Shown here one piece after another: positions 1 to 40,000 of a DNA stretch of 40,000 nucleotides. The position numbers and the translations under genes were made by a program. Below the pieces are notes generated by a model, which had not been told where the DNA came from, searched no databases, and saw nothing but the letters and a program-made list of their open reading frames with translations. The stretch's first letter is position 1. Each line of letters begins with the position of its first letter. The stretch is from Pseudomonadota bacterium. GTDB taxonomy: Bacteria > Pseudomonadota > Gammaproteobacteria > Burkholderiales > Ferrovaceae. The stretch lies in NCBI GenBank assembly GCA_021805445.1, contig JAJZFH010000047.1, positions 161,322-201,321 on the forward strand, given 5' to 3'.

Positions 1-68
1 GGCATGGTCAGCAAGCCGATCAGCCCGCCGCTCAGGAGAAGTCCAAGCCCCCACCCCAACTTACGCAC
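1..68 (-). CDS. Partial CDS (N-terminus only, continues past the window start): small hydrophobic or membrane protein, function unknown
   Basis: The reverse strand reads GTG (68-66) then RKLGWGLGLLLSGGLIGLLTM..., an unbroken hydrophobic helix to the window edge. It starts 3 nt after the OsmC-like stop (72-74), so it is probably in the same operon. It is absent from the ORF track because it is truncated. Confidence 0.3.
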   Translation of the reverse strand, partial: MRKLGWGLGLLLSGGLIGLLTM

Positions 69-71
69 GGT

Positions 72-533
72 TCAGACAGCCTTCAAGACATCTCCCGCAG
101 CATCCACTACGGTCATCCGCACCGGAATCCCCTGAGCCACACTGCGCCCCACCGTACAAAACTCTTCAAACTGACCCAGGATACGGTCGAGATGGGCATA
201 TTTCGCTCCTTCCTGTGGCAGACGCAACATCACCCGGATCTCCAGCACGCGCAAGCGCCCTGCCGGGTTGCGCCCAATCTCTGCCCAGCCCTGCGCCTTC
301 AATGCGCCTTCCAGAGTTGGATTGAACTTGCGCAAGGCAAAATACAAGGCATCCGCCAAACAATTGGACACGGCAGCGGCCAATAATTGCGCCGGGGTGG
401 GACCCTTACCCTGCCCCAAGGGAGGAGACTCATCGCCCAGCCACGCAGGGCCCCCTGTACCGAATTGAATTTCGAAACAAAAGTTCTCCTGCTGGGTCAA
501 CGTCACGCCATGCGCCGGGTTCTCTGGAGTCAC
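72..533 (-). CDS. OsmC/Ohr-family peroxiredoxin-like protein
   Basis: 153-aa ORF with the two conserved Cys contexts typical of OsmC-fold proteins (..LLAAAVSNCLADAL.. and ..FEEFCTVGRSV..). Its start overlaps the upstream cytochrome stop by 4 nt (530-533). Confidence 0.8.
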   Translation of the reverse strand: MTPENPAHGVTLTQQENFCFEIQFGTGGPAWLGDESPPLGQGKGPTPAQLLAAAVSNCLADALYFALRKFNPTLEGALKAQGWAEIGRNPAGRLRVLEIRVMLRLPQEGAKYAHLDRILGQFEEFCTVGRSVAQGIPVRMTVVDAAGDVLKAV

Positions 534-964
534 TGAGGTTTTCCACCCATATCCAAAGGTTTTCCTTGCGCCAGGCTGGTCACATACACGGTTAGGGCCG
601 TCAGTTCGTCACTGCCGTAGGCGGGCGCTTTACCCTGGAGCGCCATGCCCACACAGCCGCGAATCTGGTCCGACAACGTAAACACCCGCCCCGCCTTTGC
701 CTTGTAACGAGGAAATATGGCTGCCGCATTGCTCAGACTGGGGATGGCCTGCCCGTCAGGACGACGTCCCGGTCCCACCCCGCCATTGAGATGGCAGGAT
801 TCACAAAACGCTCCATTGCCGTCAAAGGTCGCATGACTGAACAGGTCCTTCCCCTGTTGCACCACCTTGTCCAACTCGGGATCCAGTCCCACCCCCTGTG
901 CCACGACCATCCAACTTCCCAACACCAGTCCCAGCAATCCCTTGATGTTCGCTCTTCCTGTCAT
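530..964 (-). CDS. Exported monohaem c-type cytochrome
   Basis: Single CxxCH haem-binding motif (FCESCH). The ATG at 964-962 is preceded by GGAGGG and followed by a signal-peptide-like MTGRANIKGLLGLVLGSWMVVAQG. The track ORF extends to 1000, but the internal ATG with an SD is preferred. The C-terminal ..SDQIRGCVGMALQGKAPAYGSDELTALTVYV.. is reminiscent of SoxA/TsdA-type domains (from memory, unverified). Confidence 0.75.
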   Translation of the reverse strand: MTGRANIKGLLGLVLGSWMVVAQGVGLDPELDKVVQQGKDLFSHATFDGNGAFCESCHLNGGVGPGRRPDGQAIPSLSNAAAIFPRYKAKAGRVFTLSDQIRGCVGMALQGKAPAYGSDELTALTVYVTSLAQGKPLDMGGKPQ

Positions 965-1268
965 GATGTTCCCTCCAAGATTGACGCACTCACTGCCCAT
1001 CGGCGTCGAAAAAAGATTTTTAACTGCTGTCGTGCTCGTCCTTTATGGACCAAGTCTACCACGGCTCCACGGAAAATCCTGGAGTCGCGCGAATCGGTCA
1101 ACCCGGGGCATTTGAGTGATGCCGTCCGCCGAACCTGAACACTTCGCCAACCCATTCCTCAAGAGATATGGCCTCGATGCCGAGGCCGATGTCATCCGCA
1201 CGGCCGCGAAAGTCTTCGGTGATGTAACCGCCGTCCACCCGCTCCAGCGTCGTGTAATCCAGACTGTG

Positions 1269-2333
1269 TCAATCCGAAAACAGATTGGCGATGCGCTCCC
1301 TGTTTGGCTGGCGCACAACCCCCCGTTCTGTTATGAGGGCGGTCACCAATTCTGCTGGCGTGATATCGAAAGCCGGATTACGAACCATGACGCCTTGAGC
1401 TGCCCACTGGCATTCCCGGAATCCAGTCACCTCGTCAGCCGATCTTTCCTCGATCGGAATGTCTGCGCCACTGTCGATAGTCCTGTCTATCGTGGATAAC
1501 GGGCACGCCACATAAAACGGGATGCCATGCCGCTTCGCCAGGACTGCCACCATGTAGGTACCGATCTTGTTCGCCACGTCGCCATTGCTTGCCACACGGT
1601 CAGTGCCGACCACCACTGCGTCAACTTCGCCTCGACTCATCATGAAGCCTGACATGTTGTCGGTGATCAGCGTCACCGGGATGTTTTCCTGCACCATTTC
1701 CCATGCGGTCAGCCGCGCACCTTGCAGAAATGGGCGTGTCTCGCCGGCGATGACCGAAATTTTCTTGTCGGCCTCGACCGCAGAACGGAACACGCCGAGC
1801 GCCGTACCCCAGCCCGCGGTAGCCAAGGCTCCTGCGTTGCAATGAGTCAGCACTCGCGCACCGTCTGGCAACAGTTGCGCACCATGCGCGCCCATCGCGC
1901 GATTGATCCGGATGTCTTCCGCCAGAATCTCGTGCGCCTCGGTCAACCAACGCTGCGCAACCACGGAATTATCCTGCCCATCCATGCTCGCCCAGACCCG
2001 GCGCATGCGCTCCAGCCCCCAGAACAGATTGACCGCAGTCGGACGGCTTTGCGCCAGCACAACGAGTCCGGCCTCCATGCCCTTTCTGAAATCCTCCTTC
2101 GACATACCCCGCAAACGCAATGCTTCCAGTGCCACGCCATAAGCCGCCGCTACGCCGATGGCTGGCGCGCCGCGCACTACCATGCTGCGAATGCCTTCGG
2201 CCACCGACGATGCCGAATCGCAAGCAATATACTCGAAGGCCGCAGGCAGGATGCGCTGGTCGATCATCTCCAATTTGCCGTTTGCCCATCGTAACGTTTC
2301 AACCCTCACCTTCAGTCGCCCTCGAATTCGCAC
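1269..2333 (-). CDS. mtnA: S-methyl-5-thioribose-1-phosphate isomerase (eIF-2B alpha/beta/delta-like family)
   Basis: 354-aa ORF with ..[17 protein letters not shown].., ..[15 protein letters not shown].., ..[10 protein letters not shown].., ..[21 protein letters not shown].., ..[12 protein letters not shown].., all typical of MtnA. The track start at 2333 is GTG and overlaps apt by 22 nt. An alternative GTG at 2309 would remove the overlap. Confidence 0.9.
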
Positions 2334-2839
2334 AAGGCAAAGACGTTATGTCCGTGCTTTTCCAGCCGCGCACGTCCACCGAGGTCAGGGAGGTCGATGA
2401 TGAAACAGCATTCGATGATCCGTCCTCCCATTTTCCCAATCAACTTGCACGCCGCTTCCGCCGTTCCGCCCGTTGCAATCAGGTCGTCCACCAGCAATAC
2501 CTTCTCACCCTTTTCGATGGCATCGGTATGAATCTCTATGCGGTCAGTCCCGTATTCGAGTTCATAGTCATGACCGATGGTCTCTGCGGGCAACTTGCCC
2601 TTCTTGCGAATCGGCACGAAGCCCTTGCCCAAGGCGTACGCCAATGGGGCTGCCAAAATGAATCCGCGTGATTCGATTCCTGCGACCTTGTCGATACTTG
2701 CGTCCACATAGCGACGTACCAGTTCATCCACGGTGACGCGCAGACCCACCGGATCCTTGAGCAAGGTCGTGATGTCGCGAAACATGACGCCTTGTTTGGG
2801 ATAGTGCGGGACAGTGCGAATGCGGGATTTGATTGGCAT
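2312..2839 (-). CDS. apt: Adenine phosphoribosyltransferase
   Basis: 175-aa ORF with ..[15 protein letters not shown].., ..[15 protein letters not shown].. and the PRPP-binding loop ..[16 protein letters not shown]... Confidence 0.93.
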
Positions 2840-2872
2840 GCTGATTCCTGTGGTGTGCGTACTGTCAGAGGG

Positions 2873-3775
2873 CTATCGGTTGAGTACGCGTGCGGCAACG
2901 GCATCCAGATGCCTGATTTTTTCCGGATCGCGCGCCTGCGGGGCGGTGATCAGCGCATGTTCCAGCGCCGTGCGGCAGGAACACACGTGGGCCCCCGCAT
3001 CTGCAGCCAGTTTCGGGACGACATGCTTCACCAGGCTTCTCGCCCTGTCGGCATTTTCCAGCAGGACCTTGACGATCTGGTCTACCGTCACATCGTCGTG
3101 ATCCGGATGCCAGCAGTCGTAATCCGTGACCATCGCCACCGTGGCATAACATAATTCGGCCTCGCGCGCGAGTTTGGCTTCGGGCATGTTGGTCATGCCG
3201 ATCACATCGCATCCCCAGGTTTGGTAAAGTTCGGATTCCGCCAAACTGGAGAACTGCGGACCTTCCATGACGAGATAAGTGCCACCACGAAGCGCGGCAA
3301 TACCTGCCTCATTCGCAGCCACCTCGAGATGATCCCCAAGGCGGGAACACACTGGGCGCGCCATCGACACATGCGCTACCAGCCCAGTGCCAAAGAACGA
3401 CTTGTTTCGTGCAAAAGTTCGGTCGATGAACTGATCAACGATGACAAACATTCCCGGTTTCAAATGTTCTTTCAAAGAACCCACCGCACTGACCGAGATC
3501 ACGTCGGTCACGCCAGAACGTTTCAAGGCATCAATATTGGCGCGGAAATTTATTTCAGAGGGGGGAATCGTGTGACCGCGTCCATGGCGTGGCAGAAACA
3601 CCAACTGCTGGCTGTTCAGTTCGCCGAACAGCAATTCGTCGGAAGGCTCTCCGAATGGCGAGGATACTTTTTCCCAGCGCTTGTTGACGAGGCCATCGAT
3701 GTCATACACCCCGCTGCCGCCGATGATGCCAAATACAGGCACCCAATTCGCTTCACTCATGCCGGTTTTCCCCAT
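2873..3775 (-). CDS. mtnP: S-methyl-5'-thioadenosine phosphorylase (MTAP)
   Basis: 300-aa ORF with ..FGIIGGSGVYDIDGL.., ..FLPRHGRGHTIPPSEINFRANI.., ..GCDVIGMTNMPEAKLAREAE.., typical of the MTAP/PNP family. An alternative ATG lies at 3760 (MSEANW..). Confidence 0.9.
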   Translation of the reverse strand: MGKTGMSEANWVPVFGIIGGSGVYDIDGLVNKRWEKVSSPFGEPSDELLFGELNSQQLVFLPRHGRGHTIPPSEINFRANIDALKRSGVTDVISVSAVGSLKEHLKPGMFVIVDQFIDRTFARNKSFFGTGLVAHVSMARPVCSRLGDHLEVAANEAGIAALRGGTYLVMEGPQFSSLAESELYQTWGCDVIGMTNMPEAKLAREAELCYATVAMVTDYDCWHPDHDDVTVDQIVKVLLENADRARSLVKHVVPKLAADAGAHVCSCRTALEHALITAPQARDPEKIRHLDAVAARVLNR

Positions 3776-3796
3776 GGTTTGTTTTCGCCAACAAGG

Positions 3797-5773
3797 TCAG
3801 ATCACGCGGTCATTTCCACCATCCACCGGTAGCCATGCCCCCGTGGTCTTGGCAAATAATGGGCCGCACATTTCTGCTGCCAATTCTGCCACATCGCGGC
3901 TCGTTACTTCGGTCTTCAGCACATTGCCGGTCTTGTATTCCTGCACGGTCAGCCCATAGTGCCTGGCGCGTGCAGCCAGCACTTCCTCGGTCCACAGCCC
4001 GGTGTCGAACACGGCATTCGGATGCAACGAGTTGATGCGGATATTGTCGGCACCCCATTCCAGTGCAGCCACGCGCGCCAACTGGTTGAGCGCGGCCTTG
4101 GAGGCAGAGTAGGCGGCAGCGCCCGGCCCCGGCGCCGGCACGTTCTTCGAGCCAATCACCACCACGCGGCCGCCGCAAGGGGCCAACTTGAGAAAAGGGT
4201 GGCATTCGCGCATCAGCATCAGGTTGGCATCGAGATTGACGCACATCACTTTCTGCCACTCATCGGTTTTGAGGGCATCGATGCGGCAGCCCCCAGGAAA
4301 AATTCCTGCGTTCAGCACCAGCATGTCCAACCCACCGAATTTTTCAATGGCCTGCTCCAACGCCCGCATAAAGTGCGGCTCCGAAGTCAGATCGCATTGC
4401 ACGCCAAAAAAATTCGTGCTTTTCTTCATCCCAATCACCGCTGCATTCAGATCCAGCGCCACAACCGCCGCACCGCGGGCCAGCAGCGATTCGACGCAGG
4501 CCTTGCCGATGCCGGAAGCCGCACCGGTGACCAGCGCAATCTCGCCCGCAAACTGCGGTGCCTTGCCCCCCTTACGCAACTTGGCCTGCTCCAGGTCCCA
4601 GTATTCGACATCGAAAATATCCCTGGACGGCAATGCGCGGTAGCCACCCAGTGCGGTGGCGCGCAGGATGATGTCCATGGTGTGGTCATAGATATCGGCG
4701 ACGATATCCGCATCCTTTACGGTCCGGCCTATCGCGCACAATCCGAGTTCTGCATCCAGCACCACGCGCGGCACCGGATCCAGCATGGTTTTTCGTTCCC
4801 TGGCCTGCGGCTCCAACTCCACGAAATATTTCCTGTATTCGCTCACATAAGCCACCACGTTGCGCCCGATCATCGGCAGTCGCTTGGTACGAATCACATG
4901 GTCGGGCGTGGCCGGCCCCTGTTGCGCAATCAGGGCAATATCCGGACGACGGGCGAAAGACAGCGTACGGCCGTTCGCATGGCGCGAAACGATGACCGGA
5001 AGCCCCGCCGCTTTCGACACGTCGAAGCGCAACTTGGCCAAGCCGTGCATGACCTCAGCCCCACGGGGCACACTTCCAACCGTCGGGGTAAACTCCCAGG
5101 CATCATGTTTTTTGAGATAATCTTCGGCGCGGCCGACCAATGAAATCATTCGTTCGTAAGATTCCCTGGCGCTCTGACCGAAGGAGAAAATGCCGTGATT
5201 CAGCAGCACCATGCCGAGGGTATTCGGCCCGGCTTCGGCGGCGAACCGTTCCGCACATAGCTTGGCGAGTTCGAAACCTGGCATGACGTAGGGAATGACG
5301 ACCACGTCATCACCGTAGATCCCGCGGATTCTCGCTTCGCCATCTACCGTGTTGGTGATCGAAATGATCGCATCCGCATGGGTGTGATCCACATAGGGAT
5401 AGGGCAGAATGGCGTGCAGGATGGCCTCCACCGACGGCACCGGGGCCGAGGCGCGAGTCTGGTGAGTGACCAACTGGTTGACCATTTCGGGATCGGACAG
5501 TTCTGGCAACTTGGCCAGCTTCTGCAGGTAGTCCAGTTGCACTGGCGCAAAACCCGGCGCCTCGATGGTTTCCAGATCCCAGCCGCTGCCCTTGACGAAG
5601 AGCACCTGCTCCTCTTCGCCGAACACATTCCTGACTGCCATTTTCACCGAAGTATTGCCGCCGCCATGCAGCACCAGCGACTTGTCCTGCCCCAGCAGAC
5701 GCGAGGTATATACGCGCAACGCCAGGTCATCCCGATGACTTGATGCTGCCGTTTCCTCCCACAGATTACGCAT
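3797..5773 (-). CDS. Bifunctional class II aldolase/adducin-domain protein fused to a short-chain dehydrogenase/reductase (RhaD-aldolase/ADH-type architecture)
   Basis: The N-terminus has ..RVYTSRLLGQDKSLVLHGGGNTSVK.. and the metal-His region ..YVDHTHADAIISITN... The C-terminus has the SDR cofactor motif ..ALVTGAASGIGKA.. and the catalytic YSASKAA (YxxxK). The preferred start is the ATG at 5773, preceded by GGGGAGGAG. The track ORF reaches 5803. Confidence 0.85.
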   Translation of the reverse strand: MRNLWEETAASSHRDDLALRVYTSRLLGQDKSLVLHGGGNTSVKMAVRNVFGEEEQVLFVKGSGWDLETIEAPGFAPVQLDYLQKLAKLPELSDPEMVNQLVTHQTRASAPVPSVEAILHAILPYPYVDHTHADAIISITNTVDGEARIRGIYGDDVVVIPYVMPGFELAKLCAERFAAEAGPNTLGMVLLNHGIFSFGQSARESYERMISLVGRAEDYLKKHDAWEFTPTVGSVPRGAEVMHGLAKLRFDVSKAAGLPVIVSRHANGRTLSFARRPDIALIAQQGPATPDHVIRTKRLPMIGRNVVAYVSEYRKYFVELEPQARERKTMLDPVPRVVLDAELGLCAIGRTVKDADIVADIYDHTMDIILRATALGGYRALPSRDIFDVEYWDLEQAKLRKGGKAPQFAGEIALVTGAASGIGKACVESLLARGAAVVALDLNAAVIGMKKSTNFFGVQCDLTSEPHFMRALEQAIEKFGGLDMLVLNAGIFPGGCRIDALKTDEWQKVMCVNLDANLMLMRECHPFLKLAPCGGRVVVIGSKNVPAPGPGAAAYSASKAALNQLARVAALEWGADNIRINSLHPNAVFDTGLWTEEVLAARARHYGLTVQEYKTGNVLKTEVTSRDVAELAAEMCGPLFAKTTGAWLPVDGGNDRVI

Positions 5774-6139
5774 ACTCCTCCCCATTCGGATTCTCAAAAC
5801 CATTTTCGTTGCCTGTAAGCCACCACTCGTAGCCTGTTGCCTTCGGCCAGAAGCAGCCCGTCATGAGTTTTCCCAATAACGGACACTCGCGAATGACAGA
5901 CATGGAATTGCAACTTTGCAGTATGCCAGGATCCCACGAAATTCTGAATCCGAACGAGCGGAATACCCATCGACGTCTCCCATGGTTGACGACAACTTCT
6001 TCGTGACCATGGACGGTGACGTGCTGCGCTCCCTCGCGGCACACCTGCGACGATCACTCATGTGCTAGAATCCAATCCATACCGGGTTGCCCGGCAAGGT
6101 ACGAGCCGTGGGCAATCATACCCACTAAAACCAATCCCC

Positions 6140-8062
6140 ATGCCGTTTCAGAAAGCCATCCATCCCGTACTGTCCCTCCCTCGCCTGACCAAACGGTTGC
6201 TGGTGCTGATCGTGGATGCCTGTCTTTGCGTGCTCACGGTCTGGCTGGCCTATTACCTGCGCCTGGGTGAATGGGTATTCCTGTCCGGCCCCCCCTTATG
6301 GGCAGCGATCACTTCCGTCGCGCTGGCCCTGCCCGTGTTCGTTGCCTTCGGACTCTACCGGGCTATTTTCCGCTATTCCGGATGGCCCGCCCTGATGGCG
6401 GTCACGCGGGCCTCCTTCGTATATGGTTTGATGTTCGCCGCCCTCTTCACCGCCATCGAGGTGCCTGGGATTCCGCGCACCGTGGGGTTGATGCAACCCC
6501 TGCTGTTGCTGCTGGCCGTGGGGGCTTCCCGGGCCATGGCGCGCTTCTGGCTGGGCGGGGAATATCAGAATCTGCTGAAACACGACACCCTGCCCAGAGT
6601 CCTGGTTTACGGGGCCGGAACCTCGGGCCGCCAGTTGGCGGGGGCTCTGGCCCACAGCCATGAAATGCGCGTGGCAGGGTTTCTCGACGACGACCGCCTC
6701 CTGCAAGGCAATGTGCTGGACGGGCACCGTATCTACGCCCCCAGCGACCTGCCCGCCCTGAAGGAGACCCTCCAGATAAGCGACGTACTGTTGGCCATTC
6801 CCTCGCTCAACCGGCACCAGCGCAATGAGATCCTGGAGTTGATGCGTCGCTCCCGTGTATCCGTGCGCACCCTGCCCCGCATGGCCGACCTGGCCCAGGG
6901 ACGGGTCAGCATCTCCGCCCTGCGCGAACTGGATCTGGAAGATCTGCTGGGCCGGGAACCCGTGGCCCCCAACCACATCCTCCTCAGAAAAAATATCCAC
7001 CACAAGGTGGTGCTCGTGACCGGTGCCGGTGGCTCCATCGGCAGCGAACTGTGCCGCCAGGTCGCAGGTCTGGACCCAACCGCCCTGCTGCTGGTGGAAC
7101 AAAGCGAATTTGCCTTGTACGAATTGCACCAGGAGTTGCTGTCCCGGGCCCCCCCCTTCAAATTGGTTCCCTTGCTGGCCTCCGTGCAGGACAGCCACCG
7201 CATGCACGAAATCCTCTCCACCTGGTCGCCCCACACGGTATACCACGCCGCCGCCTACAAACATGTGCCCATGGTGGAACATAACCCGGCGGAAGGACTC
7301 AAGAACAACGTACTGGGCACCTTCACTACCGCGATGGCCGCCCTGGGAAATGGCGTGTCGGACTTTGTGCTGATCAGCACGGACAAGGCCGTACGCCCCA
7401 CCAACGTCATGGGGACCAGCAAGCGTCTGGCTGAAATGGTCCTTCAAGCCTTGGCGGCGGAATCCTCCGCCACCCGGTTTTCCATGGTGCGTTTCGGCAA
7501 CGTGCTGGGATCTTCCGGTTCCGTGGTGCCTCTGTTCCGCCAGCAGATCAAGGAGGGAGGCCCCATCACCCTCACCCATGAGGAAGTGACCCGCTATTTC
7601 ATGACCATCCCCGAAGCCGCCCAACTGGTCATCCAGGCCGGCGCCATGGCCCGCGGTGGAGACGTGTTCGTGCTGGACATGGGAGAACCCGTCAGGATCA
7701 TGGATTTGGCGCGCCGCATGGTGGAACTGTCCGGCCTGCGGGTGCGCGACAGCGAAGATCCGGAGGGGGACATCAAAATTCAGGTGACTGGCCTGCGCCC
7801 CGGAGAAAAACTCTACGAAGAACTGCTCATCGGCAACCAGCCCGAACCCACGGAACACTCACGCATCATGAAAGCCCATGAAGATTTTCTGGGATGGTCA
7901 AAACTGGACAGTAAACTTGATGCCCTCACGGTAGCCCTCAATTCCAACGACGTGGACCTGATCCGGTCATTGCTCCAGCAACTGGTCCCCGGATACCAGC
8001 CGGAAGGCGACATCGTGGACTGGGTACACCTGGAACAGAACGCAGAGGAACCGGACGGATAA
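6140..8062 (+). CDS. Membrane-anchored nucleotide-sugar 4,6-dehydratase / polysaccharide biosynthesis protein (CapD/WbpM/PglF family)
   Basis: N-terminal TM helices (..LLVLIVDACLCVLTVWLAYYL..), a first Rossmann segment (VLVYGAGTSGRQL) and a second SDR domain with VLVTGAGGSIGSEL, ..HAAAYKHVP.. and ..NVMGTSKRLAE... The ATG at 6140 is chosen over the longer track start at 6062. Confidence 0.85.
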   Translation: MPFQKAIHPVLSLPRLTKRLLVLIVDACLCVLTVWLAYYLRLGEWVFLSGPPLWAAITSVALALPVFVAFGLYRAIFRYSGWPALMAVTRASFVYGLMFAALFTAIEVPGIPRTVGLMQPLLLLLAVGASRAMARFWLGGEYQNLLKHDTLPRVLVYGAGTSGRQLAGALAHSHEMRVAGFLDDDRLLQGNVLDGHRIYAPSDLPALKETLQISDVLLAIPSLNRHQRNEILELMRRSRVSVRTLPRMADLAQGRVSISALRELDLEDLLGREPVAPNHILLRKNIHHKVVLVTGAGGSIGSELCRQVAGLDPTALLLVEQSEFALYELHQELLSRAPPFKLVPLLASVQDSHRMHEILSTWSPHTVYHAAAYKHVPMVEHNPAEGLKNNVLGTFTTAMAALGNGVSDFVLISTDKAVRPTNVMGTSKRLAEMVLQALAAESSATRFSMVRFGNVLGSSGSVVPLFRQQIKEGGPITLTHEEVTRYFMTIPEAAQLVIQAGAMARGGDVFVLDMGEPVRIMDLARRMVELSGLRVRDSEDPEGDIKIQVTGLRPGEKLYEELLIGNQPEPTEHSRIMKAHEDFLGWSKLDSKLDALTVALNSNDVDLIRSLLQQLVPGYQPEGDIVDWVHLEQNAEEPDG

Positions 8063-8107
8063 AATTCGCCTCACCTGCCGGGAGTTGACTTGATTATAAT
8101 CCCCCTT

Positions 8108-9541
8108 ATGTCTTCCCCTTTCTTTCGCCCCGTCAGGATTGGTCACGCCACCCTGGTCAACGCGCTTGGCACGGTCATCCCCGGTCTCGTCATGGTGGCC
8201 ACGGTGCCCCTCTATATCCGCTCCATCGGCGAAGCCCGTTACGGAGTTCTGGCGCTTCTTTGGCTGTTACTCGGCTATTTCGGGGTCTTTGACCTGGGTT
8301 TTGGGCGTGCCCTCACCAACCGCTTTGCCGCTCTCCCCCCCGATGCTCACCTTCTCCGCCAACGAGCTTTCTGGACCGGACTGGGGCTCAGCCTCGGTGC
8401 CGGATGCTTGGGCGGCGGAATTCTCTACGCTCTGGGAACTCATTTTTTGGATACCTTTTCCTTGACCGTCCCCCTGCGACAGGAATGTCTGGTCACCCTG
8501 CCCTGGGTGCTGTTCGCCTTGCCCTTGGCCACGGTTCTGTCCATTCTCTCCGGTGCCCTCATGGGGCAACAGGCCTTCGTCGCCCTGAACGGTGGGCAGG
8601 CTCTGGGCAATCTGCTGTTTCAGTTATGTCCACTGATCCTGGCTGTGAGCCACCATCCCACCCTTCCCGCCTTGGTCCCCGCCGCCCTGTTGGGTCGATC
8701 GGTCAGCGTCATCGCCCTGGGACTTGCTTGTCGGCGCAAAATCCCTATCACCGGTCCTCCCCATTTTTCCACCGCCGAAATCCGGCCTCTGCTCCACTTC
8801 GGCGGGTGGGTCACGGTCACTGCCCTGGCGGGTCCCCTGCTCACCGTCTTCGACCGTTTCGTCATTGGCGCCCTCAGTGGAGTCACAGCGGTCACCGCTT
8901 ATACCGTGCCCTTCAATCTGGTCAATTATTTGATGATTTTTCCCGCCAGCCTGCAGAAAGCGCTCACCCCCACCCTGACCGCCACATCGGAACCCGAGGC
9001 TCGCCAGCACGTCCTGTACTACACCCGCCTGCTCACCACCCTCATGACGGTCACGGTCCTATTGGCTCTACTGGGCCTGAAATCTTTTCTCGATCTCTGG
9101 TTGGGTCCCCGCCTGGCCCCAACCACCGAACCCATTGGCACCGTCCTGCTGCTGGGCATCTGGATCAACGCCCTGGCCTTCATCCCCTTCACCCACCTGC
9201 AATGCCGAAACCGCCCCGACTTGCCAGCCCGCTTTCATCTGCTGGAACTGCTGCCCTATGGCTTGGTGCTGTGGGGACTGATCTCAACCTTTGGAGCCGT
9301 CGGTGCTGCCTGGGCCTGGGACCTGCGCGTCGCCGTCGATGCTCTCCTGTTGTTCTGGGCGGCAGGTAGCCTGCAGGCCTTGCGCCATAGTCTGAGCGAG
9401 GGATTGCTACTCGCCCTGGCCTTTGCCCTGACCCAACTTCTCCCCAGTCCTTCCCTGTTGTATCTGGCCTTGGCCTGCCCCTTGATCCTGCTTACCCTGT
9501 GGCGAGCCTGGACCCGCTTTCCCCGTCGTTACCCTTTGTGA
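8108..9541 (+). CDS. Polysaccharide/oligosaccharide flippase (Wzx-like, MOP superfamily)
   Basis: A roughly 478-aa polytopic hydrophobic ORF located in a glycan locus, with an N-terminal ..ATLVNALGTVIPGLVMVATVPLYIRSIGEARYGVLALLW.. typical of Wzx/PST-family proteins. The track start at 8090 is TTG. The ATG at 8108 is used here. Confidence 0.7.
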   Translation: MSSPFFRPVRIGHATLVNALGTVIPGLVMVATVPLYIRSIGEARYGVLALLWLLLGYFGVFDLGFGRALTNRFAALPPDAHLLRQRAFWTGLGLSLGAGCLGGGILYALGTHFLDTFSLTVPLRQECLVTLPWVLFALPLATVLSILSGALMGQQAFVALNGGQALGNLLFQLCPLILAVSHHPTLPALVPAALLGRSVSVIALGLACRRKIPITGPPHFSTAEIRPLLHFGGWVTVTALAGPLLTVFDRFVIGALSGVTAVTAYTVPFNLVNYLMIFPASLQKALTPTLTATSEPEARQHVLYYTRLLTTLMTVTVLLALLGLKSFLDLWLGPRLAPTTEPIGTVLLLGIWINALAFIPFTHLQCRNRPDLPARFHLLELLPYGLVLWGLISTFGAVGAAWAWDLRVAVDALLLFWAAGSLQALRHSLSEGLLLALAFALTQLLPSPSLLYLALACPLILLTLWRAWTRFPRRYPL

Positions 9542-9708
9542 TTGATTTACCGGGAACAGACGTTTACACTCGGCCCATCTGTCATGATGAACCCAAAGAT
9601 GACCCCGACCTGCTTTGACCCCAACGCCGCACCCGTCATCCGCCGCCGCCTTCCCCTTGTTGGGGACCACGAGAACAGGGTAAATGTGCACCCCTGCGCC
9701 GGAGCGTC

Positions 9709-10761
9709 ATGACTCCCTGGCCAGAAGGGCAACTGGATATCGTTGAACACTGTCCCCTCTGCCATTCTCCGGAGCGCATCGTACTCCATGAAGGATTGAC
9801 CGACCGGATCTTTTTCAGCGCTCCTGGGCGCTGGACCTTGTACCGGTGTACCCAATGCCTCTGCGCCTATCTCGATCCCATCCCCAGCCAGGCAAGCATT
9901 GCCTTGGCCTATCAAAATTATTACACCCACGGAGCAGACCCCTCCAGCACCTTTTGGCTAAAGCGTCTCAAGCAATCCCTACTGAACGATTACCTCAACG
10001 CCCGTTACGGAAGTTCCTTGTCCCCCCATTCACCGCTCGGACGCTGGATCATTCCCCTGTTTTTCCCCTTGAAAAACAAAGCCGACATGCAAGTCCGTCA
10101 CTTGCCCTATGCCTCCGGAACCGCCAAGGCCCTGGCGGATATCGGCTGCGGCAACGGCGACTTCCTCGCCCTCGCCACCCGTTTGGGGTGGGACGTCTGG
10201 GGAACTGACCTGGACCCCACAGCCGTGGAATTTGTGCGCCGCCGTGGGTCACGGGTCCAATGCAGCGGTCTGCCCGACACCGGCTTGCCCTCTCGCCATT
10301 TTGACTATGTCACCCTCAGCCATGTCATCGAACATGTACCCGATCCCCGTGCCACCCTGCAGGAAATGCGCCGGATTCTCAAACCCGGCGGACGGCTCTG
10401 GGTGTCCACCCCCAATCTGGACAGTTTTGGACACGAGCACTTCGGACGGCATTGGCGCGGACTGGAACCACCCCGCCATCTTGTGCTCTTCACTCAGGCC
10501 ACCCTGATTCAACTGCTCGAAGAACAGGGGTTTACCCACCTGACGGTCCACCCACCCGAGGTACCGAGCCGCTGGCTCTATCAGTCGAGTGAGCGTATCC
10601 GCCAGGGCAAGGATCCCTACGATCCCCAAGCCGGTTCCCTCTCTGCAGCCCTGTCCCTTCGATCTCTGCTGGCCGATCTGCGGGTGCTGTTCCTGACCTC
10701 CGGGCGGAGCGAATTTCTCACGATCTCGGCGCAATGCCCGCCCTCTGATCCTGACTCATGA
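9709..10761 (+). CDS. Class I SAM-dependent methyltransferase with an N-terminal Cys4 zinc-ribbon
   Basis: CPLCHS...CTQCLC (CxxC-x28-CxxC), then SAM motif I ..LADIGCGNGDFL.., ..LSHVIEHVPDP.. and ..LKPGGRLWVSTPN... Confidence 0.8.
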   Translation: MTPWPEGQLDIVEHCPLCHSPERIVLHEGLTDRIFFSAPGRWTLYRCTQCLCAYLDPIPSQASIALAYQNYYTHGADPSSTFWLKRLKQSLLNDYLNARYGSSLSPHSPLGRWIIPLFFPLKNKADMQVRHLPYASGTAKALADIGCGNGDFLALATRLGWDVWGTDLDPTAVEFVRRRGSRVQCSGLPDTGLPSRHFDYVTLSHVIEHVPDPRATLQEMRRILKPGGRLWVSTPNLDSFGHEHFGRHWRGLEPPRHLVLFTQATLIQLLEEQGFTHLTVHPPEVPSRWLYQSSERIRQGKDPYDPQAGSLSAALSLRSLLADLRVLFLTSGRSEFLTISAQCPPSDPDS

Positions 10762-11507
10762 CCGACCCGCGCGCGCCCAGGATCGCCGTCTCCATCGTCA
10801 GCCATCGTCAGGCTCCCCTGGTCCAGGCACTGCTGGAGGATTTGGCGCAGCACGCCCCCGATGTGGCGATCCATCTCACGGCCAACCTGCCCGAACCTCC
10901 CCCCACTGCCCTTCTCCCCTTTACGCTGCTCACCAATCCTCACCCCAGGGGATTTGGAGAAAACCACAACGCCGCCCTCAAAGACAGCGATGCAGACTTC
11001 TTCTGTGTCCTCAATCCGGATATCCGTCTCACCAGCAACCCCTTTCCCGCCTTGCTGGAGGGTCTGAACGACCCCCGGGTCGGGCTGGTCGTTCCGCAGG
11101 TCTCCACGGCCCAAGGCATACCCGAGGATAGCGCCCGGCACTTTCCTACCCCGTTCGGATTGATGAAGAAAGTCGTGGGCTTGAATGATGGGCGTATCCT
11201 TTCGTCAGGCAGCGAACCCTATCCCATCGATTGGGGTGCCGGAATGTTCCTGCTGTTTCGGGCCAAGGCGTTCCGTGCCGTTCAGGGTTTCGATGAGAAC
11301 TTCTTCCTGTATTATGAGGATGTGGATATTTGCGTCCGTCTCTGGGCCCGGCACTGGCAGGTCAAACTCTGCCCACAGGTCACCGTCATCCATGACGCAC
11401 GACGGGATAGCCGCAGGAAACTGCGCTACACCCTGTGGCACCTATCCAGCATGGCCCGCTATTTTTTCAAACACGGCGGACGCCTTCCCGCCACGACGGC
11501 AAGATGA
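10758..11507 (+). CDS. Glycosyltransferase family 2
   Basis: ..IAVSIVSHRQAPLV.. (GT-A N-terminus), ..FFCVLNPDIRL.. and ..FFLYYEDVDICVRLW.., typical of COG1216-type GT2 enzymes. There is a 4-nt ATGA overlap with the methyltransferase. Confidence 0.75.
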   Translation: MTDPRAPRIAVSIVSHRQAPLVQALLEDLAQHAPDVAIHLTANLPEPPPTALLPFTLLTNPHPRGFGENHNAALKDSDADFFCVLNPDIRLTSNPFPALLEGLNDPRVGLVVPQVSTAQGIPEDSARHFPTPFGLMKKVVGLNDGRILSSGSEPYPIDWGAGMFLLFRAKAFRAVQGFDENFFLYYEDVDICVRLWARHWQVKLCPQVTVIHDARRDSRRKLRYTLWHLSSMARYFFKHGGRLPATTAR

Positions 11508-11522
11508 CAGCCCGGTCCGAAT

Positions 11523-12461
11523 TCATACCCGATTGAAAAGAGCTGCCACGAGTAACCCCAGTTGCCCGATGGCATGCTGGCGATGGACCCCGGAGCGTTT
11601 CAAGCCCAGCAAGCGCCCCTTCAAGGGTTGTTGTCGCGCCCACAGAAAAGTGCGCAGGGTCAGGGCATTCTCCAAGGTCAGGTGGCTCTCCAGACGCCGC
11701 AGGGCGCAGACGTGAATATCAGCCCAAAAAACGTAGTGCCGCTTCCACATGAAGCCCAGTCGAGACCAGCGTTTTGACCAACTGAGGCTGGCACCCACCA
11801 GGTTTTTCTCATGCTGGCGATAATTCAGGGAGGGCAGGGGATCGTAGCAGACTTGTCCGCCACACCCCGTCACCACCAGGTAAGTCCACCAGTCAAAAGT
11901 CACGACTTCCACCTCGGGTCCCGCTTCCTGCAACAAAATGCGGGCCGCCTGATTGAATACCATGGTGTTACCGCCGGCAATATTCTGCATGAGGGCATTG
12001 GCAAAGGACGGAGGTCGTTGCATCAGGGGAGAGAATCCACAAGGCAGGCCCTGCTCGTCCACCAAACGGGTACGCCCACAATACAAAGCCGGAACGGAGG
12101 CAGGGACCGTCGACAGCCAGGCCACAGCCCGGGTCAGTTTATCCCCATCCCACACGTCGTCCTGATCCGAGTAGGCGTAATAATCCGCCTGAATTTCGGA
12201 CCGGTATACCAGGGACAAAAAATTGGTCACGAACCCCCGCTTCGGCCCCGCCACCACCTTCATGCGTCCGGTCCACCGATCCTGATACTCCGCCAAAATC
12301 TCCAGGGTACCGTCCGTAGACCCATCATCCGAAGCCCACACCTGCCAATTCCCATGGTGCTGTGCCTCATAGGAGGCCAACTGCTCACGCAGAAATGCCG
12401 CACCATTGTAAGTGGCCAGCAGGATGGCGACGGAGGTGCCAGACTCTCCATTAGGATCCAT
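11523..12461 (-). CDS. Glycosyltransferase family 2 (rhamnosyltransferase-like)
   Basis: ..VAILLATYNGAAFLREQLASYEAQ.., ..WASDDGSTDGT.. and DxD-type ..YSDQDDVWD... It converges on the preceding GT2 gene with a 15-nt gap. Confidence 0.8.
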   Translation of the reverse strand: MDPNGESGTSVAILLATYNGAAFLREQLASYEAQHHGNWQVWASDDGSTDGTLEILAEYQDRWTGRMKVVAGPKRGFVTNFLSLVYRSEIQADYYAYSDQDDVWDGDKLTRAVAWLSTVPASVPALYCGRTRLVDEQGLPCGFSPLMQRPPSFANALMQNIAGGNTMVFNQAARILLQEAGPEVEVVTFDWWTYLVVTGCGGQVCYDPLPSLNYRQHEKNLVGASLSWSKRWSRLGFMWKRHYVFWADIHVCALRRLESHLTLENALTLRTFLWARQQPLKGRLLGLKRSGVHRQHAIGQLGLLVAALFNRV

Positions 12462-12859
12462 ATATCCAACGATACCAGAACGAGTTCATATGCCCGGGAT
12501 TATCCCACGATTGTCGCCATGCTAATGAAATCACGTTAAGAGGAACTTAACCCATCCTTTGAGCGTAATCCGTGGGCCACTTGAAAAATCACGAGGCACT
12601 CATGATTTCAGTAAATCAACAAGTTAAATAAATTGGTTAATTATGGAAAGGTCGCGTAGCGCCGGACTACAGCCGTATCCCCAGGGAAAATGCGGCCTTC
12701 GAATTCGGGCAAAACCTGCCTTTCCAGCCAGGCGCTCAACACGCGCCCCCCTTACCCCTCATAAACTGACAATATGGGCAGGATTGTCAGGCGGACTGGG
12801 CATGGACCCAGAATTAAGCCCGGATGGGCTGTTCGTCTCAAGCTGGAAATTTCAGTCAT

Positions 12860-12888
12860 AAAAAAACCGATAAAATCTGCGGTTTTTT
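12860..12888 (-). terminator. Putative rho-independent (bidirectional) terminator downstream of tRNA-Ser
   Basis: AAAAAAACCG-(10-nt loop)-CGGTTTTTT lies 8 nt beyond the tRNA 3' end. The GC core of the stem is short, so it is only moderately convincing. Confidence 0.45.
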
Positions 12889-12895
12889 AATGTGT

Positions 12896-12988
12896 TGGCG
12901 GAGAGAGAGGGATTCGAACCCTCGATGCAGGTTTTGCCCGCATGCTCCCTTAGCAGGGGAGTGCCTTCGACCACTCGGCCATCTCTCC
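12896..12988 (-). tRNA. tRNA-Ser (anticodon GCU), CCA encoded
   Basis: The reverse complement reads GGAGAGATGGCCGAGTGGTCGAAGGCACTCCCCTGCTAAGGGAG...GGTTCGAATCCCTCTCTCTCCGCCA. It has a 7-bp acceptor stem, a CU-GCU-AA anticodon loop, the long variable arm typical of tRNA-Ser and a GGTTCGAATCC T-arm. Confidence 0.93.
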
Positions 12989-13031
12989 GATCTGACGCAG
13001 GCGACATTATCGCTCAACTGGGGAATTTTCG

Positions 13032-14255
13032 CTATCCCAGGCCAAAAGCTTTATGGAGAGCGCGGACAGCCAGTTCCATATATTTTTCGTCAATTACCAC
13101 AGAAATCTTGATTTCCGAAGTGGAAATCATCTGAATGTTGATGCCTTCATCCGCCAAGGTGCGGAACATCAAACTGGCCACGCCCGCATGGGACCGCATG
13201 CCGACACCCACGATGGAAACCTTGCAAATCTTGCAATCGCCCTGCACTTCCCGAGCCCCAGTCAGGGGTTTGATGGACCGAGTCAAAATATCCAGAGTTT
13301 TCTGGTAATCGTTTCGGTGTACGGTGAAAGAAAAGTCCGTGGAACCATCCACTCCTGTATTCTGAATGATCATGTCCACATCGACATGGGCTTCACCCAC
13401 GGGCGATAAAATCGCATGGGCAACTCCTGGGCGATCAGGTACGCCCAGCAACGAGAGTTTGGCTTCATCGCGGTTGAACGCGATACCTGAAATGATGGGT
13501 TGTTCCATGGTTTTGGTATCCTCGAAGGTGATCAAGGTGCCTTCATTGTCGTTTTCCGAAAAACTCGATAACACACGCAACTTGACTTTGTATTTCCCGG
13601 CAAATTCCACAGAGCGAATTTGCAACACTTTCGATCCCAAACTGGCCATTTCCAGCATTTCCTCGAAAGTGATGGTAGCGAGACGGCGAGCCTCTGGCAC
13701 GATGCGTGGGTCTGTGGTGTATACCCCATCCACGTCAGTATAGATTTGGCATTCATCGGCCTTCAGGGCCGCTGCGATGGCCACGCCGGTCGTATCAGAC
13801 CCTCCGCGTCCCAAGGTCGTGATATCTCCCTGCTCCGTCACCCCCTGAAAGCCCGCAACAACGATGACGGTGCCTGCGGCGATGTCAGCAAGCAACCGTT
13901 CGGCCTGGATGTCCAGAATTCTGGCCTTGGTATGCGCTTCATCGGTCAGGATGCGCACCTGGCTGCCCGTATAACTGCGTGCGGGAATCCCCTGCTCCTT
14001 GATGGCCATGGCCATCAAGGCAATGGTGACCTGTTCTCCGGTGGAAACCAGAACGTCCAGTTCGCGTCCGTCAGGATGAGGATTGATCTCCTTTGCCAAC
14101 CGAATGAGTCGGTCCGTCTCCCCACTCATCGCAGACACGACCACCACGATTTGGTGTCCCTGGGCGTGAAACCGGGCTACCCGCTCCGCAACTTTCGTGA
14201 TGCGTTCGGGATTGGCGACGGAAGTACCTCCATATTTTTGTACAATCAATGCCAT
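13032..14255 (-). CDS. lysC: Aspartate kinase
   Basis: 407-aa ORF starting MALIVQKYGGTSVANPERI.., with ..VVVVSAMSGETDRL.., ..TLGRGGSDTTGVAIAAAL.. and two C-terminal ACT-like regions. Confidence 0.95.
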   Translation of the reverse strand: MALIVQKYGGTSVANPERITKVAERVARFHAQGHQIVVVVSAMSGETDRLIRLAKEINPHPDGRELDVLVSTGEQVTIALMAMAIKEQGIPARSYTGSQVRILTDEAHTKARILDIQAERLLADIAAGTVIVVAGFQGVTEQGDITTLGRGGSDTTGVAIAAALKADECQIYTDVDGVYTTDPRIVPEARRLATITFEEMLEMASLGSKVLQIRSVEFAGKYKVKLRVLSSFSENDNEGTLITFEDTKTMEQPIISGIAFNRDEAKLSLLGVPDRPGVAHAILSPVGEAHVDVDMIIQNTGVDGSTDFSFTVHRNDYQKTLDILTRSIKPLTGAREVQGDCKICKVSIVGVGMRSHAGVASLMFRTLADEGINIQMISTSEIKISVVIDEKYMELAVRALHKAFGLG

Positions 14256-14417
14256 GACAACAACCTAGCTAATGGGTTGGTCGATAATTTTACAGGAAAT
14301 TATGGATACTGGCAGAATGGGAAAATATGTTTATCGTCAAGTTGCCCTCGTACTCCCAAGAGGGTGGAATTCCAAGACAGCATCATCACCTTACCAAACC
14401 GACCACGCCAGGACCCC

Positions 14418-15269
14418 ATGACAGAGACCCGCTTGAGTTTTACAGACCATAACCGCCCCTTTTTTGGTCTGGAAACGGTTTATCCTGTCGTTTCCCGTCG
14501 TGCAGGCGGGGTATCCGTGGGAATCAACCTGAACCAGAACAATGCCTGCAACTGGGCTTGCGAGTATTGTCAAGTGCCGGGTCTGGTGCGCGGCAAGGCC
14601 GCGCCCACCGACCTGAACCAACTTGAACGGGAATTGAATTTCCTGTTGGATGCAGTGACCCAGGAAACATTTCTGGAGGCCTATGTCCCGGTTGAATTGC
14701 GTCATCTGAAGGACATTGCCTTTTCAGGAAATGGGGAACCGACCAGTTCAGATCAGTTTTCTGGTGCCATGGATATTGCCTTGCGGGCTCTTGAACAACG
14801 CCCGCCGTTACATTCGGTCAAAATCATTACCATCACGAATGGCAGTCATGTTCAGGAACCTGCTGTGCTCCATGCTCTGGAGAGTTCCACGAAACATGGC
14901 GGGGAACTCTGGTTCAAGATCGACCGGGGCTCATCTGAAGATATCTGGCAGGTCAATCAAATTCATCTATCGCTCCAACAGATACGACATCGACTGGCAA
15001 CCGTCGCACCGCATTGCCCCACCTGGATTCAAACCTGCATGACGACACGGGATGGAGTGGTGCCTTCGGTGGAAGAGGTTCAGAGATATCTGGATTTTAT
15101 TCAGCACATCAAGGATGCGCAGATCCCCCTCAAGGGCATCCTGCTGTACACGTTGGCGCGTCTTTCCTTGCAACCCGGAGGAACCCGTCTGGGGGCGATT
15201 CCGGGAACCTGGATGGCAACCTTGGCGGAAAAAATTGAAGCCCTCGGTGTTCCCGTTGTCACCGTCTGA
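14418..15269 (+). CDS. Radical SAM protein of unknown function
   Basis: CxxxCxxC cluster motif in ..GINLNQNNACNWACEYCQVPG.., followed by ..IAFSGNGEPTSS.. (the SAM-binding GGE-like motif). The start is set at the ATG at 14418 (MTETRLSF..). The track ORF (13620..15269) extends upstream only as antisense read-through of lysC. Confidence 0.8.
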   Translation: MTETRLSFTDHNRPFFGLETVYPVVSRRAGGVSVGINLNQNNACNWACEYCQVPGLVRGKAAPTDLNQLERELNFLLDAVTQETFLEAYVPVELRHLKDIAFSGNGEPTSSDQFSGAMDIALRALEQRPPLHSVKIITITNGSHVQEPAVLHALESSTKHGGELWFKIDRGSSEDIWQVNQIHLSLQQIRHRLATVAPHCPTWIQTCMTTRDGVVPSVEEVQRYLDFIQHIKDAQIPLKGILLYTLARLSLQPGGTRLGAIPGTWMATLAEKIEALGVPVVTV

Positions 15270-15285
15270 ACAACAATGCTATAAT
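15256..15285 (+). promoter_or_regulatory. Putative sigma70 promoter for tRNA-Arg (TTGTCA-18 nt-TGcTATAAT)
   Basis: -35 TTGTCA (15256-15261), extended -10 TGc + TATAAT (15277-15285). The tRNA 5' end lies at 15295. The promoter is embedded in the last codons of the radical SAM gene. Confidence 0.5.
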
Positions 15286-15294
15286 CCTCCGGAT

Positions 15295-15371
15295 GCGCCC
15301 GTAGCTCAGTTGGATAGAGTACTTGGCTACGAACCAAGGGGTCGTGGGTTCGAATCCTGCCGGGCGCGCCA
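15295..15371 (+). tRNA. tRNA-Arg (anticodon ACG), CCA encoded
   Basis: GCGCCCGTAGCTCAGTTGGATAGAGTACTTGGCTACGAACCAAGGGGTCGTGGGTTCGAATCCTGCCGGGCGCGCCA. It folds as a cloverleaf with a CU-ACG-AA anticodon loop and a GGTTCGAATCC T-arm. Confidence 0.93.
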
Positions 15372-15379
15372 ATAAATCA

Positions 15380-15417
15380 ATGGGTTAGGTCATAAATGAT
15401 CTAACCCATTTTTCTTT
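15380..15417 (+). terminator. Rho-independent terminator after tRNA-Arg
   Basis: ATGGGTTAGGTCA..TGATCTAACCCAT forms a stem of about 12 bp (15380-15409), followed by TTTTCTTT. Confidence 0.75.
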
Positions 15418-15517
15418 GCGTAGGGAAATCATCAGTATTGTTTTCAGCCTTGAGGCCGCATCTGCGATCTACCCACCGCCGGAAAAAACCAAAAAAGCAA
15501 ACCTAATCCCTGATCAA

Positions 15518-15677
15518 CTACCGAAAAACCGCGTAATACCCCTCAAATTTAAGCGGTTCCTCAACCCTGACAACACGTGCCGAACTCGCCCAGGTATACC
15601 GCAAATCATGCCACCGAAATCCTGATGCAATTCCAGCACGCTTTATTGCTTCCCGCCAAGTTTTCGTTGATGCAGCG
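15518..15677 (-). pseudogene. Tyrosine recombinase/phage integrase, 3'-terminal remnant
   Basis: The translation ..TKTWREAIKRAGIASGFRWHDLRYTWAS.. matches the integrase box II region (..FRxHDLRHTxAS..). The sequence after WAS no longer matches in frame (an alternative frame gives RHVLSG.., suggesting a frameshift). Everything N-terminal is missing and is replaced by the antitoxin gene. Confidence 0.6.
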
Positions 15678-15995
15678 TCAGTGCGCCGGGTGCATCGATT
15701 GCGCGACCAGGCGCACGCCCAGGGCTGCGCAAACGCGGCTGATCGTCTCGAAGCGCGGCTCACTGCCGGGCCGAAGGGCTTTGTACAGGGCTTCGCGTGC
15801 AATGCCGGAATCCTTCGCAACCTGCGACATACCGCGTGCGCGGGCAATGTCGCCAAGGGCAGCGGCCAGCAGCGCGGGGTCGTTCTCTTCAAGAACGGCC
15901 GTCAGGTATGCCGCCACATCCTCGTCCCCGTTCAGGTACTCGGATGCATCGAACTCGGCAAGTTCAGAAACCTTGATTCTCTTGGTCATGGTCAA
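15678..15995 (-). CDS. Addiction-module antidote protein (HigA-like, XRE-type HTH antitoxin)
   Basis: 105-aa ORF with ..FDASEYLNGDEDVAAYLTAVLEENDPALLAAALGDIARARGMSQVAKDSGIAREALYKALRPGSEPRFETISRVCAALGVRL.., the classic sequence of the 'putative addiction module antidote' family. Its start overlaps the toxin stop by 4 nt. Confidence 0.85.
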   Translation of the reverse strand: MTMTKRIKVSELAEFDASEYLNGDEDVAAYLTAVLEENDPALLAAALGDIARARGMSQVAKDSGIAREALYKALRPGSEPRFETISRVCAALGVRLVAQSMHPAH

Positions 15996-16291
15996 TCCTC
16001 CAAAAACTTCGCCAGCGCAATCGCTCGGCGAATGTCGGCCTGCTGAGTGGACTTGTCACCGCCGGCGAGCATCACGATCAGCGTCTCGCCACGCTGGACG
16101 CAGTACATGCGCCAGCCAGGCCCGAAGTGTTCGCGCATCTCGAACACGCCTTCACCTACCGGCTCCACGTCGCCCAGGTTGCCCAACTGGGCCTTGCGCA
16201 GCCGCTTGTTGAGGCGCTGCCGGGTCAACCCGTCCTTCAGGCCCTTGAGCCAGTCGGAGAACTCACCGAGTAGTTTCACCGTGTAGGCCAT
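15992..16291 (-). CDS. Addiction-module killer protein (HigB-like, RelE/ParE superfamily toxin)
   Basis: 99-aa ORF with ..FSDWLKGLKD..RQRLNKRLRKAQLGNLGDVEPVGEGVFEMREHFGPGWRMYCVQRGETLIVMLAGGDKSTQQADIRRA.., the typical 'addiction module killer' signature. The toxin-first gene order matches HigBA-type modules. Confidence 0.85.
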   Translation of the reverse strand: MAYTVKLLGEFSDWLKGLKDGLTRQRLNKRLRKAQLGNLGDVEPVGEGVFEMREHFGPGWRMYCVQRGETLIVMLAGGDKSTQQADIRRAIALAKFLED

Positions 16292-16299
16292 GGATGTAG

Positions 16300-16317
16300 T
16301 GTAATCGACTGATTACA
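16300..16317. promoter_or_regulatory. Candidate TA operator: perfect 7-bp inverted repeat TGTAATC-N4-GATTACA
   Basis: The repeat lies 9 nt upstream of the toxin start codon (16291) on the transcribed side. Antitoxin HTH proteins usually autoregulate through such palindromes. Confidence 0.35.
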
Positions 16318-16552
16318 TGCAGTCAAGAGAGAGGACGTATACACGCGGCCGATGCAGGCGTAAAAAAGGCCGGACGTTGCTGGCCTGGACGCTCGCCGGC
16401 TTAGTGAGTGGTCTTGACCGGCAGGGCGGGAGCTGAAATCGCCTGTTCTGCCCCCCCCAAGTGAGGTTGTTTAAGGCTGATTACAGAATTTGCAGATATC
16501 GTAACTGAATGATATTAATTGCAATTATTCGCGCCACAGTTTGAATTCGACC

Positions 16553-16597
16553 CTACGAACCAAGGGGTCGTGGGATCGAATCCTGCCGAGCGCGCCA
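16553..16597 (+). repeat. Direct repeat of the tRNA-Arg 3' half (att-like, 43/45 identical to 15327-15371)
   Basis: CTACGAACCAAGGGGTCGTGGGaTCGAATCCTGCCGaGCGCGCCA versus the tRNA CTACGAACCAAGGGGTCGTGGGtTCGAATCCTGCCGgGCGCGCCA. The 5' half of the tRNA is absent, so this copy is not a functional tRNA. Confidence 0.9.
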
Positions 16598-16604
16598 GAA
16601 TCAC

Positions 16605-17009
16605 ATGATCGCAGTGATGGGCATAGATCTGGATGGGTTCAAGGAGGTGAACGATACTTACGGGCATCTCGCAGGAGACGAGGTCCTGGTGAAGGCCGCA
16701 GGCCGCATCAGGGATTCGATCCGCGAATCAGACCTGCTGGCAAGGCCGGGGGGAGATGAATTCATCATCGTATTCGACAGACTGGAAAGAAGGGATCCGG
16801 CCTACTGTCTGGCGGAAACCATACTGCAGAAACTTTCCGAGGAGATGGAACTCCAGGGCCATCCTGTCGTGCTTGGCGCGAGCATCGGTATTGCATTTTA
16901 TCCGGATCACGGGACGAATCCGCAGGATCTTCTCAGGTACGCCGATCTTGCGCTTTACGAAGCGAAGCGGGACGGCAAAGGGTGTTTCAGATCCTTGGTG
17001 ATACCATGA
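16605..17009 (+). pseudogene. 5'-truncated diguanylate cyclase (GGDEF domain fragment only)
   Basis: 134-aa ORF starting inside the domain (..IAVMGIDLDGFKEVNDTYGHLAGDEVL..ARPGGDEFIIVF..ADLALYEAKRDGKG..). The N-terminal part of the GGDEF fold and any sensor domain are missing. An in-frame stop lies at 16542-16544, and the ORF begins 8 nt after the att-like repeat. Confidence 0.65.
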
Positions 17010-18037
17010 GGGCGTCCGCAATCATCTCCCTTGGGCGCGGCATACGTTCGATACCAATCAACGAACCGTTTCACGCCCTCCTCCACCGGCGTGTAGGAAG
17101 TGAAGTGGCAGTATTTTTCCAGTTCTTCGGTATTGGCTGCCGTAGCCATCACATCGCCTGGCTGCATGGGAAGAAGGTTTAGAATGGCTTTTCTGCCTGT
17201 AGCAACTTCGATGGCATGAATATAATCCATCAAAGGGGTGGGATGCTGGTTGCCTATATTGAAGAGTCGGTAAGGGGCCCAACTGGTGGCAGGGTCAGGA
17301 TGTTCTTTCTGAAAATGTTCATTGGGGGTGGCGGGTTTGTCCAGAACGCTCACAGTGCCCTCCACGATGTCATCGACGTATGTGAAGTCACGCACCATCT
17401 TCCCTTCGTTGTAAACATCGATCGGGGATCCTGCCAGGATGGCCTGGGTGAATTTGAACAGAGCCATGTCCGGGCGCCCCCAGGGACCGTAGACGGTGAA
17501 GAAACGGAGGCCCGTGGTGGGCAGATTGAATAGATGACTATAGGTATGGGCCATCAGTTCATTGGACTTTTTGGTGGCAGCATACAGACTGACGGGATGA
17601 TCGACGGCATGGTGCTCGGAAAAAGGCAGTTGAGTGTTGCCGCCATAGACACTGGAACTGCTGGCATAGACCAGATGTTCGACGGAATGGTGGCGACAAC
17701 CTTCCAGGATATTCAGAAAACCCTGGATATTCGCATTGATATACGCCTGGGGATGCTGCAGTGAGTGGCGCACCCCCGCTTGGGCGGCCAGGTTCACGAC
17801 CCTCCGGGGCTTTTCCTGGACGAAGAGTGCCTGCATGGCTGCTCCATCGGCAATATCGAGCCGATGAAAAGTGAAGTTTCCATAGGACGTGAGACGGGCC
17901 AGACGTGCTTCCTTGAGGGAAACGTCGTAGTAGTCATTGAGATTGTCCACCCCGACCACCTCATCCCCCCGCTCCAGAAGACGTCTGGAAACCTGCATGC
18001 CGATGAATCCGGCGCAACCTGTAAGAAGTATTTTCAT
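16955..18037 (-). CDS. NAD-dependent epimerase (UDP-glucuronate 4-epimerase-like extended SDR)
   Basis: MKILLTGCAGFIGMQV.. (GxxGxxG), ..YASSSSVYG.., ..YAATKKSNE.. (YxxxK) and ..RFFTVYGPWGRPDMA.., typical of the UDP-GlcA/GalA 4-epimerase clade. The C-terminus runs about 25 aa beyond the usual ..FVDWYRTY.. end and overlaps the GGDEF fragment by 55 nt. Confidence 0.88.
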   Translation of the reverse strand: MKILLTGCAGFIGMQVSRRLLERGDEVVGVDNLNDYYDVSLKEARLARLTSYGNFTFHRLDIADGAAMQALFVQEKPRRVVNLAAQAGVRHSLQHPQAYINANIQGFLNILEGCRHHSVEHLVYASSSSVYGGNTQLPFSEHHAVDHPVSLYAATKKSNELMAHTYSHLFNLPTTGLRFFTVYGPWGRPDMALFKFTQAILAGSPIDVYNEGKMVRDFTYVDDIVEGTVSVLDKPATPNEHFQKEHPDPATSWAPYRLFNIGNQHPTPLMDYIHAIEVATGRKAILNLLPMQPGDVMATAANTEELEKYCHFTSYTPVEEGVKRFVDWYRTYAAPKGDDCGRPHGITKDLKHPLPSRFAS

Positions 18038-18050
18038 CGATGATTTCAGA

Positions 18051-19484
18051 TTACTTTTTTTTGCCCTTGCGTGCCGCCAGTTCTGCCTTGATTTCGCTCA
18101 TCGTGGCTTCCACCTGGGACTTTTGATAGAAGTCTCCGTCGCCCGCTCCCAGGGCAATCTGGAGTTGATCCATGGCTGCACTGGGATTATCCAGCAACAG
18201 ATAGGCCTGGGCCAGAGCCTCGTGACTCATCATCTGCTGGTTCAGCGCAGCATAGGCTTGAGACTGGAATTCATACAACTGCTCATCGCTGCTGGTGAGT
18301 GCGATTCGTTCATTGATGATCTTGAGTGCCTGGACCGGCAACCCCGCGATCAACAGAGCCGAGATATACCCGTAATTGAGCGCGCGCTCATCGGGAAAGC
18401 GTTGCAATCCGTGTTGAAACTGGAGAATGGCCTGATGCACATGCCCCGAGTCCAGGGTAATCTGAGCGTGCAGACTGTCAAACAAGGCATTGGGAGGAGA
18501 AACGGCACGCACCTGTTTGAGCAGGGACTGAGCCTCTTCATAATCACGATTACGCCAAAGCGCAACCGCCTTGCCGTAGAGCAGAGGAACTTCCTCGGGG
18601 CGATGGATATCGTAGTCATGGTTCTGAAAACTCTCCAGTGCTTCATGAGGAGTTCCTACCAGAGCCTGAATACGGGCCTTGATGAGAGCAAAATCGGGGC
18701 CATCCTGAACTTGCCGGTAAGGAACGTTCTGCAGCCTGTCCTGTATTTCAGCCAAACGCTCGGTAGTCAGGGGGTGAGTCTGGAGAAAAGCAGGAGCTCC
18801 TTCATAGAAGCGACCATAACGCCCCAACTTGGTAAAAAACGTCGCCATGGCACGAGGGTCGTAGTCGGTCTTGAGGAGGCGACGAATCCCCAGGCGATCG
18901 GCTTCCCGTTCATTCCCCCGAGAAAAGTTCAGTTGGGCCTGGACCATTCCGGCCTGCGCTCCCACCACCCCACCCATGGCCCCATCAGGGCTGCTCCGCG
19001 CCGCCAGAATGGCCGCCGCCATGGCCGCCAGAGACAGAGGCAAATTCTTGTTCTGGTCCTCCATGGCACGGGCAATGTGGTGCTGGGTGACGTGGGAGAT
19101 TTCGTGGGCCAGTACCGAGGCCAGTTCAGACTCATTGTCCGCCGCTTCGATCAGGGCCGTATGTACCCCGATGAAACCACCGGGCAAGGCGAAGGCATTG
19201 AGGGTGGGATCTTCCAGGATAAAAAATTCGAAGTGATGCTGATCTCCCAGATCATCGCTCACTGCCAGAAGGCGGTGACCCACCGAACTGACAAAATCCA
19301 CGCTCTCCGGATCATTGAAATAGGACGGATCGGCGCGGATTTCCTGCATCACCTGGCGCCCCAGAGCCATTTCGTCCTTGCTTGACAGAGTCATGGAAGA
19401 ACTGTCGCCCAGATCGGGCAACTCGTAAGCCATCAGGTGCACGGACAGCAGGCTGGCACAAAGAAAAAGGAACCATCGTTTCAT
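18051..19484 (-). CDS. M48-family periplasmic metalloprotease with TPR repeats (BepA/YfgC-like)
   Basis: Signal peptide MKRWFLFLCASLLSVHLMA, the zinc motif ..VLAHEISHVTQHH.. (HExxH), and a C-terminal TPR-like half (..YGKAVALWRNRDYEEAQSLLKQ..). Confidence 0.8.
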   Translation of the reverse strand: MKRWFLFLCASLLSVHLMAYELPDLGDSSSMTLSSKDEMALGRQVMQEIRADPSYFNDPESVDFVSSVGHRLLAVSDDLGDQHHFEFFILEDPTLNAFALPGGFIGVHTALIEAADNESELASVLAHEISHVTQHHIARAMEDQNKNLPLSLAAMAAAILAARSSPDGAMGGVVGAQAGMVQAQLNFSRGNEREADRLGIRRLLKTDYDPRAMATFFTKLGRYGRFYEGAPAFLQTHPLTTERLAEIQDRLQNVPYRQVQDGPDFALIKARIQALVGTPHEALESFQNHDYDIHRPEEVPLLYGKAVALWRNRDYEEAQSLLKQVRAVSPPNALFDSLHAQITLDSGHVHQAILQFQHGLQRFPDERALNYGYISALLIAGLPVQALKIINERIALTSSDEQLYEFQSQAYAALNQQMMSHEALAQAYLLLDNPSAAMDQLQIALGAGDGDFYQKSQVEATMSEIKAELAARKGKKK

Positions 19485-19553
19485 GGTGCTTATGATACCT
19501 CACCCAAGGCAGTTTTCGCGGCCCCCCTTGGGGGTATGACTTGCCCTCCTGCG

Positions 19554-22268
19554 TCAGAGGGCAGCCAGACGTGCCAACTGGATTTCCACCTCGGCCAGGG
19601 AGTGACTGAAGCGGACCAAACGTTCGCGTTCCTGGGCAACCACGGAAACAGGCGCACGATCCACGAAACCGGGGTTGCCAAGTTTGGCGCTACAGCGCTC
19701 CACTTCGATCTTGGTCTTGTCCCGTTGTTTGGTCAGACGCTCGATTTCTGCGGGAATGTCCACCCGCACCTGTAATTGCATCTGAAGATGTTCCACCGTC
19801 ACCACCGGAGCCTCCGTCGACAGCAGGGGCGTGGCGCTGGCGTCCACCCCCGTGAGGCGTGCCAGATGCATCAGATAATGTTCCATACCGAGGAGCGCCT
19901 GCGTTGCCCCCGCCACTTTGAGAGGCAGTCGCTCTGCCGGACTGATGTTCATTTCTCCACGCAAGGTACGGCAACCGTTGACCCACGCCTTGAGACGTTC
20001 CATCGCCTCGTTGGCGGCCGGATCGGGGGCCAACGCAGGTTGCGGAAACGGCTGCAAGGCAATGCTGGAGCCCACGGCTTCCGGGGGGGCCACCTGCTGC
20101 CACAACTCCTCCGTGATGAAAGGCATCAGGGGGTGGGTCAGACGCAGAGCCGTTTCCAGAATCGAGCGCAATGTGGCATGGGTGGTGACCGCCGTGTCGG
20201 GGTTGGCCAACTGGGTCTTGGCCAGTTCCACATACCAGTCACAGAAGTCCTCCCATATGAATTCGTAGAGGGCACGCGCCACCGAATCAAATCGGTACTG
20301 AGCGAAATGCTCGTGAACCGCCCGAATGGTGGCATCGAGACGCTGTCCAATCCATCGGTCCGCCACCGTCGCTGCCCGAGCCGGCCCCTCCGGGGTCTCC
20401 TGCATCAGAACGAAGCGCGTGGCATTCCACAACTTGTTGCAAAAATTTCGATAGCCATCACAGCGTTGCAGATCAAACTTGATATCTCTTCCATGAGTGG
20501 CAAGACTGGCAAAGGTAAAACGCAGGGCATCGGTACCGAAGGCTGGAATGCCCTGAGGAAATTCGGCGCGCGTGGCCTTTTCGATCTTTTCTGCCTGACG
20601 AGGATCCATGAGGTGGGCAGTACGCTTGGCGACCAGAGATTCCAGATCGATCCCCTCGATCAGATCGAGGGGATCCAGCACGTTGCCACGGGACTTGCTC
20701 ATTTTGTGACCTTGGGCATCGCGCACCAGACCGGTGACAAAAACCTCCCGGAAGGGTACCTGTCCGGTGAAATGGGTGGTCATCATGACCATGCGGGCCA
20801 CCCAGAAGAAAATGATGTCGAAGCCCGTCACCAACACGCTGCTGGGCAGGAACTGGTGCAGTTCCGGGGTATTCTCCGGCCAACCCAGGGTAGAAAAGGG
20901 CCAGAGCGCCGAGGAGAACCAGGTATCGAGCACGTCGTCGTCCTGGCGCAGGGGTTTCCCGGCCTGTCGTTCCGCCTCCTGCTGGTTATCGGCCACATAG
21001 ACTCGTCCCTCATCATCGTACCAGGCAGGAATCCGGTGACCCCACCATAATTGTCGGGAAATGCACCAATGTTGCAAGTTTCCCAGCCAATGCTCGTAGG
21101 TGTGGACCCAATTCCCCGGCACAAACCGGATCTGTCCCTCATGCACCACGCGCAAGGCTTCCTGGCCCATGAGTTCGGTATCGAGAAACCATTGATCCGA
21201 AAGCATGGGTTCGATCACTGCGCCACTACGATCACCGCGCGGAATCATCAGGGTATGGGGTTTCACTTCGGCCAGCAGATTCCGGGCCGCCAAGTCGTCG
21301 ATGAGCCGCTGACGGGCGCGAAAACGTTCCAGCCCACGATATTCAGGGGGCACCTGATCGTTCAAGTGGGCATCCGGGGTAAAGATATTGAGAGGCGTCA
21401 ATCCATGCCGCTTGCCCATCTGATAATCATTGAAATCATGGGCCGGGGTGATCTTGACACAGCCCGTGCCGAAGGTAGGGTCCACCGCATCATCGGCAAT
21501 CACCGGAATGGTGCGATCAGTCAGGGGCAAATGAAGAGCGTGTCCGATGAGATCGCGATAACGCTCGTCGGCTGGGTGCACGGCCACGGCCACATCGCCC
21601 AGCAGGGTTTCGGGGCGGGTGGTGGCCACGACCAGATAGCCCTGGCCATCCACGCGGGGATAGCGGATATGCCAAAGATGCCCGGATTCTTCGTGGGCCT
21701 CCACTTCCAGGTCGGACACCGCCGTCTGCAGGTGAGGATCCCAATTGACCAGACGCTGGCCACGGTAGATCAACCCTTCCCGATACAGGTGAACGAATAC
21801 CTGGGTGACGGCCCGACTGAGGTCCTCGTCCAGAGTGAAACGCTCGCGAGTCCAGTCACAGGAACTGCCCAGGCGCCGCATTTGCCGGGTGATGGTGGAA
21901 CCGGACTGTTCCTTCCACTGCCAGACCCGCTCCAGAAAGGCCTCCCTCCCCAAAGTGTCACGCCTTTCCCCCCTGGCTTCCAGTTGACGTTCCACCAGCA
22001 TCTGGGTGGCAATCCCTGCATGATCCGTCCCCGCCTGCCACAGCACGTTCTCGCCCTTCATTCGATGGTAACGAATCAGGGCATCCATGAGGGTATGCTG
22101 AAAAGCGTGCCCCATATGCAATGTCCCCGTCACGTTGGGCGGTGGCAACAGGATGCAGTAAGCCTGGGCTTGGGAATCGAGGGAAGGCTTGAAATCACCG
22201 CGCGCTTCCCAGATGGGGTACCAGCGCGCCTCGATGGCCTGAGGATCAAAACTTTTGGCAAGACTCAT
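19554..22268 (-). CDS. valS: Valine--tRNA ligase
   Basis: Class I aaRS signatures ..[15 protein letters not shown].. (HIGH) and ..KMSKSRGN.. (KMSKS), the CP1 editing region and a C-terminal coiled coil. The ATG at 22268 (MSLAKSFDP..) is preferred over the TTG at 22277. Confidence 0.95.
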
Positions 22269-22305
22269 GGGAAACAATCCAGTAATTAAAGGTAGGGCTC
22301 AGGAC

Positions 22306-22734
22306 TCAAAAACGATGGTTCGCCAGATTATGGGCCTGCACTTCAAAACCCCGCTGACGATAGAAGCGGAAGCGCTCCCGTGCCAGCGCCGCATCCTGAT
22401 CGGCCTGGCTGACAATTTCCGCCAGACGTTCGAAACGGGCAAAATACAGCGGTGGGTCCGAACGCAGGTTGATCAATACCCGGTGCGAGCGTGGTTCCAT
22501 TTCCAGGGCATCGATGACGATCGGGGTTTCGGCTGCCAGTGCGTGATCAGACCGGCAATGGGGCACAAATTCGGCCTGCGGATGGGTCCACAGCCTCTGG
22601 TCCAACTGCTGAGCCATGACTTCGTCCGGCACCCGCAACCACACCGGCAATCCTTGCGCCCATGCCTTGCAGGTCAACTGGATGGCCACCGGCACCTTAT
22701 CCGCCACATGGGTATAAAAATCGATGCGGGTCAC
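22306..22734 (-). CDS. holC: DNA polymerase III chi subunit
   Basis: 142-aa product (V)TRIDFYTHVADKV..AIQLTCKAWAQGLPVWLRVPDE..AQQLDQRLWT.., typical of HolC. The GTG start at 22734 lies 2 nt after the pepA stop. pepA-holC-valS synteny matches that of enterobacteria. The longer track ORF (to 22971) would overlap pepA. Confidence 0.8.
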   Translation of the reverse strand: MTRIDFYTHVADKVPVAIQLTCKAWAQGLPVWLRVPDEVMAQQLDQRLWTHPQAEFVPHCRSDHALAAETPIVIDALEMEPRSHRVLINLRSDPPLYFARFERLAEIVSQADQDAALARERFRFYRQRGFEVQAHNLANHRF

Positions 22735-22736
22735 CC

Positions 22737-24221
22737 TTACCCCTGACAGCGCTGTTGCAGAAAACGGCAAAACAACCGGACAGGGCGACCCGTGGCTCCC
22801 TTTTCCTTGCCACTGCGCCAAGCCACGCCGGCGATATCCAGATGAGCCCAACGGTAACGTTTGGTGTAATACGCCAAAAAACTCGCCGCCGTGAGGGTCC
22901 CGGCAGGACGACCCGCCACGTTGGCCATGTCCGCAAAGTTGCTCTTCAACCCTTCCTGGTACTCTTCCCACAAGGGCAAAGGCCAGGCACGATCGCCACT
23001 GTAATCACCTGCCGCTTGCAATTCATTGCGCAGAACCTCGTCATTCGCCATCAGCCCTGCAGCTTCATGCCCCAGAGCAATGACACAGGCTCCTGTCAGG
23101 GTCGCCACATCCACCACCACGGCTGGTTCGAACCGTTCGGCGTAGGTCAGGGCATCGCACAGGATCAGACGCCCTTCCGCATCGGTATTGAGAATCTCGA
23201 TGGTTTGTCCCGACAAACTCTTGACCACGTCGCCAGGGCGGGTGGCTCCGCCTCCCGGCATGTTCTCACAGGTGGGAATGAGCGCCACGACATTCAAGGG
23301 CAATTTCATTTCGGCCAGTGCACGCATCGTCCCCAGAACGCTGGCTGCGCCGCACATGTCAAATTTCATCTCATCCATCTCTGGCGCTGGCTTCAAGGAT
23401 ATCCCGCCCGTGTCGAAGGTGATACCCTTGCCGACCAGCACCACCGGTTTGGCTTTGGCCTTACCCCCGGCGTATTCCATGATGATGAACTGGGGAGGAC
23501 GATGGCTTCCCGCCGTCACAGCCAGTAATGCGCCCATGCCCAACTTTTCCATATCGGCGCGGTCCAGCACACGCACTTTGAGCCCCCAGTCCTTGCCCAT
23601 GGCCTGCGCCGTTTCCGCCAGATGGGTGGGCGTACACAGATTGGGGGGCAAATTACCCAGATCACGCGTCAGATCGGTTCCGTTGGCCACCGCCTGGGCT
23701 TGTTCCACAAAACCCTGGGCTTTTTTGAGCGACAGGGAGGAAGGCGCCAAGAGGGTAGTCTTTTTCCAGTGAGAAGGCGATTCCGGGGTCTGGGTCTGTT
23801 TTTGGATACGGTAGTGCTGCTCCCTCAGGGTCAGAACGGTCTGTTCCAGTACCCAGGCGCTGTCTCGTCCCGGCACCTCCAACTCGGTCAGGGTACAAAG
23901 CACCTCCTTGACAGCGGTACTCGCCAGAGCCTGCTCCATGGAACACACCAGGGTGCGGTAAGTGCGGTCCTTGAGTGGGTCGCTGCCCACTTCAACCAGC
24001 AGCACACGGCTCGCCGTCACTCCCTTGAGCCCAGGTAACAGGAGAGTTTTGCCCGCTTCCGCAGTCAGGTCGCCACGTTTGAGAATCTGCGTCAACTGAC
24101 CTTCGCTCGCTTGTTCGAGGGCCTGGGCAGCGGGCGTCAGACAACGGCCTTCCGTCACCGGAATGACGACACAGGCAGTCTTGATTGAAGCCGGATGCGC
24201 TACTTTGAGTGTAAATTCCAC
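22737..24221 (-). CDS. pepA: Leucyl aminopeptidase (M17)
   Basis: ..VLVGKGITFDTGGISLKP.., ..MKFDMCGAASVLG.. and ..NTDAEGRLILCDALTYA.. (the M17 metal-ligand signature). The GTG at 24221 (VEFTLKV..) is preceded by GGGAGA. The track ORF reaches 24293. Confidence 0.92.
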   Translation of the reverse strand: MEFTLKVAHPASIKTACVVIPVTEGRCLTPAAQALEQASEGQLTQILKRGDLTAEAGKTLLLPGLKGVTASRVLLVEVGSDPLKDRTYRTLVCSMEQALASTAVKEVLCTLTELEVPGRDSAWVLEQTVLTLREQHYRIQKQTQTPESPSHWKKTTLLAPSSLSLKKAQGFVEQAQAVANGTDLTRDLGNLPPNLCTPTHLAETAQAMGKDWGLKVRVLDRADMEKLGMGALLAVTAGSHRPPQFIIMEYAGGKAKAKPVVLVGKGITFDTGGISLKPAPEMDEMKFDMCGAASVLGTMRALAEMKLPLNVVALIPTCENMPGGGATRPGDVVKSLSGQTIEILNTDAEGRLILCDALTYAERFEPAVVVDVATLTGACVIALGHEAAGLMANDEVLRNELQAAGDYSGDRAWPLPLWEEYQEGLKSNFADMANVAGRPAGTLTAASFLAYYTKRYRWAHLDIAGVAWRSGKEKGATGRPVRLFCRFLQQRCQG

Positions 24222-24330
24222 GGGGTTTCTCCCTAAGAGGTCATGACCTGAGATAAAGCGGGAGATTATCCCGCCATCTCGGATTGAAGTCAAAAAGCAG
24301 GGCCGGAATTTCCACCAACCCCAACGGATC

Positions 24331-25452
24331 TCACGGAGTTTCCGCTCGCTCCCGGATCTCCCGGGAACGACGTTGGCCCATCCACCAACGCCAGGACCAG
24401 ACGCGCTGACGTTGCTGCAACCAAATCCATGCCACGGCCAAAAAGAGCAGGTGCACGGGCCACAGTCCGATCCAGAAAGGCAGTTTTCCTTGCGCTACCC
24501 AGGCCTGGGCAATACTCATGCAGTTGTAATACACCATGTAGGCCAGCAGGGCAAAGATCATGTTGGTGGAACGCCCACCCCGCACATTGATATAGGACAG
24601 GGGAACAGAGAACACGGCCAGTACCAGCAGGCTCAGCGGCAACCCCAGGCGCCAATGCAATTCCCCCCACCCTTCCAGGGAGGGCTTGCGAATCAGGTCC
24701 TGAGCCGACATGGACTTGACCGAAAGGGTTGCCGCCGTCACCCCGTGCTGATCGATGCGCAGGCGCGCCTGCTCAAAATCCACCAGACGATAGTTGAGCG
24801 TGCCCGGTTCTCCCTCATAACGACGTCCACGTTGCAACACCACGAAACGATCTCCATTGGGCTCCGTCGCAATATAACCACTGTCCGCCGCGATCACGCC
24901 CACCTGATGGCCCTGAACAGACTGAACGAAGACATTGGAAACCTTTTCCTTGCTTTGGGATAGGGCATCCACGAAAAATACCTGATCCGATTGATGCGAC
25001 TCACGGAACACACCGGGGGTGATCTGGGAAGTATCGTCCTGAACATCCAGTTGTTTCTGATACTGGACCTTCTGTCCAATGGCCCAGGGCGCAATGACCA
25101 GACTGAGAAGAGCCACCACCAGGACCATGGGTACCGTGAAGCGCAATACCGGGCCGAGAAAACGGTTCAGGCTGACCCCGGCACTCTGCCAGATGATCAT
25201 TTCCGAGTCGCGGTAAAAACGGGTCAAGGCCAGCAGCAGTGCAGTAAAGATGGAGGCAGACAACAGCACGGGCAGGTAGGTCAGGGAACCGAAGGCCAAC
25301 ATGGCCATCACCGCACTGCCCGACAGAGTGCCTCCGGCAGCCAATCCCAGCAACTTGACCAAACTGACGGTCAGCAGGATGGCCAGCAGAACAACCATGG
25401 TCATCAATGCCGTGCGCGCAAACTCCTTGCGTAAGAGCCGACTGAAGAGCAT
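24331..25452 (-). CDS. lptF: LPS export ABC transporter permease, LptF-type
   Basis: 373-aa YjgP/YjgQ-family ORF. The N-terminus MLFSRLLRKEFARTAL.. and ..FYRDSEMIIWQSAGVS.. parallel E. coli LptF (recalled from memory) rather than LptG. It has six predicted TM helices and a central periplasmic domain. Confidence 0.8.
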   Translation of the reverse strand: MLFSRLLRKEFARTALMTMVVLLAILLTVSLVKLLGLAAGGTLSGSAVMAMLAFGSLTYLPVLLSASIFTALLLALTRFYRDSEMIIWQSAGVSLNRFLGPVLRFTVPMVLVVALLSLVIAPWAIGQKVQYQKQLDVQDDTSQITPGVFRESHQSDQVFFVDALSQSKEKVSNVFVQSVQGHQVGVIAADSGYIATEPNGDRFVVLQRGRRYEGEPGTLNYRLVDFEQARLRIDQHGVTAATLSVKSMSAQDLIRKPSLEGWGELHWRLGLPLSLLVLAVFSVPLSYINVRGGRSTNMIFALLAYMVYYNCMSIAQAWVAQGKLPFWIGLWPVHLLFLAVAWIWLQQRQRVWSWRWWMGQRRSREIRERAETP

Positions 25453-25554
25453 GATGTCCCCTGAACCCGATAGTCCGCTATTCTACCAAGAAGCGTGGAA
25501 CTGGCGTTGCGTCATATGCGCACCTTAAATCTGTCCGAAGTCCCGGCTATGGGT

Positions 25555-25582
25555 TTCACTCAAACCAGTTTCGCTATAGAAT
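25555..25582 (+). promoter_or_regulatory. Possible sigma70 promoter for aceE (TTCACT-16 nt-TAGAAT)
   Basis: Sequence match only. The -10 element sits inside a 5-bp inverted repeat, CGCTA-tagaatc-TAGCG. Confidence 0.3.
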
Positions 25583-25615
25583 CTAGCGAATTTTGAGTAA
25601 AAACGAGGCTCGAGC

Positions 25616-28285
25616 ATGATGGCATCATCCCCCAAGGATCACGATTCAGACCCCCAGGAAACTCAGGAATGGCTGGATGCGCTGGATGGCGTGCTCTTTG
25701 CCGAGGGACCGGAACGTGCTCATTTCCTGCTTGAACGACTGGTGGACAAAGCCCGTCGTTCGGGCGCCTTCCTGCCCTACAGCGCCAATACGGCCTACCT
25801 CAACACCATTCCGCCAGCGCTCGAAGAACCCATGCCCGGCGACCCGGAAATGGAGTATCGCATCCGTTCCCTGATTCGCTGGAATGCCTTGGCCATGGTA
25901 GTACGGGCCAACAAGGATGGGGAAGAACTGGGCGGACATATCGCCAGTTTTCAGTCGGCGGCCACCCTGTACGATGTGGGCTTCGACCACTTTTTTCGCG
26001 CGCCCACCCCGGAGCATGGGGGGGATGTGCTCTACACCCAGGGCCATTCAGCCCCGGGCATCTACGCTCGCGCCTTTCTGGAAGGGCGCTTGAGCGAAGA
26101 ACAATTGGCCCACTTCCGCCGCGAAGTGGAGGGCAAGGGGTTATCCAGTTATCCTCATCCGTGGCTCATGCCGGATTTCTGGCAAATGCCCACCGTCTCC
26201 ATGGGACTCGGTCCCCTCATGTCCATTTATCAGGCCCGTTTCATGAAATACCTGCAAAACCGCGGGTTGGCCCGGACCGAGGGGCGTAAGGTGTGGGCTT
26301 TCATGGGCGATGGAGAGATGGACGAACCCGAATCTCTGGGTGCCATTTCCCTGGCCGCCCGAGAAAACCTCGACAACCTGATCTTTGTGGTGAATTGCAA
26401 CCTGCAACGTCTCGATGGCCCCGTGCGCGGCAATGGCAAGATCATTCAGGAACTGGAAGCGGATTTCCGCGGTGCCGGCTGGAATGTCATCAAGGTGATC
26501 TGGGGGAGTCCTTGGGATGCCCTCATCGCCAAGGACACGAGCGGCTTGCTCCTGCAACGTATGATGGAAGCCGTGGATGGCGAATACCAAAGTTTCAAAG
26601 CGCGCGACGGCGCCTATGTGCGTCAGCATTTCTTCGGCAAGTATCCCGAGTTGCTGCGCCTGGTAGCCAACATGTCCGATGACGAGATCTGGCACCTGTC
26701 GCGTGGCGGACACGATGCCTTCAAAGTCTATAACGCCTATCGGGCGGCAGTGCGCCACAATGGCCAACCCACGGTAATCCTGGCCAAGACCATCAAAGGC
26801 TATGGCATGGGCGAAGCGGGCGAAGGTCAAAACATCACCCACCAACAAAAGAAAATGGGCGAAAGCGCTCTCAAGCAGTTCCGTAACCGTTTCAAACTCC
26901 CCATCGACGATACCGTGATCGCCGCCGCCCCCTTCTACCGCCCTGCCGACGACAGCCCGGAGATCCGCTATCTGCAGGAACGGCGTCAGGCTCTGGGCGG
27001 TTACCTGCCGGTGCGGCACAGCGCCAGTGCCCCGCTGGAGATCCCTCCTCTGGAGTATTTTGCGCCTTTGCTGGAGGCCAGCGGCGAACGTCATCTGTCC
27101 ACCACCATGGCCTTCGTGCGACTTCTTAATCTTCTCATCCGCGACAAGACACTGAGTCAGCGCATCGTCCCCATCGTTCCCGACGAATCGCGTACCTTCG
27201 GCATGGAGGGCATGTTCCGTAGTTTGGGTATCTATTCTTCCGTGGGGCAATTGTACGAACCGCAGGATCATGATCAACTGATGTACTACCGCGAAAGCGT
27301 GAACGGTCAGATCCTCCAGGAGGGGATCAATGAAGCCGGCGCTTTCTCCTCCTGGATCGCCGCCGCCACGTCTTATTCCACCCATGGCGTCACCACCCTC
27401 CCGTTCTATATTTTCTATTCCATGTTCGGTTTTCAGCGCGTCGGCGATCTGGCCTGGGCGGCAGGCGACATGCAGTGTCGCGGCTTCCTCATCGGCGGAA
27501 CGGCAGGACGGACCACCCTGAATGGCGAGGGGTTGCAGCACCAGGACGGACACAGCCAGGTTCATGCCTCTTTCATTCCCAACTGCATCTCCTATGACCC
27601 CACCTATGCCTATGAACTGGCGGTCATTATTCAAGACGGCCTGCAGCGCATGTTCCACGCCCAGGAAAACGTCTTTTACTACCTCACCACCATGAATGAA
27701 AACTATGCCCACCCGGCGCTCCCTGAAGGTACGCGGGAAGGCATTCTCAAAGGCATGTATCTGCTGCATGAACAGGCTGCTCCCACTGGTCCCTGCGTCC
27801 AGTTGCTGGGGTCGGGTACCATCCTGCGCGAGGTGGAGGCGGCGGCCCAACTGTTGGCCAAGGACTGGGGCGTGTCGAGCAACGTATGGAGTTGTCCCAG
27901 TTTCAACGAATTGGCCAGAGAAGGGCAGAATGTCCTGCGCCACAATCGCCATCACCCCGCAGAACCGGCACAGGTCCCCTACGTCACCCAGTGTCTGAAG
28001 GATACCCGTGGGCCAGTGATTGCGGCCACCGACTACATCAAAACCTTCACGGAACAAATCCGTGCCTTCGTGCCCCGGCGTTTCGTGACCCTGGGTACCG
28101 ATGGATTTGGTCGTTCCGACACGCGCGCCCAATTGCGCCATTTTTTCGAAGTAGACCGTTACTATGTGGTAGAAGCCGCACTCCATGCCCTGGCCGATGA
28201 GGGTGCGATCCCCTTGTCCCAAGTGGCCGAGGCGCAACGAAAATACGCCCTCGACCCCGCCAAACCGAATCCACTGAAGGTCTGA
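25616..28285 (+). CDS. aceE: Pyruvate dehydrogenase E1 component (homodimeric AceE type)
   Basis: 889-aa ORF with ..DPQETQEWLDALDGV.., ..GGHIASFQSAATLY.., ..GDGEMDEPES.. (ThDP-binding GDG) and ..GTDGFGRSD.., all hallmark AceE segments. Confidence 0.95.
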   Translation: MMASSPKDHDSDPQETQEWLDALDGVLFAEGPERAHFLLERLVDKARRSGAFLPYSANTAYLNTIPPALEEPMPGDPEMEYRIRSLIRWNALAMVVRANKDGEELGGHIASFQSAATLYDVGFDHFFRAPTPEHGGDVLYTQGHSAPGIYARAFLEGRLSEEQLAHFRREVEGKGLSSYPHPWLMPDFWQMPTVSMGLGPLMSIYQARFMKYLQNRGLARTEGRKVWAFMGDGEMDEPESLGAISLAARENLDNLIFVVNCNLQRLDGPVRGNGKIIQELEADFRGAGWNVIKVIWGSPWDALIAKDTSGLLLQRMMEAVDGEYQSFKARDGAYVRQHFFGKYPELLRLVANMSDDEIWHLSRGGHDAFKVYNAYRAAVRHNGQPTVILAKTIKGYGMGEAGEGQNITHQQKKMGESALKQFRNRFKLPIDDTVIAAAPFYRPADDSPEIRYLQERRQALGGYLPVRHSASAPLEIPPLEYFAPLLEASGERHLSTTMAFVRLLNLLIRDKTLSQRIVPIVPDESRTFGMEGMFRSLGIYSSVGQLYEPQDHDQLMYYRESVNGQILQEGINEAGAFSSWIAAATSYSTHGVTTLPFYIFYSMFGFQRVGDLAWAAGDMQCRGFLIGGTAGRTTLNGEGLQHQDGHSQVHASFIPNCISYDPTYAYELAVIIQDGLQRMFHAQENVFYYLTTMNENYAHPALPEGTREGILKGMYLLHEQAAPTGPCVQLLGSGTILREVEAAAQLLAKDWGVSSNVWSCPSFNELAREGQNVLRHNRHHPAEPAQVPYVTQCLKDTRGPVIAATDYIKTFTEQIRAFVPRRFVTLGTDGFGRSDTRAQLRHFFEVDRYYVVEAALHALADEGAIPLSQVAEAQRKYALDPAKPNPLKV

Positions 28286-28289
28286 CCCC

Positions 28290-30266
28290 ATGACACAAAA
28301 GAGCGGCTTATTAAAACAGATCAAGGAATTGCTTTTTGGCCCGGCGCGCGACCCCTTTGCACCGGAAACGCGTCAGCACATCGCCCTCATGGCCTTTTTC
28401 GCGTGGGTGGGACTGGGGGCCGATGGTCTATCCTCCTCGGCCTATGGACCGGAAGAAGCCTTCAAGGCCCTGGGCACTCATGTCCACCTCAGCCTCTACC
28501 TGGCCATTGCCACCGCCTTCACGGTTTTCCTCATTTCCACCGCCTATAACCAGGTCATCGAACTGTTTCCCACAGGCGGCGGCGGGTATAAGGTCGCCAC
28601 CCAACTGATCGGGCCTCACGCCGGTCTGATCAGTGGAGCTGCATTGATCGTGGATTATGTCCTGACCATCGCCATTTCCGTGGCCAGTGGGGTGGATGCC
28701 GTTTTCAGTTCCTTGCCCACGACCTGGCAAAGTCACAAACTGACCGTCGAACTGTTCCTCACCCTGTTTCTAATGTTCCTGAATCTGCGCGGCATGAAGG
28801 AGAGTATCAAGATCCTGACCCCCATCTTCATGGGCTTCGTCATCACCCATGTGCTGATCATCGTGTATGGGGTGGCCATCCGTGGAAACGAGATTCCCTC
28901 CATCGTTCATCAGACGCTGCATGAAACCTCTTCTCTGGCAGGCCAGATGGGTTGGGTCTTCGCGGCCTCCCTGTTCCTGCGCGCCTATTCCATGGGGGGC
29001 GGAACCTATACGGGGATCGAAGCGGTATCCAACAATGTCAATGTGCTCCAGGAACCCCGGGTGCATACCGGAAAACTGACCATGTTCTACATGGCCACTT
29101 CCCTGGCCTTCACGGCGGGGGGCATCATCCTGCTCTACCTGTTGTGGAATGCCGTGCCCTCCAGCAATGGCGAAACCCTGAATGCCGTCGCTTTCCGTTC
29201 GGTCATCGCATCCCTTGGGCTCAGCCCCGGACTCTCCTTCGCGCTCCTCACCACCGTCCTGGTCCTCGAGGGTGCGCTCCTGTATGTGGCCGCCAATACA
29301 GGCCTGCTGGGCGGCCCCGCCGTGCTGGCCAACATGGCCAACGACGGTTGGACACCTTCCCAGTTCAGTTCCCTGTCCAGTCGCCTGGTCACCAAGTACG
29401 GAATCCTTCTGATGGGCATGGCAGCCCTTTTCATCCTGCTCTGGAGTGGTGGCATCGTCGACTTGCTGGCGGTGCTCTACAGCATCAACGTCTTTCTCAC
29501 CTTCAGTCTCTCGCTCACGGGACTGACCCTGTACTGGTGGAAGCACCGCGAACATCCCCAATGGGCCCTTCGCCTCGGGGTTTCCGTGGTGGGATTGCTG
29601 GTGACTTCGAGCATCCTCGTCGTCACCCTGGCGGAAAAGTTTTTTGAAGGCGGGTGGATGACCCTCCTCATCACCAGCGCCGTCATCGGCGTGTGTCTGT
29701 TGATTCGCCAACATTACCGCGAAACAGCCGCCCAGATGGCCAAGGCCGACCATCTGCTGTCCCAACTCCCGGCCACCCCGGTAGCCATTCCCCCAACCCT
29801 CGATCCCTATGCGCCCACCGCCGTCTTTCTGATCAGTCGTTCCAAGGGAGCGGGCATGCATACCATCCTGTGGGTCCAGCGCCTCTTTCCGCACGTCTAC
29901 CGCAATTTCGTGTTCCTCAGCGTGGGTGCCGTGGATACCCAAAGTTATGGCGGAGAAGGATCGATCGAGGGGCTCAAAGCCTCCGTTCATTCCGCCTGCG
30001 ACTACTATGTCAATTTCTGCCATCAGAATGGCATCGCCGCCAAATCCTACGAAGCCTATGGCACGGACCGGATCGCCGAACTCACCCGCTTGTCCGAGCA
30101 GGTCCATGAAGAATTTCCCAACAGCATCTTTTTTGCCAGCAAGTTGATCTTCGTCCACGATAACTGGCTGACACGCATCCTGCATAATCAAACCGCCCTG
30201 CAAATGCAACGGCTCCTTCATCTCCAGGGGATGACCATGGTGATCCTGCCCATGAAAGTCGACTGA
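28290..30266 (+). CDS. APC-superfamily permease with a C-terminal cytoplasmic domain (KimA/YdaO-like architecture, possibly a K+ or amino-acid transporter)
   Basis: 658-aa ORF whose N-terminal roughly 450 aa is polytopic. Segments ..GADGLSSSAYGPEEA.., ..FPTGGGGYKV.., ..IVDYVLTIAISVASGVDA.., ..FLNLRGMKES.. and the C-terminal ..ILHNQTALQMQRLL.. resemble my recollection of B. subtilis KimA. This is unverified. Confidence 0.7.
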   Translation: MTQKSGLLKQIKELLFGPARDPFAPETRQHIALMAFFAWVGLGADGLSSSAYGPEEAFKALGTHVHLSLYLAIATAFTVFLISTAYNQVIELFPTGGGGYKVATQLIGPHAGLISGAALIVDYVLTIAISVASGVDAVFSSLPTTWQSHKLTVELFLTLFLMFLNLRGMKESIKILTPIFMGFVITHVLIIVYGVAIRGNEIPSIVHQTLHETSSLAGQMGWVFAASLFLRAYSMGGGTYTGIEAVSNNVNVLQEPRVHTGKLTMFYMATSLAFTAGGIILLYLLWNAVPSSNGETLNAVAFRSVIASLGLSPGLSFALLTTVLVLEGALLYVAANTGLLGGPAVLANMANDGWTPSQFSSLSSRLVTKYGILLMGMAALFILLWSGGIVDLLAVLYSINVFLTFSLSLTGLTLYWWKHREHPQWALRLGVSVVGLLVTSSILVVTLAEKFFEGGWMTLLITSAVIGVCLLIRQHYRETAAQMAKADHLLSQLPATPVAIPPTLDPYAPTAVFLISRSKGAGMHTILWVQRLFPHVYRNFVFLSVGAVDTQSYGGEGSIEGLKASVHSACDYYVNFCHQNGIAAKSYEAYGTDRIAELTRLSEQVHEEFPNSIFFASKLIFVHDNWLTRILHNQTALQMQRLLHLQGMTMVILPMKVD

Positions 30267-30332
30267 GCCCCGCCTCGATGCTGCATACCTTCCCTTCCCG
30301 CCCCTTCATGCCCCCCACCTGATCTCCCGTTC

Positions 30333-31307
30333 ATGGACCTCTCTTCCACCACCTATCCTTTATTTCGCCATCTGAATTCCTGGCTCTCCCCTGGAGGCAG
30401 TGCTGGCACCTTGTCCATCCTGATCTACCACCGTGTACTGCCCAAACCCGACCCCCTCTTTCCGGATGAGGTGGATGCCTTACGTTTTGACGCGCAATTG
30501 AACCTGCTCAAGAACGTTTTTCACCTCCTTCCCTTACCCGAAGCGGTGGACAGGCTGAAAAACCATACCTTGCCCCCGCGCGCTGCCTGCCTCACCTTCG
30601 ACGACGGGTATGCCGACAACGCCTCCATCGCTCTCCCTCTGCTGAAAAAGCATGGGGTCTGCGCCACTTTTTTCGTGGCCTCGGGCTATTTGAACGGGGG
30701 ATGCATGTTCAATGATCGCGCCATCGAGTTGATCCGTCATCACCCTGCAGAATCCATTGATCTTCGCTTTCTTGAATTGGGGTCACTTCCGCTGACGACC
30801 CTGGAAGAACGGCAAACCGCCCTTCAAACCCTGCTACGACGCCTCAAATACGAAGCACCGGAAGTGCGTTGCGACCATCTCCACCATCTCGAAACGCAAC
30901 TGGGGTTCACGCCCCCCTCCGATCTCATGATGCATGATGCCCAAGTTTTGTCTCTGCACCAGGCGGGGATGAGCATAGGGGGACATACGGTCAATCATCC
31001 CATCTTGACCTCCCTTCCTCCCGCCGTTGCCCGCCGGGAAATCGAGCAGAACCGTTCCTACTTGACCCGGTTGCTGGGCGACCCTCCTGCCTTGTTCGCC
31101 TACCCCAATGGAAAATTCGGTCAGGACTATCGTCAGGAACACGCCGACATGGTGCGTGAAATGGGGTACTCGGCGGCGCTCTCCACTGAGCCGGGCATCG
31201 CACGGCGGGAAAGCGATCTGTTTCATTTGCCGCGTTTCACCCCCTGGGAGCGCTCGCTCCTGCGTTTCTCCCTGCGTCTCAGTCAAAACGTGTGGACCCA
31301 TTCCTGA
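30333..31307 (+). CDS. Polysaccharide deacetylase family protein (NodB homology domain)
   Basis: ..ILIYHRV.., ..ACLTFDDGYADN.. (the TFDDG metal/catalytic motif), ..ATFFV.. and ..GGHTVNHPIL... Confidence 0.8.
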   Translation: MDLSSTTYPLFRHLNSWLSPGGSAGTLSILIYHRVLPKPDPLFPDEVDALRFDAQLNLLKNVFHLLPLPEAVDRLKNHTLPPRAACLTFDDGYADNASIALPLLKKHGVCATFFVASGYLNGGCMFNDRAIELIRHHPAESIDLRFLELGSLPLTTLEERQTALQTLLRRLKYEAPEVRCDHLHHLETQLGFTPPSDLMMHDAQVLSLHQAGMSIGGHTVNHPILTSLPPAVARREIEQNRSYLTRLLGDPPALFAYPNGKFGQDYRQEHADMVREMGYSAALSTEPGIARRESDLFHLPRFTPWERSLLRFSLRLSQNVWTHS

Positions 31308-31310
31308 GTT

Positions 31311-32897
31311 TCAATGTTTCTCCCGCACCGGTCGTTTCAGGGCATACACCACGGGGATGAATACCAGGGCCAAGGTACCCAGCAAGCGAAAGTCATCCAT
31401 GAAGGAAAGCAAACTGGCCTGTCTTTGCACGGTGGCATACAACAAGGCGTGTGCCACCGCCACCGCATGACTGCTGGCCCCCGCCAACTGATGGACCATG
31501 CCGGACAGCCATGTCTGGGTCGCCGTGGAGGGATCGGTCAAATGAGTCGTCAGAACGCTCTGATGACGTTGCGTCCCGCGCGTCAGCCAGGTTTGAACCA
31601 GGGATATGCCAAAACTCCCTCCCAGATTGCGCGATAAATTGATGATGGCCGAGGCATTGCTGCTTTTGTCCGGGGGTACCCATGAGTAAGCTGCCGCATT
31701 GACCGGTACGAATAGAAACCCCAACCCGATCCCCTGCAGGATTCTCAAAGTCGCCAAAGACCAGTAATCCGCCTGCAAATTCATCTGGGAAAAAAGATAC
31801 AAAGCCACCCCGTTACACAATAACCCAAAAGCAATCATGTGACGAACATCCACCTTGTTGATGGCCCATCCCACGAAGGGTAATACCAACAACACGGTCA
31901 ATGCGCCAGGAGACAACAACATTCCCGCCTGAGTGGCAGAATACCCCATCAGGGTCTGGACCCACATAGGAAGGAGCACCGTACTGCCAAACAGGACAAA
32001 TCCCACGAGAAACATCAAGATGTTGCTGAACAGAAAGTTTCTTTCCTTGAGCAGATTGAAATCCACCATCGGGTACTGTTGACGGGTTTCCCAAAAGGGC
32101 AGGATAAGCAGTGCCAATGTCGACAGTGCTGACATCAGCATGATGAAGGGCGATGAAAACCAGTCATCTTGCTGCCCTCGGTCCAGCACCACCTGCAAAC
32201 AGCCAAATCCCACCGACAACAACACGAACCCTTTCCAGTCGACCTTGAGACCCTGGCGCCGAAATTGGACACTCTGTTCAACCAATGCCGGAGGATCCGA
32301 CAATAGCCGCCGTGACAGATACAAGGACAGAAACCCTACGGGAACGTTGATCAGGAAGATCCAGCGCCAGGAAAAGGTATCCGTTATCCATCCGCCGATG
32401 GTCGGACCAATGGCCGGTGCCAAAACAGTAGTAATACCATAGACCGCAAAGGCCATACCCCGTTTCGAGAGGGGAAAGCTGTCCGTCAGAATGGCTTGAG
32501 AACTGGGCTGCAATCCCCCACCACCGATGCCTTGCAGGGTACGAAACAGGATCAGGGTAGTTAGATTGGGGGCCATGCCACACAGCAACGAACTGACGGA
32601 AAACATGGCCACGCAGAACAGGTAGAAACGGCGACGCCCGAAGAGCATGGATAGCCAACCGCTCATGGGCAAGACGATGGCGTTGGCCACCATGTAAGAG
32701 GTCAGTACCCACACGGCTTCGTCTTCGCTCACGGACAGATCGCCGGCAATGTGACGCAACGCCACATTGGCAATGGAAATATCGAGGACCTCCATAAAGG
32801 TCGTCAAAGCCACGGTCACGGCCACCCACCATGGGTTGATCAGATCTCCACGAAAATTACGGGGGGGGGAAAACGCACCCATCGGGGAAGCCGCCAT
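31311..32897 (-). CDS. DHA2-family MFS efflux permease (EmrB/QacA type, 14-TM)
   Basis: 528-aa ORF with ..VALTTFMEVLDISIANVALRHIAGDL.., ..LFGRRRFYL.. and ..RTLQGIGGGGL.., typical of EmrB. No adjacent EmrA-type gene is present. Confidence 0.85.
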   Translation of the reverse strand: MAASPMGAFSPPRNFRGDLINPWWVAVTVALTTFMEVLDISIANVALRHIAGDLSVSEDEAVWVLTSYMVANAIVLPMSGWLSMLFGRRRFYLFCVAMFSVSSLLCGMAPNLTTLILFRTLQGIGGGGLQPSSQAILTDSFPLSKRGMAFAVYGITTVLAPAIGPTIGGWITDTFSWRWIFLINVPVGFLSLYLSRRLLSDPPALVEQSVQFRRQGLKVDWKGFVLLSVGFGCLQVVLDRGQQDDWFSSPFIMLMSALSTLALLILPFWETRQQYPMVDFNLLKERNFLFSNILMFLVGFVLFGSTVLLPMWVQTLMGYSATQAGMLLSPGALTVLLVLPFVGWAINKVDVRHMIAFGLLCNGVALYLFSQMNLQADYWSLATLRILQGIGLGFLFVPVNAAAYSWVPPDKSSNASAIINLSRNLGGSFGISLVQTWLTRGTQRHQSVLTTHLTDPSTATQTWLSGMVHQLAGASSHAVAVAHALLYATVQRQASLLSFMDDFRLLGTLALVFIPVVYALKRPVREKH

Positions 32898-33131
32898 TCA
32901 AACAAGTCTCCGTATCACACACCCATGCAACCATTGAAATTCGGGCATGATTCCACACGATCACCCCGAAATGCCAAAGTGTCACGTTAACACAAAGTGG
33001 GCAGAAAAATGAGGACGCCGTTCGCTACGCAGTTCTCACCCCTCAATCTGTTCCAAATTTTGGGTAGCGTAAATATCCTTGTATGGGTTATCCTCACGGC
33101 TCAATCGATGAATCACTGTTCAGGAGGCATC

Positions 33132-34427
33132 ATGTCTGTGGTGGGTGAAGAGAGGATTATTTCCGTAGTCGGTCTGGGTTACGTGGGATTACCCGTGGCC
33201 GTAGCCTTTGGCAAGGTGCGCCGAACCATTGGATTTGACATCAATCCCTTGAGAATCCGTGAGTTGCGCTCTGGACATGACCGGACAGGAGAAGTCGAAG
33301 AGGGGGACCTCGATAAAGCGGATATTCTGTATACCGACCAGATCAGCGAACTCCAGCTGGCCAATTTCCATATCGTCGCCGTCCCGACCCCCGTCAACGA
33401 CGCCAATCAACCCGACCTCACCCCCATGTTGAAAGCCTCGGGAACGGTGGGAAGTGCCTTGAAGAAGGGGGATATCGTCGTTTATGAATCCACGGTCTAC
33501 CCCGGAGTCACGGAAGAGGAATGCGTCCCCATTCTGGAAGCAAAATCCGGCCTGAAATGTGGTGTCGATTTCAAGGTAGGCTATAGTCCTGAACGCATCA
33601 ACCCCGGGGACAAGGAACACACCTTTACCAAGATCAAGAAGGTGGTATCGGGACAGGATACCGAAACCTGCGAGATCGTCGCTCGGGTCTACGAATCCGT
33701 GGTCACGGCGGGCGTTCACCGCGCCCCCTCCATCAGGGTAGCCGAGGCCGCCAAGGTCATCGAGAACACGCAACGGGACCTGAATATCGCCTTGATGAAT
33801 GAACTGGCCCTGATTTTCGATCTGATGAACATCGATACCAATGCCGTACTGGAAGCCGCCGGAACCAAATGGAACTTTCTCAAGTTCAAACCAGGCCTGG
33901 TCGGCGGTCACTGCATCGGGGTAGATCCCTATTATCTCACCCATAAAGCCGAAAAATTGGGATACATTCCCCAGGTCATCCTTTCCGGGCGACGCATCAA
34001 CAATGGCATGGGGAAATTCGTGGCCCAGCGGTGTGTCAAGGAAATGGTCCATGCCGGGCATGTCATCTCGGGCAGTCGTGTCACCGTCCTCGGACTCACC
34101 TTCAAGGAAAACTGCCCGGATCTGCGGAATTCCAAGGTCATTGATATCATCCATGAATTACAGGATTATGGCATCGAGGTACAGATCCATGACCCCCTGG
34201 CAGACCCCCACGAAGCCGAAGAAGAATACGGCGTTTCCATCACCCCTACCGTTGCCCTGAAACCTGCGGCAGCCGTCATTCTGGCCGTGGCCCACGACGA
34301 ATATCGGACCCTCCAGACCGCAGGAATCTTGGCCCTGATGGGCGATTGTCCCGTTCTGATCGATGTCAAGGGTCTTTTTTCCCGCGACGATTTCTCTCAT
34401 TCCACCCTGCGTCTCTGGCGGCTATGA
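33132..34427 (+). CDS. Nucleotide-sugar 6-dehydrogenase, UDP-N-acetylhexosamine type (TviB/WbpO/VipA-like)
   Basis: ..[17 protein letters not shown].. (NAD fold), catalytic Cys ..[14 protein letters not shown].. and ..[17 protein letters not shown]... The ATG at 33132 is preceded by CAGGAGG. The longer track start at 32997 is rejected. Confidence 0.88.
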
Positions 34428-35452
34428 CCACGCACTACGACCTCATTCAAAACGAGATTCAGGCAACGCCACGACGTTGGGCTGTCACCGGGGTGGCGGG
34501 GTTCATTGGTTCCAACCTGCTCGAGACCTTGCTTCGACTGGATCAGACGGTCGTGGGATTGGATAACTTTTCCACCATCGACGACCGTAACCTGAAGCAG
34601 GTCCAGAAACTGGTCGGAGAATCCCGCTGGAAAAACTTCACTTTTTTCAAGGGAGACATCCGCCACCTCGACGATTGTCAACGAGTCTGTGACCGGGCGG
34701 ATATCGTGTTGCATCAGGCTGCCCTGGGCAGTGTTCCCCGTTCCATCGAGGACCCTCTGACCACCCATGCCAGCAACATCGATGGATTCCTCAACATGCT
34801 GAGAACGGCGCAACTCATGGGGATTGAACGCTTCATCTATGCCGCGTCGAGTTCCACTTATGGGGATCATCCCGGACTTCCCAAAAAAGAGGAGATCATC
34901 GGCAACCCTCTCTCCCCCTACGCCGTCACGAAACTGGTCAATGAACTCTATGCACAGGTCTTTGACCGGGTCTATCAGTTCAAAGCCACTGGTCTGCGCT
35001 ATTTCAATGTCTTCGGTCCCCGTCAAAATCCGGAGGGCGCTTATGCTGCCGTCATTCCCAAGTGGTTTGGCGGACTATTGAAAGGAAATCCAATCGATAT
35101 CAATGGCGATGGTGAAACCAGCCGCGATTTCTGTTACATCGACAATGTCGTTCAAGCCAATCTTCTGGCGGCTTGTACGGAACAGCCTGAGGCTCTGGGA
35201 CAGGTCTATAACATCGCCTACTCGGAATCCACCACTCTCAACCAGTTGTACGCCCTGATCTGCGCCCAACTGAAGCAGCGATCTCCTTCCTGGGAGATCC
35301 CCCGCCCCCGTTACCGGGATTTTCGGGCAGGAGATGTTCGCCATTCCCTGGCGGACATTCACAAGGCCCGGCGACTCCTGGGTTACGAGCCCCGTTTCTC
35401 GGTCAAGGAAGGATTGGAAAAGGCCGCGGACTGGTACACGCACAATCTGTGA
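34424..35452 (+). CDS. NAD-dependent 4-epimerase of the TviC/WbpP type (UDP-GlcNAc(A) to UDP-GalNAc(A))
   Basis: ..[19 protein letters not shown].., ..[13 protein letters not shown].., ..[10 protein letters not shown].., ..[11 protein letters not shown].. and ..[23 protein letters not shown]... The ATG at 34424 overlaps the upstream stop (ATGA). Confidence 0.88.
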
Positions 35453-35473
35453 GTTCGTTTCCACAAACCCATC

Positions 35474-36718
35474 ATGAGTAAACCGGTCCATCATCCTGCT
35501 TGTTTCGTCATGGGATCGGGCGATCCCTCGTCCATCGGCGGGGTAGATCTTCCACGCCTGGCCCATCAAATCGGCCAAACCCCCTTCTTTGCCTATGACC
35601 GCACACGGATCTTTGACCGTATCCGGCACCTGCGTTCCGTACTGCCCGAAGGAATTCACCTGCACTACGCCATCAAGGCCAATCCCATGCCAGCCGTGGT
35701 CCAGTTTCTCGCCACCCAGGTGGACGGTCTGGATGTGGCTTCCGGAGGAGAATTGGGCGTGGCGTTGGACACCCTGATCCCGCGCGCCCATATCAGTTTT
35801 GCCGGCCCCGGCAAATCCCACCGCGATCTTCTGATGGCCATGGCCGCAGGCGTCGTACTCAATCTGGAATCCGAAGGGGAACTGACGACAGTCTGCTCCT
35901 TGAGCGAACACCATGGCTACCGACCCAAAGTGGCCATCCGGGTCAACCCGGATTTTGAATTGCGGGGTTCCGGTATGCGCATGGGCGGCGGTGCCAAACC
36001 CTTTGGGGTCGATGTGGAACGGGTTCCTGCCATGGTCCGCCGCATCTTGTCCTCTGACCTGATTTTTCAGGGTTTTCATATTTTCAGCGGGTCACAGAGT
36101 CTCAAGGCGGATGCCCTCATCGAGGCTCAGAAAAATACGGTGGATCTGGCCATCCGACTGGTTCAGGAAACCGGGTGTCCCCTTCCCACCCTGAACTTGG
36201 GAGGAGGCTTCGGGATTCCTTATTTTCCTGGCGAATCTCCTCTGGAAGTCGAGCGGGTGGGAGAAGCCTTGCAGCACCTGTTATCTCATCTGCGCCAGCA
36301 GTTGCCCGATACCCAACCCGTCATCGAGTTGGGCCGTTACCTCGTCGGTGAAGCGGGCGTGTATGTGTGCCGCATCATCGACCGCAAGATTTCCCGGGGT
36401 CAGACCTTCCTCATCACCGATGGGGGACTCCACCACCACTTGGCGGCATCCGGCAATTTTGGTCAGGTCATCCGCAAGAATTATCCGGTGGCCATCGTCA
36501 CCCGCAAAAAATCCCCTCCTCTGGAAGAAGTCTCGGTGGTAGGCCCTCTGTGCACTCCACTCGACCTCCTGGCCGACAAAATGATCCTGCCCTGTGCCGA
36601 GGTAGGTGACCTGGTGGTAATCTACCAGTCTGGGGCCTATGGCCCGAGCGCCAGCCCTGCAGCCTTTCTGGGACACCCCTCAGCTCGTGAAGCGTTGATC
36701 GGAGACGTATCGCCATGA
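35474..36718 (+). CDS. PLP-dependent decarboxylase, Orn/DAP/Arg decarboxylase fold-III family (diaminopimelate-decarboxylase-like)
   Basis: PLP-lysine motif ..HYAIKANPMPAVV.., ..LNLGGGFGIPY.., active-site ..VVGPLCTPLDLL.. and ..YQSGAYGPSAS... Confidence 0.85.
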   Translation: MSKPVHHPACFVMGSGDPSSIGGVDLPRLAHQIGQTPFFAYDRTRIFDRIRHLRSVLPEGIHLHYAIKANPMPAVVQFLATQVDGLDVASGGELGVALDTLIPRAHISFAGPGKSHRDLLMAMAAGVVLNLESEGELTTVCSLSEHHGYRPKVAIRVNPDFELRGSGMRMGGGAKPFGVDVERVPAMVRRILSSDLIFQGFHIFSGSQSLKADALIEAQKNTVDLAIRLVQETGCPLPTLNLGGGFGIPYFPGESPLEVERVGEALQHLLSHLRQQLPDTQPVIELGRYLVGEAGVYVCRIIDRKISRGQTFLITDGGLHHHLAASGNFGQVIRKNYPVAIVTRKKSPPLEEVSVVGPLCTPLDLLADKMILPCAEVGDLVVIYQSGAYGPSASPAAFLGHPSAREALIGDVSP

Positions 36719-38388
36719 CCGCGTTGGCACTATTTTTTGGTCATCCACGCTTTCAGGAACGAGACCTGACCGAAATTTCCCGCACCCAGGGGATAGAGAG
36801 TGCATGGCGCGAAGCCTTTCGCCGTCATGGCCCTCAAGCCCCCAATCATGTTCAGGGAGACTTTGCCGTGGCTTTTTCGCCGGAGCCGGGCAAGACTTTC
36901 ATGGCCGTGGATCGCTTCGCGCGCCGTTCGTTATGTTATCGCGTCGAGAATTCCTCAACTCTCCACGTGGCCGCGCGCGCCGATGAAGTTACGGCATCCC
37001 CTTCGTCGATCGATATACAGGCCATTTATGACTACTTTCATTTTCATGTCATTCCCGCGCCGCGCACCATCTTCCAGAATGTGTTGCGTCTCCCTGCAGC
37101 GCATTATGGACTGTTCCACGAGGGGCAACTCACGGTCGCCCCGTACTGGATACCCCGGTTCACCTCACCCGGTCCATCCGACTTTTCTTCCTTGAAGGAA
37201 GAATTTCGGGACATTCTACGAAGTTCGGTTCAAAGCCAATGTCATGCAGGCGATCGAACCGGCTGTTTTCTCAGTGGGGGGACCGACAGTTCCACCGTTG
37301 CAGGGGTATTGAGCCAGCACCTCGGAGAAGGCGTACCCACCTACTCCATCGGCTTCGATGCGGAAGGCTATGATGAAATGGAGTACGCACGCCTCGCTGC
37401 CCGTCATTTCAAAACCCAGCACCATGAATACTATGTCACCCCGGAGGATCTGGTTCAGGGAATTCCGCGTGTCGCGGCCTACTACGACCAACCCTTTGGC
37501 AATTCTTCCGCCCTGCCCGGCTTCTACTGCGCCCAACGAGCCCAACAGGACGGGGTACAACGATTGCTGGCAGGAGATGGCGGGGATGAATTGTTTGGCG
37601 GAAACAGCCGCTACGCCAAGCAAAAGTTGTTTCACGCCTATACCCGCTTGCCTTCCATCCTGCGGCAAGGGCTTCTCGAACCTCTGGCACCTCTTTTCAA
37701 CCGACTCCCTCTGGCGCGCAAACTGGGCAGTTATATCGACCAGGCCAAGATCCCCATGCCGGACCGGATCACCGCCTATGGATTGCTGGAACACATCGGG
37801 GTGGAGAACATTTTTCCCGAACGGATTTTCTCCCTGTTTTCACCGAGGGCTTCTCGCACACTGGAACAAACGGTTTGGCACGCAACCGATGGAGCGGATT
37901 TCGTCAATCAGATGCTGGCCTATGACTGGCGCTTTACTCTGGCCGAAAATGATTTACCCAAGGTCTGCGGGACCTCAGCCCTGGCAGGCATCGAGGTCGG
38001 TTTTCCCTTGCTGGACGAGCGATTGGTGGATTTTTCCCTGAAACTCCCAACCCATTACAAGGTCAAGAACCTCAAACTGCGTTGGTTTTTCAAGGAAGCG
38101 TTACGAGGTTTCCTTCCGGACGAAATCATCACCAAGCAAAAGCATGGCTTCGGTCTTCCCTTCGGGGTATGGGTACTCCGTCATCCTCCCCTGCATCAAC
38201 TGGCCGAATCTTCCCTGCATCAGTTGGCCGAACGCGGACTGATCCGACATACCTTCGTGGATCAACTGTTCCAGCAACACTTACCCGACCATCCGGGGTT
38301 CTATGGGGAAATGGTGTGGATCCTCCTCATGCTGGAACAGTGGTTTCAAGCCCACGCCGACCACTACCAGTTCGCTCCCTCCGACTGA
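36715..38388 (+). CDS. Asparagine synthetase B-family ATP-dependent amide ligase with a degenerate (Cys-less) glutaminase domain
   Basis: PP-loop ..CFLSGGTDSSTVAG.. and ..LLAGDGGDELFGGNSRY... The N-terminus is MTALALFF.. (no Met-Cys nucleophile), and ..RRHGPQAPNHVQGDFAVAF.. skips the core of the Ntn domain. There is a 4-nt ATGA overlap with the decarboxylase. Confidence 0.85.
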   Translation: MTALALFFGHPRFQERDLTEISRTQGIESAWREAFRRHGPQAPNHVQGDFAVAFSPEPGKTFMAVDRFARRSLCYRVENSSTLHVAARADEVTASPSSIDIQAIYDYFHFHVIPAPRTIFQNVLRLPAAHYGLFHEGQLTVAPYWIPRFTSPGPSDFSSLKEEFRDILRSSVQSQCHAGDRTGCFLSGGTDSSTVAGVLSQHLGEGVPTYSIGFDAEGYDEMEYARLAARHFKTQHHEYYVTPEDLVQGIPRVAAYYDQPFGNSSALPGFYCAQRAQQDGVQRLLAGDGGDELFGGNSRYAKQKLFHAYTRLPSILRQGLLEPLAPLFNRLPLARKLGSYIDQAKIPMPDRITAYGLLEHIGVENIFPERIFSLFSPRASRTLEQTVWHATDGADFVNQMLAYDWRFTLAENDLPKVCGTSALAGIEVGFPLLDERLVDFSLKLPTHYKVKNLKLRWFFKEALRGFLPDEIITKQKHGFGLPFGVWVLRHPPLHQLAESSLHQLAERGLIRHTFVDQLFQQHLPDHPGFYGEMVWILLMLEQWFQAHADHYQFAPSD

Positions 38389-38437
38389 TCACAGATCTCC
38401 GACCTTTTGAGCAGGAAGATCCGGATCCTCTTCCGTC

Positions 38438-38884
38438 TCAGTGCGGAGCCCCCGGAGGCGCGGCGGGCACGGTGCGCCATGGCTCAGGACAATTCTGCAC
38501 ATAGGGGTAGTAACCCTTGGCAGAAGCGCAGTAAAACCAACTGTTGGCGGCGGTGTGCTGCTGGCTCTGCCCAGGGGGCGGCGGTGCCATGGACTGGGAA
38601 GGTTGCTGGCGCGGTGGCTGTGCCTGAGGAGGGGAGGAATAAACCATCGGTTGCTGCTGGACCACCACGGGCGGGGCAGCATAGACCACCGGCGCAGGGT
38701 AATAGGGGTAGGGATAAACACGGTAAGGATTTGCCAACTCCGCCCCTACCAGTGCCCCGGTTGCCAACCCCATCATTCCCCAACCCCAGCCCCAACCTCG
38801 ATCCGCCTGTGCAGGTACCGCCACCAAAGCACCCCAGACCCCCAATCCCAGAAGAAGCATTCGTACCGGTTTCAAACTCATCAT
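38438..38884 (-). CDS. Small exported protein: signal peptide, glycine-zipper/Trp-Gly repeat, Pro/Gln-rich linker, C-terminal two-Cys motif
   Basis: The ATG at 38884 is preceded by GGGAGAG. The product reads MMSLKPVRMLLLGLGVWGALVAVPAQA|DRGWGWGWGMMGLATGALVGAELA.., then a P/Q/V-rich stretch, then ..WFYCASAKGYYPYVQNCPEPWRTVP... No catalytic motif is present. Confidence 0.6.
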   Translation of the reverse strand: MMSLKPVRMLLLGLGVWGALVAVPAQADRGWGWGWGMMGLATGALVGAELANPYRVYPYPYYPAPVVYAAPPVVVQQQPMVYSSPPQAQPPRQQPSQSMAPPPPGQSQQHTAANSWFYCASAKGYYPYVQNCPEPWRTVPAAPPGAPH

Positions 38885-39071
38885 GGAATCTCTCCCAAAA
38901 AACCCAAAGCCCACGGAACAAGTGGACTCAATGGATAACGAAAAGTTCCCCCCCTCACGCACCATGCACGCCGCTGCATCGAAGGGATCCTCAGGGGCTT
39001 GTCAAATTCGTACGAACGCATACAATACACCCTACACTTCCGATTTTACTCCGATCTCACAAGGATGATCC

Positions 39072-39677
39072 ATGAAACTCTACTTCAGCCCCGGGGCCTG
39101 TTCTCTTTCCCCGCATATCGTGTTGTGCGAACTCGGCGTGCCCTTCGATCTGGTCAAGGTCGACCTGCGCTCCAAGCAACTGAGTGATGGTTCCGATTTC
39201 TGCGCGATCAACCCCAAGGGCTACGTTCCACTGCTGATTCTCGACGACGGAACGAAACTCACCGAAGGCCCGGCCATCGTTCAATATCTGGCGGACCTCA
39301 AGCCAGAATCGGGTCTGGCCCCCGCCAATGGAACCCTGCCGCGCTACCAACTGCAGTCCTGGCTCAACTTCATTTCCACGGAATTGCACAAACAATTCAG
39401 CCCGCTTTTCAACCCCACGTTCCCTGACCCCATCAAGGACTTCCAGAAAGAGCGTCTGGCACTGCGCTTCAATCAACTCGTCGATACCCTGAAAACCCAG
39501 GAGTACCTCCTACCCGGTGGATTCACTGTCGCCGATGCCTACCTGTTCACCGTCCTGGGATGGGCCCGGCCCATGGGCATTTCTCTGGAACGCTGGCCCG
39601 AACTCCAGGCCTATATGGCGCGGATTCAGTCCCGACCCGCCGTTCAAGCGGCCCAGCAGGCGGAAAAAAACGGATAA
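39072..39677 (+). CDS. Glutathione S-transferase (beta-class, GstA/GstB-like)
   Basis: MKLYFSPGACSLSPHIVL.. (the beta-class Cys10 context), ..INPKGYVPLL.. and ..LTEGPAIVQYLAD.., with a C-terminal helical domain. Confidence 0.9.
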   Translation: MKLYFSPGACSLSPHIVLCELGVPFDLVKVDLRSKQLSDGSDFCAINPKGYVPLLILDDGTKLTEGPAIVQYLADLKPESGLAPANGTLPRYQLQSWLNFISTELHKQFSPLFNPTFPDPIKDFQKERLALRFNQLVDTLKTQEYLLPGGFTVADAYLFTVLGWARPMGISLERWPELQAYMARIQSRPAVQAAQQAEKNG

Positions 39678-39805
39678 CTCCGAATACAACACCCCGTGCC
39701 CGGAGAAGCCCTATCCACGAAGACGATCTTTCAGGAACTGGATGAAGGCCCGTAGCGGATTGTTGCTGTCGCCCCCCGCGTAAAAGCAGGATCCAGGAGT
39801 GCTTC

Positions 39806-40000
39806 ATGAACGATGATGGCGTGGGCCGGAACAGGCTCAAGCGGTACCGAAGACCCTTATTGGCGGCAGGACCCTTGCTTCTCCTGGCGATTGCCGGATT
39901 CCTGTATTTCAAAAACCTGAACCGGGTTTCCACGGACGATGCTTATGTCGTTGCTGCGCGCACAGACATCAGCACCAACGTGGCTGGTCGGGTAGTCGAA
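39806..40000 (+). CDS. HlyD/EmrA-family membrane-fusion protein, 5' part only (runs off the window)
   Basis: The ATG at 39806 is preceded by CAGGAG. The product MNDDGVGRNRLKRYRRPLLAAGPLLLLAIAGFLYFKNLNRVSTDDAYVVAARTDISTNVAGRVV has a TM anchor plus the ..TDDAYV..xxxIxxxVxGxV.. start of EmrA-type adaptors. It is not in the ORF track because it has no stop in the window. Confidence 0.7.
   Translation, partial: MNDDGVGRNRLKRYRRPLLAAGPLLLLAIAGFLYFKNLNRVSTDDAYVVAARTDISTNVAGRVVE

Follow-up and report, generated by a model that had tools for sequence, protein, structure and literature searches.

5'-Deoxyadenosine is produced by radical SAM enzymes in nearly all cells. A four-gene operon in a Ferrovum-like genome (100% complete, in 68 contigs) raises the question of whether an aldolase-dehydrogenase fusion can end the salvage of this compound and of MTA. 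Many genomes are without the known 5'-deoxyadenosine disposal trio, and an unidentified aldolase has been suggested to complete the route (PMC6079011). The original prediction, made from a window of 40,000 nt (the whole stretch of DNA analysed), placed the fusion at the end of such a route after MtnP and MtnA, and this main claim stood up to every genomic test that we ran. The features of the operon are as follows.

3797..5773, minus strand: RhaEW-like fusion of the Glu-type clade, 658 aa (NF006196); metal class II aldolase-fold, metal-free aldolase-fold and classical SDR domains
5108..5773, minus strand: domain 1 of the fusion (residues 1-222); class II aldolase fold, GGGN phosphate loop, Glu116 (5426-5428), His130/His132/His193 metal triad
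4559..5080, minus strand: domain 2 (residues 232-405); class II aldolase-fold repeat, degenerate and lacking the His triad
3800..4552, minus strand: domain 3 (residues 408-658); complete SDR with TGxxxGIG, Asp441, NAG, Ser542, Tyr555 and Lys559
2873..3775, minus strand: mtnP, MTA/5'-deoxyadenosine phosphorylase (NF006492, 512 vs 437; TIGR01694, 299 vs 275)
2312..2839, minus strand: apt, adenine phosphoribosyltransferase (TIGR01090, 230 vs 186)
1269..2309, minus strand: mtnA, methylthioribose-1-P/5-deoxyribose-1-P isomerase (TIGR00512, 444 vs 279)

The operon and its fusion protein

As first described, the fusion, mtnP, apt and mtnA are co-directional; all ORFs are intact and lie on the minus strand, and the intergenic gaps were confirmed as 21, 33 and 2 nt, the first becoming 36 nt if the equally plausible second mtnP ATG at 3760 is used. 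The fusion starts with an ATG preceded by a GGGGAGGAG ribosome site, and mtnA starts with a GTG, in agreement with its homologues. The genome holds one copy of mtnA, and the mtnP product is its sole PNP_UDP_1 member; no Pfs/MtnN was found in the genome. The phosphorylase and the isomerase required by the DHAP shunt are thereby both present, above the cut-offs of NF006492, TIGR01694 and TIGR00512. The gene grouping is not due to chance, because other genera retain it and the same genes come together again in different orders, and apt accompanies mtnA/mtnP in the loci of other genomes too. The GC level is flat over the operon, so composition gives no sign of recent foreign origin, and a promoter and terminator scan found sites no more numerous than in shuffled sequence. 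Contigs of a related strain from three mine-drainage metatranscriptomes (one study) cover all four genes piecewise; none spans the whole operon, and they demonstrate neither transcription nor co-transcription.

The fusion matched NF006196 (PRK08324.2-4; no assigned substrate) with 1083.4 bits, above the cut-off of 831, and contains the Pfam domains Aldolase_II and adh_short. Its motifs were checked in 120 homologues. Residues E116, H130, H132 and H193 of domain 1 align with E73, H92, H94 and H155 of E. coli FucA, and domain 1 is 18-24% identical to FucA/Ald2-type proteins, with the mtnA-adjacent Ald2-like genes of genomes G319, G020 and G028 as stand-ins for E. coli Ald2. The domain 1 model superposed on 3m4r with a Z of 32.4 and an rmsd of 1.5 A across 212 residues. 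Domain 2, predicted alone (pLDDT 90.8), found only class II aldolase-fold proteins among its best 15 structural matches (top Z 9.5), and its P290-D291-x3-R295 and E390-Y-W-x2-E395 motifs are conserved in rhamnose RhaEW as well. Asp441 of domain 3 presumably confers an NAD(H)-type cofactor preference. The only solved structures near the fusion are an uncharacterised Thermoplasma N-domain (3m4r, 44%) and generic SDRs (22-33%), and these do not reveal its substrate.

Separation from rhamnose RhaEW and probable place in the DHAP shunt

The fusion has the RhaEW-like architecture of an aldolase-fold N-half with a complete SDR, and RhaEW (YuxG; B. subtilis, Chloroflexus aurantiacus) is a paralogue of identical architecture; 60 positions in the N-half and 35 in the SDR are common to the Glu-type and rhamnose clades. 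RhaEW orthologues were stated to lie always in rha loci, and the Glu-type clade was not treated (PMC3870299). The suggestion that a rhamnose annotation would be wrong for this locus is borne out by the family cut-off, the clade, Glu116 and the gene neighbourhood. The fusion scored 416.6 bits against the RhaEW family TIGR02632, below the cut-off of 567.75, and phylogeny placed it in a separate clade with 100% support, outside the rha clade, itself supported at 100%. Glu116 occupies the catalytic acid position, which is Asp in all 12 rha-linked copies, a feature already described for RhaEW (PMC3870299). No match to RhaI, RhaA or RhaK was found in the genome. An isomerase and a kinase gene adjoin the fusion in 12/12 true RhaEW loci vs 0/64 Glu-type loci, and the orthologues, far from being consistently linked to rha genes, showed no rhaA/rhaI linkage; unlike RhaEW, the Glu-type fusion is tied to mtnA. 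An ordinary rhamnose RhaEW lying beside salvage genes by chance would account for the shared three-domain architecture, the 29-33% identity to rha-linked copies and the RhaD label given to homologues by JGI, but these genomic comparisons already contradict it and leave it hardly any probability.

The first steps encoded here are those of the DHAP shunt (MtnP or MtnN+MtnK/DrdK, MtnA/DrdI, then Ald2/DrdA, EC 4.1.2.62; PMC6079011, PMC10986504). Domain 1, encoded in a cluster with mtnP/mtnA, combines the class II aldolase fold with a Glu/His3 site; it matches Ald2/DrdA in these two features, in its slot after MtnA and in its expected DHAP product. The last enzyme of the shunt is a stand-alone FucA-like protein, whereas the fusion brings its own dehydrogenase; the C2 product of the shunt is an aldehyde, whereas a carboxylate is predicted here; and apt lies within the operon, unlike in the shunt. 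The operon would act as a salvage unit for MTA and for 5'-deoxyadenosine from radical SAM enzymes. Nine radical SAM genes scored above cut-off in the genome; it yielded no clear source of MTA, the lone SpeE-like gene falling below cut-off. By established family functions, MtnP would yield 5-deoxy- or 5-methylthio-ribose-1-P and adenine, the latter presumably recycled by Apt, and MtnA would convert the sugar phosphate to its ribulose-1-P form.

The genome contains a single Aldolase_II domain, that of the fusion itself, and no tblastn match to Ald2. The absence of mtnB, mtnC and mtnD reported for the window extends to the whole genome, in which the canonical methionine salvage set (MtnB, MtnC or MtnW/MtnX, MtnD) is incomplete: there is no ARD (MtnD), no MtnC above cut-off and no RLP, the only two RuBisCO large subunits both being full-score. 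No complete canonical pathway thus exists elsewhere in the genome. Across genomes, mtnA was found in 110/111 with a Glu-type fusion (61/61 and 49/50 in two sets) vs 5/18 rhamnose-only genomes, counts that overstate the association because mtnA is common and related genomes are not independent. The fusion was the sole Aldolase_II match in 48/61 genomes, and in its own genus fusion and mtnA were both present in three genomes and both absent in five. Among the 64 Glu-type loci, 33 contained mtnA or mtnP and none a rhamnose isomerase; 21 of the 47 loci with sufficient flank had no mtn neighbour.

The fusion adjoins mtnA, mtnP or mtnK in several gene orders across phyla, including fusion-mtnP-apt-mtnA, fusion-mtnP-mtnA, fusion-mtnA and fusion-apt-mtnA, with mtnA convergent to the fusion in Limnothrix and a fusion/ABC/mtnK-mtnA order in rhizobia and on pOANT04 of Brucella anthropi. 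Rhizobia hold two paralogues, one near rhaI and one near mtnK-mtnA. Relatives with mtnA and without the fusion have a stand-alone Ald2/FucA-like gene, which adjoins mtnA in genomes G020, G021, G028 and G319. Given the co-occurrence with mtnA, the adjacency to mtn genes and this Ald2-like gene in fusion-less relatives, the fusion very likely replaces Ald2/DrdA and acts on the MtnA product. Some observations speak against this: MtnD is also present in 16/50 fusion genomes, in one gammaproteobacterial group the fusion follows glycerol kinase-like, GDPD and FAD-oxidoreductase genes, and plasmid copies of R. leguminosarum and Shinella sit in sugar/polyol clusters; on account of these two plasmid copies, the Glu-type clade does not have one function.

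Direction and order of the chemistry

RhaEW, the only assayed relative of the fusion, yields DHAP and lactate when NAD+ is supplied; NADH does not support activity, and no DHAP forms if NAD+ is omitted (PMC3870299). The SDR half had been proposed to reduce or oxidise the released aldehyde; with RhaEW being NAD+-only, the SDR most likely oxidises and reduction is disfavoured, so ethanol and methylthioethanol are probably the wrong assay products. By analogy, the fusion probably runs in the oxidative direction, with DHAP, NADH and acetate (or methylthioacetate) as products, and RhaEW probably shares this net chemistry (ketose-1-P + NAD+ to DHAP + acid). The genome contains acs (acetyl-CoA synthetase).

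The N-terminal half of the fusion may not be a plain aldolase, with oxidation coming first. The SDR would oxidise 5-deoxyribulose-1-P at its C4 hydroxyl, giving 3-hydroxy-2,4-pentanedione 5-phosphate (P-HPD), and the metal domain would then cleave the diketone between C3 and C4 with water, releasing DHAP and acetate or methylthioacetate; the metal would stabilise the DHAP enediolate in the manner of an aldolase. To our knowledge, AI-2 breakdown is the only process from which P-HPD has been described. An SDR followed by a diketo-hydrolase is an established route for the breakdown of 2-keto-3-deoxy sugar acids (PMC13406643). The routes for L-fucose and L-rhamnose (2-keto-3-deoxy-sugar-acid 4-dehydrogenase and FAH-family 2,4-diketo hydrolase) likewise combine SDR oxidation at C4 with hydrolytic C3-C4 cleavage into two products, one a carboxylate; their substrates are non-phosphorylated acids and their hydrolases are separate proteins of the FAH fold, whereas here the proposed substrate is a phosphorylated ketose and the proposed fold that of class II aldolases. 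Oxidation before cleavage is the favoured order, with a chance only a little short of even.

Sister clades place LsrF (the P-HPD thiolase of lsr operons) beside the fusion, at times with an Rpe-like epimerase resembling LsrE, and P-HPD is formally C4-oxidised 5-deoxyribulose-1-P. Of 80 genomes, 24 contained LsrF; every one of these had a Glu-type fusion, and LsrF adjoined the fusion in 17. These LsrF proteins are 61-70% identical to E. coli LsrF and retain Lys203. LsrF also occurs in an mtnK-mtnA-ABC cluster (genome G323) and near fusion-mtnA (locus L053). No lsrK scored above cut-off in 5/5 LsrF cases tested, so the substrate of fusion-linked LsrF would not be AI-2-derived; where LsrF is present, P-HPD would yield acetyl-CoA instead of acetate. 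The pairing stems largely from a single class-level clade and does not extend to this genome or its close relatives (no NF006081 match in G000 or G006; tblastn of this genome negative). The P290/D291/R295 motif is altered in 12/13 lsrF-associated copies. This relaxed N-half conservation is no more than a hint, since the invariant positions were derived from the other group and 10/13 copies belong to one clade.

Plain aldol cleavage is possible because domain 1 keeps every class II aldolase residue, including the FucA/DrdA-type Glu. Domain 1 would then release DHAP and an aldehyde that is channelled to the SDR and oxidised to the acid, a sub-case of the oxidative reading and the published reading of RhaEW by Rodionova et al. 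(PMC3870299). We consider this order rather unlikely: it leaves unexplained the absence of RhaEW-derived DHAP without NAD+ and the repeated LsrF pairing, the closest characterised RhaW homologues oxidise secondary alcohols (PMC3870299), and SDRs in general rarely oxidise free aldehydes. If cleavage were followed by reduction with NAD(P)H, ending in ethanol or 2-(methylthio)ethanol, as the original prediction put first, the fusion would be a single-protein version of the R. rubrum DHAP shunt, in which an alcohol dehydrogenase reduces the aldehyde (PMC6302742); the fusion does occupy the Ald2 position and SDRs are often reversible, but the inactivity of RhaEW with NADH (PMC3870299), the SDR positions shared by both clades and the LsrF pairing make reduction unlikely.

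Another main substrate, such as D-ribulose-1-P from adenosine (giving DHAP and glycolate or glycolaldehyde) or an imported sugar, would suit the clade members in sugar/polyol or glycerol-type clusters and the acceptance of ribose by B. subtilis salvage enzymes (cited in PMC6302742). It is improbable, as the scores of the partners MtnP, MtnA and MtnK are those of MTA-type equivalogs, the operon has no sugar transporter and the acetyl product of LsrF requires a 5-deoxy substrate. Highly improbable is a role of domain 1 as an MtnB-type dehydratase opening a non-canonical methionine salvage branch, with the SDR reducing the 2,3-diketo product: MtnB has the same fold and His triad (PMC6302742), but no MtnB model is among the best 25 NCBIfam matches of the fusion, the genome has no MtnC, MtnD or RLP to consume the product, and relatives substitute Ald2-like rather than MtnB-like genes.

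Meaning for 5'-deoxyadenosine disposal

We tentatively propose, with somewhat less than even confidence, that RhaEW-type fusions combine a ketose-phosphate 4-dehydrogenase with a metal-dependent beta-diketone hydrolase on a class II aldolase fold, instead of acting as an aldolase and then an aldehyde dehydrogenase, and that the Glu-type clade provides a widespread oxidative 5'-deoxyadenosine/MTA salvage via P-HPD to DHAP and acetate (this genome) or acetyl-CoA (with LsrF). A literature search found no paper on the Glu-type clade, nothing on RhaEW beyond the 2013 paper, nothing on LsrF with 5-deoxyribulose and nothing on methylthioacetate in MTA salvage, although North et al. (2020) and Marques et al. 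(2014) may mention them. The Glu-type clade would fill the disposal gap in iron oxidisers (Ferrovum-like, Gallionellaceae, Zetaproteobacteria), rhizobia, cyanobacteria and others, and would correct a rhamnose label on autotrophs without rhamnose genes. If oxidation does come first, the class II aldolase fold would gain a hydrolase activity, the so far unexplained need of RhaEW for NAD+ would be accounted for, and orphan LsrF genes would acquire a substrate unrelated to quorum sensing.

The operon and its fusion enzyme

The four-gene cluster described in the original prediction was present as claimed: the genes for the 658-aa aldolase/SDR fusion (window 3797-5773), MtnP, Apt and MtnA all lie on the minus strand, separated by gaps of 21, 33 and 2 nt. 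In profile searches, MtnP, Apt and MtnA scored above their equivalog cut-offs. The fusion scored above the cut-off of NF006196, a family without assigned substrate, and did not reach that of the rhamnose family TIGR02632 (417 vs 568 bits). The host is probably Ferrovum-like, with F. myxofaciens supplying the best named homologue (86%).

The AlphaFold model of the fusion was confident (pLDDT 92) and contained three domains. Residues 1-222 fold as a class II aldolase; comparison of the model with 3m4r gave Z 32.4 and rmsd 1.5 Å. In this domain, Glu116, His130, His132 and His193 align with FucA E73/H92/H94/H155. Residues 232-405 lack the His triad and keep conserved motifs of their own; when they were folded separately, the top 15 structural matches were all class II aldolase-fold proteins (best Z 9.5). 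This domain is a degenerate class II aldolase-fold repeat. Residues 408-658 form a complete SDR with Ser542, Tyr555 and Lys559, and an Asp ends its second strand, which we take, as for SDRs in general, to be a sign of NAD(H) use.

Score tiers were seen among the fusions of 400 Pseudomonadota genomes. Consistent with the original prediction, phylogeny placed the fusion in a clade apart from the rhamnose type, at 100% each (120-sequence tree and IQ-TREE on 51 sequences). RhaI or RhaA and a kinase adjoined the fusion in all 12 rhamnose-clade loci examined, and in all 12 copies examined the acid position is occupied by Asp, in line with the published description of RhaE (PMC3870299). The second clade has Glu at this position throughout (Glu-type). 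Both paralogues occurred together in five alphaproteobacterial genomes; in rhizobial genomes with two, one adjoins rhaI and the other lies near mtnK-mtnA. Two families go under one name. Neither rhamnose isomerase nor rhamnose kinase was found in the host genome, and the predicted error of the rhamnose label at this locus was borne out.

Salvage genes and linkage with mtnA

The lack of canonical salvage genes that the original prediction noted in the window held across the host genome (1.97 Mb, completeness 100%, 68 contigs), in which profile search gave no acireductone dioxygenase and no MtnC above the cut-off, and neither a RuBisCO-like protein nor Pfs/MtnN was found. The genome encodes two RuBisCO large subunits and an acetyl-CoA synthetase. 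Its sole Aldolase_II match was the fusion, and judged by gene content no other gene could fill the salvage gap. Because nine radical SAM genes scored above the cut-off and the only SpeE-like gene scored below it, 5'-deoxyadenosine is the likelier main input of the operon.

As the original prediction anticipated, the Glu-type fusion tracked mtnA and not rhamnose isomerase, the latter being found at 0 of 64 loci of its close relatives. MtnA was encoded in 61/61 and 49/50 genomes with a Glu-type fusion and in 5/18 with the rhamnose type only; these genomes are related rather than independent, hence counts are given without a p-value. The fusion was the only Aldolase_II match in 48 of the 61 genomes. 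Within the host's genus, three genomes carried both fusion and mtnA and five carried neither. Linkage to mtn genes was seen at 33 of 64 loci, and at 26 of the 47 with enough flank, the other 21 having no mtn neighbour. Fusion-less relatives with mtnA carry a stand-alone Ald2/FucA-like gene, adjoining mtnA in four cases, and the distribution looks like that of one enzyme displacing another. MtnD gave one clear match in the first set of 61 genomes and was present in 16/50 of the second. Bacillus drd clusters likewise coexist with the canonical pathway (PMC6079011), and such coexistence is compatible with a 5'-deoxyadenosine role.

Gene orders linking Glu-type fusions to mtn genes
Gallionellaceae, one zetaproteobacterium: fusion-mtnP-apt-mtnA
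Steroidobacteraceae, a Chloroflexia bin: fusion-mtnP-mtnA
Burkholderiales: fusion-mtnA
Zetaproteobacteria: fusion-apt-mtnA
Limnothrix: fusion with convergent mtnA
Rhizobia, Brucella anthropi pOANT04: regulator-fusion / ABC / mtnK-mtnA

The complete cassette of the one zetaproteobacterium (L008, G106:C3:173910-178347) shares 77-84% protein identity with the host genome, and fusions of other Zetaproteobacteria about 52%. Because of this identity and its tree position with the host's genus within the Gallionellaceae set, the sequences suggest transfer among iron oxidisers. On pOANT04 (L173, 1707-13781), genes for a split transketolase and a RuBisCO-like protein come after the cluster; the two may be alternative exits for one ribulose-1-P intermediate.

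Order of the chemistry and the LsrF association

RhaEW, the only assayed relative, converts rhamnulose-1-P and NAD+ to DHAP and lactate; it is inactive with NADH and forms no DHAP without NAD+ (PMC3870299). A plain aldolase should form some DHAP without cofactor. Since RhaEW yields none without NAD+, and since LsrF (the P-HPD thiolase) recurs beside fusions, we favour an oxidation-first order for the fusion, in which aldol cleavage may instead come first. The SDR would oxidise C4, and the metal domain would then hydrolyse the diketone to DHAP and acetate; where LsrF is present, acetyl-CoA would be captured instead of acetate. The same scheme on rhamnulose-1-P would give lactate and account for the NAD+ dependence of RhaEW. 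SDR-then-diketo-hydrolase routes are known for deoxy-sugar acids (PMC13406643).

The LsrF-family thiolases near fusions scored about 500 bits (cut-off 297), with 61-70% identity to E. coli LsrF and Lys203 retained. They occurred in 24/80 genomes, all Glu-type, adjoining the fusion in 17, and in 0/18 rhamnose-only genomes. No lsrK scored above the cut-off in five genomes tested, and lsrF was absent from the host genome by search. The link to the fusion or mtn genes recurs in separate lineages.

Gene orders including lsrF
G154: apt-lsrF-fusion
G323:C18, L174 5972-14371: mtnA-mtnK / ABC-RbsD-Rpe-like-lsrF
G044:C19, L176 6378-10209: lsrF-Rpe-like-fusion
L053: lsrF 1 kb from fusion-mtnA
Shinella plasmid: lsrF-fusion

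An Rpe-family epimerase accompanies lsrF in both the mtnK-mtnA-ABC cluster (L174) and the lsrF-fusion cluster (L176), reminiscent of lsrE in Salmonella, a gene without assigned role.

Divergent members, surroundings and standing of the operon

Some Glu-type members probably act on other substrates, because of the loci without mtn neighbours, a gammaproteobacterial group at glycerol-type genes and sugar-cluster plasmid copies with altered domain-2 motifs. In the Tenderia/Chromatiaceae type (L032 3445-8977, L039, L061), genes for a glycerol kinase-like protein, a glycerophosphodiesterase and an FAD oxidoreductase precede the fusion; mtnA lies elsewhere in these genomes, many of which also encode MtnD; these loci may share the DHAP product or use a different substrate. 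The plasmid fusions of R. leguminosarum pRL1 (L171, 9001-11049) and Shinella p1 (L172, 8001-9956) lie in sugar/polyol uptake clusters, both carry D291E and R295H in domain 2, and were probably recruited for other substrates.

Genes flanking the operon in the window
72-1000 (-): gene with a SoxA/TsdA-type c cytochrome domain, downstream of the operon and in overlap with an OsmC-like gene
6062-12461: divergent genes for surface polysaccharides (nucleotide-sugar dehydratase, flippase, methyltransferase, GT2)

Glycan or glycogen genes also surround several of the Gallionellaceae cassettes. No link of the cytochrome gene to salvage genes was seen at other loci. The 56 open codons past the mtnA stop (window 1098-1268, minus strand) are a deletion scar and no read-through. 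A YhgA-like transposase (39%; Transposase_31) is matched by residues 3-40, and the end of an AAA/DUF4143 region by residues 27-56. The sister genome G006 still has this region, together with a broken transposase, in about 2.3 kb from mtnA to the cytochrome gene.

In the literature searched, whose coverage was incomplete, no description of salvage by a Glu-type fusion was found. The fusion-mtnP-apt-mtnA unit is real and conserved, and common annotation misnames it. The operon would act in the manner of the DHAP shunt; the fusion lacks the defining features of Ald2, the shunt's stand-alone aldolase, and those of RhaEW (cut-off, clade, Asp and rha linkage). These results indicate that the operon is, as read from sequence, a variant of the known DHAP-shunt-like pathway whose probable final enzyme is neither Ald2 nor RhaEW.

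Follow-up and report, generated by a model that had tools for sequence, protein, structure and literature searches.

The 40,000-nucleotide stretch of DNA analyzed here, which we call the window, carries four open reading frames on its plus strand between positions 33132 and 38388, and these form one operon of a Ferrovum myxofaciens-like betaproteobacterium. Together with a deacetylase gene further upstream, the features are as follows.

30333-31307, plus strand: CE4 polysaccharide deacetylase (Pfam Polysacc_deac_1), with no obvious signal peptide
33132-34427, plus strand: UDP-HexNAc 6-dehydrogenase, TviB/WbpO-like, the first gene of the operon
34424-35452, plus strand: UDP-HexNAc(A) C4-epimerase, TviC/WbpP-like, its start overlapping the tviB-like stop
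35453-35473, plus strand: intergenic gap of 21 nt between the tviC-like and decarboxylase genes, with no recognizable Shine-Dalgarno sequence
35474-36718, plus strand: PLP-dependent decarboxylase of the alanine-racemase fold, a member of TIGR03099, with an alternative start at 35510
36715-38388, plus strand: predicted AsnB-fold ATP-dependent amide ligase with a truncated and dead N-terminal glutaminase domain, its start overlapping the decarboxylase stop

The sequence contains the layout given in the original prediction, with four co-directional genes, two ATGA overlaps (34424-34427 between the tviB-like and tviC-like genes, and 36715-36718 between the decarboxylase and ligase genes) and a third junction in which the tviC-like stop codon (TGA, 35450-35452) is separated by 21 nt from the decarboxylase ATG at 35474. 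An AGGAGG motif at 33122-33127 precedes the tviB-like ATG at 33132. The decarboxylase start is ambiguous: gene callers working on identical contigs placed it 36 nt downstream, giving a 402-aa protein and a gap of 57 nt, and neither 35474 nor 35510 is preceded by a clear Shine-Dalgarno sequence. Within the operon, no terminator-like or promoter-like signals rose above shuffle expectation, and its 3' end is at 38388. A 222-aa plus-strand reading frame beyond that point is spurious; the true gene there is convergent, on the minus strand, and encodes a secreted protein.

Profile searches bore out the four predicted gene identities. The first protein carries all three UDPG_MGDP_dh domains and scores 514.8 bits against the TviB model NF011729 (E 1.6e-154), short of the equivalog cutoff of 592, and 380 bits against TIGR03026 (above the cutoff of 189.8); its F. 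myxofaciens counterpart, FEMY_12020, is annotated as a UDP-GalNAc dehydrogenase. The second scores 450.7 bits against the TviC model NF011728 (E 3.1e-135), short of that model's cutoff of 760, and its top solved homologue, matched over its full length, is Pseudomonas aeruginosa WbpP (1sb8, 459.7 bits, E 4.9e-137). By homology to WbpO/TviB and WbpP/TviC, these two enzymes would convert UDP-GlcNAc to UDP-GalNAcA.

The only Pfam match of the last protein is Asn_synthase (E 6.4e-81), and its AF2 model (pLDDT 92) adopts the two-domain AsnB fold, with TsnB9 as the top structural match (TM 0.70). The PP-loop SGGTDSS, the GDGGDELFGG motif and a lysine equivalent to AsnB K449 are retained. The protein begins with MTALALFF, and its reading frame cannot be extended upstream. 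What had been predicted as the absence of a glutaminase nucleophile extends to truncation of the domain and, besides the Cys, to the loss of HRGPD, RRLSIID, NGEIYN and SDTE, all of which are present in full-length paralogues. Glutaminase motifs are missing throughout the AsnB-like family, including its full-length 'MSGxCG' members. With the Cys and glutamine-binding motifs gone, the ligase cannot use glutamine and must take another amine.

Among named families, TIGR03108 scores best against this ligase, at 262.5 bits over model positions 106-626 only, far below its cutoff of 816.9 and modestly above AsnB at 207 bits. WbpS, WbqG and PGN_1234 belong to TIGR03108, and when PGN_1234 is deleted a uronic acid appears in place of a uronamide (PMC7468200), genetic evidence that WbpS-type AsnB enzymes make uronamides, the role in which the original prediction had implicated WbpS. 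The window ligase resembles these enzymes in its AsnB fold, PP-loop adenylating domain and polysaccharide-locus setting; unlike them, it is not glutamine-dependent in its motifs, and its N-domain is truncated. Judged by its sequence, it falls in a family that has no name, is glutaminase-dead throughout and is sister to the uronic-acid amidotransferases of the WbpS/TIGR03108 type. Because bona fide TIGR03108 paralogues (1086 bits) occur within the same loci as this family, its origin by duplication and subsequent glutaminase loss is compatible with the data.

A dead N-domain is also found in beta-lactam synthetase and CarA, which share this fold, and the operon might accordingly make a tabtoxin-like (TabA/TblS), beta-lactam or lasso-type macrolactam product unrelated to glycans. 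However, beta-lactam synthetase (39.7 bits) and CarA (39 bits) score below AsnB (49.7 bits) against the window ligase, and the lasso cyclase model, whose cutoff is 525, gives 116 bits. The surroundings contain no DapB/DapD-like, precursor-peptide or tailoring genes, and all the related loci examined are polysaccharide loci. The tabtoxin/beta-lactam alternative in the original prediction thus finds no support, and we consider any lactam or peptide product extremely improbable.

The decarboxylase belongs fully to TIGR03099, described as 'exosortase A system-associated' (593.7 bits, E 1.8e-178; cutoff 478.45), one of the exosortase-associated families that had been suggested for testing. In the PDB, its first match is BtrK (7ru7, 263 bits) and its next is SbnH (6knh, 146.7 bits), while DAP decarboxylases score 139 or less. 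At the place where DAP decarboxylases have CESSD (the CES(G)D motif), the window enzyme has a GPLCTPLD loop, and it shares CTPxD with BtrK and SbnH. BtrK, SbnH, FigC, AcsE and MccE all use conjugated substrates (PMC7857480). We found no biochemical characterization of a TIGR03099 decarboxylase or of the AsnB-like family in the literature.

These comparisons bear on how the amine might arise. In the first option of the original prediction, the decarboxylase makes a free amine from a free amino acid, and the ligase uses it to amidate UDP-GalNAcA; cadaverine, putrescine, or lysine made from DAP would be examples of such an amine. The model for this is the Campylobacter jejuni HS:2 capsule, where Cj1436 decarboxylates to an amine, released as a phosphate ester, before the ATP-dependent amidoligase Cj1438 couples it to GlcA, yielding an N-substituted uronamide (PMC11800397); the likeness is drawn from the described functions of the enzymes, and the acceptor here would be GalNAcA. 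Both the ligase's inability to produce ammonia and the tie of the operon to UDP-GalNAcA synthesis agree with a free amine. However, the closest characterized decarboxylases all take conjugated substrates, the LysA score (223.5) falls below its cutoff of 297.9, the DAP-binding loop is replaced, and the almost constant company of an adenylating ligase and an ACP in other genomes argues for a tethered substrate. We therefore regard this route as improbable. The second option, decarboxylation of an adduct after ligation, is a better fit to the BtrK and SbnH matches and the CTPLD loop. The siderophore decarboxylases SbnH, FigC (FslC) and AcsE follow the same order as proposed here, ligating first and then decarboxylating to an amine, and SbnH shares the CTPxD loop, but in those pathways an NIS synthetase activates the acyl partner, citrate, and the window enzyme scores only 43 bits against the FslC model (cutoff 500).

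We surveyed about 120 related loci, 80 centered on the decarboxylase and 40 on orthologue-like AsnB-like genes. The original prediction knew of no characterized pair of this kind in glycan loci; the pair is no orphan, because it recurs in loci for XrtA (exosortase A)/PEP-CTERM exopolysaccharides. There the genes usually run AMP-ligase (TIGR03098), decarboxylase, AsnB-like gene, and genes for an ACP, a CE4 deacetylase and two hydrolases are typically close by. In 53 of 61 loci the AMP-ligase lies directly 5' of the decarboxylase, and in 27 of 59 decarboxylase-centered loci the AsnB-like gene lies directly 3' of it; wide-flank loci contain the ACP in 20 of 28 cases and the hydrolases in 16-17 of 28. 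Around the 40 AsnB-like genes, XrtA-cassette genes were found in 23 loci, the decarboxylase in 13 (adjacent in nine) and the deacetylase in 20, compared with none of these in 20 loci of distant AsnB paralogues. L086, L041, L090 and the P0008 contig carry marker genes of the XrtA system (TIGR03013 glycosyltransferase, PrsT, or XrtA/EpsH itself).

The XrtA/PEP-CTERM cassette comprises the TIGR03098 AMP-ligase, the TIGR03099 decarboxylase, an ACP and the TIGR03100/TIGR03101 hydrolases. Likeness to the window lies in the decarboxylase family, in the AsnB-like orthologues that follow ligase and decarboxylase in many XrtA loci, and in the XrtA locus of the host species; the difference is that tviB/tviC, instead of the AMP-ligase, stand 5' of the decarboxylase. 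The co-occurrence with tviB/tviC that the original prediction proposed to check does exist but is rare, seen in 3 of 80 decarboxylase-centered and 2 of 40 AsnB-like-centered loci. Only four decarboxylase loci lack the upstream AMP-ligase, and all have UDP-HexNAc pathway genes beside the decarboxylase (tviB/tviC in L089, L090 and L091; wecB in L093), whereas tviB/tviC are adjacent in none of 57 AMP-ligase-containing loci (Fisher p = 1e-4, or 2e-3 with L090 and L091 collapsed). L090 and L091 come from different organisms, with protein identities of 59-83% and no match between the two at the nucleotide level. A second, divergent lineage has independently set the deacetylase, decarboxylase and AsnB-like genes beside tviB/tviC.

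The gene order of the window is that of the published F. myxofaciens Z-31 genome (FEMY_11940-12100), and the same operon occurs on contigs whose AsnB-like ligase is 88-100% identical and on L089, where the decarboxylase is 91% identical. No AMP-ligase, ACP, hydrolase or XrtA gene lies within the 40 kb window. The arrangement in the window is a rare one: the pair has parted from the AMP-ligase and been placed behind tviB/tviC.

The active-site motifs of the window decarboxylase all match those of AMP-ligase-adjacent orthologues, which suggests that its substrate is probably that of the canonical cassette and not specific to this operon. A TIGR03098 ligase encoded elsewhere might therefore load an amino acid on ACP, so that decarboxylation gives an omega-aminoacyl-S-ACP, the AsnB-like ligase acts on a carrier-bound or lipid-type product, and the placement with tviB/tviC reflects exopolysaccharide co-regulation rather than a common substrate. 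The cassette has the ligase-carrier-decarboxylase logic of butirosin BtrI/BtrJ/BtrK, and the window decarboxylase shares the CTPxD loop and HHH...NYP region of BtrK, an L-glutamyl-[ACP] decarboxylase. Unlike in butirosin, the partner ligase is ANL-type or AsnB-type instead of the ATP-grasp BtrJ, the window has no carrier protein, and the setting is that of a polysaccharide rather than an aminoglycoside. The frequency of AMP-ligase, ACP and hydrolases in the survey, the TIGR03098 ligase that F. myxofaciens still keeps inside its XrtA locus, and the ACP and hydrolase retained 6 kb away in L090 all point toward a carrier. Against this stand the UDP-HexNAc pathway genes in four of four AMP-ligase-less arrangements and the ATGA-level coupling inside the tviB-tviC-decarboxylase-ligase transcript, and neither ACP nor exosortase-associated hydrolase appears in the published F. 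myxofaciens tables, which may omit small genes. We judge this carrier-bound chemistry rather unlikely.

The CE4 deacetylase at 30333-31307, which the original prediction left out, is probably a fifth member of the system because it co-occurs with the decarboxylase and AsnB-like pair, although a divergent EmrB gene stands between it and the operon. Of 40 orthologue loci, 20 have a CE4 homologue (38-60% identity) no further than 10 kb from the AsnB-like gene, directly adjacent to it in eight, making the deacetylase its commonest neighbor after the decarboxylase, and L090 and L091 have the operon order deacetylase, decarboxylase, AsnB-like. One explanation is that CE4 acts on GalNAcA in a UDP- or lipid-linked intermediate and frees its 2-amino group, to which the ligase, keeping its ancestral AsnB chemistry, couples the side-chain carboxylate of Asp or Glu; the decarboxylase would then convert gamma-glutamyl to 4-aminobutyryl or beta-aspartyl to beta-alanyl, giving a 2-N-(omega-aminoacyl) uronic acid. 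BtrK, the closest characterized decarboxylase, uses gamma-derivatized L-glutamate, and DegT-type aminotransferases adjoin the AsnB-like gene in L020 and L087.

Such a product would be an analogue of the T9SS Wbp/Vim linking sugar, for which VimE (CE4) and VimA give 2-N-seryl or 2-N-glycyl uronic acids, the acceptors of sorted proteins; this amine-bearing sugar is used by a sortase-like enzyme to anchor proteins, and the authors of that study already speculated that XrtA systems do likewise (PMC7468200). The window likewise combines HexNAc-uronic acid genes, a CE4 enzyme and an AsnB-family enzyme, but it has a decarboxylase and no VimA/FemAB-like gene, WbpS in the T9SS system is glutaminase-active, and an acceptor role here is only putative. 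Coupling at the 2-amino group would leave the association with uronic-acid genes specifically unexplained. The ligase is also marginally nearer to WbpS-type enzymes than to AsnB, the residues of the AsnB aspartate loop are not conserved (TTIRAS versus PFGNSSA in the AsnB-like family), and CE4 enzymes usually act on extracytoplasmic polymers, whereas the ATP- and PLP-dependent steps must be cytoplasmic. We consider this route unlikely, though the most probable of the rival explanations.

The best reading is that the sub-module adds an amide-linked, decarboxylated amino-acid substituent to the GalNAcA of an exosortase-associated polysaccharide. The decarboxylase and ligase are conserved accessory enzymes of the XrtA/PEP-CTERM exopolysaccharide system, probably working with the CE4 deacetylase, and in this lineage they have moved from their usual AMP-ligase/ACP neighbors to the genes making their proposed sugar substrate. 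The ligase may adenylate a carboxylate with ATP, the likeliest being that at C-6 of GalNAcA, as is proposed for its WbpS-type relatives, and join it to an organic amine, because it cannot make ammonia from glutamine. The decarboxylase would take an amino acid tethered via its distal group to the sugar or a carrier protein, not a free one, and removal of the alpha-carboxylate would create or unmask a primary amine. Overall, these steps would yield GalNAcA with an amide-linked aminoalkyl or aminoacyl arm.

As a whole, this model of UDP-GalNAcA synthesis, amide coupling at C-6 and tethered decarboxylation is tentative, with somewhat less than an even chance of being correct. The TIGR03108 score exceeds that of AsnB only modestly, and sequence does not reveal the acyl substrate. 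In most genomes the pair adjoins the AMP-ligase and ACP, not uronic-acid genes; with the active site unchanged, the decarboxylase substrate may be an aminoacyl-S-ACP that never touches GalNAcA, and the F. myxofaciens TIGR03098 ligase also counts against the model. Frequent deacetylase adjacency fits a de-N-acetylated sugar amine with an Asp/Glu acyl partner equally well, and the tviC-decarboxylase junction has an ambiguous start and no Shine-Dalgarno sequence. Nevertheless, the operon gives a testable clue to what the exosortase-linked decarboxylase and AsnB-like ligase modify.

The operon occupies 33132-38388 on the plus strand, and its four open reading frames, read again from the window sequence, lie exactly where the original prediction had placed them. 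The frames, and the gene that faces them, are as follows:

33132-34427, plus strand, tviB/wbpO-like dehydrogenase
34424-35452, plus strand, tviC/wbpP-like epimerase
35474-36718, plus strand, PLP-dependent decarboxylase
36715-38388, plus strand, AsnB-like ligase
38438-38965, minus strand, small secreted Pro/Tyr-rich protein, convergent with the operon

Direct reading also bore out the three junctions: tviB and tviC share an ATGA at 34424-34427, the decarboxylase and the ligase share another at 36715-36718, and between these a gap of 21 nt separates the tviC stop codon (35450-35452) from the next ATG at 35474. An AGGAGG lies upstream of the first gene. On identical contigs, gene callers place the decarboxylase start 36 nt downstream, at window position 35510, and neither candidate start has a clear ribosome-binding site. 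Scans of the operon for sigma-70 promoters and terminators gave nothing exceeding shuffle expectation, and by-eye inspection upstream of 33132 revealed no convincing sigma-54 promoter. The operon ends at 38388. A 222-aa plus-strand ORF beyond the ligase was considered as a fifth gene and rejected as spurious; both the gene callers and the pattern of a 3-nt indel favor the minus-strand gene, whose product is kept, with that indel, in a relative of 88% identity. Its features are the signal peptide MSLKPVRMLLLGLGVWGALVAVPAQA, a Gly/Trp repeat, a middle part rich in Pro and Tyr, and, at the C-terminus, the motif CxxxxGYYPYVxxCPxxW; neither Pfam nor NCBIfam gives a match.

The first two genes should jointly make UDP-GalNAcA, an expectation drawn from what is known of the WbpO/WbpP and TviB/TviC routes. 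Gene 1 matches the TviB equivalog model over its full length at 514.8 bits (E 1.6e-154) and gene 2 the TviC model, also over its full length, at 450.7 bits, both under the Salmonella-centered cutoffs of 592 and 760 bits, respectively. Gene 1 passes the NDP-sugar dehydrogenase subfamily model TIGR03026 (380 bits, cutoff 189.8), and gene 2 is a close homolog of the characterized UDP-HexNAc 4-epimerase WbpP of P. aeruginosa (1sb8; 459.7 bits, E 4.9e-137). The F. myxofaciens orthologs of both genes were given the same annotation by Ullrich et al.

Judged by profile score, the decarboxylase is a plain member of TIGR03099, an exosortase-associated family of the kind that the original prediction had proposed to search; it reaches 593.7 bits against a curated cutoff of 478.45 (E 1.8e-178, model positions 7-398 of 398). 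The motifs of fold-type III decarboxylases are intact, including the PLP lysine in AIKAN, GGGFG, ELGR, and the catalytic Cys loop. The enzyme fails the LysA model TIGR01048 (223.5 bits, cutoff 297.9) and has no CES(G)D substrate loop. When ranked against solved structures, it is closest to BtrK (263 bits, E 4e-77, full length), an L-glutamyl-[BtrI acyl-carrier protein] decarboxylase, followed by the N-citryl-diaminopropionate decarboxylase SbnH (6knh, identity confirmed; 147 bits), with bona fide DAP decarboxylases at no more than 139 bits. The loop at the catalytic cysteine reads GPLCTPLD in the window, GPLCTPED in BtrK, GQLCTPKD in SbnH, and GPVCESSD in the H. pylori DAP decarboxylase. BtrK, SbnH, FigC, AcsE, and MccE form one clade with DAP decarboxylase, and all five use amino acids pre-conjugated via the distal group (Li et al., PMC7857480). 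The window enzyme resembles these enzymes for tethered amino acids and would likewise convert a tethered amino acid to a primary amine, following the logic of SbnH/FigC or of BtrK.

The original prediction had allowed two orders of reaction, with the amine either formed free and then ligated or released by decarboxylation of an amino-acid adduct. The free-amine order has a precedent in the C. jejuni HS:2 capsule, where a decarboxylase and an ATP-dependent amidoligase yield N-substituted glucuronamides from an amine made first (PMC11800397), a system (Cj1436/Cj1438) that we liken to the window pair by published functions alone. The homology pattern here, with a BtrK/SbnH-like decarboxylase, argues against that order, and the adduct-first option fits better. 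The original prediction thus described the genes correctly, and its mechanism gains partial support.

The tether may also be a carrier protein. By tblastn extraction, the catalytic and substrate-loop motifs of the window decarboxylase are exactly those of 15 orthologs from exosortase A (XrtA) loci, where the gene adjoins a TIGR03098 AMP-ligase, and the substrate is therefore probably the same in all loci, the window included. The window enzyme shares sequence kinship and substrate-loop motifs with the carrier-dependent BtrK type, for which a cognate ACP and loading ligase would be expected alongside, but the window has neither: tblastn found no homologs of the AMP-ligase, ACP, or hydrolases in the 40 kb. 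No exosortase occurs among the annotated window ORFs, and the decarboxylase gene stands outside an XrtA locus, with no TIGR03098 AMP-ligase directly upstream.

The ligase has no glutaminase nucleophile, as the original prediction had claimed, and this holds across its family. Its ORF cannot be extended upstream and begins MTALALFF; in alignment it lacks the Cys nucleophile and every glutamine-binding motif (MCGI, HRGPD, RRLSIID, NGEIYN, and SDTE), all present in full-length paralogs of the related loci, relative to which ~75 N-terminal residues are missing. Orthologs with a full-length N-domain were found in the following related loci:

L015, 9818-11650, starting MSG[ILV]CG
L018, L019, L050, and L051, starting MSG[ILV]CG
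L090, 8250-10085, starting MSG[ILV]CG

In these orthologs (~610 aa in L015, L018, and L019, which are 47-48% identical, and also in L090), the Cys no longer stands at position 2, and the glutamine-binding motifs are all gone. Because the full-length forms are also motif-less, loss of the glutaminase is older than the truncation, and they look like an intermediate stage of decay before truncation of the window type. The adenylating domain is intact. Across 71 homologs there is no variation in SGGTDSS of the PP-loop, in GDGGDELFGG, or in the lysine that corresponds to K449 of AsnB, and the sole Pfam match of the ligase is Asn_synthase, the PP-loop ATP-pyrophosphatase domain, at 273 bits. The enzyme would thus adenylate a carboxylate and couple it to an organic amine instead of ammonia.

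Searches with curated models placed the ligase in none of the families examined. It falls under the cutoff of TIGR03108, the WbpS-type family (262.5 vs 816.9 bits, model positions 106-626 only); a true member from a related XrtA locus, L005, scores 1086 bits, and such paralogs coexist with the AsnB-like gene in XrtA loci. It also fails the AsnB model TIGR01536 (206.9 vs 267.1 bits), with a dead glutaminase and no conservation of the AsnB aspartate loop, and the lasso-peptide/macrolactam cyclase models NF033535 (115.9 bits, cutoff 525) and NF033561 (66.8 vs 300 bits). No solved structure is close to the ligase in sequence; AsnB comes nearest (49.7 bits), ahead of beta-lactam synthetase (39.7) and CarA (39). 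The original prediction had offered a small-molecule lactam as an alternative product. This reading, in its tabtoxin (TblS-TabA), beta-lactam/carbapenam, and lasso forms, was rejected on scores and context: beta-lactam synthetase and CarA score lower than AsnB, the lasso models stay under their cutoffs, and all contexts examined are glycan loci. An AlphaFold model of the ligase (pLDDT 92, pTM 0.91) retains the two-domain AsnB fold. Its best PDB match is the hydroxyamidotransferase TsnB9 (TM 0.70); AsnB, human ASNS, beta-lactam synthetase, and CarA come next. This search thus bears out the AsnB fold without revealing the acyl substrate. The ligase family is an unnamed, uniformly glutaminase-dead sister of the WbpS amidotransferases, outside any curated family. 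A database protein of 728 aa that is 96% identical to the ligase (P0004) was rejected as a domain fusion; its 170-aa low-complexity tail results from a frameshift with read-through downstream and forms a nonsense C-terminus.

Exosortase/PEP-CTERM systems, predicted in 2006, drive the formation of flocs and streamers by bacteria of wastewater and acid mines and have conserved ligase, decarboxylase, ACP, and hydrolase genes. By gene neighborhood, the pair of decarboxylase and AsnB-like ligase belongs to this bioinformatically known exosortase A gene set. Ligase homologs are plentiful in Betaproteobacteria, with the closest named one in a Ferrovum MAG (88% identity) and the next in Rhodocyclaceae, Sulfuritalea, Azonexus, and Rubrivivax (~57-62%). 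A ligase-centered scan of reference genomes gave 80 loci, with an orthologue-like set of 40 at 38% identity or more, in which neighbors were sought by tblastn. At least one exosortase A cassette member lies within 10 kb in 23 of these 40 loci; the decarboxylase is present in 13 (adjacent in 9) and a CE4 deacetylase homologous to that at 30333-31307 in 20 (adjacent in 8). The co-occurrence is specific, with no cassette, decarboxylase, deacetylase, or TviB homologs at 20 loci of more distant AsnB paralogs. In Ferribacterium limneticum, NCBIfam models identify the TIGR03013 XrtA glycosyltransferase, TIGR03098, TIGR03099, an ACP, and the TIGR03101/TIGR03100 hydrolases, and then comes the AsnB-like gene. 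On another contig, one 21-kb span starts with an ACP, two hydrolases, a FemAB-like gene, ligase, decarboxylase, AsnB-like gene, and acyltransferase and ends with a deacetylase, Wzy_C, glycosyltransferases, a full-length AsnB, and XrtA/EpsI. A decarboxylase-centered metagenome scan added 80 loci, in which the AMP-ligase is directly upstream of the decarboxylase in 53/61 with enough flank and the AsnB-like gene directly downstream in 27/59; among related decarboxylase loci, 20/28 have the ACP and 27/28 the AMP-ligase.

The pair normally occurs in XrtA loci; the tviB/tviC linkage is rare, with a close TviB homolog in only 2 of the 40 ligase loci. Since the pair is common in XrtA loci, its supposed novelty was overstated. 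Literature searches found no functional study of the pair, and its genes go unmentioned in the Haft 2006 paper. Separately, a 61%-identical ortholog of the AsnB-like ligase lies outside any exosortase cassette in locus L088 (7977-18275), beside Ser/Thr kinase, HAD-UbiA prenyltransferase, FAD-binding_4 oxidase, and SDR/epimerase genes, a set that we take to be reminiscent of the DprE1/DprE2 decaprenyl-phosphoribose epimerase system.

The window runs valS, holC, pepA, lptF, aceE, permease, deacetylase, MFS, dehydrogenase, epimerase, decarboxylase, Asn-synthase, GST, EmrA, the order of FEMY_11940-12100 in F. myxofaciens Z-31. The XrtA/PEP-CTERM locus of F. myxofaciens (FEMY_14240-14420) is ~230 genes away and has kept the TIGR03098 ligase, with no adjacent decarboxylase. 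Both the XrtA system and the wbpP-like epimerase have been reported only in F. myxofaciens strains and not in group 2 Ferrovum strains. Other features of the window are as follows:

6062-12461, small glycan cluster separate from the operon
8090-9541, Wzx-like flippase within that cluster
12896-12988, minus strand, tRNA-Ser
28290-30266, plus strand, 658-aa APC-family amino-acid permease
30333-31307, plus strand, CE4 polysaccharide deacetylase

Neither the window deacetylase nor its homologs in the related loci L007 and L028 reached any NCBIfam cutoff, and membership of the former in TIGR03006 was accordingly rejected. The window protein has weak sub-cutoff matches to other CE4 models (the two homologs have none at E 1e-10) and therefore belongs to another CE4 family than the enzyme annotated as PEP-CTERM deacetylase in F. 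myxofaciens. The permease, which has a long C-terminal extension, lies between aceE and the deacetylase and is kept in Ferrovum relatives. On the 46.6-kb contig of the 88%-identity relative (L084), aceE and the 658-aa permease occur twice (1-3587 and 17960-21674), ~18 kb apart, and bracket the whole deacetylase-operon-efflux region; either a large direct duplication or an artifact of assembly may account for this doubling. The glycan cluster encodes a WbpM/PglF-type membrane 4,6-dehydratase, the flippase, a SAM methyltransferase, and two GT2 glycosyltransferases, and ends beside the tRNA gene; it may be an island, since GC falls to ~0.53 at 12-16 kb.

Only four decarboxylase loci have no upstream AMP-ligase, and all four have UDP-HexNAc pathway genes beside the decarboxylase:

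L089, Ferrovum-type arrangement
L090 and L091, operon of deacetylase, decarboxylase, and (long-form) AsnB-like gene, convergent with tviC and tviB
L093, 1667-6802, wecB (UDP-GlcNAc 2-epimerase), then a TIGR03099-type decarboxylase, then an FAD-dependent oxidoreductase

L093 has a deacetylase nearby and neither an AMP-ligase nor an AsnB-like gene. L090 is a genuine XrtA locus (PrsT at 842 bits), and L090 and L091 come from different organisms, with proteins 59-83% identical, no nucleotide match, and GC of 52% vs 48.5%. Adjacency to tviB/tviC is found in 3/4 loci without the AMP-ligase vs 0/57 with it (Fisher p = 1e-4; 2e-3 with L090 and L091 collapsed). That this link recurs in two distinct gene orders is the strongest evidence for an action of the decarboxylase, AsnB-like ligase, and deacetylase on the HexNAc-uronic acid pathway, and the window arrangement is a rare, informative variant. 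A short HtrA/trypsin-like serine protease was also seen beside tviB or AsnB-like genes in XrtA loci (L090, 12589-14211; L041, 11568-12389; L093, 7756-8406) and is listed for the XrtA region of F. myxofaciens as well, as FEMY_14280 by the numbering of the COG table, from which the other supplementary table differs by one locus tag. L090 further encodes an XDD4-like exosortase-dependent protein.

Our preferred acyl partner, which the ligase would activate, is the C-6 carboxylate of GalNAcA, because the nearest named family, TIGR03108, holds WbpS, WbqG, and PGN_1234 and because the operon is coupled to tviB/tviC; loss of PGN_1234 turns the uronamide into a uronic acid (PMC7468200). In the main rival explanation, an Asp or Glu side chain would be joined to the sugar 2-amine after CE4 deacetylation, by the ancestral AsnB chemistry, and decarboxylation would then leave a beta-alanyl or GABA arm. 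This route agrees with the strong deacetylase linkage and with the closeness of the decarboxylase to BtrK. Both routes fit the computational evidence, and our preference for the C-6 amide is tentative. The two diverged rearrangements, of the Ferrovum and L090/L091 types, point to GalNAcA as a concrete candidate substrate. The glutaminase-dead sister family is likely to produce N-substituted sugar amides, and the compact set of four or five genes is small enough for heterologous reconstitution.

[quoted passage not shown] By analogy, the present operon is consistent with that linking-sugar idea. A further proposal, which we regard as improbable, is that the decarboxylase, ligase, and deacetylase build an amine-terminated GalNAcA that serves as the acceptor, or "linking sugar", for exosortase A transfer of PEP-CTERM proteins, with the Ferrovum operon as its minimal genetic definition. 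If the proposal were true, the GalNAcA derivative would be the long-sought exosortase A acceptor and would correspond, in Proteobacteria, to the linking sugar that the Wbp/Vim pathway makes for the T9SS.
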